From positions 180,001-212,000 of the forward strand of contig NZ_CP040089.1 in NCBI RefSeq assembly GCF_009617975.1: a stretch of 32,000 bases of DNA, read 5' to 3'. The notes beneath the pieces are model-generated. The model saw nothing but the letters and a program-made list of their open reading frames with translations. It ran no database searches and had not been told where the DNA came from. This document shows, piece after piece, positions 1 through 32,000 of this stretch. The translations under genes were made by a program, and so were the position numbers. Source of the stretch: Candidatus Nanohalobium constans (GTDB lineage Archaea; Nanohalarchaeota; Nanosalinia; Nanosalinales; Nanosalinaceae). Numbering within the stretch: position 1 is the stretch's first letter; each line of letters opens with the position of its first letter.

Positions 1-593
1 TCAATAAGGATGCTGTTGACTCAGAAAACTTGGATCCTGAAGGTTTTAAGATACTGCTTGAGATTCTTCACTGCAATGATCTGGATATTGAAGAGGTTCA
101 GTTCAGCTTCGGAGAAAGAAAAAGTGGTGATTCAAAGCTTGGACTGGCTGAAATAGTAGAGTACATGGAGCATGTCGGATCAATACTGTTCAACCGGCTA
201 GGCTTAACCAGACCCCAATCCAAAAGACTGGTGAATGCAGCTGAATTTATGGGTGTCGGTGCTACAGGAGTACTAGTTAACTCAGTCATATTTCTTGCAG
301 CAATCCAAAACAACTTTCACTACAGTATTGCAGGAGGATTAGCATTTCTAGGTGCTCTGCAGTGGAACTTTTTCTGGAACAGAGAAATAACTTTCTCCAA
401 ATCCACTAAATCCTTCAAACACCAGTACACATATTTCTTCCTAGTCAATTTAGGAGGATTCGCCATCTATGAAATCCTGCTATTTGTACTGATCGGATTG
501 CTGAATGTCTGGGAGCCTGCAGCAAACATCGCCGCAATATTCGGAGGATTCCTGTTAAACTTCTTTGGATCTGAGAAACTGGCATTCGAGTAG
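1..593 (+). CDS. Glycosyltransferase family 2 (dolichyl-phosphate-sugar synthase-like) C-terminal part fused to a GtrA-like 4-TM domain; 5' end lies outside the window
   Basis: The frame is open from nt 3 with no stop before the TTG at 30, so the gene is cut by the window edge. GFKILLEIL...EEVQFSFGERKSGDSKL matches the conserved C-terminal block of DPM1-type GT2 enzymes. It is followed by four hydrophobic helices with GtrA-type motifs (EFMGVGATGVLVNS, LQWNFFWNREITF). Confidence 0.8.
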   Translation, partial: NKDAVDSENLDPEGFKILLEILHCNDLDIEEVQFSFGERKSGDSKLGLAEIVEYMEHVGSILFNRLGLTRPQSKRLVNAAEFMGVGATGVLVNSVIFLAAIQNNFHYSIAGGLAFLGALQWNFFWNREITFSKSTKSFKHQYTYFFLVNLGGFAIYEILLFVLIGLLNVWEPAANIAAIFGGFLLNFFGSEKLAFE

Positions 594-624
594 CTTAAAA
601 AGACGAAGCCTCAACAATCAGGAT

Positions 625-909
625 ATGAACAATCAAACCAAAATTTTCTTAGCAGCAATATTTCTAGGACTGATCACGGGTTTTGTCGCATCATCGATGC
701 AGCAAGAACCAAAACAATCATACTGCGAAAAAACCGAGGCTGCTATAAAGCAAAACACAAGTCTCTCAGGAGCTATAGCCTGTTTTGAACCAGGAACCGT
801 AGAGTTCAACTTAAGTGATAAAGTAGAGGAAAGCGCAGAACTTAAATGCGTCTGCAGAAGAAGCTCTGAAGGAGAAGTACAGTTCTGGGCGATTAACAAA
901 GCCCTTTAA
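625..909 (+). CDS. Small membrane-anchored or exported Cys-containing protein (hypothetical)
   Basis: I prefer the ATG at 625 over the track start at 565 because a hydrophobic anchor follows at once (KIFLAAIFLGLITGFVASS). The roughly 70-aa tail has 4 Cys. The stop shares a TTAA (906-909) with the convergent gene. No family recognised. Confidence 0.45.
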   Translation: MNNQTKIFLAAIFLGLITGFVASSMQQEPKQSYCEKTEAAIKQNTSLSGAIACFEPGTVEFNLSDKVEESAELKCVCRRSSEGEVQFWAINKAL

Positions 910-1811
910 TCTCTAAACTCATTATTCAAGGATACCTTGTTGCTTCTGCCTTCTTTCTCCTTTGAAACGATATCTTCATCTACCAAGGTTGACACAACTC
1001 CAGAAATCTTAGCCTTGGAATACTCAGACTCCTCAACGATATCCTTCTGCAACATCTCACCGCCCTCTTCTTGCAACATTTCCACAACCAGTCTGCAATC
1101 CTCTGACAACTCATCCAACTGATTTGAGGTTTTAACCGCATTCTTCCGTCGATAAACCATGTACGAAATCAAAACTATCAGCAACAAACCCAGTACACTT
1201 CCAGGAATTATCAGAGAACTGTCCTCTTTTTCCTTTTCCTGAAGCGGTTCGTAAAGAACTTTGTAGTTAACAGGCTCTCCCAGTTCTGGCTGACTGTTCC
1301 ACTCTACAAAAAATCTTCTGCCATTCATATTGCCAAGCTCTCCGGTTTCAGGGTTTACAACGCTTGTGGTGGCATTAGCTTGGTCAACTAAGCCAGTTCC
1401 TTCGGGAAGAATCACTTTAAAACTGTAATTTTTGATCGGTCGGTAGATTGACTGGCTGTAACGGAAAACGCTTATATCGCCTTGGGAAGTGGTCAAGCCG
1501 CTTGTAGTGTAGTCTATATTTACTGTGAAATTCTCTGAGACAGATGTATCGCAGTTGATGTTTGTACCGATAGCTAATTCAGTGTTACTGCATTCTACTC
1601 TCTCTCCGTTAATCTTAACTCTTAAATCGTCTACGGGGTGTGAGGTCTGATAGTTGAATGTGGTAGTAGTCAAAGTATCTACCTTCATGACAACTGAAAC
1701 ATTGTTATCTCTTAGATCAACAGCTACATCTTCCTGAGAGATAGTAGTAGCTGCTCCCAAAGAAACTGTCAACAATACTAAAAAAGTTAAGATCAAGTAT
1801 TTTGTTTTCAT
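906..1811 (-). CDS. Membrane-tethered winged-helix (MarR-like wHTH) protein with an N-terminal exported beta-rich domain (COG2512-like architecture)
   Basis: Signal peptide MKTKYLILTFLVLLTVSLGAA, then a roughly 200-aa Thr/Asn/Val-rich domain. One TM follows (IIPGSVLGLLLIVLISYMVY, then RRK). The C-terminus LSEDCRLVVEMLQEEGGEMLQKDIVEESEYSKAKISGVVSTLVDEDIVSKEKEGRSNKVSL looks like a wHTH. ATGA overlap with the upstream gene at 1808-1811. Confidence 0.7.
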   Translation of the reverse strand: MKTKYLILTFLVLLTVSLGAATTISQEDVAVDLRDNNVSVVMKVDTLTTTTFNYQTSHPVDDLRVKINGERVECSNTELAIGTNINCDTSVSENFTVNIDYTTSGLTTSQGDISVFRYSQSIYRPIKNYSFKVILPEGTGLVDQANATTSVVNPETGELGNMNGRRFFVEWNSQPELGEPVNYKVLYEPLQEKEKEDSSLIIPGSVLGLLLIVLISYMVYRRKNAVKTSNQLDELSEDCRLVVEMLQEEGGEMLQKDIVEESEYSKAKISGVVSTLVDEDIVSKEKEGRSNKVSLNNEFRD

Positions 1812-2212
1812 TGTTCTTCTGTCGACTTAGATACTAAAACGCCTCCTACACCCATCTGTGCATACTTATGCATCACATCTGCAACCTGCTGAAGGCTTTC
1901 CTGACCTTCCTTCAAATCCATCTCATACTTCTCAGGTCCCTCAACCTGGACATAAGTCGGTCCATAATCAAATGTGACCTGAATGCATTTTCTGAATGTC
2001 TCAACCTCAAGTTTACACTCTGCAACCTGAGAAAAACCCTCTTCAAGATCAGGATGAGGATCCTCAACCTTCGAAACCTCATCAACATTAGACTCAGTTA
2101 TCTCTACCTCGGACTCGCTCTCCAACTTCTCCAAATGATCGTCCAAAGAGTCTTCTACAGCATCCTCGGTCGCCGCTACAGCCTCAAAAACCATCCAAAT
2201 CTTAACTGTCAT
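1808..2212 (-). CDS. Acidic cytoplasmic hypothetical protein, translationally coupled to the membrane-tethered wHTH gene
   Basis: The ATG at 2212 is taken because the track start at 2218 is a TTG. A TATA-like CTTTAAGC (minus strand, plus coordinates 2235-2242) sits about 26 nt upstream, fitting a leaderless start. No TM and no recognised family. Confidence 0.6.
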   Translation of the reverse strand: MTVKIWMVFEAVAATEDAVEDSLDDHLEKLESESEVEITESNVDEVSKVEDPHPDLEEGFSQVAECKLEVETFRKCIQVTFDYGPTYVQVEGPEKYEMDLKEGQESLQQVADVMHKYAQMGVGGVLVSKSTEEQ

Positions 2213-2299
2213 ACACAAGATTTAGGCGCCTTAAGCTTAAAGCCTTAACAAAAAATCAACCCCACTAATTAAAATTCCAGTATCCAAAAGACTCAGAAC
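2213..2299. promoter_or_regulatory. Divergent promoter region between the two halves of surface locus 1
   Basis: Two TATA-like boxes lie 24-31 nt from the flanking ATGs. They are CTTTAAGC on the minus strand (2235-2242) for ATG 2212 and TTAAAATT (2269-2276) for ATG 2300. No Shine-Dalgarno on either side, suggesting leaderless mRNAs. Confidence 0.45.
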
Positions 2300-2737
2300 A
2301 TGGATACAGAGGCACCGAAAAACCTGAAAAACAAGATACAGGAACTCGAATACGAATACTGGTTCGATCAAAGAGAATTCGGGAAAGTGATGATAGTAGC
2401 CTCACTAGCTCTTCTAGTCGTCTCAGTCCACGCACTCTTCACGATAAACGGTGCAGTACAGCAAGCATCAAATTCAACTGAAAGACTGGAAACTACGGCT
2501 GGACTGGTTGGTTCAGATGGTTTTCAACAGAGTATGGAAAGCCTGGCAGCAACAGGAGCAACTATACAGGGTCAGGGAATAGAACAGGTAATAGCAGACT
2601 TGGAATATGCTTCTAGCTCAGTTGAAGGGGTGCAGAATCTTTCTATAGAACTGGAAAATGCGCAGACAACATACCAGTGGACAACCCTAATCGGAATACT
2701 TGGTCTGGTGACAGGCATCACTGTCATATACATCTAA
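2300..2737 (+). CDS. Two-TM membrane protein with a helical extracytoplasmic loop (hypothetical)
   Basis: TM1 is VMIVASLALLVVSVHALF and TM2 is the C-terminal WTTLIGILGLVTGITVIYI. The loop is Ala/Gln/Ser/Glu-rich. It is the first gene of a same-strand, tightly packed cluster. Confidence 0.6.
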   Translation: MDTEAPKNLKNKIQELEYEYWFDQREFGKVMIVASLALLVVSVHALFTINGAVQQASNSTERLETTAGLVGSDGFQQSMESLAATGATIQGQGIEQVIADLEYASSSVEGVQNLSIELENAQTTYQWTTLIGILGLVTGITVIYI

Positions 2738-2764
2738 AAGACTCCAGCAACAATTCTCAACTAC

Positions 2765-4528
2765 ATGCACAGAAAAATCTTGATCCCTATATTACTGGTG
2801 TTATTCGCAGGTACAGCAGCTGGATCCAACCTGACGGTTGAGGTACAGGACACTGATGGAAGACTTGATGCTCAGTTAACTGTGGAACAGGATGGAACTG
2901 AGGTAGCGAGTTCATCAGGATTTCTGGAGGCAAATCTGAACGATGGAGAAAACTATACTCTGATCCAGCAACTCGATAACGGACCAGATGTTACCGTTCA
3001 CAACTTTTCGATAACCCAGGACTTCGATTACAGACCTAGAATATACCGAAATGAAAATCCGGAAGAAAACTTCCTAACTGACACAGATCCGCTATACTAC
3101 ACAGATCAAAGCTTTGACTTCTCAAAAGCAGAGTTCGAGGTCAGCAGGAATGAACCAGATAGTATCTCCCGCTGCACGTCAATACAGAACGGCGACTGCT
3201 CGTCTTGGGAGGTACAGGACACTTCACAGTTCGAGACAAGCTACTCAGGCTCGACCTTCAGCTACAACATAACCCAATTTTCGGGATATACCTCCGGAGT
3301 TGAAGCGCCACTGCCACAGATCGAAAATATCCAGATCTACAATGTTTCTGGAGTACAGGACCAGGAAAACGATGGCACACTTGTGGATGAGGGGTTGAAT
3401 AAGACTTTCCAAATAAATCAGAGTAATCCAAATGAATACAGATTCTCGTTCAATGTCTCCAATCAAGGATCTGACTCCTGGATACTCACAACTGATGATA
3501 CTCTGGAACATAGAACTCTAAATCAGTCTTGGAGCATCAACGAGTCAGAAGATATTTTCTACAATGTTAACGGTACAACTTATACTGGAGGAACTTTTTC
3601 CTCAGGTGCAGTAGGATGGAGCACCGGTAATGGAGGAGAAGTTCCTGTAAATGATTCGATGACCGCCCAATACATAGTAAATATATCTCAGGACTCAACA
3701 AATACTTTCAACCAAGTTTTAAATGCTTCTACATCCTCAGATACCTCTGATGAAGATCATCACGAATTAAAGACTTTGATATATGGCTTCATTGATCCGG
3801 ATATAGACAGTCCATCTAATAATTCTGTCGTACAGAACAACAGAATTTTCAACTTGAACGGCACTATAAACTGTATTGATGGTGACTGCGGAGATATCAG
3901 AGCTGAGCCTCGCCGGAATGAGTCAACGGACCAGGAACCCTTTACCGGATCTGAATTTGAAGTTATAGATCAAAATAGTACCTGCTCAAACCTTCTGGAA
4001 GGACAATCATGTGCTGTTGAGTGGGATGTAAACGCTACGGGCGACCAAAATACTTTCCATGCGCTTGACTTCAGTGCTTCCTCAAGTTACTCGGGTGTAG
4101 AATCGAATAACACACAGGATAACATTATCGAAATAAGGGATATCTTGATGATTGATATCGACTGGAATGTGGTCGACTTTGGTGTCTTAGATCCTGGTGA
4201 GAAACAGAATCCTGCAGAAAACAACTCTGAAGGCTACAACCTAACTGTGGAGGAAGATAGTAACACGGTGGATAATCTCTGGTTTAAGGCTTCACCTCTT
4301 GTCTCTGAAAAAGACAGTAATTATACTATAGATCCTGTAAACATGAACTTATCAGAGAATTCCGATGGAAGCAACCCTAAGAACTTCACAACAAGTTATT
4401 CGCTGCTTGACTCTAATTTGAGGCCGGGAACAACTAAAAACCTTTACTACTGGTTGAATGTGCCTTATGGGATCATCAATGGTGGATACACAGGCACTAT
4501 GACCTTTAAAGCCAATCGGACACAGTGA
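2765..4528 (+). CDS. Secreted, N-glycosylation-sequon-rich surface protein (hypothetical; beta-rich, Ig-like C-terminal module)
   Basis: Sec-type signal peptide MHRKILIPILLVLFAGTAAGS. I count about 26 N-x-S/T sequons by eye. A Cys-containing middle region is present (INCIDGDCGD, STCSNLLEGQSCAVEW). The C-terminal module VDFGVLDPGEK...GGYTGTMTFKAN resembles Ig-like or fimbrial-type beta sandwiches. No C-terminal anchor. Confidence 0.75.
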   Translation: MHRKILIPILLVLFAGTAAGSNLTVEVQDTDGRLDAQLTVEQDGTEVASSSGFLEANLNDGENYTLIQQLDNGPDVTVHNFSITQDFDYRPRIYRNENPEENFLTDTDPLYYTDQSFDFSKAEFEVSRNEPDSISRCTSIQNGDCSSWEVQDTSQFETSYSGSTFSYNITQFSGYTSGVEAPLPQIENIQIYNVSGVQDQENDGTLVDEGLNKTFQINQSNPNEYRFSFNVSNQGSDSWILTTDDTLEHRTLNQSWSINESEDIFYNVNGTTYTGGTFSSGAVGWSTGNGGEVPVNDSMTAQYIVNISQDSTNTFNQVLNASTSSDTSDEDHHELKTLIYGFIDPDIDSPSNNSVVQNNRIFNLNGTINCIDGDCGDIRAEPRRNESTDQEPFTGSEFEVIDQNSTCSNLLEGQSCAVEWDVNATGDQNTFHALDFSASSSYSGVESNNTQDNIIEIRDILMIDIDWNVVDFGVLDPGEKQNPAENNSEGYNLTVEEDSNTVDNLWFKASPLVSEKDSNYTIDPVNMNLSENSDGSNPKNFTTSYSLLDSNLRPGTTKNLYYWLNVPYGIINGGYTGTMTFKANRTQ

Positions 4529-5190
4529 TGAAAACTGAAATACTGATTTTGGCGGTAATGTTGTTTAGTTTCTCTGCAGCCTCCACAGTAGCAACTTTTC
4601 ACGGCCAAATGGAAAAACAAGGACCTGAGACAAGTTATACTGTGGGTTTTGCATCAGATGAGTACAGCAAGATTGAACTCGATGCTCCAGAAAAAGAAGG
4701 ATTGAATATTTCATATATTGAAGAGTTTGAGTTTGAGCCGGAGAATATCTCTAGAAGTATAAACCGTGAGGGTCAGAATATACCTGTTAAAGAGTTCAGT
4801 ATCAGAGTTAGTTCTGTTGACCCGGTTAGGCAGTCATATGAGGTTCCTGTAACTCTTAGGGCGTATGGAAGTGGGAGTGCTGAGGGCAGGGCTACTCCAA
4901 GAGTGGTTCATGAGAGAAAGTATACTTTCAGTTACTTGACGGAAAATTCTCCGGATTATAACTTTGAAGGCAGCCTCATTGGTGGAGAGACTGAAGATAG
5001 AGATATTGCTGAGAGAAATGTTTCTGAGGAAAATGATGTGGATTCTGAGGAAAACAGTTTAACTGAAGAAAACCAAACTAGTGAACAGGAAGAACTCGAT
5101 AAGAAAGAGTCTGGTGAAGGAGTAAATCCAGCACTATTGCTGGGTGTGCTGCTGGTTTTCAGTTATGTGTTTTACGAGGCGGTAACATGA
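4528..5190 (+). CDS. Exported protein with an acidic stalk and a C-terminal TM anchor (hypothetical)
   Basis: The ATG at 4528 overlaps the upstream TGA (TGATG). Signal peptide MKTEILILAVMLFSFSAAS. An acidic spacer follows (EENDVDSEENSLTEENQTSEQEE), then the anchor ALLLGVLLVFSYVFY. Confidence 0.7.
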   Translation: MKTEILILAVMLFSFSAASTVATFHGQMEKQGPETSYTVGFASDEYSKIELDAPEKEGLNISYIEEFEFEPENISRSINREGQNIPVKEFSIRVSSVDPVRQSYEVPVTLRAYGSGSAEGRATPRVVHERKYTFSYLTENSPDYNFEGSLIGGETEDRDIAERNVSEENDVDSEENSLTEENQTSEQEELDKKESGEGVNPALLLGVLLVFSYVFYEAVT

Positions 5191-7247
5191 GAAACAATTT
5201 TCCGATGATCTTGATGGTATTGACCCTAGTTTTCATGGCTTCGCTGAGTTTATCGGCTACGGATAGTGATCAATCTGATGTTTCGGTAGGTGTTGATGCT
5301 ACGTGTGGAACTACGGCTTACAGATTTGATTTTGCTGGAAGTCAGAGTGGTAGAAATGTTGTAGGGGAGGGAGGTTCCGGCTATTTCTCTTTCCTTCCGT
5401 TTAATTCAGGAGAAATGTCTTTCACCAACATGTCTCTGGAGATAACTAACTCTTCTGGAAGCGAGATTTTCTATGGTGAGCCACAGCAGTTTTCCAAGGA
5501 AAACTTTACTGAAACATACCTCTTTAACTCTACTAACCGAGATGCAGAGTACTCTACCTCAAAGCTAAAAGACGATGTTGAGGGAAACGATGGCTATTTC
5601 CACTATAAAGCACCTTACTCTCACAATGTCAGCAAGGATGGACCGCCGTTCAACGCCACACCCCGGATACTTGAATTTAAAGCAGAGTACGAACCTGGAA
5701 ACTATACAGGAACACTAAACCTCGATCACCAGTGCGAGTTCAGACCTCAGAACAGTTCCTCAATAGTTTCAAATGTATTTAACGGTACATTTGGAGAGGC
5801 TAGGGAGAGCGACAATATTTCAAGTGGCGATACATCTGACTTGAACCTTGATTTAGCAGGTCTGCCTATCTCCCGTATAAATTTCAGTGTTAACCAGCCT
5901 TATGCTAGAACAACTCCATTCAATTACAGCGAGAGTGTGGAGTTTGATATAGTGGTTACGGAGGGTACAGGGGAAAGCCCTAATCAGCCTGCTGACGAGA
6001 ACGAAGCAGAATATAATCTGGATCTAAATGCATTGATTGATGCATTGGAGCAGTCAGCTGAAGTAAATACAAGTATCGATGAAGAGCAGTCAGCTGAACT
6101 GAAGGCTGATGCCATAGTAGAAGAATTAAGGAAGGCTGCAAACATCAGCCAAGCTCTCGAGGAAACCCAGTACGCAAACTACAGCTCCGATGCACTAATA
6201 CAGGAGTTAAACAGGACAGGTCAGGTAAATACAGATGTCAACAGAACTGAAAATGCATCTCTCGACACTGATGCAGAGGAAACATCAAACGATGCGGAAC
6301 CTAAGGAAGGTGACGGAAACTTTCCAGGACAAACACCTGAACCAGAACCCGAGCCTACTCCCGAGCCCACACCCCTGCTTAGTGTAGATCTAAGACCTTT
6401 GAATACTAGTTATACTGCGGATAGAGGTACTTTCACAGAGGTAGGTATGGAGGTGAATAATACTGGCGAGGAAACGCTGTCCGATCTGGAACTATCACCA
6501 AGATTTTCAGAAGGAATGGACTGGCAGTCTCAGTCTGTAACCATTGACTCATTGGAGGTGGGGGGATCGGTGAATCGGAGCGTGTTTGTGAATCCTGGAG
6601 AAGGTGTTGAACCAGGAATCTATCAGGTCCCTGTGTATGCCTCTACTCCTGATGAGGATATAGGAAGCCAATATGTCAATGTGGAGGTTACAGAGGAGCC
6701 TGCTCAGACCTCAGGTTTAAGCATCAGCGAGGCACCACAGGACATCCGGTTTGAAATGGGTAATAACTATACGGTACCGGTACTTCTAGAAAACAGCGGA
6801 GATAATGACCTGGAAAATGTCAGTATCGAACTTCAGAACACTGAAAACTGTGGAGATTACACAGCTGATGAAATTGAGAGTATTGCTGCAGGTGAAACAG
6901 CTTCAGTTTCAGTAAACTTCAATACTTCTGACAACTTGCAGGAATGTCAGGCAACTATAGTTGCTTCATCCACATCAGGTTCCTTTGCATTCTCAGAAAT
7001 GACTGTTGAAACAGTGGAAGAAAAAGGTATAGTGCCTGAGGAATTTCGAGTGCCTATAATCGCCTCGCTATGGACAGCAATGCTTATAGTATATACTGTT
7101 GTCATAAAAAGATACGGTATGGACAGTCTAACTGTCAAAGTACCAATGGTACTGCTCATACTGGGCGAAACATTTATACTGATCTACTTGTCCTCTGCTT
7201 ACTATGAAATCTTGCCGCCAGGATTGCTGCCTTTCAGCTCAGCTTAG
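5187..7247 (+). CDS. Large surface protein with two NEW3/CARDB-like Ig domains (COG1470-like) and C-terminal TM helices
   Basis: ATGA overlap with the upstream gene. Signal peptide ILMVLTLVFMASLSLSA. Two modules have the NEW3 pattern (GMEVNNTGEETLSDLELS...PGIYQVPVYAS and VPVLLENSGDNDLENVSIEL...). They sit after a PE/PT linker. Two C-terminal hydrophobic helices are present. Confidence 0.75.
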   Translation: MRNNFPMILMVLTLVFMASLSLSATDSDQSDVSVGVDATCGTTAYRFDFAGSQSGRNVVGEGGSGYFSFLPFNSGEMSFTNMSLEITNSSGSEIFYGEPQQFSKENFTETYLFNSTNRDAEYSTSKLKDDVEGNDGYFHYKAPYSHNVSKDGPPFNATPRILEFKAEYEPGNYTGTLNLDHQCEFRPQNSSSIVSNVFNGTFGEARESDNISSGDTSDLNLDLAGLPISRINFSVNQPYARTTPFNYSESVEFDIVVTEGTGESPNQPADENEAEYNLDLNALIDALEQSAEVNTSIDEEQSAELKADAIVEELRKAANISQALEETQYANYSSDALIQELNRTGQVNTDVNRTENASLDTDAEETSNDAEPKEGDGNFPGQTPEPEPEPTPEPTPLLSVDLRPLNTSYTADRGTFTEVGMEVNNTGEETLSDLELSPRFSEGMDWQSQSVTIDSLEVGGSVNRSVFVNPGEGVEPGIYQVPVYASTPDEDIGSQYVNVEVTEEPAQTSGLSISEAPQDIRFEMGNNYTVPVLLENSGDNDLENVSIELQNTENCGDYTADEIESIAAGETASVSVNFNTSDNLQECQATIVASSTSGSFAFSEMTVETVEEKGIVPEEFRVPIIASLWTAMLIVYTVVIKRYGMDSLTVKVPMVLLILGETFILIYLSSAYYEILPPGLLPFSSA
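6333..6374 (+). repeat. Coding low-complexity Pro-Glu/Pro-Thr linker (TPEPEPEPTPEPTP)
   Basis: Read directly in frame as aca cct gaa cca gaa ccc gag cct act ccc gag ccc aca ccc. It separates the N-terminal region from the NEW3-like domains of the 686-aa protein. Confidence 0.7.
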
Positions 7248-8792
7248 GCTCTCAGCTACTGCGATACACGTGTCTATAATTTCTTCCGGGTTATTTACTT
7301 GTAGTCTGCCGGTATATTGCTCTCTGTGCATCTTTACAAAGAACTCTGCCAGTTTTTCGATCTCTTCTCCTTCATCAGTTGGCATTTCTCCAGCTAACTC
7401 CTTGTAAGTCAACTCTCTTTCAATACCTAGCTTTTGTTCAAGGAACCCCTTCATGATATGAGCAGTCTTGACAGATGCTTCTTCATCACCCAGCTCTCTG
7501 TATTCGTCTAGGATTTCTTCTAGTTTCTCCACACTTAATCCTTTAGAACTGCTTTCCTCTTCATTGCTGGAGTGTTTGAGTTTATCTCTCAAGTTTTCCT
7601 TCAGGTCTTCAAGCTTCTCCTTGGCGCTTTCTCCTTCTTTTTCTTCGCTGGACTCTTCCTCTCCTCGGACAGCACCCATCAACATTTCTAGGTCTTCCTC
7701 AGCCTCTTCACGCATTTCTTCATGCTCTTCCTGGCTCTCATCCTTACTTTCCAGACTGTTAGCAAGTTTTTCAAGGTCTGATGTGCTAGCCTCTCTCAGA
7801 TCTTCTTCATCCATCCCATTTTCTTCTAACCTTTCAATTAAGCTTTCACGGTGTTCTTTCTCCGATTTAATCTCCTCAAGCTGCTCTAGAGAAAAATCCT
7901 CTAATTCTTCGTCGCTCATATCTAACTCGAGATCTTCAGAAATCCTCTTTTTCCTTTCAAACTTGGAGTCCTCATCTTCATCTTTATTTTCGTCCCCTGG
8001 CTTACTATCCTCGCCACTCTCATTCCTAGGTTCCTCTTCAGGCTCTGAGTTCTCTTCCCCATTTTTCTCTCCTTCATTTTCTTGCTCTAAACTGTCTTCA
8101 CTTTCTTCTCTGTCTTCATCTTGGCTCCTATTTCCTGTCTCCTTATCTTCTTCCGATTCTTCAACAGACACCTCAGAATTTTCGTCATCTCTATCGTCCT
8201 CTTTATCATCTTCTGTTTTGGAAACATCTGTTTCGTCTTTCCTTATCTCTTCAAGATCATTTTCAAGGCTTTCTACATCCTTTCTAGCTTTCTTTACATC
8301 CTCCCCTACTTCTCTTTTTTTAATCTGTCGTTTAAGAAATTGTTTAGCTGTTTTGCGGTCTTTTATTCTTTCTTCTGCATCTAGCACATTTTCGAGTTGT
8401 TCTGAGGTTAACGGGTTTTCTTTGACAAATTCTTTCATTTCATCTACTGTCCCCCCTATTAGATCTATCAGATTATCCTGATCGATCTCTATTTTCTCTT
8501 CATCTAAATGTTCTATGTCCTCTACCCTCTCAATTTCACTGATCAAGTTTTCAACCTGTCCCATGTCTCTTTCTGCCAGGTTAAGATAGTTGCCAACATT
8601 CTCCGCGTTAAGTTGATCGTCTAAGAAGTTTATAAGTTCTTCACGGTTCTTACCAGATAGTTCAGCCTCCTTCAAGGCTTTAAGATCCTGAACTGTCAGG
8701 TCAATGCTCTTTACCTCTTCCCTAAAATATTCGCTATCGCTGGTTGTTAGTTCAGAAATTTTCCCTATAGACAGGTTGTCCAAACTGGTCAT
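7239..8792 (-). CDS. Extremely acidic Glu/Asp/Lys/Ser-rich low-complexity protein with structured N- and C-terminal ends (hypothetical)
   Basis: 517 aa with a long central tract such as EESEEDKETGNRSQDEDREESEDSLEQENEGEKNGEENSEPEEEPRNESGEDSKPGDENKDEDED. The ends are non-repetitive. A TATA-like TATTTAAG (minus strand, plus coordinates 8811-8818) lies just upstream of the ATG at 8792. The 3' end overlaps the convergent gene by 9 nt. Confidence 0.7.
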   Translation of the reverse strand: MTSLDNLSIGKISELTTSDSEYFREEVKSIDLTVQDLKALKEAELSGKNREELINFLDDQLNAENVGNYLNLAERDMGQVENLISEIERVEDIEHLDEEKIEIDQDNLIDLIGGTVDEMKEFVKENPLTSEQLENVLDAEERIKDRKTAKQFLKRQIKKREVGEDVKKARKDVESLENDLEEIRKDETDVSKTEDDKEDDRDDENSEVSVEESEEDKETGNRSQDEDREESEDSLEQENEGEKNGEENSEPEEEPRNESGEDSKPGDENKDEDEDSKFERKKRISEDLELDMSDEELEDFSLEQLEEIKSEKEHRESLIERLEENGMDEEDLREASTSDLEKLANSLESKDESQEEHEEMREEAEEDLEMLMGAVRGEEESSEEKEGESAKEKLEDLKENLRDKLKHSSNEEESSSKGLSVEKLEEILDEYRELGDEEASVKTAHIMKGFLEQKLGIERELTYKELAGEMPTDEGEEIEKLAEFFVKMHREQYTGRLQVNNPEEIIDTCIAVAESLS

Positions 8793-8823
8793 AGAAAATC
8801 ATTGGCATGGCTTAAATAATATT

Positions 8824-9777
8824 TTAGGGGATAACCTGCAAGTCCGTAGTTCTGAAAACAGCCTCTATAACAAGTAAGCCACCGGCTAACAGGAAGAACC
8901 AGGTTGAAATATCGTTCCTGCTCTTCTTCTCTTCCAACTCAATGAATGCATCCTGCAGACCCTGCCTGTTTGACACGAATACAGCCTCTCCGCCTGTTGA
9001 ATTCGATAAATTGTTCAGACCATCTCGGTTCAGATTAGGAAATTCCATTCGAGAAGCGTTGTTACCCTGGATAATTCCGAAATCATCCTGAGTGTTATTT
9101 GAGCTACCTCCGATCCCAATAGCATTTACTGTGGTATTCTGTCGCTGGGCATAATTTGCTGATTCATTCAAACTTTGACCCACTGTGTTACGACCATCGG
9201 TAATCAGTATCACAGTTCCAGGCTTTTCGTTGCCTGTCAGCATCGTAACCCCAGCCGCTACAGCGTCGCCTGTCGCAGTTCCGCCTCTTCCTCCTATACT
9301 GGTCTGGCTTATACTATTTCTTAAGGCTGAATGCTCGTTGGTTAACTCCTGCTCCTCATTTACACTTCCAGCATAGGAGATCAGACCTACTTGTGAACTG
9401 TTGCCCAGCTGTGAAACAAAGTCTTTTGAAACATCTTTGGCAGCCTGAAAACGATTAGGTTCAATATCCGATGTGAACATGGAGGCGGATGAATCCAGAA
9501 CCAGCACAAAGTCTGAATCAGATCCCATTACCTCCTGAACAAGTACAGGGCTCGATAAACCAATCAGTAAAGCGGTCACAGCTAAAATTCTTGTAATCAA
9601 AATCAGGTCATCCGAACGCAGGAAGTTTCCACCCGCCACCTTCTTCAAAGTCTCGTAGTTTCCAAATTGCATCACTCTCTCACGCTTCTTCTTACGTCCG
9701 TATAAAAACATTAATACTAGCAGACCATTCAGTAACAGTAGTAAACCAGCGTATTCTGCGGTAAAAGATAGCTTCAC
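8824..9777 (-). CDS. BatA-like von Willebrand factor A (VWA) membrane protein
   Basis: The GTG start overlaps the DUF58 stop (GTGA at 9774-9777). Two N-terminal TM helices and a MIDAS motif (LVLDSSASM) are present. The downstream VWA core is ILITDGRNTVG and NAIGIG. A C-terminal TM follows (WFFLLAGGLLVIEAVF). Confidence 0.85.
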   Translation of the reverse strand: MKLSFTAEYAGLLLLLNGLLVLMFLYGRKKKRERVMQFGNYETLKKVAGGNFLRSDDLILITRILAVTALLIGLSSPVLVQEVMGSDSDFVLVLDSSASMFTSDIEPNRFQAAKDVSKDFVSQLGNSSQVGLISYAGSVNEEQELTNEHSALRNSISQTSIGGRGGTATGDAVAAGVTMLTGNEKPGTVILITDGRNTVGQSLNESANYAQRQNTTVNAIGIGGSSNNTQDDFGIIQGNNASRMEFPNLNRDGLNNLSNSTGGEAVFVSNRQGLQDAFIELEEKKSRNDISTWFFLLAGGLLVIEAVFRTTDLQVIP

Positions 9778-10670
9778 CAGTCCTCACCTGCCTCATCGAA
9801 GTATTTAGCGAACTTGGCTGAGAACTGGTCACGTGTATCAATCTTTATGATTGAGGCGCCGGCACCTTCAACCTTGTTAACAATCCTTTCCTCTCGTTTC
9901 TGAGCCTCCTCATTATACTCTTCTTTGACCTTGGACGTGTTGACGACTAATTGTTCTCCTGTAGAGATATCTCCAAAACGCATGTTCCCATTATCCGGGA
10001 GTTTGTAGTCCCTCAAGTCCTTCACCATCACATTCATGACATGCCGGAACTTTTTCGAAGCAACAAGCATCTTAGACTTCCAGTCCCCCTTGGGTCTGAT
10101 AAAGTCAGATATAATAAATACAGAAGTATTTTCCTTAATCTGTCCAATTATGCTGTTTAAAGCATGCTCAAGGTTAAAATCGCCGCCATAATTTCCGAAA
10201 TCAGCCACCTCATGAAGAATCCTCTGGTACTGTGCATTACCGCCTCCTGGAGCAATATACAGCTCGTCCTCTCCAAAAAGACCGAAGCCAACATCAATAC
10301 CGGCATCAGTAGAAGCGTAAGCGATAGCAGCAGCAACAACTGCTGCGTACTCTGACTTCATCTTGTCTGTAGTACCGAACATCATGGAGTTGGACGCATC
10401 CAGAGCGATGAATACGTCCATGTCCTTTTCCTCCTCGTACTCCTTGACGAAAAGGTCTTCTGACTTGGCCGAGTTCTTCCAGTCGATTCTTGATGCGTCG
10501 TCACTGGTATTGTACTGTCTTAGGTCGGAGAACTCGATGCCCGAAGCCTGGAACTGCTCCTTGTACTTCAACGCGAATCGAAACGTATCGGCGACTCGCT
10601 TAACCTCGGAGTCCACCTCTGCAACGACATCGTCAGTCTCGAAGAAATCCTCCTCACGCATCTCAGTCAT
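9774..10670 (-). CDS. DUF58 family protein (VWA-like, canonical MoxR partner)
   Basis: Motifs GIEFSDLRQYNTSDDASRIDWKNSAK and VFIALDASNSMMFG are typical of DUF58. Its position between a MoxR ATPase and a BatA-like VWA gene supports the call. Confidence 0.85.
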   Translation of the reverse strand: MTEMREEDFFETDDVVAEVDSEVKRVADTFRFALKYKEQFQASGIEFSDLRQYNTSDDASRIDWKNSAKSEDLFVKEYEEEKDMDVFIALDASNSMMFGTTDKMKSEYAAVVAAAIAYASTDAGIDVGFGLFGEDELYIAPGGGNAQYQRILHEVADFGNYGGDFNLEHALNSIIGQIKENTSVFIISDFIRPKGDWKSKMLVASKKFRHVMNVMVKDLRDYKLPDNGNMRFGDISTGEQLVVNTSKVKEEYNEEAQKREERIVNKVEGAGASIIKIDTRDQFSAKFAKYFDEAGEDW

Positions 10671-10687
10671 ACAATTAGAAGATAGGA

Positions 10688-10704
10688 AACTCTGGAATAA
10701 AAAA
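10688..10704 (-). promoter_or_regulatory. TATA-containing 17-nt element upstream of DUF58 (copy 2 of a repeat also found upstream of MoxR)
   Basis: The plus strand reads aactctggaataaaaaa (minus strand TTTTTTATTCCAGAGTT). It lies 18-34 nt upstream of the DUF58 ATG (10670) and is identical to 12400-12416. Confidence 0.55.
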
Positions 10705-10709
10705 TCAAG

Positions 10710-11093
10710 CTACTTGTTCCTGAAGTTCTTGTTCTCAGTATCAATGTCTTCGTAGAATTCATCTGAACTCAGTATAGGCATTCCTTCTGACAGTGCTGCG
10801 TGAAAGGCGTCAAATATTGTCGAGTTCTTCTCATCTATGTAGAACATCGCCTGTAGGACTGTCTCTTCATCAGTATACATTAAATCACAGAAGCTCAGTA
10901 TATCTCTAACAAGAGGTGCGAAATTTTCTATATCGTAATCTCTATCAAGAATCATTACAACCTCGGCTAAGGCCAATATAGAAGTCTCTATATCTCCTCT
11001 GTTTTCTTCCAAGACTTCCATAGCGCTTTCCTTCAGCCAATCTTCATCCTTTATGACTGCTAGGATAAAATCTGAGTCGGCGTAAATAACTAC
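10710..11093 (-). CDS. vapC: PIN-domain toxin (VapC-like); no canonical start codon in the open frame
   Basis: The track ORF starts at an internal Met (11021). The frame stays open upstream to 11093 and encodes VVIYADSDFILAVIKDEDWLKESA, which supplies the first PIN acidic residue. The other PIN signatures are IETSILALAEVV and FDAFHAALSEGMPILSSDEFY. Between the in-frame TGA (11096-11094) and the first Asp there are only GTA GTT ATT TAC GCC. Confidence 0.7.
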   Translation of the reverse strand, partial: VVIYADSDFILAVIKDEDWLKESAMEVLEENRGDIETSILALAEVVMILDRDYDIENFAPLVRDILSFCDLMYTDEETVLQAMFYIDEKNSTIFDAFHAALSEGMPILSSDEFYEDIDTENKNFRNK

Positions 11094-11326
11094 TCACCTG
11101 CCTGTTCCTTCAAGGCTTCACGAGCCTCTTCTTGAAGTTCTTTAGCACTTCTGTCGTCCTCTCTAACACTCTTAGTTCTCTCCCTTAAATCTTCTATCGG
11201 ATCCTCAGGTATAGGTATAAGCCGGATAGAACCTTCAAATCTAACAATACGATATTCCTTCTCATCCTTTCTATATTCTTTTGGGATGACGATTCTACCT
11301 CTAGAGTCCATTTCAACTTTAGCCAT
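11090..11326 (-). CDS. vapB: AbrB/SpoVT-type antitoxin (VapB-like)
   Basis: MAKVEMDSRGRIVIPKEYRKDEKEYRIVRFEGSIRLIPI is a SpoVT-AbrB swapped-hairpin motif, followed by an acidic and basic C-terminal tail. I prefer the ATG at 11326 to the GTG at 11377. The stop overlaps the start region of the PIN ORF. Confidence 0.75.
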   Translation of the reverse strand: MAKVEMDSRGRIVIPKEYRKDEKEYRIVRFEGSIRLIPIPEDPIEDLRERTKSVREDDRSAKELQEEAREALKEQAGE

Positions 11327-11377
11327 TTTTATCCCACATTGTTTATTTGGTTCCCAAGAATTAAATTTCTTTCCCAC

Positions 11378-12385
11378 TTACCTAACCGGGACACGATTCA
11401 CGATGTTCTCAATGATGTCCTCAACCTCGATTCCCTGAGCCTCTCCCTCGTAGTTAAGCATGATTCTATGGACGAAAACCTCCTCGATAATATCTCTGAT
11501 GTCCTCAGGAGTCACGTAATGCCTGCCCTGATAAAGCGCTTGAGCTCTTCCAGCCAAAGCCAGGTTAATAGAAGCTCTCGGTGTACAGCCCCATTCAATA
11601 TAATCGGCGTACTCCATGCCATAGTCAGCAGGGTTTCTGGATGCATCGACCAGGTCAACGATGTATTCCTTGATTTCCGGTCGTACAACAACCTGTTTGG
11701 AGAATGCCTGAAGATTCTTCACTTCCTCTCTCGAGACAACAGCCGAAACATCAAAGTCATCGTCATCCATGATATTGGCGTTCATATCGATGATCTTCTG
11801 CTCATTCTTCTTCTTAGGATAGTCTAAATAGATCTTGAAAAGAAATCTGTCGATCTGAGCCTCTGGGAGCGGATAAGTTCCTCCCTGCTCGACCGGGTTC
11901 TGCGTAGCCATAGTGAAGAACGGTTCTGGCAGATGGAAGGTTTCATCTCCGATAGATACTTTGTGCTCCTGCATAGCCTCAAGCATAGCACTTTGAACTT
12001 TTGGCGGTGCACGGTTGATTTCGTCGGCTAGGATGAAGTTAGCGAAAATCGGTCCTTTCTCAACGTAGAAACCTTTGTCATCGTTGTAAGCCTCTACGCC
12101 GACGATGTCGGAAGGTAGTTTGTCCGGCGTGAACTGGATACGATTGAACTCTGTGTTCTCAACAACTCTTCCAAGCTGTTCGACCAGAAGACTTTTTCCC
12201 AGTCCTGGTACGCCTTCAAGCAAAATGTTTCCTCCGGCGGCAACTGTAAGTAGTATCTTGTTGATGACCTCTTCCTGTCCAATGTAACCCTTCTGAATCT
12301 CACTCTCCATCCTGTGCATTATCTCCTTGAAATGCTCGGCCTTCTCCTCCATCTCTGACTCGGAAAGATCATCATACTTTGCCAT
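11378..12385 (-). CDS. moxR: MoxR-family AAA+ ATPase
   Basis: Walker A LLEGVPGLGKS, Walker B ILADEINRAPPKVQSAMLEAMQE, and a sensor region TQNPVEQGGTYPLPEAQIDRF. I prefer the ATG at 12385 (MAKYDDLSE...) to the TTG at 12451, because a TATA-like box lies about 26 nt upstream of 12385. Confidence 0.9.
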   Translation of the reverse strand: MAKYDDLSESEMEEKAEHFKEIMHRMESEIQKGYIGQEEVINKILLTVAAGGNILLEGVPGLGKSLLVEQLGRVVENTEFNRIQFTPDKLPSDIVGVEAYNDDKGFYVEKGPIFANFILADEINRAPPKVQSAMLEAMQEHKVSIGDETFHLPEPFFTMATQNPVEQGGTYPLPEAQIDRFLFKIYLDYPKKKNEQKIIDMNANIMDDDDFDVSAVVSREEVKNLQAFSKQVVVRPEIKEYIVDLVDASRNPADYGMEYADYIEWGCTPRASINLALAGRAQALYQGRHYVTPEDIRDIIEEVFVHRIMLNYEGEAQGIEVEDIIENIVNRVPVR

Positions 12386-12399
12386 AAAGAATACTCGTG

Positions 12400-12416
12400 A
12401 ACTCTGGAATAAAAAA
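12400..12416 (-). promoter_or_regulatory. TATA-containing 17-nt element upstream of MoxR (copy 1)
   Basis: The plus strand reads aactctggaataaaaaa, 15-31 nt upstream of the MoxR ATG (12385). It is an exact copy of 10688-10704. Confidence 0.55.
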
Positions 12417-12477
12417 CTACGATCAACCAAAGATTTAATACTTTGGTGCAACTATAGAATACTAGGGTGAAATAATT

Positions 12478-12708
12478 ATGGCTTCTGTATCGGTCAAGAT
12501 TCCGGACAACCTGAAAAAACAGATAGAGGAGAGATCGGAGGAAGAAGGCTTCATGAACAGCTCTGAGTACATCAGACAGGCTGTCAGGGAAAAAATAAAA
12601 CAGGAAACACAGCTATACCCGGACGAACTAAGAAGACTGGTGAAACAAGGTGAAGTAGAAGAAAAAGACAGTAAAAGCCTTGAAGAACTTAGAGAAGAAC
12701 TCAGGTAA
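12478..12708 (+). CDS. Ribbon-helix-helix (CopG/Arc-type) antitoxin
   Basis: The N-terminus SVSVKIPDNLKKQIEERSEEEGFMNSSEYIRQAVREKI is a typical RHH beta strand plus two helices. An SD-like AGGGTGA lies upstream. The toxin gene follows after 3 nt. Confidence 0.7.
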   Translation: MASVSVKIPDNLKKQIEERSEEEGFMNSSEYIRQAVREKIKQETQLYPDELRRLVKQGEVEEKDSKSLEELREELR

Positions 12709-12711
12709 CTG

Positions 12712-13017
12712 ATGCAGCTTGAAGTAACCGAAGAAGCCGAAGAAGACCTGGAAGCTCTGGAAAAAGATATCAAAGATAGAATTATAGATGAGCTGGAAAA
12801 ACTTCAGAAAAATGCAACACCTGAAAAATCAACCTATATACAAATCGGCGACATGGACTTATTCCGTTTGAAACTGCAAAAAGAAGATAGAAATTCCAGA
12901 TTAAATCACAGAATCTTTTACCAGATAAAAGACAGCAAGATATACATCAGAGGAATCTTCCACAGACAGAAAGGCTACGGTACAGAAACAAGGCAAGAAC
13001 TGGAAGACAGAATCTAA
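12712..13017 (+). CDS. RelE/ParE-superfamily toxin
   Basis: About 100 aa. FRLKLQKEDRNSRLNHRIFYQIKDSKIYIRGIFHRQKGY fits the RelE/ParE C-terminal beta sheet pattern (yR.r.g..Ri.Y.i....i.i..i.hR). It sits immediately downstream of an RHH gene. Confidence 0.7.
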   Translation: MQLEVTEEAEEDLEALEKDIKDRIIDELEKLQKNATPEKSTYIQIGDMDLFRLKLQKEDRNSRLNHRIFYQIKDSKIYIRGIFHRQKGYGTETRQELEDRI

Positions 13018-13034
13018 TATCTTGGCTAAAAACT

Positions 13035-13223
13035 TTAGTCAAGTAACGGCCTGTAAACCGCAATAAGACGTAATCCAAGAAAACCTAAAACAGCCCACAA
13101 AACTCTAGCCAGAGAAGCAACTAACTCTGGCCTAGTAACGTCTAGAACCTGAACAGCAGCAAACACAAAAACACCTGCACTGAAAACATAATTCTGCAGA
13201 GATCTATCCTCAAGAACTCTCAT
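13035..13223 (-). CDS. Possible small two-TM protein (weakly supported)
   Basis: Two hydrophobic segments are present (YVFSAGVFVFAAVQVL and VLWAVLGFLGLRLIAVY). Composition is non-acidic, and no family or clear start signal was recognised. Confidence 0.3.
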   Translation of the reverse strand: MRVLEDRSLQNYVFSAGVFVFAAVQVLDVTRPELVASLARVLWAVLGFLGLRLIAVYRPLLD

Positions 13224-13296
13224 TCACACGAATTAAATCCTCATGAATATCCTCAAGAGTAATCTCTTCCTCACTCATACACTCGGCTTAACCATG

Positions 13297-13390
13297 CCAA
13301 AAAATAAAAAATATCATTGTGTGCTCTAGCGAAACACTCGTGTTTCTCTAATTCAAGATGTGTTTGAATAAGAAAGAGAAAAAAGAAAGT
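13297..13390 (-). terminator. Putative terminator region of the 401-aa secreted-protein gene
   Basis: On the minus strand a pyrimidine and oligo-T tract (CTTTCTTTTTTCTCTTTCTT, plus coordinates about 13370-13390) starts just after the stop. A perfect palindrome GAAACAC-tc-GTGTTTC follows at 13331-13346. A second T-run (ATTTTTTATTTTTTGG, plus coordinates 13297-13313) comes after that. Archaeal terminators are typically oligo-T. Confidence 0.4.
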
Positions 13391-13393
13391 AGG

Positions 13394-14599
13394 TTAGTTG
13401 CTTCCTAGCTGAGAGTCTGCAGTTGCGACAACGGTTACTGTACCTGTGTCAATTCTGCTTCTGTCGACTCCGTTCGGTAGCTGAACTCCAATGTTAATTG
13501 GGAAGTTCTGTCCAGGCTGTAATCTGTCTCCGTCAGTGTTTGCGAAGAAGATTGCCTGCTGTGCACCAGAGTTTGTCTCACTTGTCCTGTATGTCGGATT
13601 GCCGCTTGAAAGCTGCGGGCTCTGTTGCTCGACGTTGAAGTGAGTTCTGACAATCTGGGTGCCATTAGCGTTATCTCCATCTACAAAAAGATTGTAATTT
13701 CTAGCTTCTGAACTGTCAATGTCGCTTGCGTTTGAAGATGCAGATCCTTCGTTAATCAAGCTTTGACCTGTGAACTGGTCGCTTGATGTGTCGAATGAGA
13801 CGAGCGTATGGCTGTCAATTCTTGAGACTCCTGATTCTCCGCTTGATGACTGGCTACTTGCGTTGTACTCTGTGTAGTCAACTTCTCCGTCCACATCGTC
13901 AGGGTTTCTAAAGTCTACTGTTCCTAGCTGTGTTGGTGTGTGAGGAGTGTCTCCTACTCTCAGTACCCAGTCGTCGTTTGTTCCTGTACTTGGAGTGCTT
14001 GTTTCTGAGTAAAGTGCCCAGAAATATTCTGCAGCTCCGACACGGAATCTTCCTACTCTTGAAGCGCCAATGTCGTTAATTGCTGTTGTTCCTCCTGTAA
14101 GTTGTACTCCATCGTTATCTCCATCTGTTTCTTCGTTGAAGATGTACTCTGGAGGATTCTCTTCAGCGTACTCAACTCTGTTCAGGTAGGTCATGTTACT
14201 TAGTCCGTTGACACCGGGAATTGAATACTCGTTGGATGCCGTTTCTGTACTTAGTGTCACAAAGTTACCTGTGTTGAAGTTGTTTGCTGATGAGTCTCCG
14301 AAAGGATTGTCTTGATGCATTGTAGCTTCAGCGTGTATCTGTTCGATTGGAACAGATCCAATGTTTTCTAAGTCGATGTGTTCGTATCCTTCGTCAGAAA
14401 TAGCTACATCTGCACCGGGTGCAATCCCTGAGTCGCCGCTACCTTCTCCGTATGTTAGAGCGGAAGGGCGAACATCTATCTGAGTCACATCCGAGACATT
14501 GACTGTTACATCGCTTTCTTGTTCCTGAGCTGTTACTGAAGAGACCATGCCGAATGTTATTGCAGCCGTTAATAGTGTTAGTGCTAATTTTCTTTTCAT
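13394..14599 (-). CDS. Secreted Thr/Ser/Asn/Gly/Asp-rich protein without a membrane anchor; candidate abundant surface or filament subunit
   Basis: Sec signal peptide MKRKLALTLLTAAITFGMVSSVTAQE and no C-terminal TM. An Ig-like motif is present (IAPGADVAISDEGYEHIDLENIGSVPIE). A perfect SD GGAGGTGA lies 8 nt before the ATG. A 307-nt upstream region and an oligo-T terminator make this a monocistronic unit. Confidence 0.8.
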   Translation of the reverse strand: MKRKLALTLLTAAITFGMVSSVTAQEQESDVTVNVSDVTQIDVRPSALTYGEGSGDSGIAPGADVAISDEGYEHIDLENIGSVPIEQIHAEATMHQDNPFGDSSANNFNTGNFVTLSTETASNEYSIPGVNGLSNMTYLNRVEYAEENPPEYIFNEETDGDNDGVQLTGGTTAINDIGASRVGRFRVGAAEYFWALYSETSTPSTGTNDDWVLRVGDTPHTPTQLGTVDFRNPDDVDGEVDYTEYNASSQSSSGESGVSRIDSHTLVSFDTSSDQFTGQSLINEGSASSNASDIDSSEARNYNLFVDGDNANGTQIVRTHFNVEQQSPQLSSGNPTYRTSETNSGAQQAIFFANTDGDRLQPGQNFPINIGVQLPNGVDRSRIDTGTVTVVATADSQLGSN

Positions 14600-14607
14600 C
14601 TAAAATT

Positions 14608-14615
14608 TCACCTCC
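14608..14615 (-). promoter_or_regulatory. Shine-Dalgarno GGAGGTGA of the 401-aa secreted-protein gene
   Basis: The plus strand reads tcacctcc, which is GGAGGTGA on the minus strand, with 8 nt of spacing to the ATG at 14599. Confidence 0.6.
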
Positions 14616-14873
14616 TTATGCTTGATAACTGGTTTTTTCCGTTGGAAAGTTGAAGATTTCTTATCTAAAATTCCTACAAAACAACTACTAGAAGAACCGA
14701 TACTGGAAATTTGGGTTGATGTGTCTAATCTTTTTACCATGTTAGATTTACCTTGTTCATTCTGCCCCTCATAATCCCCTACCTCAGATTTTGCAAAGCC
14801 GGTATAAAAAGGTTTTACTAATATTCCGACTTACCCATTTTCGCTTCATTCTGTTCTGATGCTGTTCGCTGGG

Positions 14874-14880
14874 TTTAAAA
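14874..14880 (+). promoter_or_regulatory. TATA-like box (TTTAAAA) for the 14907 operon
   Basis: It lies 27-33 nt upstream of the ATG at 14907 with no SD in between, consistent with a leaderless transcript. Confidence 0.45.
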
Positions 14881-14906
14881 TCCTTCAAAAATATAGGTTG
14901 TGATAT

Positions 14907-16010
14907 ATGAAGCTAAGACTCATCCTATTAATTTTATCTGGTTTAATGTTCTCAACTCTTGCTGCAGGGAATTCCGTAGGCGCATTACCAGGTACTATTG
15001 ATTTTGGCACAGTTAATCCAGGAGAAACAGTTACACAAGAAATTTATATTAGAGGAACAAATGTGCCTGAAAATTTTTCAATAAGACCTAGTGCAAACAG
15101 TGTTGACGCCTCAACACTCTTTTCGGGAGATGCTGAAGACAAAAGAGAAATATCTGAGCAAAGTGCGGAGGACTGGTGGAATTTTGAAAGGAGCCTTGTA
15201 AACCCTGAAACTGAAGTAGATTATTCAGAGGTCAATGTTCAGAATCCGCCTACGCTGCATGGATCTACAACTGCTACCTTGGAAATACCTAATGATGCAG
15301 AACCAGGAGTGCGATATGGTCATATTCGCTTAAACCCTGACTTTTCTCCTCTTAACCAAAGCAGCGGTTCAGGAGCAAAAATTGTATCTCCTACTCGTTT
15401 AACTTACTCGTTTAGAGTATCTGGAACTGTAAGAAGAGATATAGAGGTGCAGGATGTAAGAGGGTTTAGATTGGACGAAGATGAAGCTGCTGTCGAGGTA
15501 CTCCTTGTGAATGAAGGTACTGTTACGACATCTACAGAGAATCTTAGATTAGATATACTTGATTCGAGCAGGGATGAAGAGACAACCTTGACTGCTTCAG
15601 GAACTTCGCTTGCTCCGGGAGAATCACAATGGGTGGAGGCAAACTGGGCAGATAACTCTGGAATTGAACAGGGAGAATACCAAGTAGGAGGGCAGGTAGA
15701 CTATTTGACTGGGAGCGCTACTGCCTCAGGAGACTTCTCGCTGCCAGATTTTGATGTTGTTGAGGTTAGACCAGAGGATAGTCCTGGAAGCGACAATCAA
15801 GATGGGGGCAGTGTTCCAATCTGGTTCGTAATTATTGTACTGGTTATTCTCGGTGTTTTGATGTGGGGCTTTGAGATTGAGCCTTTCTGGATAGTCACCA
15901 TTTTGGGAGTTCTCGGTATTTCGGCGTTTGTTTTGTTGAGTGGTTTGCCGAATTACTTGTTGGTAGTATTATTAATCATGGTTGGTATCGTTATCTATGG
16001 AGGAATGTAA
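14907..16010 (+). CDS. Exported protein with two Ig-like (CARDB/NEW3-like) modules and three C-terminal TM helices
   Basis: Signal peptide MKLRLILLILSGLMFSTLAAG. The first module is GTIDFGTVNPGETVTQEIYIRG ... LEIPNDAEPGVRYGHIRL. The second is VEVLLVNEGTVTTSTENLRLDIL ... APGESQWVEANW ... GEYQVGGQVDY. The C-terminus is IWFVIIVLVILGVLMWGF, FWIVTILGVLGISAFVLL and LLVVLLIMVGIVIYG. Confidence 0.75.
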   Translation: MKLRLILLILSGLMFSTLAAGNSVGALPGTIDFGTVNPGETVTQEIYIRGTNVPENFSIRPSANSVDASTLFSGDAEDKREISEQSAEDWWNFERSLVNPETEVDYSEVNVQNPPTLHGSTTATLEIPNDAEPGVRYGHIRLNPDFSPLNQSSGSGAKIVSPTRLTYSFRVSGTVRRDIEVQDVRGFRLDEDEAAVEVLLVNEGTVTTSTENLRLDILDSSRDEETTLTASGTSLAPGESQWVEANWADNSGIEQGEYQVGGQVDYLTGSATASGDFSLPDFDVVEVRPEDSPGSDNQDGGSVPIWFVIIVLVILGVLMWGFEIEPFWIVTILGVLGISAFVLLSGLPNYLLVVLLIMVGIVIYGGM

Positions 16011-16013
16011 AAC

Positions 16014-16508
16014 ATGGAACTGCCTGAGTTAGACGAGTTGAAACAGCTGGATAGAAAGAAAATCTTGTTGGGAACAACAGCCTTAATCTTGGTGCTTCTA
16101 GCAGCAGGTGCGGTTTATGCATATTCTCAGGTTGATGTAAATAATAAGGATGCATCTTTCAGCACTAATGCTACCATTCTTGATTCTAATGAGTCGGAGA
16201 ATTTGACGGCTGGTCTTGCTATGGGTCAGGGCATGAGTTTTGGAAAGTTTTCCTCCAATTTTAACAAGACCAAGTCCTTGAATCTTTCAGCAGATAGCTT
16301 GACTCTTGCCGAGGTAGAGGTCGAAGGCAATATCTCGGATAGACTGGATTACGAGGAGAGACATCTCTTTGAGGGAAGGACTCAGATTCCTTTCGAGTTA
16401 CACGGTAATCAGTCTGGATTCTTTGAAGGTGAGATAAATCTTGAATTGAAAACCGCCCAGAACAAGTGGGGAGAGAAATGGCTAAACTTCCAGTACAACT
16501 ACTTCTAA
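16014..16508 (+). CDS. Small exported or N-terminally anchored protein with a TasA/camelysin-like N-terminal signature (tentative)
   Basis: An SD-like GGAGGA lies 12 nt upstream, inside the end of the preceding gene. The N-terminus RKKILLGTTALILVLLAAGAVYAYSQVDVNNKDASFSTNATILD resembles SipW-type signal peptides and the following TasA-family block. The C-terminus EINLELKTAQNKWG resembles the family's last strand. This comparison is from memory only. Confidence 0.65.
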   Translation: MELPELDELKQLDRKKILLGTTALILVLLAAGAVYAYSQVDVNNKDASFSTNATILDSNESENLTAGLAMGQGMSFGKFSSNFNKTKSLNLSADSLTLAEVEVEGNISDRLDYEERHLFEGRTQIPFELHGNQSGFFEGEINLELKTAQNKWGEKWLNFQYNYF

Positions 16509-17293
16509 TCCTTTTTATTCTTCCCGCAGTTGCTGGATTAAATTTTGATGTAGATGTCTCAGCAATTACCGACCACTCTGTCAAGGATATAGAATATGGT
16601 GAGGATATTTCCGGAACTCAGGGAATCAACGCCACTGTAGAAAACGTCGGCAGCATCGGCTGCACCTACAGAATGAAGGCTGATTTCCAACAGGGAAATG
16701 AAAGCTTTGAACGATTTTCTTCTCCAGAGCCGCTGTGGCAGGGAGACTACGAGAGATTGGAGATAAAATACATTCCAACAAACTACACTGGCAAAATTGA
16801 AACTAATCTCTCTCTGCAGTACTGCGACCAAGAAAAACAGATAGACTCTTTCAACTTCAACGTAACAGAAAACACCACAATCAACTCCACAGTCGACTCC
16901 AGAACAGTTTCCTCAAATCATGAAAGTTCAAAGATAGAAATAAAGGGAGATACGCTTATTCCACAGGAAGAGCCAAGTTACTGGAAAACCAGTTCAGCAC
17001 AGATAATTAACGGAACAGCAGAGATAGAGTACGACGCCCCGATCTTCGACAGACAAGAAGAAATAACCTATACAGTCATAGAAGACGGAGAGATAATAGG
17101 CAGCACTACCGTAGGATTTAAACCAGAACCAACACTGAAGGAGAAAATCATCGACAAGAAACTAGAGGTACTGACAGGGCTTCTTACTGCTTCAATACTT
17201 TTCAATATCCTCCTAGTGCTCAAACAAAAAGGTATTTTAGCCAGGCTTCAAAGCCTCGAATACCAACTCCCCGACTTCAAAAAACAAGACTAA
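16478..17293 (+). CDS. Exported Ig-like protein with a C-terminal TM anchor (hypothetical)
   Basis: I prefer the ATG at 16478 (MAKLPVQLLLILFILPAVAG), which is preceded by GGGGAGAG. It overlaps the upstream gene by 31 nt. A CARDB-like motif is present (INATVENVGSIGCTYRMKADF). The anchor is LTGLLTASILFNILLVL, followed by KQK. Confidence 0.7.
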   Translation: MAKLPVQLLLILFILPAVAGLNFDVDVSAITDHSVKDIEYGEDISGTQGINATVENVGSIGCTYRMKADFQQGNESFERFSSPEPLWQGDYERLEIKYIPTNYTGKIETNLSLQYCDQEKQIDSFNFNVTENTTINSTVDSRTVSSNHESSKIEIKGDTLIPQEEPSYWKTSSAQIINGTAEIEYDAPIFDRQEEITYTVIEDGEIIGSTTVGFKPEPTLKEKIIDKKLEVLTGLLTASILFNILLVLKQKGILARLQSLEYQLPDFKKQD

Positions 17294-17346
17294 AAAACAC
17301 CTATCAGGAAACCCGTAACCCGCTAACCACGATACTCAAGTTAAAA

Positions 17347-17354
17347 CTTTAAAG
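17347..17354 (+). promoter_or_regulatory. TATA-like box (CTTTAAAG) for the 894-aa gene
   Basis: It lies 26-33 nt upstream of the ATG at 17380 with no SD, matching the pattern at other first genes in the window. Confidence 0.45.
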
Positions 17355-17379
17355 CAAAGTCACGAACCATACAATATTA

Positions 17380-20064
17380 ATGGCATCCAAGAAAACCATA
17401 CTGCTTCTAACACTTATCTTATTCACAGGAATTTCAGCTGCGCAGCCCAATAACATTACGGGTGAGGTCAAAGACGAGTTCTGGCTTAATCAGGATGATG
17501 CTATTCAAAGTTTCGGTGTAGAATTCGCCGGCCCATGTGAAAATACTGCTGTAGAAGTTTTCTCAAGTGAAGAGGAGGTAACTGATGTTGAGAATACAAG
17601 TGAGTCCGGGAATACCTATGAAATTGCTCCAAGCGATCTTTCCGGTCCTGCGAATTATACTATCGAAGCATCGTGCGAGAATGAAAATGTGAGTTCTGCT
17701 GAAACAAGTTTTCTTGCCGATAATATCCAACTCAGTGTAGGGAGTATTGATTCTAGTTCTGATGATCCTGTCTTCTACCCTGGTGATACTGTATCTGGGC
17801 AGCTCGACCTATCAACTGAGGGAAGTGTAATAGAATCTGTTCCAAGCTCTCTCGAATTTGATTCATCTTTTGAAAACGGTGTAAGTGTTAATCAAGAGTA
17901 CGACTTTCAGGTTGATGCTTCTTCGAGTGATACTGGTGAAAATTCAATAAGTTTGATAAATTATGAGACTTCTGCAGGAGATATCACTGTTGAACCTGTC
18001 TGGCAGGTAGAAAATAAGGTTGATGAGAAGGTTAAGCACAGGAATTTTCAGGATCTTTCTGTAACTTTCCAGATTACCAAGAAAGGAGATGCATACACCG
18101 GTTTTGAAGATGATGACTTTGAATTTGCCGGAGGTTCAGGCGATAACTTTGTTTCTGTAAGTACTGATGGCGACAGTTATACCCTTGACTTTGAATCTAC
18201 TCCAAAAGTTGATGATAGAGCCCCTACAGAGGAAACTTTTGAGTTAAGTGCTGATCCAAGAGAGCAAGATTTTGAAGAAGAATCTTTCAACATTGGTGAG
18301 ATAGAAATTGAAAAAGATATCGAGTTTTCAGGCGAGGTCCGTGACTTAGAGAGAAGCAGGGTTCCTGCTAAGTTCACAGCAGAGTTTGATAATCGAGATA
18401 CTGCTTTTGGGAACGGTGATTCTGCTTCATTTGAGAAGTTCTTCCCTGATGCAAAGGCTCCGATATTTGAGATGGATTTCCCAGAGGCAAAGTTTGAGCT
18501 TAAGAACTTTGAATTTGTCAGAGAGTATCCTGATGGTCAAGAAAGAGATATCAGATATAACTACTACGAAAAATTTGAGGGTATAGAGTTTGAGGGAGAT
18601 GCTTCAGATATTAGACCAGTAAATCTTGTCTCAATTGAATCTGATTATGACTTTGAGTCTGATCCTGATGAGAGTAGAGTGAACCTTGAATTTGATAGCA
18701 GTCAAGTTGAAGATACAAGAAATGTCGTAGTCTATGAGTGTGACTACTGGATGTTTGAAAGAGAAACATGTGCCAATGAATGGGAGGAGAAGGATGTCAG
18801 AACTCTTGGACAGGAGACTTTGAATGTGCAGATAAACCCTTATGATGAACAGTTTGGAGGAAATGCGAATGTTCTCTGGAATGCTTACTTGGTTGGTGTT
18901 CCTAAGGGTGTTGGTTCTAGTTTGACTCTTGAGAATAGTTTGGATGGTTTGCCTGGTAGGATTCAGGCTGGTGAGGAGTTTAGTATTTCAGGTACTGTGA
19001 TTGACAGTTCTACTGGTGAGGCTGTGGAGGATGCTGATGTTTCGATTGAGATTGTTTCTGGTGGTGGTAACAAGGTTACTCCTGACCAGGATATTGACAC
19101 AGGGGTGAATGGTAATTTTGAGTATTCGGATGTTGTGCGTGAGGCTGGCAGTTATTCGGCCAATATAGAGGTCTCTAAGAGTCCTTATGAGTCTTTTGTT
19201 TTTGAAGAAGAGAATGATGATAATGATAAGATGGAAGTGTATTATGAGACTGGTTTGACTGTCAGCAGTGAGGATGATGTCGATATTCGGTTCGGTGAGT
19301 CTTCCAGTGTGGAGTTTGATGTTGAGAATGTCGGTCAGTCGGAGGTTGAGGACCTGTCATTTGATACTGAAGTATCGGGTATCGATGAGGAATATTATAG
19401 TTGGAGTCTGCCAAGTAGAAGCAGTATTAGTGAGGAGGGTTCTGTAACTGCTACCTTGAACTTGGATATTCCTTCGGATGCTGATGTTGCTCCAGGTCGG
19501 AAGACTATTTCTCTATCTGCTTCCGGTAACTCTGCTGATGAGAGCTTGGATAACTCTGCTACTGTTTACGCATCTGTACCAGCTCAGCAAGAGGATGAAT
19601 CAGATCAGCAGGAGTCGGAGACGGAAGAACGGAATAACTCCGGTTCTTCGTTTGATGTTCCTGATGCCAAGGATGTTTCAAATGTGACCGGAGAGTTTAT
19701 TCAGAGTCAAAGTGATATGAACTTGGCTCTAGGGCTTATCCTGATTTTTGGAGCTATCCTGGCTGTGACGGTTAGGAAGAGGAAGAATGATGGTGATAGG
19801 GATGATAGGAGGATGGGTGGTCGTGCGACCACTGCATCACATGCCGGTGGCTCTGGTAGGGGCAAGGTTCAGAAGCCTGATGTCTCTCCTCAAGATAACC
19901 AGGAAGAAGATACTGAAGACGGAGAGGAGCAAGAATCAGTTGAAGAAGAAAGTGGTTCAGGTACGGGTTCAAACGATGAGGAGGGCGAGTTTGTCTGTGA
20001 TACTTGCGGAGATAAGTTTGACACGGAGTCCGGTTTGAAGCTTCACAAACAGGCGCTTCACTGA
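17380..20064 (+). CDS. Large adhesin-like type I membrane protein: signal peptide, acidic beta-rich ectodomain with CarboxypepD_reg-like and NEW3/CARDB-like modules, one TM, and a disordered cytoplasmic tail ending in a C2H2 zinc finger
   Basis: Signal peptide MASKKTILLLTLILFTGISAAQ. The CarboxypepD_reg-like module is FSISGTVIDSSTGEAVEDADVSIEIV...TGVNGNFEYSDVVREAGSYSANIEV. The NEW3-like module is VEFDVENVGQSEVEDLSFDTEV...PSDADVAPGRKTISLSA. The TM is LALGLILIFGAILAVTV, followed by RKRK. The tail ends FVCDTCGDKFDTESGLKLHKQALH. Confidence 0.8.
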   Translation: MASKKTILLLTLILFTGISAAQPNNITGEVKDEFWLNQDDAIQSFGVEFAGPCENTAVEVFSSEEEVTDVENTSESGNTYEIAPSDLSGPANYTIEASCENENVSSAETSFLADNIQLSVGSIDSSSDDPVFYPGDTVSGQLDLSTEGSVIESVPSSLEFDSSFENGVSVNQEYDFQVDASSSDTGENSISLINYETSAGDITVEPVWQVENKVDEKVKHRNFQDLSVTFQITKKGDAYTGFEDDDFEFAGGSGDNFVSVSTDGDSYTLDFESTPKVDDRAPTEETFELSADPREQDFEEESFNIGEIEIEKDIEFSGEVRDLERSRVPAKFTAEFDNRDTAFGNGDSASFEKFFPDAKAPIFEMDFPEAKFELKNFEFVREYPDGQERDIRYNYYEKFEGIEFEGDASDIRPVNLVSIESDYDFESDPDESRVNLEFDSSQVEDTRNVVVYECDYWMFERETCANEWEEKDVRTLGQETLNVQINPYDEQFGGNANVLWNAYLVGVPKGVGSSLTLENSLDGLPGRIQAGEEFSISGTVIDSSTGEAVEDADVSIEIVSGGGNKVTPDQDIDTGVNGNFEYSDVVREAGSYSANIEVSKSPYESFVFEEENDDNDKMEVYYETGLTVSSEDDVDIRFGESSSVEFDVENVGQSEVEDLSFDTEVSGIDEEYYSWSLPSRSSISEEGSVTATLNLDIPSDADVAPGRKTISLSASGNSADESLDNSATVYASVPAQQEDESDQQESETEERNNSGSSFDVPDAKDVSNVTGEFIQSQSDMNLALGLILIFGAILAVTVRKRKNDGDRDDRRMGGRATTASHAGGSGRGKVQKPDVSPQDNQEEDTEDGEEQESVEEESGSGTGSNDEEGEFVCDTCGDKFDTESGLKLHKQALH
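19990..20061 (+). other. Classical C2H2 zinc-finger motif at the extreme C-terminus of the 894-aa membrane protein
   Basis: F-V-C-DT-C-GDK-F-DTESG-L-KL-H-KQAL-H equals F-x-C-x2-C-x3-F-x5-L-x2-H-x4-H. Every consensus position of the TFIIIA-type finger is occupied, and the stop codon follows the last His directly. Confidence 0.75.
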
Positions 20065-20074
20065 GAAATTTCCT

Positions 20075-20857
20075 TTATTTTGAGATATTTCTTTTTATAT
20101 TCCGGAGCCCTCTCTTGAATTTGGCGAACTTTGGTGGTTCGTATTTTCCGCCTTCTAGACTGGCTGCTAGTTTCTGTATTTCGATTGCTGCCTCGCTGTA
20201 CTCGTTGAAGAGCACGAGTGGTGTGTTTTCGAAAAGGCTTTCTTTCATTTCTGCGTCGTAAGGTATTTGTCCTAGGATGTGGCTTTCTGTCATCATTTCG
20301 ACTTCTCTTTCTACTAGTTCTTTGTCTGGTTCGTCTTCTACTTTGTTGATGACTGTACCTAGTATTGGTTGCTGCATTTCCTTGCATTTTTCGATTATCT
20401 GTGCTGCGTTGATTCCTGCTGTCTGTGTGGGCATTGTGACTATCATTAGTTCGTCGCAAGCGTCTATTATGCTTTCAACTGTCTTATTTAGTCCTGGTGG
20501 GCAGTCAACCAGTACGTAGTCCGATTCTTTGCTTGCTTCCGTAAGTATGTCTCTGAGGCTGGATGTTTCTGGTTCCACCTTGTTAATTTCGTTGCTTGAG
20601 GTCAATGCTTTGATCCCAGTCGGGTGTCTGAAGATAGCTGATTCTGTTTCTGCGTTTCCATGCAGTACGTCCTGTATTTTGACAGGGTGGTCGTATCGTC
20701 CTAGGTAAACTCCTAGGTTTGAAGCTGAGAAGTCGGCGTCGACTATAGTTACTTCTTTTTCTCTTTGTTGTAGTGCTATTCCCAGGTTTACTGTCAAAGT
20801 GGTTTTTCCTACTCCGCCTTTTCCTGAGATCAGACCTACTATTCTTCCATCTGCCAT
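20075..20857 (-). CDS. minD: MinD/ParA-family ATPase (archaeal MinD type)
   Basis: Deviant Walker A GLISGKGGVGKTTLTVNLG, Walker A' VTIVDADF and Walker B YVLVDCPPG. The basic amphipathic C-terminus PKFAKFKRGLRNIKRNI looks like a membrane-targeting helix. A TATA-like TTTATTAAAC (plus coordinates 20884-20893) lies about 30 nt upstream. Confidence 0.9.
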   Translation of the reverse strand: MADGRIVGLISGKGGVGKTTLTVNLGIALQQREKEVTIVDADFSASNLGVYLGRYDHPVKIQDVLHGNAETESAIFRHPTGIKALTSSNEINKVEPETSSLRDILTEASKESDYVLVDCPPGLNKTVESIIDACDELMIVTMPTQTAGINAAQIIEKCKEMQQPILGTVINKVEDEPDKELVEREVEMMTESHILGQIPYDAEMKESLFENTPLVLFNEYSEAAIEIQKLAASLEGGKYEPPKFAKFKRGLRNIKRNISK

Positions 20858-20930
20858 CCTTGTGAAAGTTTTTGCAATTCGCTGTTTAATAAATTCATAG
20901 AAACCCAGACCGTTTTTGTTACTTCGCAGA

Positions 20931-20938
20931 CTTTAAAT
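20931..20938 (+). promoter_or_regulatory. TATA-like box (CTTTAAAT) for the 20962 gene
   Basis: It lies 24-31 nt upstream of the ATG at 20962 with no SD. Confidence 0.4.
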
Positions 20939-20961
20939 CATTTTGTCTTTAAACAGTAGTT

Positions 20962-21378
20962 ATGTCAAGATTCTGGATTGGGGTTGGGGTAGTTTTTGTA
21001 ATTGGTTTGCTGACAATTTTTTCAGCTACCGGAAACACGAATGCGGTGTATGTAAACGATCTTGAAACTGAGTGTCGAGGAGATCGGGCTGAATCAACGA
21101 GTATCAGCTTGCAGCAGGATAACTCTATAAGATTTGAAGGATACTTTCCGGTAGAAAACACTAATTCTGACATGAGCTTCAATTACAACGGAGGAAGCAG
21201 CATGGTATTGAATGTTAAGTCTCAAAACCTGGCAGCGCCTGACTTCTTATGGTATGACTGCCTAGCATCCGGAGTGTATGATATTGAGACCTCGGAACTG
21301 AACGAAGGAAGATACTCTGTAGAAATTAAACACAATGGAGAAAGAGTAGAAAAAAGGATAATCAGGATTAAGAATTAA
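20962..21378 (+). CDS. N-terminally anchored small beta-rich protein (hypothetical)
   Basis: The anchor is FWIGVGVVFVIGLLTIFSA, and the ectodomain has 2 Cys. The stop shares a TTAA with the convergent ppsA stop (21375-21378). Confidence 0.55.
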   Translation: MSRFWIGVGVVFVIGLLTIFSATGNTNAVYVNDLETECRGDRAESTSISLQQDNSIRFEGYFPVENTNSDMSFNYNGGSSMVLNVKSQNLAAPDFLWYDCLASGVYDIETSELNEGRYSVEIKHNGERVEKRIIRIKN

Positions 21379-23921
21379 TCCAACTGGTACTTAGTTTCAC
21401 CATCCTTCTTAACCTCTACTTCTATCTTACCTTCCTTTGCTAGCCATCCAAGAGCCTGGTTAACTGTTTCACTATCCATAGCATCGTCAGCATGACTTTT
21501 CAGCTTCTTGGCAGTAGCTTTGCCCTGGTCATTCAAGATATTGTAGACTTCTCCGGCAGCATTACCAACATCATCAGGAGTCAAACCTGCAATATTCACA
21601 TCACTGAAATCACTGTTCTCCACTGAATCTCTTCCTTCCTCTGCATCAGCAACCTTCAAAATAGTCTCCAATGCGACATCTGGAGAAACAGAGATCGCAT
21701 CGATATTGTTCTCAACCAGGAACTCTGCGTAACCTTCATGGGTTGAAGGAGCGTCTCCACAGATGCCGACATGTCTATCCTTCTTGTGAGCCTTTCTAAT
21801 CAGTTTCCTGACTGATTCTTTCACTGCAGGATCCCTCTCATCGAATACTTCCTTCATCTTATCGCTGTTCCTGTCAACTCCAAGTGTTAACTGAGTTAAG
21901 TCGTTTGTCCCGACGGAGAAACCATCGAATACTTCAGCAAACTCTTCTGCACGGATAATGTTTGAAGGAATCTCTGCCATGACATACACATCGATATCTC
22001 CTTCATCCAGTCCATACTCCTTCATCTTTGCTCTGACCTTCTTGCCCTCGTCGATGGTACGGCAGAAAGGAACCATCACGGTGATATTGTCCAATCCTAG
22101 CTCATCGATACATCTGCGCAGTGCTTCACATTCCAGTTCGAATGCTTTCTGGAATACTTCGTCATAGTATCTTGAAGCTCCTCTGAATCCGATCATAGGG
22201 TTCGCTTCATCTGGCTCATAGTCTTCACCGCCTTCAAGCTGTGCATATTCGTCTGATTTGAAGTCGGAAAGTCGAACTACAACTTGGTCTGGATAGAATG
22301 CTGCCCCGATCTTACCTAGGCCGTCTCGGAGCGCCTGAACATATTCATCGTCTCTACCTTCTTCAATTAAGTGTAGCGGATGTTCTCCGACATGGCTGGA
22401 GATGATGAATTCTTCTCTTGCTAGTCCGACACCTTCAACGGGGAGCTGGGCTACATGGAATACTTCGCTTGGCTCTCCGATGTTGACTTGTACATCTGTA
22501 TCTGTATCTGGTATTTCATCCAGGTGGTGTTCTTCGACATTGAACTCTATTTCTCCATCCCAGATTCTGCCTGTGCTTGAAGAACAGTCTACAGTAACCT
22601 CTTGTCCATCGGATAACTGGCTTGTGGCGTTCTCCGTGCCGATGACTGCCGGTACTCCTAGTTCTCTGGATACGATTGCTGCGTGACTGGTTCGCCCGCC
22701 TTTATTGGTTATGATAGCTCCTGCTTTCTTCATAATTGGCTCCCAGTCTGGATCGGTCATGTCGGTTACCAGTACTTCTCCCTCTTCAAACTGGTCGATT
22801 TGCTTGGGCGATGAGAGGACATGTGCCTTCCCTGAGCCAATCTTGGAGCCAATTGCGCTCCCCTCAAGCAGTACCTCTGACTCTTCCTCGAGCTTGTAGT
22901 CTTTGATTACATTTTCGTCCTTCTCAGCCTGCACCGTCTCCGGTCTTGCCTGAACAATATACAGTTCGTTGGTCTGTCCGTCCAGAACCCACTCGATATC
23001 CATTGGCTTACCATAGTGTTCCTCAATCCGTAAGGCGTATTTAGCCAGTTCTTTTACCTGGTTGTCAGTTATACAGAATTTTTCCCGGTCGCTCTGAGGC
23101 ACTTTCTTCTCAATGTTTTCCTGTCCATCTCCGGATTCATGATCTTCGTTCCTAACCAGCTTCTTCTCCTTGTCGCCAACTTCTTTCTCAATTATTCCAA
23201 GATTCTCCTTAAACACAGTGAACTCGTCAGGATTGACTTCTCCGAGTACTACATACTCTCCTAGTCCGTAGCTTCCGTTGATTGTTACGACATTGTCGAA
23301 TCCGGAGTCTGGGTCCAGTGTAAACATTACTCCAGCCGCACCGATATCTGAACGCCCCATCTTCTGAACAACGGCTGATAACTTCACATCAAAGTGACTG
23401 AAATCTTTATCCTCACGATAAGAAATCGCTCTGTTTGTGAAAAGAGAAGCATAGCAATCCTTAATCCTCTTGATCAAGTCTTGCTTCCCAGAAACATTTA
23501 GATAAGTTTCCTGCTGTCCTGCGAAAGATGCTCCTGGAAGGTCCTCAGCTGTGGCAGATGAACGAACTGCTACTTCCGGGTTTTCTACTCCCAATCGTTC
23601 TTCTAGTTCTTCGTATTGTTTTACAAAGTCTTTTCTTAGATCCTCTGGCATGTCAGCTTCCTTGATATGAGCACGGATCTGCTTGCCTACTCGTTGTAGG
23701 CTGTTGACATCATCGATGTCTAATCCGTCGATTAGTGTCTCGATCTTGTCTCTCAGATCGGTGTCGTGTATAAATTTGTCGTATGCATCGGCAGTGGTCG
23801 CGAAACCAGGTAGAACAGGTACTTCGGTTTCGTTTCGGAGCTCTCCGAGATTTGCGCTTTTACCGCCTACTTTAGCGGTGTCGTCAGAGTTGATATCTTC
23901 GAACCAGAGGACATTCTTCAT
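21375..23921 (-). CDS. ppsA: Phosphoenolpyruvate synthase (pyruvate, water dikinase) with an additional C-terminal winged-helix (DUF2582-like) domain
   Basis: The N-terminus MKNVLWFEDINSDDTAKVGGKSANLGEL matches the PpsA start. The phospho-His motif is NKGGRTSHAAIVSRELGVPAVIG, and the PEP-utilising TIM-barrel motifs are GFSVGTNDLTQL and GICGD. I prefer the ATG at 23921 to 24047 because a TATA-like TTTTATATGG (plus coordinates 23942-23951) lies about 26 nt upstream. An extra roughly 85 aa follows the canonical end. Confidence 0.95.
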   Translation of the reverse strand: MKNVLWFEDINSDDTAKVGGKSANLGELRNETEVPVLPGFATTADAYDKFIHDTDLRDKIETLIDGLDIDDVNSLQRVGKQIRAHIKEADMPEDLRKDFVKQYEELEERLGVENPEVAVRSSATAEDLPGASFAGQQETYLNVSGKQDLIKRIKDCYASLFTNRAISYREDKDFSHFDVKLSAVVQKMGRSDIGAAGVMFTLDPDSGFDNVVTINGSYGLGEYVVLGEVNPDEFTVFKENLGIIEKEVGDKEKKLVRNEDHESGDGQENIEKKVPQSDREKFCITDNQVKELAKYALRIEEHYGKPMDIEWVLDGQTNELYIVQARPETVQAEKDENVIKDYKLEEESEVLLEGSAIGSKIGSGKAHVLSSPKQIDQFEEGEVLVTDMTDPDWEPIMKKAGAIITNKGGRTSHAAIVSRELGVPAVIGTENATSQLSDGQEVTVDCSSSTGRIWDGEIEFNVEEHHLDEIPDTDTDVQVNIGEPSEVFHVAQLPVEGVGLAREEFIISSHVGEHPLHLIEEGRDDEYVQALRDGLGKIGAAFYPDQVVVRLSDFKSDEYAQLEGGEDYEPDEANPMIGFRGASRYYDEVFQKAFELECEALRRCIDELGLDNITVMVPFCRTIDEGKKVRAKMKEYGLDEGDIDVYVMAEIPSNIIRAEEFAEVFDGFSVGTNDLTQLTLGVDRNSDKMKEVFDERDPAVKESVRKLIRKAHKKDRHVGICGDAPSTHEGYAEFLVENNIDAISVSPDVALETILKVADAEEGRDSVENSDFSDVNIAGLTPDDVGNAAGEVYNILNDQGKATAKKLKSHADDAMDSETVNQALGWLAKEGKIEVEVKKDGETKYQLD

Positions 23922-24094
23922 ACCAGAAAATTCTTCCAGCCGCCATATAAAACGGCCGTTATTATAGAAAGGTGGTACATTGTCTCTATCTGGAGATAGT
24001 TGAAAGTTTGAACTTTTCTTTAAACATTTGAAGATTTCTTTAATCACACTAACTTCTCCTGAAATAAAGGAGTAGAAGAGCTAAATTGAAAGAT

Positions 24095-24739
24095 TTATTT
24101 CATGGTTCGGTCGATTCTACCGATTTCTGGTCCTGAGGTATTTTCTCCGACCAAAGTCATGTCGTCTGTTGCTAGGCCTCCTGAGCCCATGTATGGTGAT
24201 CCTAGGTTGATTGTTCCGATGTCAATGTCTTCGAGTTCCAGTGCTTCTTTGACTTTTTCTGCGTCGTCTTCGTCGGCTTCTCTGTGGATTACTGCTCCTC
24301 TACTGTTTGCTAATCCGCATACGCCAGGGTTCTGTATTCCTGCTATTGTTCCAACTGTTACAGGTACTTCGAGTGCTTCTTCTATCTCTTCTTTTTGGTC
24401 TTCCAACTTTGGACTGATGTAGGCTCCATTATCGTTGCAGAGGATTAGGTTGCCTAGTGCGTTGTCCGGGGTCTCTATAACTTGGAATTCTATTCCTGTT
24501 TCTTCTAGTTTGTCTTTTTCTCTGTCTGTTGCTTCTTCTGGAATCAGGATGCAGTTTGAGTTGCCGGCGGTGAACAGTCCTACCAGTTTTGTACGGTTGA
24601 TGTATGTTTCCACTGTTTTTTCAGCATTGAATTTGTCTTTCCGCTTGAAGTCTGGCGGGAAGATTGCTTGTGTTTCTGTTACTGTGGCGTGGAATCCTAT
24701 GCTTTCGTTGCCGGTGTAGTTGTATTTTTCGATATCCAT
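24095..24739 (-). CDS. eif6: Translation initiation factor 6 (aIF6)
   Basis: A pentein-repeat protein. NALGNLILCNDNGAYISPKL, VGTIAGIQNPGVCGLANSRGAVIH and GSPYMGSGGLATDDMTLVGENTSGPEIGRI match conserved aIF6/eIF6 blocks. Confidence 0.9.
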   Translation of the reverse strand: MDIEKYNYTGNESIGFHATVTETQAIFPPDFKRKDKFNAEKTVETYINRTKLVGLFTAGNSNCILIPEEATDREKDKLEETGIEFQVIETPDNALGNLILCNDNGAYISPKLEDQKEEIEEALEVPVTVGTIAGIQNPGVCGLANSRGAVIHREADEDDAEKVKEALELEDIDIGTINLGSPYMGSGGLATDDMTLVGENTSGPEIGRIDRTMK

Positions 24740-24789
24740 TTTTGTTGTTCGTACCTGTTAGAAAATTAGAGAGGAAAGAAAAACGGTTT

Positions 24790-24963
24790 TTATTCGTCTG
24801 TGTCGTTTCTTCTCCAGTGCCGGCTTTTACGCGGCTTGACAGACTTTTTCTGTGCGCTGTCCATTCCGTGGACTTTGAGGCTTACCCAGCGTGGTGCTGA
24901 TTTAGCTGTGTTGGCTAGGCGTGCCAGTCTCTTCTTTTTTCCTGAGCTCTTGTTGCTTCCCAT
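24790..24963 (-). CDS. rpl39e: 50S ribosomal protein L39e (eL39); not in the supplied ORF track because it is under 60 aa
   Basis: Hand translation gives MGSNKSSGKKKRLARLANTAKSAPRWVSLKVHGMDSAQKKSVKPRKSRHWRRNDTDE. The K-K-x-R-L-A-x ... P-x-W-V ... R-H-W-R-R pattern is diagnostic of eL39. A perfect SD GGAGGTGA (plus coordinates 24976-24983) lies 12 nt upstream. Confidence 0.85.
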   Translation of the reverse strand: MGSNKSSGKKKRLARLANTAKSAPRWVSLKVHGMDSAQKKSVKPRKSRHWRRNDTDE

Positions 24964-24975
24964 AATATAATTTTG

Positions 24976-25299
24976 TCACCTCCTGAATTTTATATCCGAT
25001 TCGTTTTCGCTTTCTTCCTCACTGATTGATTTGAGGATATCCTTCAACTGATCGTCGTTTATCTTACTGATTTGACCTCTCTTGCCGAGTTGGACAATCT
25101 GCATCTCGACTGAAGCAGCTTTATCCGGGTCTGCAGCCCGTATGTTGCCAAGCCGAGACTTGGCTTCTTTGGTGAGGTATTGAGCTGCTTGCTGCTGGAC
25201 CTGTTTTCTCTGTTCTTCCAGAGCTTCTTCCTGATTCTCTTGCTGGTTCTCTATCTCTTTTCTTTTCTGTTCTCTGAGGTCTTCGGTATCCTCGTCCAT
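24976..25299 (-). CDS. PDCD5/TFAR19-like double-stranded DNA-binding protein (dsDNA_bind family)
   Basis: AAQYLTKEAKSRLGNIRAADPDKAASVEMQIVQLGKRGQISKINDDQLKDIL fits the conserved core of the archaeal PDCD5 homologues. It occupies the conserved position between rps19e and rpl39e. Confidence 0.8.
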   Translation of the reverse strand: MDEDTEDLREQKRKEIENQQENQEEALEEQRKQVQQQAAQYLTKEAKSRLGNIRAADPDKAASVEMQIVQLGKRGQISKINDDQLKDILKSISEEESENESDIKFRR

Positions 25300-25309
25300 G
25301 AGCCTAGAT

Positions 25310-25717
25310 TTAGTAGACTTCTTCGGATTTTTCGTCTAGGAATGCTTGACCTTCTTCTGTTATTACTCGTCCTTCGCCTTCTTCTGTCTCTACAAGTCCT
25401 GCTTCTTCCAGGTTCTGTAGAGCTGTTCTGATTACTTTTCCTGAGGCTTTTCCTTGGTGCTCTGGTCCGTGTCCGTTATCTTTTCTTTTTCCGTATACTG
25501 TTCGAAGTCTTGAGACTCCTAGTGGTCCGTCAGTGTAGATCTTTCGAAGGATTGCGGCTGATCGGATGTGATACCAGTTCTCCTGCTCTGGAGGTCTTTC
25601 TCTGTCGCTTCCTGTCTTTACTAGGTTAGTCCATTCCGGAGCATCGAACTCCTCTTCCAAATCTTCAGCAGCCTCCATAATCAAAGGCTCTGCTTTTACA
25701 TCATAAACTGTTACCAT
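25310..25717 (-). CDS. rps19e: 30S ribosomal protein S19e (eS19)
   Basis: VYDVKAEPLI...PEWTNLVKTGSDRERPPEQENWYHIRSAAILRKIY..GPLGVSRLRTVYGKRK..G..PEH....SGKVIR.ALQNLEEAGLVE matches the eS19 family throughout. Confidence 0.9.
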   Translation of the reverse strand: MVTVYDVKAEPLIMEAAEDLEEEFDAPEWTNLVKTGSDRERPPEQENWYHIRSAAILRKIYTDGPLGVSRLRTVYGKRKDNGHGPEHQGKASGKVIRTALQNLEEAGLVETEEGEGRVITEEGQAFLDEKSEEVY

Positions 25718-25740
25718 ACAACACGACTTAAATCAAAAAC

Positions 25741-25750
25741 TTTTAAATCC
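25741..25750 (-). promoter_or_regulatory. TATA-like box (GATTTAAAA on the minus strand) for the rps19e-PDCD5-rpl39e-eif6 string
   Basis: The plus strand reads ttttaaatcc, centred about 28 nt upstream of the rps19e ATG (25717), with no SD. Confidence 0.45.
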
Positions 25751-25780
25751 CAAAAATAAGAGAGGAGGTGGAGAAAAAGT

Positions 25781-26083
25781 TTAGTTTTCCTTGAACTCCA
25801 CTTCTAGTCCGCCGAAACGGTCTGCAATGAGGTTGTAGAAGTATCCCATCAATGCCCCAAATACAAAGCCGAAGCCGGCATAGAAAGCTATACCAAATAC
25901 AGCCCCTATAAGACCAAGTAATAATCCGCCTAATGCAACAGCAGCCTCACCTGCACCGATCATAAAAATCAGGACGAAAGGAGCATAGATTAAGATCATT
26001 AGAACGCCGATAACTGCATACATTGCAGCAGAGATTTTACCAAGCGATATAGGATCAATCCTAGAAAGTTCAAACTCCTTCAT
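25781..26083 (-). CDS. Small Gly/Ala-rich three-TM membrane protein (hypothetical)
   Basis: I prefer the ATG at 26083 (MKEFELSRIDP...) to the GTG at 26089. Hydrophobic segments carry GxxxG-type repeats (GGLLLGLIGAVFGIAFYAGFGFVFGALMGYF). Confidence 0.6.
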   Translation of the reverse strand: MKEFELSRIDPISLGKISAAMYAVIGVLMILIYAPFVLIFMIGAGEAAVALGGLLLGLIGAVFGIAFYAGFGFVFGALMGYFYNLIADRFGGLEVEFKEN

Positions 26084-26144
26084 AAACACAGTTTAGACCT
26101 CGAGAATTCAAATAATCTTTGGAAAAAAGAAGAGAGAAGGGCAG

Positions 26145-28067
26145 TTACTGGAGGAAATCAGTCTCCAGCTTCTTCTCCTCAACTTCCTCTCTTAACGCTT
26201 CCTTGAACTCTTCCACACTGATTTCTTTCTCTTCACGCTCTTCACGATCTCTAACAGATATGTTTCCTGCTTCTTCCTCATCGTCACCAAGGATCAGCAT
26301 GTAAGGTACATTGTCGTCATGTGCGTTCTGAATCTTCTTACCAACCTTCCAACTTCTTTCTTCTATCTCAACTCGGAAGTCTGAAAGCTCTTCCTTGATT
26401 TCTTCCGCGTATTCCTGGTTTCTATCTGTTACAGGAAGGATTCTAACCTGTTCCGGTGCTAGCCAGGTCGGGAAGTCTCCTGCGAAGTGCTCGATCATGA
26501 CTCCCATGAAACGGTCAATGGATCCGAGGATGGCTCTGTGAAGCATGACAGGGTAATGCTCTTCGTTGTCTTCTCCTGTATACTTCAGACCATAGTTTCT
26601 AGGGATGACGAAGTCGAGCTGGACTGTTCCTAGTTGCCATTTTCTTCCGATAGCGTCTTCTACTTCTACACCAATCTTTGGTCCGTAAAATGCGCCTTCT
26701 TCCGGCTTGACTTCGTAGTCGCCGACTTTCTCATCCATCGCATTGCCTAGAGCTTCCTCTGCCTCGTCCCAGAGTTCATCAGGACCCTGCGCCTTCGGAG
26801 GTTTGGTCTCCATGATGAAGTTGACTTCGAAGCCAAACTCATCGTACATCTCAATGATTATATCAAGGTGCTTCTTGATTTCTTCTTCTATCTGGTCTTT
26901 ACGAAGGTAGGCGTGACCGTCATCCTGTGTTAATCCTCTTACACGCATCAAGCCTGAGAGTTCACCCGATTGTTCGTTTCTATAAACAGTTCCGAACTCT
27001 GAAAGCTTGATTGGAAGTTCTTTGTAGCTCTTATTGTTGGAGTCAAAGATGTGGCTGTGGTTGGCGCAGTTCATCGGCTTCAAACCGTATTCGGTATCGT
27101 CTTGCTCCCAGGCGAACATCTCACCGTCTTCCTTGAATGCTTCGTAGTGTCCGGTCTTCTTCCATAGCTCTGCTTTGTTGAGTTCTGGTGTCTTGACTTC
27201 TGTGTATCCTAGCTCGGCGTTTTTCTCTCTTATGTATTCTTCAAGTTCTCTGCGGATTTTCATGCCGTTTGGATGGAAGTGTGCGCATCCTGGTGCGAAC
27301 TCCGGAATTGAGAATAGGTCCATTTCTCTTCCGATTCTTCTGTGATCTCTTTTCTCGGCTTCTCTGCGTTGCTCCATGAATTCTCCTAGTTCTGATTCTG
27401 AGGAGAATGCTGTTCCGTAGATTCTTGTCAGCATTTCGTTTTCTTCATCTCCTCTCCAGTAGGCTCCTGCGATTTCTAGAAGCTTGAAGCCGCCTACTTC
27501 TCCTGTTGAATCGACATGAGGTCCCTTACACAGGTCTTTGAACTCGCCCTGTTTGTAGAAGGAAACTGTGTCGCCTTCTCCAGCTTCTTCGTCCAAAATC
27601 TGTCTTTTGTATTCGTTGTCTTCGAAGAATTCTTCTGCGTCTTCTCTTGAGAGCATTTCTCTTTCTATCTGCAGGTCTTCTTCGATTATATTCTGCATCT
27701 CTTCTTCTATTTCTTCGAAGTCTTCCTGTTCGATTTCTACTCCGTCGATGTCGTAGTAAAATCCTTCGTCTGTCCACGGTCCGATTGTTAGTTTGACCTG
27801 GTCTCCGTAGATTCTTTTCAGTGCTTGTGCAAATACATGTGCAGCGCTGTGTCTAAGTACTTGTGTGTATTCTTCGCTTTGGTCTGTTACTATTTCTATT
27901 TCGTCGCCCTCGCTGACTTCGTCTTCCTTGGCTACGAGTTCGCCGTTTATTTTTCCGGCTACTGTGTCGTCGCCTAGTCCGGTACCTATTTCGTATGCTA
28001 CATCTTCTACTGTGGAGTTTTCTTCTACTTCCAACTGTGAGCCGTCAGGTAGTTCTACTTCTATCAT
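26145..28067 (-). CDS. thrS: Threonyl-tRNA synthetase, bacterial-type architecture (TGS, second additional/editing domain, class II core, anticodon-binding domain)
   Basis: The TGS N-terminus is IEVELPDGSQLEV. The editing-domain motifs are RHSAAHVFAQAL and DLCKGPHV. Also present are RDHRRIGREMDLFS, the class II motifs FRNEQSGELSGLMRVRGLTQDDGH and HRAILGSIDRFMG, and a C-terminal anticodon-binding domain. Confidence 0.95.
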   Translation of the reverse strand: MIEVELPDGSQLEVEENSTVEDVAYEIGTGLGDDTVAGKINGELVAKEDEVSEGDEIEIVTDQSEEYTQVLRHSAAHVFAQALKRIYGDQVKLTIGPWTDEGFYYDIDGVEIEQEDFEEIEEEMQNIIEEDLQIEREMLSREDAEEFFEDNEYKRQILDEEAGEGDTVSFYKQGEFKDLCKGPHVDSTGEVGGFKLLEIAGAYWRGDEENEMLTRIYGTAFSSESELGEFMEQRREAEKRDHRRIGREMDLFSIPEFAPGCAHFHPNGMKIRRELEEYIREKNAELGYTEVKTPELNKAELWKKTGHYEAFKEDGEMFAWEQDDTEYGLKPMNCANHSHIFDSNNKSYKELPIKLSEFGTVYRNEQSGELSGLMRVRGLTQDDGHAYLRKDQIEEEIKKHLDIIIEMYDEFGFEVNFIMETKPPKAQGPDELWDEAEEALGNAMDEKVGDYEVKPEEGAFYGPKIGVEVEDAIGRKWQLGTVQLDFVIPRNYGLKYTGEDNEEHYPVMLHRAILGSIDRFMGVMIEHFAGDFPTWLAPEQVRILPVTDRNQEYAEEIKEELSDFRVEIEERSWKVGKKIQNAHDDNVPYMLILGDDEEEAGNISVRDREEREEKEISVEEFKEALREEVEEKKLETDFLQ

Positions 28068-28201
28068 TTATAAATCAACTTCAGAGTTAGCTTGTTTGTA
28101 GAAAAGGTTTTGAGCGCCAGAGTTAAAGCTGGCTTGGTTGAGAAACATGCATTCGTGGAGTAGGATGTCCACCTTTCATTGGTATTTTGTACTTATACTT
28201 G

Positions 28202-29262
28202 TTATCCTTTTATTTCTGGTTGTTGGGCGATCTTGTCTACACCTGGTATTCTCCCCAGTGTTGTGGTTGAGATGTATCCTATAGTTAGTACCTGCCAGTA
28301 TGTGCAAAGCCGGTATAGGATTGTTACTGTCAGTGCTGTGGCGAATGAGATATCCATTAATAGTATTATGGATGCTGCCATTGCTGCTTCGTATGTCCCG
28401 CTTCCTCCTGGTGTCGGACTTATGCTGGCGAAGCTTATCAGGGGTATGAGGAGCATGATCTCAAGCGGATGCATCTGAAGGTTGAGGGAAGCCAGTATAA
28501 GATAGAAGGCAGCCATTCTTGACAGGAATGCTGATGCGGTTATTAGTATGGAGTATATCAGTGTCGTGGGGTTTTCTCCTATTGTCTGCAGTGTTTTCTC
28601 CCAGTTGTCGATTCTTGATTTCAGTTTTTCCAGGTAGCTTTCTCCTCTCCCTGTGATCTCTGTAAGCTTTCTTATCGCGGAGAATCCGTATTTTTCCATT
28701 GTTCCTGATCTGAACCATGCAAGGAAACCTATCACGACACCTGTCAACAGAAATCCGAGAAGGGTGACTGCGGCTGTAGCGATCTCATCTGAACCTGAAC
28801 CTGAAATTAGTAAGAATGATAGTCCTGTTACTATGAATATTGACATTGGAAGGACTGTTACTAGGTCTGCCGACATTACTGTTGCCAGAGATTTCTCATA
28901 GCTACTGCTAGATTTCTTGGAGATAAGGTAAGCCATTATTGGCTGTCCACCAAATCTTCCGAGAGAGGTTACTGTGTTGAAGAACTGTCCTGCCATAAAG
29001 ATACGGAAGCTCTTAGCGTAGGAGCATTCTATCCCGAGGCTTCTGAAAAATACATACCAGTTGAGGCTCCATAACATGCTGACTAGAATCCTGCGCCAAC
29101 TGCTAGCAGGATGTATAGTTTATTGGCTTTTTCTAGAGATGAGAGGATTTTTGAAGGGTCTGCTATCCATAATAAGGCTGTGAAGATGGCTGTGGCTATT
29201 AAAAACCAGAAATACTTGTTTGTCTCTAAATCCTTTATCTTTCCTTTTGCTGTATTGTTCAT
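28202..29262 (-). pseudogene. Flippase-like / LPG_synthase_TM (UPF0104) family membrane protein, interrupted by a 1-nt frameshift near 29083-29095 (pseudogene, split gene or assembly error)
   Basis: The N-terminal piece (ATG 29262 to TAG 29083) ends ...KLYILLAVGAGF*. The main piece (ATG 29077 onward) starts MLWSLNWYVFFRSLG in a frame offset by one nucleotide, and that frame is open upstream as ...SSWRRILVS. Adding one nucleotide restores a continuous TM helix, LYILLAVGAGILVSMLWSLNWYVFF. Family motifs are LGRFGGQPIMAYLISKK and SPTPGGSGTYEAAMAA. Confidence 0.6.
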
Positions 29263-29328
29263 CCGCAGATCCTTGTCTACTGATTTTACTTGTTTTGTTG
29301 CTAATATATCTGCGGATGGTGGATCTGG

Positions 29329-29336
29329 TTTTAATA
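29329..29336 (+). promoter_or_regulatory. TATA-like box (TTTTAATA) for trm56
   Basis: It lies 24-31 nt upstream of the ATG at 29360 with no SD. Confidence 0.4.
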
Positions 29337-29359
29337 CTTTGAACCTCGTTTTCAGGTTT

Positions 29360-29881
29360 ATGATCAATGTGTTAAGATTGGGTCATAGAGCGGGAAGAGA
29401 TGACCGTATTTCAACTCATGTTGGTTTGACGGCTAGACAGTGGGGAGCCGATGAAGTAGTATACTCTGGTGAAGAAGATTCTAACATGATTGAGAGCCAA
29501 GAGGATATAATCGAACGGTGGGGTGGAGACATGGAAATCAGGTATACAGAAGAGTGGAAGAAGGAAATCCGAGATTTTGAAGGGTTGAAGGTGCACTTGA
29601 CGATGTACGGTCTTGAGATCAACGAAGAGATGAAAGAAATAAAGAAAGAGTTTGAAAGTTCTGACGATATTTTGATAATTGTTGGTGCGGAGAAAGTTCC
29701 TCGCTGGGTTTACACTCATGTCGATTACAATATCTCGGTCGGTAATCAGCCTCACAGTGAGATAGCTGCTTTAGCAGTCTTCATGGACAGACTGAATGAC
29801 GGAGAGATGAAGAAGGATTTCTCTGATGCAGATATCAAAGTTGATCCAAGTGAGGACAGAAAAATAACTGAAGAACTGTAA
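29360..29881 (+). CDS. trm56: tRNA (cytidine56-2'-O)-methyltransferase aTrm56 (SPOUT family)
   Basis: MINVLRLGHRAGRDDRISTHVGLTARQWGAD..., WGG, GLKVHLTMYGL, IIVGAEKVPRWVY and DYNISVGNQPHSEIAALAVFMDRL match the aTrm56 family almost block for block. I prefer the ATG at 29360, because the long 5' extension in the track is antisense to the flippase-like gene. Confidence 0.85.
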   Translation: MINVLRLGHRAGRDDRISTHVGLTARQWGADEVVYSGEEDSNMIESQEDIIERWGGDMEIRYTEEWKKEIRDFEGLKVHLTMYGLEINEEMKEIKKEFESSDDILIIVGAEKVPRWVYTHVDYNISVGNQPHSEIAALAVFMDRLNDGEMKKDFSDADIKVDPSEDRKITEEL

Positions 29882-29917
29882 CAATTTCGATACTCCTGGA
29901 TTACTATTAAGCAGGTT

Positions 29918-30358
29918 ATGTCCCTGCTTGAACCTAGTTTTCAGCTTACTCAGGATTCCAGTCCTTTAGGAGATACTTCTATAATTGAGGCGTATAGAAT
30001 GCCTGAGGAGGAGAATGGTATAGCTCTTTATAGGGAAATCGAGTCTTTGGCAGCTATGCGTGAACGCCTTGAAGAAGATCAACTGGTTACGGATGAGGAT
30101 GTCGAGCCTGATAAGGCAGATGTGCGGTTTGAGATAGGGAACGATGAGTTAGATGTTTACAGAGATGAGTTAGCGGCTATGTTGGAAGGAGGCAGCAAAA
30201 AGTTCGAACAGTACAGGGGAACTGCTTACTCGGTTATGTTGTATGATGGCTGTGGCAGGGAGTATCGTATGGGCAAATGGGATGATGTAGCGGCTCCTGA
30301 AAAACTGAAATGGCTTTGGGGAGAACTCAGGAGAACAGCTTTCAAAAACACGATTTAA
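29918..30358 (+). CDS. Acidic hypothetical protein (possible paralogue of 31313-31759)
   Basis: 146 aa with no TM and no recognised family. It shares the N-proximal block F/Y-x-L/I-T/S-QDSS-x-L-x-D with the other hypothetical protein flanking rnz. The stop overlaps the convergent rnz stop by 4 nt. Confidence 0.55.
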   Translation: MSLLEPSFQLTQDSSPLGDTSIIEAYRMPEEENGIALYREIESLAAMRERLEEDQLVTDEDVEPDKADVRFEIGNDELDVYRDELAAMLEGGSKKFEQYRGTAYSVMLYDGCGREYRMGKWDDVAAPEKLKWLWGELRRTAFKNTI

Positions 30359-31263
30359 TCTTCAGGTCTATGAGATTTGATGTCAAACTCTCTGCCGTCT
30401 TCTCCCATCTCAGTATCCTTAAATACTTCTCTAGCTTCGCTCAATAGTTCTCCGGTTTTTTCCTGGTATCTCCTTGATATATGTGTCAAAACCAGTTCGC
30501 TCACTCCTGCTTCTTCAGCGATTTCTGCCGCCTGTCTAGCAGAAGTATGGCCTTTCCTATCTTTAATCATCTCATGACTGCAGGTGGCTTCATGAATAAG
30601 CAGATCAGCACTCTCAGAGTACTCAATAGTATTTCTGCACTTTGCTGTATCTCCTGAGTAAACTATTTTACGCCCTGGAACTTCCTCAACGACTTCTTCT
30701 GGCTCAATAGTTTCTCCATTCCATTCGATGCTTTCCCCATTCTTCAATTTACCTATCTTGGGCGATTCCTCCAGTCCAAGCTCCTTCATCTTCTCTTTAT
30801 TGGCTTTAACACTTGTATCTTCCTCAAAGGCAAAGCCAAAAGCATTTACCCCGTGTTCAACTTCGAAAGGCTTCACAGTGTAACCTTCTCCAACAATCTC
30901 ATCGCCTTCTACCAGGTCTTCCACAAAAATATCGTAACTTCTGTTAAAGTAGCCGGTGTCAAGTATTCTATCTGTAAACTCTTCTGTCCTCGGTGGACCA
31001 TAAATGTAAAGTGGTTCCTCCCGGCCTTCCATCTCCAAGGTCTGTATAAGCCCTAGGAGTCCGGAAAAATGGTCGGCATGCCAGTGGGAGATAAAAACCC
31101 TGCTTATCTTCATCAAACCCAGTTTCTCCTGCATCAAAGTCCTCTGAGTGCCTTCACCACAATCAAAAAGAACTCTCTCACCCTGAAAACTGATTAAGTT
31201 AGCAGGCAAATTCCTATTTCTTGAAGGTACGGCGCTTGAAGTGCCTACAGTCCAAACTTTCAT
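30355..31263 (-). CDS. rnz: Ribonuclease Z (tRNA 3' endonuclease, metallo-beta-lactamase fold)
   Basis: The N-terminus GTSSAVPSRNRNLPANLISFQGERVLFDCGEGTQ is followed by the HxHxDH motif ISHWHADHFSGLLGL. Downstream motifs are YSGDT, LIHEAT and TSARQAAEIAEEAGVSELVLTHIS. Confidence 0.9.
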   Translation of the reverse strand: MKVWTVGTSSAVPSRNRNLPANLISFQGERVLFDCGEGTQRTLMQEKLGLMKISRVFISHWHADHFSGLLGLIQTLEMEGREEPLYIYGPPRTEEFTDRILDTGYFNRSYDIFVEDLVEGDEIVGEGYTVKPFEVEHGVNAFGFAFEEDTSVKANKEKMKELGLEESPKIGKLKNGESIEWNGETIEPEEVVEEVPGRKIVYSGDTAKCRNTIEYSESADLLIHEATCSHEMIKDRKGHTSARQAAEIAEEAGVSELVLTHISRRYQEKTGELLSEAREVFKDTEMGEDGREFDIKSHRPED

Positions 31264-31312
31264 ATCAAAGAATTAAACCCTCAGAAATATCAAGATTCAC
31301 ATCCTATCACAC

Positions 31313-31759
31313 ATGATGAAAAACCATATAAAATTGCTATTTTCGAGTGACAGTATGGGCATAGAGCCTGCCAAAGAGTCGGTTGCTGTTTCTGAACCAC
31401 AATGGAAAACTGATGTTATCGAAAACGGCGGAGATCCTTCTGCTCACGAACTAGAGCCGCGTGATGATTCTCCTGAACTCGATTATGATATATCTCAGGA
31501 TTCGAGTCTCCTCCAAGATAATACCTACTTAGTTAGGAAGGATTCTGAGGGATTTGATGTGCTTCTAGCAGTTCACGAAGACGATACTTATTTGGATGAA
31601 AATGCCTCACCTAATGATCTGTTAGAATATGACTCTGTAAGTCATCATGAACTAACATCAATGGTTTCTTCAGCTGAAAGAGATAGGATGCCAAGAGAGA
31701 TAGGTAAAATTGTCTCAGAATATGTTGAGGAGCTGGATGAAGGGGTACATGTCATCTAA
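31313..31759 (+). CDS. Acidic hypothetical protein (start uncertain; ATG 31313/31316 or the Met at MGIEP)
   Basis: 148-aa ORF, Asp/Glu/Ser-rich, with no TM and no recognised family. It contains YDISQDSSLLQDNTYLV, similar to FQLTQDSSPLGDTSIIE in 29918-30358. Confidence 0.5.
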   Translation: MMKNHIKLLFSSDSMGIEPAKESVAVSEPQWKTDVIENGGDPSAHELEPRDDSPELDYDISQDSSLLQDNTYLVRKDSEGFDVLLAVHEDDTYLDENASPNDLLEYDSVSHHELTSMVSSAERDRMPREIGKIVSEYVEELDEGVHVI

Positions 31760-32000
31760 GGCTATAGATATACCTAGTCAAATTTTTGTGGACATAGATT
31801 TCAAATTCGGCTTTCATGTCTCCTAGGTTCGGTTTGTCGTACATAAAGACTGTTTTACCATCAAAGTCTTTGATTAGGTCCAGGAATTTTTCTTCTATTT
31901 CACCTTCTACTTTGGAGGCTTTTCCGTAGGGTAGATCGGTTACTATTGCATCTACATTTCCGAACTTTGACAGTGATTTTTCTGCATCTTTTTGGCTGAT
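31752..32000 (-). CDS. C-terminal part of a SAM-dependent methyltransferase with a D-L-P-Y-G motif IV (Trm11 / Trm-G10-like tRNA guanine-N2 methyltransferase); N-terminus outside the window
   Basis: Hand translation from the window edge gives ISQKDAEKSLSKFGNVDAIVTDLPYGKASKVEGEIEEKFLDLIKDFDGKTVFMYDKPNLGDMKAEFEIYVHKNLTRYIYSLR*. D-x-P-Y-G after a beta strand is the amino-methyltransferase motif IV. It is missing from the ORF track because there is no start in the window. It overlaps the convergent gene by 8 nt. Confidence 0.6.
   Translation of the reverse strand: MSQKDAEKSLSKFGNVDAIVTDLPYGKASKVEGEIEEKFLDLIKDFDGKTVFMYDKPNLGDMKAEFEIYVHKNLTRYIYSLR

Follow-up and report, generated by a model that had tools for sequence, protein, structure and literature searches.

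What do five exported proteins encoded side by side in the genome of Candidatus Nanohalobium constans build, if they build one thing at all? They were described in a first-pass annotation of a 32,000-nucleotide stretch of this genome (the window) as a possible surface assembly of one secreted subunit and four anchored Ig-like proteins, here called locus 2.

The genes and their conserved order

Are the genes real? All five proposed open reading frames are present (Table 1), conserved orthologues were found for each of them, and the claim that all five products are exported holds, with an N-terminal signal peptide or anchor on 5 of 5. The spacing is also as described: 3 nt separate the 367-aa and 164-aa genes, the latter shares 31 nt with the next gene (43 nt should the 275-aa gene begin at its GTG), and a TATA-like CTTTAAAG stands some 30 nt before the 894-aa gene. 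The genes of the locus are tightly packed or overlapping, and genes that overlap or are spaced by 0-5 nt indicate co-translation.

The order of the 401-aa gene on the minus strand, the 367-, 164-, 275- and 894-aa genes on the plus strand and the MinD-like gene on the minus strand recurs in nine other nanohaloarchaeal loci (L001, L003-L010), although protein identity drops to 28-36%. Nanohaloarchaeal synteny is partly a matter of general genome collinearity. The 138-aa protein beyond the MinD-like gene has no Pfam family and was not found in distant loci; it is a conserved neighbour in nanohaloarchaea only, and its membership in the cluster is uncertain.

Table 1. Features of the window discussed in the text
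Feature	Position	Strand	Description
Locus 1	2300-7247	+	Proteins of 145, 587, 221 and 686 aa, all exported or anchored
517-aa protein	7239-8792	-	Hyper-acidic, cytoplasmic; last gene of the MoxR-DUF58-VWA string
BatA-like VWA membrane protein	8824-9777	-	Pfam families of orthologues
DUF58	9774-10670	-	Pfam families of orthologues
PIN/AbrB-like toxin-antitoxin pair	10710-11377		Interrupts the MoxR module in this genome; PIN/MraZ matches
MoxR AAA+ ATPase	11378-12451	-	Pfam families of orthologues
401-aa gene	13394-14599	-	ORF; Sec-secreted, beta-rich, without membrane anchor
Divergent control region	14600-14906		Sequence inspection
367-aa gene	14907-16010	+	Membrane scaffold with two Ig-like domains behind a signal peptide and three C-terminal TM helices
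164-aa gene	16014-16508	+	N-terminal TM anchor, single ASH/PapD-like Ig domain
271/275-aa gene	16466/16478-17293	+	Signal peptide, CARDB-like Ig ectodomain, C-terminal TM, short cytoplasmic tail
894-aa gene	17380-20064	+	Adhesin-like surface protein: signal peptide, Ig/CarboxypepD_reg-like domains, TM, cytoplasmic tail
MinD/ParA-type P-loop ATPase, 260 aa	20075-20857	-	Pfam ParA/CbiA/MipZ
138-aa protein	20962-21378	+	Small, membrane-anchored; orthologues in L001, L004, L005, L006, L008

Recurrence in distant archaea

Does the set extend beyond the nanohaloarchaea? On metagenome contigs of non-halophilic archaea (GC 28-52%), the set of 401-, 367-, 164-, 275-, MinD/ParA- and 894-like proteins recurs. 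These distant loci, with non-acidic proteomes, retain every part at HMM E-values of 1e-6 to 1e-61, and MoxR-DUF58-VWA and locus-1-type proteins usually lie near them. One (L051) mirrors the entire window order, down to MoxR-DUF58-VWA and a 686-like protein. That the five genes are members of a single conserved but uncharacterised cell-surface system, built from related beta-sandwich modules of Ig-like type, is supported; the gene set withstands deep divergence and rearrangement. We lean, with slightly better than even confidence, towards reading locus 2 as the form taken in nanohaloarchaea by an archaeal cell-envelope assembly module that is conserved widely but has not been described so far. 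A role specific to host attachment is weakened, because the system occurs in diverse non-halophilic archaea (among them a 1.56-Mb contig) and a stand-alone homologue exists in Natronococcus.

The secreted 401-aa protein

What is the secreted protein? It matches no Pfam family; its orthologues share 28-62% identity, and an exhaustive profile search gave a family of 249 clusters. Here it serves as founder of a large family with no annotation, whose members are beta-sandwich proteins. In the AlphaFold model (pLDDT 83.7, pTM 0.84), the conserved strand at residues 31-40 is left unpaired. The N-terminal strand SDVxVxVSxVTQLDVRPS ranks among the best-conserved parts of the family, yet the monomer model leaves it without a pairing strand and with reduced confidence. 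In PDB and BFVD nothing matches the fold below E 0.1. Foldseek gave no significant match among known pilins and S-layer proteins; the TasA fibre (8aur) came fourth, at E 0.24.

The control region deserves attention too. The 401-aa gene carries a 9-nt Shine-Dalgarno (SD) sequence, AGGAGGTGA, 8 nt before its start, which is unique among the 32 genes of the window and is conserved in five of the nanohaloarchaeal loci. An SD 6 nt or longer precedes 35 of 99 distant 401-like genes, versus 0 of 18 367-like and 0 of 9 894-like genes. The divergent 367-aa gene has a TATA-like box, TTTAAAAT, about 27 nt before its start, an arrangement of leaderless type. Distant loci hold one to four copies of 401-like genes; pilin and S-layer genes are often multi-copy. 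In many cases the 401-like genes lie outside the operon (six loci), and the haloarchaeon Natronococcus has one stand-alone homologue in a mobile-element-like region. We infer an abundant structural subunit, and propose the 401-aa protein as such.

The anchored Ig-like proteins

For the 367-aa protein, the AlphaFold model (pLDDT 87) bears out the two beta-sandwich domains and three C-terminal helices read earlier from the sequence. The first domain is ASH/choice-of-anchor-D-like, and Foldseek matches of the protein include tandem Ig, Hydin ASH, RbmA and WxLIP. The TM block is the best-conserved portion of the family in nanohaloarchaea, and distant homologues (E 1e-28 to 1e-61) have one or three TMs; because the count varies from 1 to 3 helices, a three-TM base is not universal.

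The TasA-like N-terminus once assigned to the 164-aa protein has to be given up, since the family-wide N-terminus is a TM helix only. The domain instead matches ASH/Hydin/PapD-like Ig families: Pfam matches of family members are Cep192_D4, HYDIN_VesB_CFA65-like_Ig, TMEM131_like_N, ASH and PapD-like, and Hydin was matched in the PDB profile search. A 275-like gene adjoins the 164-like gene in all loci; its ectodomain has two invariant Cys in the alignments, and the protein gives weak CARDB/Cep192 matches.

In the 894-aa protein, a conserved TM is followed by a cytoplasmic tail with a terminal classical C2H2 zinc finger, which is confined to nanohaloarchaea. CarboxypepD_reg was detected in orthologues, and MinD adjoins the distant homologues (E 1e-28 to 1e-50) in every case. 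The recurring motifs first noticed in the sequence were found again: DFGxVxPGE in the 367-aa protein and the 587-aa protein of locus 1, and EN[VI]GS in the 401- and 275-aa proteins, with a variant ENVGQ in the 894-aa protein. They are the signature of ASH/CARDB-type Ig domains.

ATPases beside the locus

Is there an energy-consuming partner? The locus had been said to contain no recognisable secretion ATPase. A locus devoid of ATPases it is not: MinD/ParA and MoxR ATPases are present, though neither counts strictly as a secretion ATPase. At the Pfam level, type IV pilin signals, prepilin peptidase, PilB/PilC-type genes, sortase and signal peptidase are indeed absent from the window. The MinD/ParA gene is found 10 nt beyond the end of the 894-aa gene, and MinD adjoins the 894-like gene in every locus that extends that far, with a second MinD/894-like pair in L044. 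In distant loci it is co-directional within the operon (eleven loci), while the nanohaloarchaeal copy is inverted. All MinD copies have a conserved, basic, amphipathic C-terminal tail which, in sequence, resembles a membrane-targeting helix, and MinD is proposed as the positioning or assembly ATPase of the system. Five loci have an additional KaiC/ArlH-like ATPase.

The MoxR module lies immediately downstream of 401-like genes in six nanohaloarchaeal and six distant loci. The 517-aa protein at the end of its string is conserved in five of the nanohaloarchaeal loci, with weak matches at the same position in L028 and L076; no Pfam family was found for it.

Relation to locus 1

Are loci 1 and 2 paralogous, as had been suggested? 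The weakly similar segments reported between them are recovered by neither blastp nor hhalign, and the profile-profile comparison (hhalign) aligns signal peptides only. With these removed, the sole match between the loci is of the CARDB-like domain of the 686-aa protein (NEW3 and CARDB domains in Pfam, C-terminal TMs) with the 894-aa protein, at 40% probability. Homologues of both loci co-occur in four distant genomes, and locus-1 homologues stand beside MoxR/401-like genes in eight loci. Paralogy is not supported; instead, the two loci co-occur as distinct parts of a single supercluster.

Alternative explanations

Could the locus encode a Sec-dependent donor-strand-exchange fimbria of the Tafi or bundling-pilus kind, with 401-like proteins as major and minor pilins, the 367-aa protein as a TafF-like terminator or anchor in the membrane, the 164- and 275-aa proteins as adapters or chaperones, and the 894-aa protein as tip or basal adhesin? 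The beta-sandwich and three C-terminal TMs of the 367-aa protein mirror Haloarcula hispanica TafF (PMC11821415, PMC12337348). The conserved, unpaired alternating strand of the 401-aa protein, the tandem paralogues of its gene, the strong SD restricted to this subunit gene and the PapD-like domains of the 164- and 367-aa proteins fit as well, and Foldseek ranks the TasA fibre near the top, though without significance. However, at about 375 aa after processing and with a single compact domain (pTM 0.84), the subunit is double the size of the strand-donation pilins known from archaea. Neither fold nor profile comparison matched it significantly to TasA, AbpA, TafA/E, DUF1102 or thread subunits, and the dedicated signal peptidase and the DUF5305 partner are both absent. 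To our knowledge, fimbriae of this kind come without MinD, KaiC or MoxR, which also counts against such an assignment, and we regard it as possible but rather unlikely.

A two-component S-layer or envelope lattice is another doubtful possibility. The 401-like proteins would form the outer lattice on membrane stalks of the 367-, 164-, 275- and 894-aa proteins, likened to SlaB tying SlaA, and MinD would mark the insertion zone. Archaeal S-layer proteins typically have Ig-like domains, which speaks for it. The 401-aa protein is secreted without anchor, evolves fast (28-42% identity, versus 78-94% for MoxR) and has the sole long SD of the window, and the system is near-universal in sampled nanohaloarchaeal contigs. 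What is more, the Nanohalobium surface is regular and S-layer-like, its S-layer protein not yet assigned (PMC7443923), and similar Ig-like membrane proteins beside MoxR/vWA were annotated as S-layer-like by Makarova et al. 2015 (PMC5898192). On the other hand, no similarity of the 401-aa protein to known S-layer proteins was found, its divergent paralogues number up to four or more per genome, and the stand-alone copy in Natronococcus sits in a haloarchaeon with its own S-layer.

It is improbable that the 401-like proteins are cargo, not building blocks, of a novel machine for secretion or membrane remodelling that runs on MoxR/VWA with MinD or KaiC, along the lines of the arCOG01314-neighbourhood prediction. 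A MoxR-vWA-Ig-like membrane complex has been predicted in Euryarchaeota (PMC5898192), in most loci the 401-like genes are followed directly by one or two MoxR genes, DUF58 and VWA, and a gene set whose other products are extracytoplasmic comes with several cytoplasmic ATPases. But the 401-like proteins have ordinary Sec signal peptides, the cluster has no conserved polytopic channel-forming protein, and the marker DUF4350 (arCOG01314) and DUF1616 proteins were not detected. The MoxR linkage can also be broken by insertions (the window and L007), and MoxR is not within reach in five operon loci. Already disfavoured, and very improbable, is a set of unrelated lineage-specific surface proteins that share no function and are kept adjacent only by the collinearity of small DPANN genomes: collinearity in closer nanohaloarchaea does reach well past the locus, to PEP synthase, eIF-6 and S19e, and no function is known for any of the proteins, yet the six families stay together across genomes of GC 28-52%, where identity to the window is no higher than 41% for MinD and 48% for MoxR, with reshuffled orientation and order and unrelated flanks; the spacing, too, indicates co-translation.

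Proposed mechanism and known systems

How might the preferred cell-envelope module work? The 401-family protein would be exported by Sec, cleaved by signal peptidase and used as the main structural subunit, predicted to be abundant. Its conserved alternating-hydrophobic N-terminal strand, as sequence and model suggest, would be completed by a partner, either the next 401 subunit or a PapD/ASH-like domain of the anchored 367- and 164-aa proteins. The subunits would then be retained and polymerised on the membrane scaffold into a fibre or lattice, to which the 894-aa protein would contribute the distal adhesive part. On the cytoplasmic face, MinD would determine the site of placement or assembly of the TM scaffold, and it may work via the 894 tail (the C2H2 finger in nanohaloarchaea), with MoxR/VWA as a putative assembly chaperone. 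In Nanohalobium, host contact could be the purpose of the structure. We know of no archaeal donor-strand pilus that comes with MinD or MoxR. Strand insertion as a means for an anchored Ig protein to hold on to a secreted partner has published precedents in TafF of the Tafi system (PMC11821415, PMC12337348) and in WxLIP (PMC10599100).

Gene layout and conservation of the locus

The first-pass annotation had read locus 2 as a possible uncharacterised cell-surface assembly. Its five open reading frames lie where it had placed them, and the 3-nt gap, the 164/275 overlap and a TATA-like box (CTTTAAAG, within the spacer ahead of the 894-aa gene) are all present. Pfam and NCBIfam leave the five products almost without a match; the sole notable one is a sub-threshold 'choice-of-anchor D' hit at the 367-aa protein's N-terminus. 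Neither tRNAs nor Rfam elements were found in the window.

Features of locus 2 and its surroundings, with amino-acid identity to the window protein among nanohaloarchaeal loci
Feature	Position	Strand	Basis or remark	Identity
301-aa protein	906-1811	-	signal peptide, extracellular domain (weak DUF2207), one transmembrane helix (TM), cytoplasmic winged-helix DUF7343 (E 1.4e-19)	
Locus 1	2300-7247			
Acidic 517-aa protein	7239-8792	-	part of MoxR-DUF58-VWA gene string	
337-aa Ser/Leu-rich ORF	7468-8481	+	antisense artefact of 517-aa gene composition	
BatA-like VWA	8824-9777	-	conserved in relatives	
DUF58	9774-10670	-	conserved in relatives	
PIN-domain and AbrB/MraZ-like proteins	10710-11377		toxin-antitoxin insertion between DUF58 and MoxR	
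MoxR	11378-12451	-	conserved in relatives	78-94%
ParE-family toxin	12712-13017		toxin-antitoxin insertion between MoxR and 401-aa gene	
401-aa gene	13394-14599	-	ORF	28-42%
367-aa gene	14907-16010	+	ORF	36-51%
164-aa gene	16014-16508	+	ORF; start 3 nt past 367 stop	37-54%
275/271-aa gene	16466/16478-17293	+	ORF; overlaps 164-aa gene	32-65%
894-aa gene	17380-20064	+	ORF; 86-nt spacer upstream	29-39%
894-aa cytoplasmic tail	19990-20064		ends in C2H2 finger	
MinD/ParA ATPase	20075-20857	-	Pfam; 10 nt from 894-aa gene end	56-85%
138-aa protein	20962-21378	+	N-terminal TM, small beta-rich domain; no family assignment	
PEP synthase/PPDK-type gene	21375-24047	-		

Is this layout kept in other genomes? 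The order 401 (minus), 367-164-275-894 (plus), MinD (minus) is found in nine loci of nanohaloarchaeal relatives (L001, L003-L010) as far as the contigs reach, and the 367/164 and 164/275 junctions remain tight or overlapping in them. Gene-order conservation, on which the earlier reading had been made to depend, is thus borne out in relatives and also, reshuffled, in distant loci. In six loci the 401-like gene lies 75-150 nt upstream of MoxR-DUF58-VWA in the same direction, while in the window and in L007 toxin-antitoxin genes are inserted between the two. The 367 family has 47 members of 353-378 aa with 36-63% identity. Identity is lower for the exported proteins than for MoxR and MinD, and therefore the exported proteins evolve fast. 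It should be noticed that the closer genomes are collinear beyond the locus, so nanohaloarchaeal synteny alone is moderate evidence.

Several neighbouring genes deserve a remark. The toxin-antitoxin genes of L007 differ from those inserted at the same spot in the window. The 517-aa protein is extremely acidic, with long E/D/K/S-rich stretches and a conserved C-terminal region, and has no Pfam family. The 301-aa protein, encoded divergently from locus 1, is predicted from its domains to be a membrane-bound one-component regulator, and it may regulate the surface genes. The 138-aa protein is kept directly after MinD in nanohaloarchaea (43-51% identity) and was not detected in the distant loci. 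Nanohaloarchaea and the distant L057 (14293-16755) both have a PEP synthase/PPDK-type gene near the cluster, which is probably coincidental synteny; the nanohaloarchaeal protein has an extra C-terminal DUF2582.

Distribution in distant archaea

A word-indexed profile search with the 367 family returned only nanohaloarchaeal orthologues and a genome-contig scan one locus; both under-reported, and the family was later detected in distant loci by HMM. The 401 family also looked narrow in the first search, and an exhaustive HMMER profile search then gave 249 clusters at E <= 1e-3, 207 of these at E <= 1e-10. Two distant members, in L012 (GC 52%) and L013 (GC 37%), belong to non-acidic proteomes. 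Homologues of the 367-, 164- and 275-aa proteins were detected by HMM in both loci, together with an 894 homologue in L013; at that position L012 has a truncated CarboxypepD_reg protein. In both, the operon includes a MinD/ParA gene, flanked by the 275-like and 894-like genes, and L013 adds VWA, MoxR and DUF58 as well as homologues of the 686- and 587-aa proteins of locus 1.

A metagenome scan with a distant 401 subfamily yielded 72 further loci with GC of 28-52%. HMM annotation of those of at least 6 kb shows two recurrent arrangements. In arrangement A, one to four 401-like genes adjoin 367-like, 164-like, 275-like and MinD genes and one or two 894-like genes (L012, L013, L031, L039, L044, L049, L051, L055, L056, L057, L062, L082); every gene of the set is co-directional in L049 and L056, and L044 has a second MinD/894-like pair. 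In arrangement B, two to four 401-like genes are followed by two MoxR genes, DUF58 and VWA (L020, L043, L051, L054, L074, L076; divergent in L029, L032, L061), often adjoined by homologues of the 686-, 587- and 221-aa proteins of locus 1. L051, which lies on a 1.56-Mb contig, reproduces the Nanohalobium window order from MinD through the 686-like protein. The genes flanking the distant loci include TiaS, class I LysRS, the PolD small subunit, form III RuBisCO with AMP phosphorylase, L21e, Rpb4 and Pus10; by these markers the distant contigs are archaeal. Judged by gene content, the system is much wider than Nanohaloarchaeota.

The soluble 401-aa family

What could be the role of the 401-aa protein? 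It has an ordinary Sec-type signal, and the family is soluble and exported, its members having no TM anchor. The AlphaFold model is one compact beta-rich domain (pLDDT 83.7, pTM 0.84), for which Foldseek found nothing below E 0.1 in the PDB and BFVD; the TasA fibre 8aur_A was matched at E 0.24 with probability 0.13. No Pfam family covers the 401-, 367- or 275-like proteins, and PDB sequence-profile searches with the 401, 367, 164 and 275 families gave nothing significant. Directly past the predicted cleavage site stands the strand SDVxVxVSxVTQLDVRPS, among the most conserved elements of the family. Conservation of an alternating strand behind the signal peptide extends over 124 diverse members; in the monomer model this strand is unpaired, with lower pLDDT.

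The translation initiation signal of this gene stands out. The sequence AGGAGGTGA precedes the start by 8 nt; of the 32 genes in the window no other has a Shine-Dalgarno (SD) signal exceeding 6 nt, and most look leaderless. An SD of 8-9 nt is kept before the 401-like gene in L001, L004, L007, L008 and L010. In the distant loci an SD of at least 6 nt precedes 35/99 of the 401-like genes, 0/18 of the 367-like and 0/9 of the 894-like genes, 2/18 of the MinD genes and 2/22 of the MoxR genes. A strong SD on 401-like genes is in keeping with a subunit produced far in excess of its anchors.

A viral or plasmid origin of the family was considered and rejected, as IMG/VR, INPHARED and PLSDB (viral, phage and plasmid collections) hold no relatives. 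A full-length homologue occurs in Natronococcus sp. A-GB1 (L011 10001-11125, WP_278293401.1; profile E 3e-68), where it stands alone amid integrase, TnpB, NrS1-type primase-polymerase and SHOCT genes. This suggests that a mobile element has moved the subunit gene between nanohaloarchaea and the group of their hosts.

The anchored proteins

The AlphaFold model of the 367-aa protein, built on a 45-sequence alignment, has two beta-sandwich domains followed by three TM helices (pLDDT 87). Foldseek matches it to generic tandem Ig and ASH (PapD-like) proteins, such as Hydin, CEP192 and RbmA. The model superposes best on the enterococcal WxLIP (9i1y/9i25, TM-score 0.41-0.44), which by E-value ranks 21st and 25th. 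In nanohaloarchaea conservation is highest in the TM block, which includes a conserved [DE]-I-[ED]-P turn; the wider family keeps the two-domain ectodomain and has one or three C-terminal TMs.

The 164 family consists of an N-terminal TM helix and one Ig domain, an architecture that we take to be reminiscent of ArlF/ArlG. A TasA-like N-terminus had been proposed for it, which a wide alignment does not bear out: the Pfam matches are Cep192_D4 (7/19) and HYDIN_VesB_CFA65-like (6/19), also TMEM131_like_N, ASH and PapD-like, and Hydin is matched by PDB profile. The 275 family combines a domain that weakly resembles CARDB, with two invariant cysteines, and a C-terminal TM. In the 894 family, CarboxypepD_reg/Big-like domains are followed by a C-terminal TM and a tail that is short and basic. 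In the window the cytoplasmic tail ends in the classical C2H2 finger CDTCGDKFDTESGLKLHKQALH (CX2CX3FX5LX2HX4H), which is present in 6/7 nanohaloarchaeal sequences; the distant homologues have no finger and end in a short basic ..SLHRIKxNL tail. From this comparison the zinc finger is a nanohaloarchaeal addition.

Are locus 1 (proteins of 145, 587, 221 and 686 aa) and locus 2 paralogous, as the first-pass annotation supposed? All-against-all blastp of their products gave a best E of 0.095. With family alignments, hhalign aligned the signal peptides alone; with these trimmed, one match was left, between the CARDB-like region of the 686-aa protein (486-584) and residues 583-701 of the 894-aa protein, at 40% probability. 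Paralogy is thus rejected at the sequence and profile level, and the similar segment pair reported between the 221- and 367-aa proteins was not recovered. The shared motifs DFGxVxPG and EN[VI]GS do exist, but as features common to ASH/CARDB-type Ig domains in general.

The cytoplasmic ATPases

The locus had also been taken to have no recognisable secretion ATPase. An absence of ATPases does not hold: MinD lies on one side of it and MoxR on the other. MinD matches the ParA/CbiA/MipZ Pfam families and has the deviant Walker A xKGGxGK[ST], here SGKGGVGKTT. All 22/22 system-linked MinD proteins end in a basic amphipathic tail, PP[KR]F..[KR][KR]..R, which looks like a MinD membrane-targeting helix. 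In five loci MinD and the 275-like gene are separated by a KaiC/ArlH-like single-domain ATPase (PF06745, E 1e-56 to 1e-58); the window has none.

The MoxR gene varies in form. It carries an intein (Intein_splicing with or without LAGLIDADG) in L007 (2342-5122) and L009 (1556-3472), and none in Nanohalobium. It is single-copy in nanohaloarchaea and duplicated in tandem upstream of DUF58 and VWA, each copy being about 325 aa long, in L020, L029, L032, L043, L051, L054, L074 and L076.

A predicted surface assembly

On sequence evidence, a set of families is inherited together: a soluble exported one, four Ig-type ones anchored in the membrane, and a MinD ATPase of the membrane type. MoxR-DUF58-VWA and locus-1-type proteins usually accompany this set. 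The core idea of a surface assembly is supported and considerably extended by this set, with its function predicted. The 401-family protein would be the structural subunit, retained or polymerised on the anchored scaffold, with completion of its N-terminal strand as the most plausible route. MinD, plus KaiC-like or MoxR/VWA where present, would control placement and assembly from the cytoplasm.

What kind of structure might it be? A strand-donation fimbria, to which the unpaired N-terminal strand would be suited, and a two-component S-layer, to which the strong SD of 401-like genes and fast evolution point indirectly, are about equally likely, each a possible but tentative sub-case. A secretion machine is less likely than either and should be regarded as improbable. 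Chance co-location can hardly account for a gene set that recurs in reshuffled distant loci.

A bolder version of the surface assembly is doubtful: an archaeal surface organelle of ancient origin, so far overlooked and probably widespread among DPANN-like lineages, in which Sec-exported subunits of a new fold would polymerise by strand complementation on membrane-anchored PapD/ASH-like Ig proteins. If true, it would be a functional counterpart of bacterial chaperone-usher pili. Unlike known strand-donation fibres, it would be coupled across the membrane to a dedicated membrane-binding MinD, in some cases joined by a KaiC/ArlH-like ATPase, and to a MoxR-VWA chaperone; these would govern the place and time of its construction. 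In nanohaloarchaea it would make the contact with the haloarchaeal host.

DPANN archaea live by attachment to other cells, and to our knowledge Nanohaloarchaeota have as yet no assigned S-layer or attachment protein. The locus-2 genes are not mentioned in papers on Nanohalobium and Nanohaloarchaeum surfaces. A role in host attachment is possible in Nanohalobium, but the wide distribution argues that this was not the ancestral function. Five 'hypothetical proteins' thus become one defined and testable system whose parts are clearly listed. Its candidate major subunit has a fold without a PDB counterpart, it is unexpectedly tied to MinD/ParA, KaiC-like and MoxR ATPases, and it extends far outside hypersaline habitats. 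Should the MinD link prove real, this would be a clear example of an archaeal Sec-dependent surface structure with a positioning ATPase of its own. Because Nanohalobium constans is in co-culture, the prediction is directly testable.

Comparison with known systems

Closest in logic are Tafi of Haloarcula hispanica and Natrinema sp. J7-2 and the Sec-dependent DUF1102/TasA-like bundling pili (ABP, threads). These, like locus 2, are encoded in clusters of exported beta-sandwich proteins with a major subunit, minor subunits and a large tip adhesin, Tafi comprising tip, adapter, major subunit and the TafF anchor (PMC11821415, PMC12337348, PMC9245690). They are assembled without type IV machinery, and their subunits, as the 401-aa protein, have an N-terminal strand directly past the signal-peptide cleavage site. 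A membrane-bound wHTH regulator is encoded nearby in both cases (TafB; the 301-aa protein). The 367-aa protein and TafF, a beta-sandwich with three C-terminal TMs, are alike in architecture. The 401-aa subunit is twice the size of a Tafi/ABP-type subunit, and no sequence or significant fold relationship of the locus proteins to TafA/E, AbpA, TasA or DUF1102 was found. No locus protein or family member matches Peptidase_M73 or DUF1102, nor did PDB profile searches match the TasA/camelysin/AbpA/Tafi-type subunit fold. Locus 2 has neither a TafD/SipW signal peptidase nor DUF5305, and in agreement with the first-pass annotation no window ORF belongs to a signal peptidase family; a dedicated one is not universal, ABP also being without it (PMC9245690).

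The closest published neighbourhood is the arCOG01314 MoxR-vWA-Ig-like 'S-layer-like' membrane complex of Thermococci, Methanococci and Archaeoglobi, predicted by Makarova, Galperin and Koonin 2015 to have a surface or secretion role (PMC5898192). It joins MoxR/GvpN AAA+ ATPases and vWA proteins to secreted or anchored Ig-like proteins with 2-4 hydrophobic segments, and a MoxR AAA+ ATPase and a vWA protein are likewise jointly present in the window and kept in relatives. However, the published system has no MinD/ParA, 401-like family or 894-like protein (PMC5898192), and no window protein or family member matches its DUF4350/GldG-like (PF14258) or DUF1616 (PF07760, COG4743).

The WxL/Csc complexes of Firmicutes resemble the locus in that tandem Ig domains on a C-terminal TM anchor, as in the 367-aa protein, are encoded with small and large secreted partners without an anchor of their own. 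WxLIP (DUF916-DUF3324-TM) has been proposed to hold its partner by beta-strand insertion (PMC10599100), but it is bacterial and peptidoglycan-linked, with one TM and no ATPases. No WxL domain and no DUF916/DUF3324 Pfam match was found here, and the modelled 367/WxLIP resemblance appears architectural, homology not being demonstrable. Bat operons have MoxR, DUF58 and a TM-anchored VWA (BatA-like) in the same order as here, but locus 2 has no BatC (TPR), BatD or BatE, and the Bat operon is unlinked to Ig-like surface proteins or MinD.

In type IV pili and archaella, ATPases of this kind (FleN/MinD arCOG00589; FlaH/KaiC-like) adjoin surface-structure genes (PMC4858521), as here. This identity is excluded. 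PilB/ArlI, PilC/ArlJ, prepilin peptidase and class III signal peptides are absent from the window, as are the T2SSE, T2SSF and peptidase_A24 families, the first-pass annotation having already noted the lack of a type IV pilin signal, a prepilin peptidase and a secretion ATPase at locus 2, and the subunits are ordinary Sec substrates, with AxA-like cleavage sites at the locus-2 N-termini. MinD, KaiC-like and MoxR-VWA ATPases are attached to the 401 system and absent from Tafi, ABP and threads (PMC11821415, PMC12337348, PMC9245690). The system is thus best filed as set apart from other archaeal Sec-dependent surface assemblies by its subunit fold and its linkage to MinD, KaiC and MoxR.

Follow-up and report, generated by a model that had tools for sequence, protein, structure and literature searches.

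A predicted classical-type C2H2 zinc finger on the cytoplasmic tail of a surface protein encoded beside a MinD/ParA-type ATPase gene in Candidatus Nanohalobium constans

C2H2 zinc fingers are best known as nucleic-acid binders. ParA/MinD-family ATPases, e.g. ParA1, ParC and FlhG, are recruited in the Gammaproteobacteria by the landmark proteins HubP/FimV. The latter have an outer domain, one transmembrane (TM) helix, an acidic cytoplasmic region and a C-terminal interaction domain (PMC12918733). Flagella, archaella, chemoreceptor arrays and secretion/pilus machines are positioned by ParA/MinD ATPases via partner proteins, and the hallmark of the membrane-binding MinD-type members is a deviant Walker A motif together with a basic, amphipathic C-terminal helix (PMC11407121). 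Archaeal type IV pilus loci bring together FleN/MinD ATPases (arCOG00589), DUF2341 'adhesins' and S-layer-like proteins with a C-terminal TM anchor, and wHTH regulators are linked to the FleN/MinD genes (Makarova, Koonin and Albers 2016, PMC4858521, in which the word zinc does not occur). In Haloferax volcanii, the membrane anchor, disordered linker and zinc-binding domain of CdpC hold FtsZ1 (bioRxiv 10.64898/2026.07.16.738847). The archaeal zinc-finger literature that was retrieved is concerned with small, stand-alone C(P)XCG proteins.

The window analysed here is a 32,000-nt stretch of Candidatus Nanohalobium constans DNA (NZ_CP040089.1, positions 180,001-212,000; assembly GCF_009617975.1). 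It encodes four envelope proteins, termed A to D, and an adjoining ATPase; proteins B and C and the promoter-like element in the following list were read from the sequence.

14874-14880: TATA-like TTTAAAA upstream of protein A
14907..16010, + strand: protein A, 367 aa, first gene of the cluster, in which a signal peptide and beta domains are followed by about three TM helices at the C-terminus
16014..16508, + strand: protein B, 164 aa, with one TM helix between a short, charged N-terminus on the cytoplasmic side and a small domain outside
16466..17293, + strand: protein C, 275 aa, with a signal peptide, a beta domain, a C-terminal TM helix and a 23-aa tail
17380..20064, + strand: protein D, 894 aa, last gene of the surface-protein cluster
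20075..20857, - strand: MinD/ParA-family ATPase, 260 aa, convergent with D, with 10 nt between the stop codons

The four envelope proteins of the window are colinear homologues of genes in two other loci, L005 and L007. Protein A, which also has a weak choice-of-anchor D match, finds its counterparts there at E 1.5e-25 and E 2e-18, respectively; homologues of B occupy the same position in both loci, and one of C does so in L007, a 65% identical C homologue being present in L001. A MinD/ParA-type ATPase gene adjoins D in 15 of the 16 loci. It is convergent with D in the window, L001-L004, L009, L010 and L012, with a 4-nt overlap in two cases, and in all seven distant loci (L005/L006, L007, L008, L013-L016) it immediately precedes D in the same orientation, abutting or overlapping the D start; nanohaloarchaeal locus L011 has no adjacent MinD. 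The loci range from Nanohaloarchaeota to Aenigmatarchaeota-like genomes, at least one distant lineage being annotated as Aenigmatarchaeota. Judged by gene order and homology, A-B-C-MinD-D is a conserved cluster of the nanohaloarchaea and of more distant small-genome archaeal lineages. Within the nanohaloarchaea the MinD-D adjacency could in part be inherited synteny, since a 138-aa gene and a PEP synthase gene are further conserved neighbours there.

The ATPase itself matches Pfam ParA (E 1.4e-24) and NCBIfam minD_arch (189 bits, under the cutoff of 201.75). It has the deviant Walker A motif GKGGVGKT and a basic, amphipathic C-terminus (KFKRGLRNIKR, muH 1.02), i.e. both parts of the membrane-binding hallmark.

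The gene neighbourhood of D resembles that of the archaeal type IV pilus loci in having a MinD/FleN-like ATPase gene, genes for large DUF2341 proteins, small genes for wHTH proteins and vWA/MoxR genes, and D is likewise a large beta-rich protein with one C-terminal TM anchor and conserved cysteines. L005, L007, L008, L009 and L014 have DUF2341 genes that are fused, adjacent or close by, and in the window a 587-aa ORF (2765..4528) shows homology to the C-terminal portion of such a protein. By contrast with those loci, a pilus core is found beside the D cluster only in L007, where T2SSE and two T2SSF genes lie just downstream. The window contains neither pilus core genes (VirB11/PilB-type ATPase, TadC/FlaJ-type protein) nor a class III signal peptide; a pilus core may be present in another part of the genome.

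The anatomy of protein D is as follows, the TATA-box-like element, signal peptide and RKRK cluster being recognised in the letters themselves and the finger by its pattern, AF2 and family conservation.

17347..17354, + strand: TATA-box-like CTTTAAAG, 26-33 nt 5' of the D ATG
17380..17445, + strand: signal peptide MASKKTILLLTLILFTGISAAQ / MASKKTILLLTLILFTGISAAQP, aa 1-22
17446..19599, + strand: ectodomain, aa 23-740, predicted by AF2 to be a chain of beta-sandwich (Ig/MG-like) domains
19600..19713, + strand: acidic, disordered stalk with juxtamembrane motif TGxFxxSQSxxN, aa 741-778 (AF2 pLDDT <50)
19714..19773, + strand: single TM helix, aa 779-798 (AF2 helix 779-798)
19774..19785, + strand: RKRK positive-inside cluster, aa 799-802
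19786..19983, + strand: cytoplasmic linker, mostly acidic and disordered, aa 803-868 (AF2 pLDDT 34-41)
19861..19890, + strand: linear motif G-K-V-Q-K-P-D-V-S-P in the linker, aa 828-837 (family consensus R-x-V-Q-K-P-x-V-S-P)
19990..20061, + strand: C2H2 zinc finger FVCDTCGDKFDTESGLKLHKQALH, aa 871-894

The upstream element may, going by general archaeal promoter architecture, give D its own promoter and a leaderless mRNA. In the signal peptide, aa 7-15 are helical in the AF2 model, at low pLDDT, and K4, K5 and the L8-L10 run are invariant among close homologues. The ectodomain is modelled as all-beta, with pLDDT mostly >85; Foldseek finds only generic multi-Ig/MG proteins for it (TM-score about 0.15), and precomputed Pfam annotation of close D homologues gives PF13620 only. 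An initial annotation of this DNA had correctly described the single TM helix, the RKRK cluster, a tail of roughly 70 aa, the terminal C2H2 pattern and the stop codon after the last His, all of which are present in ORF 17380..20064; its TM segment, LALGLILIFGAILAVTV, corresponds to aa 782-798, and the start coordinate it gave for the finding, 19741, falls inside the TM helix. Its description of D as 'giant', with an ectodomain of roughly 780 aa, was overstated, the length being about 756 aa.

Conservation was assessed in a family set of 63 full-length representatives, with the D protein of the window as reference for identities. Of the four cysteines of ectodomain and stalk, C454 and C464 do not vary in the 63-sequence alignment, nor do C53 and C99 among the three closest homologues. 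Ectodomain plus stalk also contain six N-x-S/T sequons, four of them within aa 23-740. Stalk residues T770, G771, F773, Q777 and S778 are kept in 51-62 of the 63 sequences, the TM helix is unusually conserved, including polar N781 and G785, and the RKRK positions are K in 41-50 of the 63 and R in most others. The positive-inside rule holds at the TM helix, and the tail linker is devoid of Cys and of N-x-S/T sequons. The positive-inside cluster and the confinement of sequons and cysteines to the ectodomain and stalk thus support the prediction that D is a type I membrane protein with a cytoplasmic C-terminus. An archaeosortase-processed anchor was ruled out for D: 96 residues, including a folded domain, follow the TM helix, the PGF motif is absent and the NCBIfam search gave no match to PGF-CTERM/PEF-CTERM anchors.

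Among proteins A-D, the D tail is the sole sizeable, folded cytoplasmic element. From RKRK to the end of the linker (aa 799-868) there are 20 D/E vs 11 K/R residues. The linker motif is conserved at P833 (57 of 63), R827 (46) and V835 (45), and P64 is invariant in alignment A4. The finger, with F871, C873, C876, F880, L886, H889 and H894, matches F-x-C-x2-C-x3-F-x5-L-x2-H-x4-H exactly, i.e. it has both the ligand pattern and the core of the classical TFIIIA/Krueppel type (PF00096), and a TGA stop (20062-20064) comes immediately after H894. AF2 predicts the corresponding beta-beta-alpha fold (strands 871-872 and 879-880, helix 883-893) at pLDDT 88-91, and a PDB profile search returned classical C2H2 proteins only. 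Our searches turned up neither a description nor an annotation of the finger, the sources giving either no name or 'hypothetical protein'.

Single C2H2 fingers often score under the Pfam gathering cutoff, and this one does so. Although zf-C2H2 aligns over its full length (1-23/23), it scores 11.9 bits with whole D, 15.4 with the tail and 19.5 with the finger alone, against a gathering score of 25.2. In the family, 38 of 46 fingers match at E<=0.1 (best E 2.9e-7). The low score is what might favour a chance match in a low-complexity tail. However, the finger is the sole C-x2-C-x12-H-x3-5-H motif in window ORFs of >=70 aa, shuffling of the window ORFs (11,127 aa, 2000 shuffles) gave 0.001 loose and 0 strict motif matches per shuffle, and the four ligands are kept in 49 of the 63 representatives, whose overall identity is 22-44%, with 0-3 residues between C-x2-C-x12-H-x4-H and the C-terminus in every case except one. 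Taken with the confidence of the fold prediction, these conservation data refute a fortuitous match, the likelihood of which we regard as negligible. The C-terminal 24 residues of D are a genuine classical-type C2H2 finger as judged from pattern and predicted fold, with zinc coordination predicted from the four ligand positions; this supports the initial proposal of such a finger on a type I surface protein, at the end of a tail predicted to be cytoplasmic. The main condition named at the outset as refuting it, orthologues without the Cys/His ligands, does not hold, the finger being kept in orthologues.

Identity to the D protein is 54% in the finger and 52% in the TM plus juxtamembrane block, compared with 21% in the ectodomain and 22% in the linker. 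The ectodomain is, on these alignments, fast-evolving, and the finger, kept in 49 of 63 proteins of such low overall identity and so much better conserved than the ectodomain and linker, is under selection. Per residue, F880 and G877 are found in all 63 sequences, C873 in 62, H889 in 57, and C876 and H894 in 50 each. Conservation of the ligands is therefore extensive, but not universal: 12 representatives, a subclade, have a homologous, ligand-poor version, in which two or three ligands are gone (C-x2-T, no second His) while the motif is otherwise retained, and of the other two, one is C2H1 and one differs otherwise. The ligand-poor versions retain an FDT-x-x-A-L surface, and AF2 predicts the same fold for them, a situation that differs from that of classical C2H2 fingers. 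The most distant homologues are without a finger; they keep the same TM helix and the MinD neighbour, and in the finger's stead have a juxtamembrane amphipathic motif, R-E-D-I-K-N-L-L-L-D-I-K-R-E-I.

Binding of DNA or RNA is the canonical C2H2 role, and the finger might accordingly tether chromosomal DNA or RNA to the membrane, either where the host is contacted or at the surface complex, and might do so together with wHTH proteins. Its closest sequence matches include the DNA-binding fingers of PRDM9, ZNF568 and SALL4; another type I membrane protein encoded in the window (906..1811) has a wHTH of DUF7343 (E 1.4e-19) on its cytoplasmic side, small wHTH genes lie immediately upstream of the ParA or finger-bearing gene in L007, L008 and L009, and the finger versions of non-halophiles are very basic. 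The last point is weak evidence, because finger charge tracks the surrounding tail by lineage, with acidic fingers in the nanohaloarchaea and basic ones in the distant group. A simpler view of the small wHTH genes is that they encode operon regulators. Nucleic-acid tethering, one half of the initial suggestion, is disfavoured because D has only one finger, placed behind an acidic, disordered leash, and has T, S, G and L at helix positions -1, +2, +3 and +6, the usual base-contact positions. These features, like the location at the very C-terminal end of a membrane protein of type I topology, set it apart from classical C2H2 proteins. The finger has 5 acidic vs 3 basic residues, no basic flank, and a poly-D/E stretch of about 40 residues ahead of it; loss of two or three zinc ligands with retention of the FDT-x-x-A-L surface in the 12 representatives also argues against a nucleic-acid role, which we consider distinctly unlikely. 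Still less probable is a more elaborate version, in which the finger, possibly helped by the wHTH proteins, would tie the symbiont's chromosome or specific RNAs to a MinD-positioned, pilus-associated complex at the host-contact site. If true, this version would connect attachment to the host directly, through the membrane, with the genome, and could serve chromosome anchoring or segregation in a reduced-genome cell, or nucleic-acid exchange with the host.

The other half of that suggestion, tethering of a partner protein, fits the evidence best, with MinD adjacent in nearly all loci. We tentatively propose, at a little short of even likelihood, that the D tail is a cytoplasmic docking knob coupling the surface complex to the neighbouring MinD/ParA ATPase. 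The finger would hang in the cytoplasm below the TM helix on the roughly 70-residue leash and, possibly jointly with the linker motif R-x-VQKPxVSP, would couple the envelope complex to the membrane-binding ATPase, giving the latter a possible role in positioning or clustering the surface apparatus, perhaps a type-IV-pilus-associated or host-contact structure, or in licensing its assembly. Consistent with docking, the finger module stays next to the ATPase even on a different ectodomain: in Ca. Nanosalina, the last-Ig, TM, tail and finger module is part of a 3078-aa DUF2341 protein encoded flush with the ATPase gene. We infer both the physical contact and the positioning role, starting from the gene linkage, the motif, its conservation and the predicted fold and topology.

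The fingerless distant homologues, however, keep the MinD neighbour along with a different conserved tail helix. The ATPase may therefore contact the tail elsewhere, or bind B or C through their short cytoplasmic ends, and the finger may have another partner. The finger might thus dock FtsZ/SepF, a pilus-platform ATPase, a cytoskeletal protein or itself, or might cap or lock the tail, with MinD acting through other segments. CdpC provides a haloarchaeal precedent for a zinc-binding domain on a disordered leash that can bind FtsZ1, and, like D, evolves fast with a conserved domain layout (bioRxiv 10.64898/2026.07.16.738847); by contrast with D it is peripheral, attached by an amphipathic helix, lacks an ectodomain and has C3H and C4 zinc ribbons, its partner being FtsZ1. 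The highly conserved TM helix with polar N781 suggests contacts within the membrane that hold the complex, and the T2SSE and T2SSF genes downstream of the cluster in L007 also speak for this reading. Against this, no alternative partner is consistently encoded nearby, and the finger module remains flush with MinD on the different ectodomain; we consider another partner, or a cap, unlikely.

The type I topology with a putative cytoplasmic DNA-binding domain, the conserved TM helix with helix-destabilising N781, G785 and G791, and the wHTH-tailed membrane protein of the same window would also suit a Notch-/SREBP-like process, in which intramembrane proteolysis upon host engagement frees tail and finger as a soluble signal or transcription factor. 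This idea, also raised initially, gained no positive evidence. The conserved cluster has an ATPase and not a protease as its partner gene, neither the window nor any of the 16 loci contains a gene for an intramembrane protease, whether site-2, rhomboid or other, the fingerless homologues keep the same TM helix, and a freed single finger on an acidic tail would make a poor transcription factor. Such release is highly improbable.

With docking to the ATPase as the preferred reading, D is, by analogy, comparable to HubP/FimV: in both, an outer domain and one TM helix are followed by a long, acidic stretch in the cytoplasm that ends in a small folded domain. There is no homology: D has an Ig-like chain rather than LysM and a C2H2 finger rather than the FimV TPR, and belongs to an archaeon, and neither Pfam nor NCBIfam gives a LysM or FimV match in D. 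It is thus an analogue of a HubP/FimV-type landmark and not a member, the interaction with the ATPase being proposed from gene linkage. The haloarchaeal C(P)XCG micro-proteins, e.g. HVO_2753 and HVO_0758, are likewise short zinc-binding modules of halophilic archaea with a C-x2-C-G signature, but they are stand-alone proteins of <70 aa with two C(P)XCG motifs, four Cys and zinc-ribbon-like folds. D, by contrast, has one C-x2-C-G plus H-x4-H fused to an 870-aa membrane protein, and was rejected as a C(P)XCG micro-protein on account of its single motif and 894-aa length. D adds a membrane-anchored, and probably protein-binding, context for a classical archaeal C2H2 finger.

DPANN archaea such as the nanohaloarchaea live attached to a host cell, and how their contact apparatus is built and placed is largely unknown. 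The present analysis identifies a conserved five-gene cluster of four envelope proteins and a MinD-type ATPase, in which the D tail, with four zinc ligands in 24 residues, is a concrete, mutable cytoplasmic handle on the largest component, the ligand-poor finger being a natural variant for comparison with the four-ligand one. Positioning of an envelope apparatus from inside is thus now experimentally approachable in the cultivated Ca. Nanohalobium constans with Halomicrobium.

The elements of D, an 894-residue surface protein of Candidatus Nanohalobium constans, were located in the open reading frame (ORF) list and raw sequence; a single transmembrane (TM) helix followed by RKRK, an acidic tail, and a terminal C2H2 finger, as described in the initial annotation, are all present.

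Elements of D
N terminus, + strand: signal peptide
aa 779-798, + strand: TM helix, which includes the segment picked out initially, LALGLILIFGAILAVTV
aa 799-802, + strand: RKRK cluster
19861..19890 (aa 828-837), + strand: linker linear motif, recognized by family conservation
19990-20061 (aa 871-894), + strand: C2H2 finger FVCDTCGDKFDTESGLKLHKQALH, with a TGA stop directly after it

The ectodomain is long and acidic, and the linker (residues 799-868) has 20 Asp/Glu versus 11 Lys/Arg. The signal peptide, the Lys/Arg cluster after the TM helix (Lys in 41-50 of the 63 family representatives), the placement of all six sequons outside the tail, and the occurrence of cysteines in the ectodomain (four) with none in the tail linker, together predict from sequence that the finger lies in the cytoplasm. 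A PGF-CTERM/archaeosortase signal was ruled out by the 96-residue tail after the TM helix. The source organism is a cultivated nanohaloarchaeon and an ectosymbiont of Halomicrobium, with a genome (LC1Nh) comprising one chromosome of 973,463 bp and 43.2% G+C (PMC7443923); the G+C content of the window is ~43%.

The finger fits the pattern F-x-C-x2-C-x3-F-x5-L-x2-H-x4-H exactly and is the sole C2H2-spaced motif in window ORFs of ≥70 residues; in 2000 shuffles of the 11,127 residues of window ORFs, a loose pattern arose at 0.001 per shuffle and the strict pattern at 0. Modeling of the tail, a zf-C2H2 HMM search, and an inspection of orthologues had been suggested initially, and each was carried out. 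AlphaFold (AF2), given the window protein and a 63-row alignment, returned a chain of mean pLDDT 79, with an all-β ectodomain (mostly >85), a disordered stalk (residues 739-779), the TM helix at residues 779-798, a disordered linker (34-41), and a confident ββα finger (strands 871-872 and 879-880, helix 883-893; pLDDT 88-91). Foldseek comparison of the full model with the PDB gave generic multi-Ig/macroglobulin chains only (TM ~0.15), which suggested neither an S-layer nor an adhesin identity. The Pfam zf-C2H2 model aligns over its full length with the finger at 11.9 to 19.5 bits, depending on flank length, which for the window copy is under the gathering score of 25.2; phmmer comparison of the 37 C-terminal residues with the PDB found classical C2H2 proteins only, PRDM9, SALL4, and ZBTB38 among them. 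A Rad50-hook-like intermolecular zinc site was considered and dropped, the matches reflecting CxxC alone.

A word-indexed search with D found two homologues (34-36% identity), and a genome scan four loci in nanohaloarchaeal MAGs; all six end in [FVN][VA]CDxCGExFDT[ED]SG[LM]xLH[KRE][QD]ALH, and a stop codon comes 0-1 residue further on. Among 1.84 billion cluster representatives searched with a profile, 354 relatives emerged (81 at <1e-30); the close family includes 63 full-length representatives, 22-44% identical to the window protein. All four zinc ligands are kept in 49 of these 63, in fingers that lie 0-3 residues from the C terminus, with a single exception at 11. Over the 63 representatives, identity to the window protein stands at 54% for the finger and 52% for the juxtamembrane-plus-TM block but only 21% for the ectodomain and 22% for the linker. 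Of 46 family fingers scanned singly against Pfam zf-C2H2, 38 gave a match at E ≤ 0.1 (lowest E 2.9e-7), and a finger profile matches only classical C2H2 chains in the PDB. Because of this conservation and these Pfam and PDB matches, the finger is homologous and selected rather than fortuitous; a chance origin of the motif is excluded by conservation. No membrane-anchored C2H2 finger in archaea is described in the literature searched.

A 125-residue profile spanning the TM helix, tail, and finger retrieved five proteins in total from the word index, and a profile built from distant D homologues nine unnamed proteins. One of the five, P0153 (272 residues, from a metagenome), is acidic and soluble and contains four C2H2 fingers, also of CxxCGEEF(D/R)(T/N) flavor; stand-alone multi-finger relatives of the D module therefore also exist in halophilic archaea.

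A ligand-poor form of the finger, (F/Y)VCEETGExFDTKxALx(L/M)(H/Y)(K/R)x(I/M)N(G/D)h, e.g. FVCEETGEEFDTKAALKLHRQINGLDN, occupies the same position in 12 of the 63 representatives (P0016, P0017, P0019, P0024, P0025, P0028, P0031, P0038, P0056, P0061, P0065, and P0072), in several fragments, and at loci L010 and L011; it has Thr for the second Cys, lacks the last His and, in some members, has Tyr for the first His, so that two or three zinc ligands are lost. On a neighbor-joining tree of ectodomains its members fall in at least three places, a clade of eight plus two or more smaller groups, a distribution that suggests tails were repeatedly lost or exchanged. For ligand-poor P0089, AF2 with an alignment of ligand-poor members only again gave ββα (pLDDT 81-87); the finger module thus persists even where the zinc site is incomplete. 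Conservation in the two forms peaks at G-E-x-F-D-T-x-x-(A/G)-L, a surface comprising the hairpin tip and first helix turns.

D is encoded in a group of envelope genes that faces an ATPase gene.

The D gene cluster
14907..16010, + strand: A, envelope protein, 367 aa
16014..16508, + strand: B, envelope protein, 164 aa
16466..17293, + strand: C, envelope protein, 275 aa
17380..20064, + strand: D, 894 aa, fourth of the four same-strand envelope genes
20075..20857, − strand: MinD/ParA-family ATPase, convergent to D, starting 10 nt past the D stop codon

The order A-B-C-D-convergent ATPase recurs in loci L001-L004, where housekeeping neighbors are 73-88% and D 35-43% identical to those of the window. 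BLAST confirms genes homologous to window A, B, C, and D, in colinear order, at the distant loci L005 and L007. An ATPase gene adjoins D in 15 of 16 distinct loci, the ligand-poor nanohaloarchaeal locus L011 having none next to D. A convergent ATPase is also found at two more nanohaloarchaeal loci, of which one is ligand-poor, and ParA lies directly upstream and co-oriented in all five of P0090, P0131 (annotated as Ca. Aenigmatarchaeota), P0094, P0110, and P0116. The locus of P0120 (809 residues, with a basic C2H2 tail) encodes, in order, proteins of 337, 172, and 255 residues, a ParA that overlaps the start of D, D, a DUF2341 protein (1775 residues), a 271-residue protein, and a second, convergent ParA; that of P0100 has genes for 314, 169, and 256 residues, a 73-residue winged helix-turn-helix (wHTH) protein, ParA, D, a second ParA, T2SSE, and two T2SSF. 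In Ca. Nanosalina (L009), a 3078-residue DUF2341 protein bears the last-Ig, TM, tail, and finger module at its end, and its gene overlaps by 4 nt (17234..17237) a convergent ParA gene, the product of which is 66% identical to that of the window; a 4-nt 3' overlap of D and MinD occurs in a second nanohaloarchaeal genome (L012, 8796..8799). With 10 nt between the stop codons of D and MinD in the window, separate terminators would scarcely fit. TATA-like boxes 26-33 nt 5' of the ATGs of A and D suggest that the transcripts are leaderless and that D may have a promoter of its own. Because NCBIfam, PADLOC, and PHROGs gave no match for A-D, a defense-system or viral origin was rejected.

In archaeal type IV pilus loci described previously, a FleN/MinD ATPase (arCOG00589) is encoded along with two large DUF2341 'adhesins' and with S-layer-like proteins that have conserved cysteines and one C-terminal TM helix as anchor; linkage to wHTH regulators and vWA proteins was seen as well, and zinc is not mentioned in that work (Makarova, Koonin and Albers, PMC4858521). 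The window is similar in having a MoxR-DUF58-VWA/BatA set and a DUF2341-related protein of 587 residues. Pilus core genes adjoin the cluster only in L007, where genes for a second ParA, a 96-residue CxxC protein, a T2SSE ATPase of PilB type, and two TadC-like T2SSF proteins (10434..15052) form a tadZ-tadA-tadB-tadC-like arrangement beside the A-B-C-MinD-D genes. Because of this restriction to L007, and since class III signal peptides did not turn up in a rough FlaFind-like scan of the window, the link to pilus systems is a lead, not membership.

Other features of the window
2300..7247, + strand: second surface-protein cluster, of 145 aa (homologue encoded beside the Nanosalina giant), 587 aa (related to the C-terminal 490 aa of the 1775-aa DUF2341 protein in L005, E 1.6e-34), 221 aa, and 686 aa (NEW3/CARDB domains)
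7239..8792, − strand: 517-aa protein, extremely acidic (Glu, Asp, Ser-rich), apparently coiled-coil or disordered, with no Pfam match
7468..8481, antisense to the preceding gene: long ORF, its Ser-rich shadow
8824..12451, − strand: MoxR AAA+ ATPase, DUF58, and VWA/BatA genes, a Bat-like aerotolerance-type operon
10710..11021: PIN-domain ORF inside that operon
12712..13017: ParE-toxin-like ORF
21375..24047, − strand: PEP synthase/pyruvate-water dikinase, 890 aa, with a C-terminal DUF2582 winged helix (aa 825-880, E 8.9e-14); the fusion recurs in L010, and L012 has a separate 56-aa DUF2582 gene at the corresponding place

ParA/MinD ATPases place flagella, archaella, chemoreceptor arrays, and secretion/pilus machines via partner proteins (PMC11407121); archaeal MinD4 and MinD2 are described as positioning motility machinery. 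All D-adjacent ATPases have the deviant Walker A motif GKGGxGKT and a basic amphipathic C terminus, the latter being a membrane-binding signature of MinD-like members (PMC11407121). HubP/FimV landmark proteins have an outer domain, a TM helix, an acidic cytoplasmic region, and a small C-terminal domain (PMC12918733), and Haloferax CdpC holds FtsZ1 via a membrane anchor, a disordered linker, and a zinc-binding domain (bioRxiv 10.64898/2026.07.16.738847). By analogy with these systems, and given that the tail of D is the sole folded cytoplasmic element of A-D, it is quite possible, if short of probable, that the finger, held on an acidic leash, serves as a docking knob, which would couple the envelope complex to the adjacent MinD-type ATPase. 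A second site for docking may be provided by R-x-V-Q-K-P-x-V-S-P, a conserved island in the otherwise unconserved and disordered linker, in which 57 of the 63 representatives have P833.

It may be, instead, that the ATPase binds the juxtamembrane amphipathic region and the finger something else, as most of the distant D homologues have no finger and carry, in its stead, a juxtamembrane amphipathic R-E-D-I-K-N-L-L-L-D-I-K-R-E-I. That the finger helix is a remodeled form of this motif was rejected, P0113 and P0120 carrying both elements in series.

The initial annotation, the observational part of which is confirmed and the interpretation supported only in part, had suggested that the finger could tether nucleic acid or a partner protein, or be released by intramembrane proteolysis. 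Tethering of nucleic acid accords with the C2H2 domain type, with small wHTH genes beside ParA or D genes in L007-L009, and with the 'membrane-tethered wHTH' to which D had been likened, i.e. a 301-residue type I membrane protein (906..1811, − strand; signal peptide, β ectodomain, one TM helix, RRKN) with a cytoplasmic DUF7343 winged helix at its C terminus (E 1.4e-19), which makes it the second surface protein here whose tail may bind DNA. However, the presence of only one finger, its poly-acidic flank, the residues at its contact positions (T/S/G/L), and the existence of a ligand-poor clade make tethering unlikely. Release of the tail is most improbable, its topology and a conserved Gly- and Asn-rich TM helix being the only positive indications. 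L009 likewise has a DUF7343 gene (295 residues), near that of its finger-bearing giant. The small wHTH proteins (69-75 residues; L007 7026..7247, L008 7026..7247 and 2802..3207, L009 7777..8004) are encoded directly 5' of ParA or the finger-bearing DUF2341 gene, and could be operon regulators or ParB-like adaptors.

The tail of D carries a conserved, unannotated C2H2 module, predicted to be cytoplasmic and genetically tied to a MinD-type ATPase, on a surface protein common to small-genome archaeal lineages; it varies on two known kinds of element, the C2H2 finger and, on the reading proposed here, the landmark or adaptor of the membrane.
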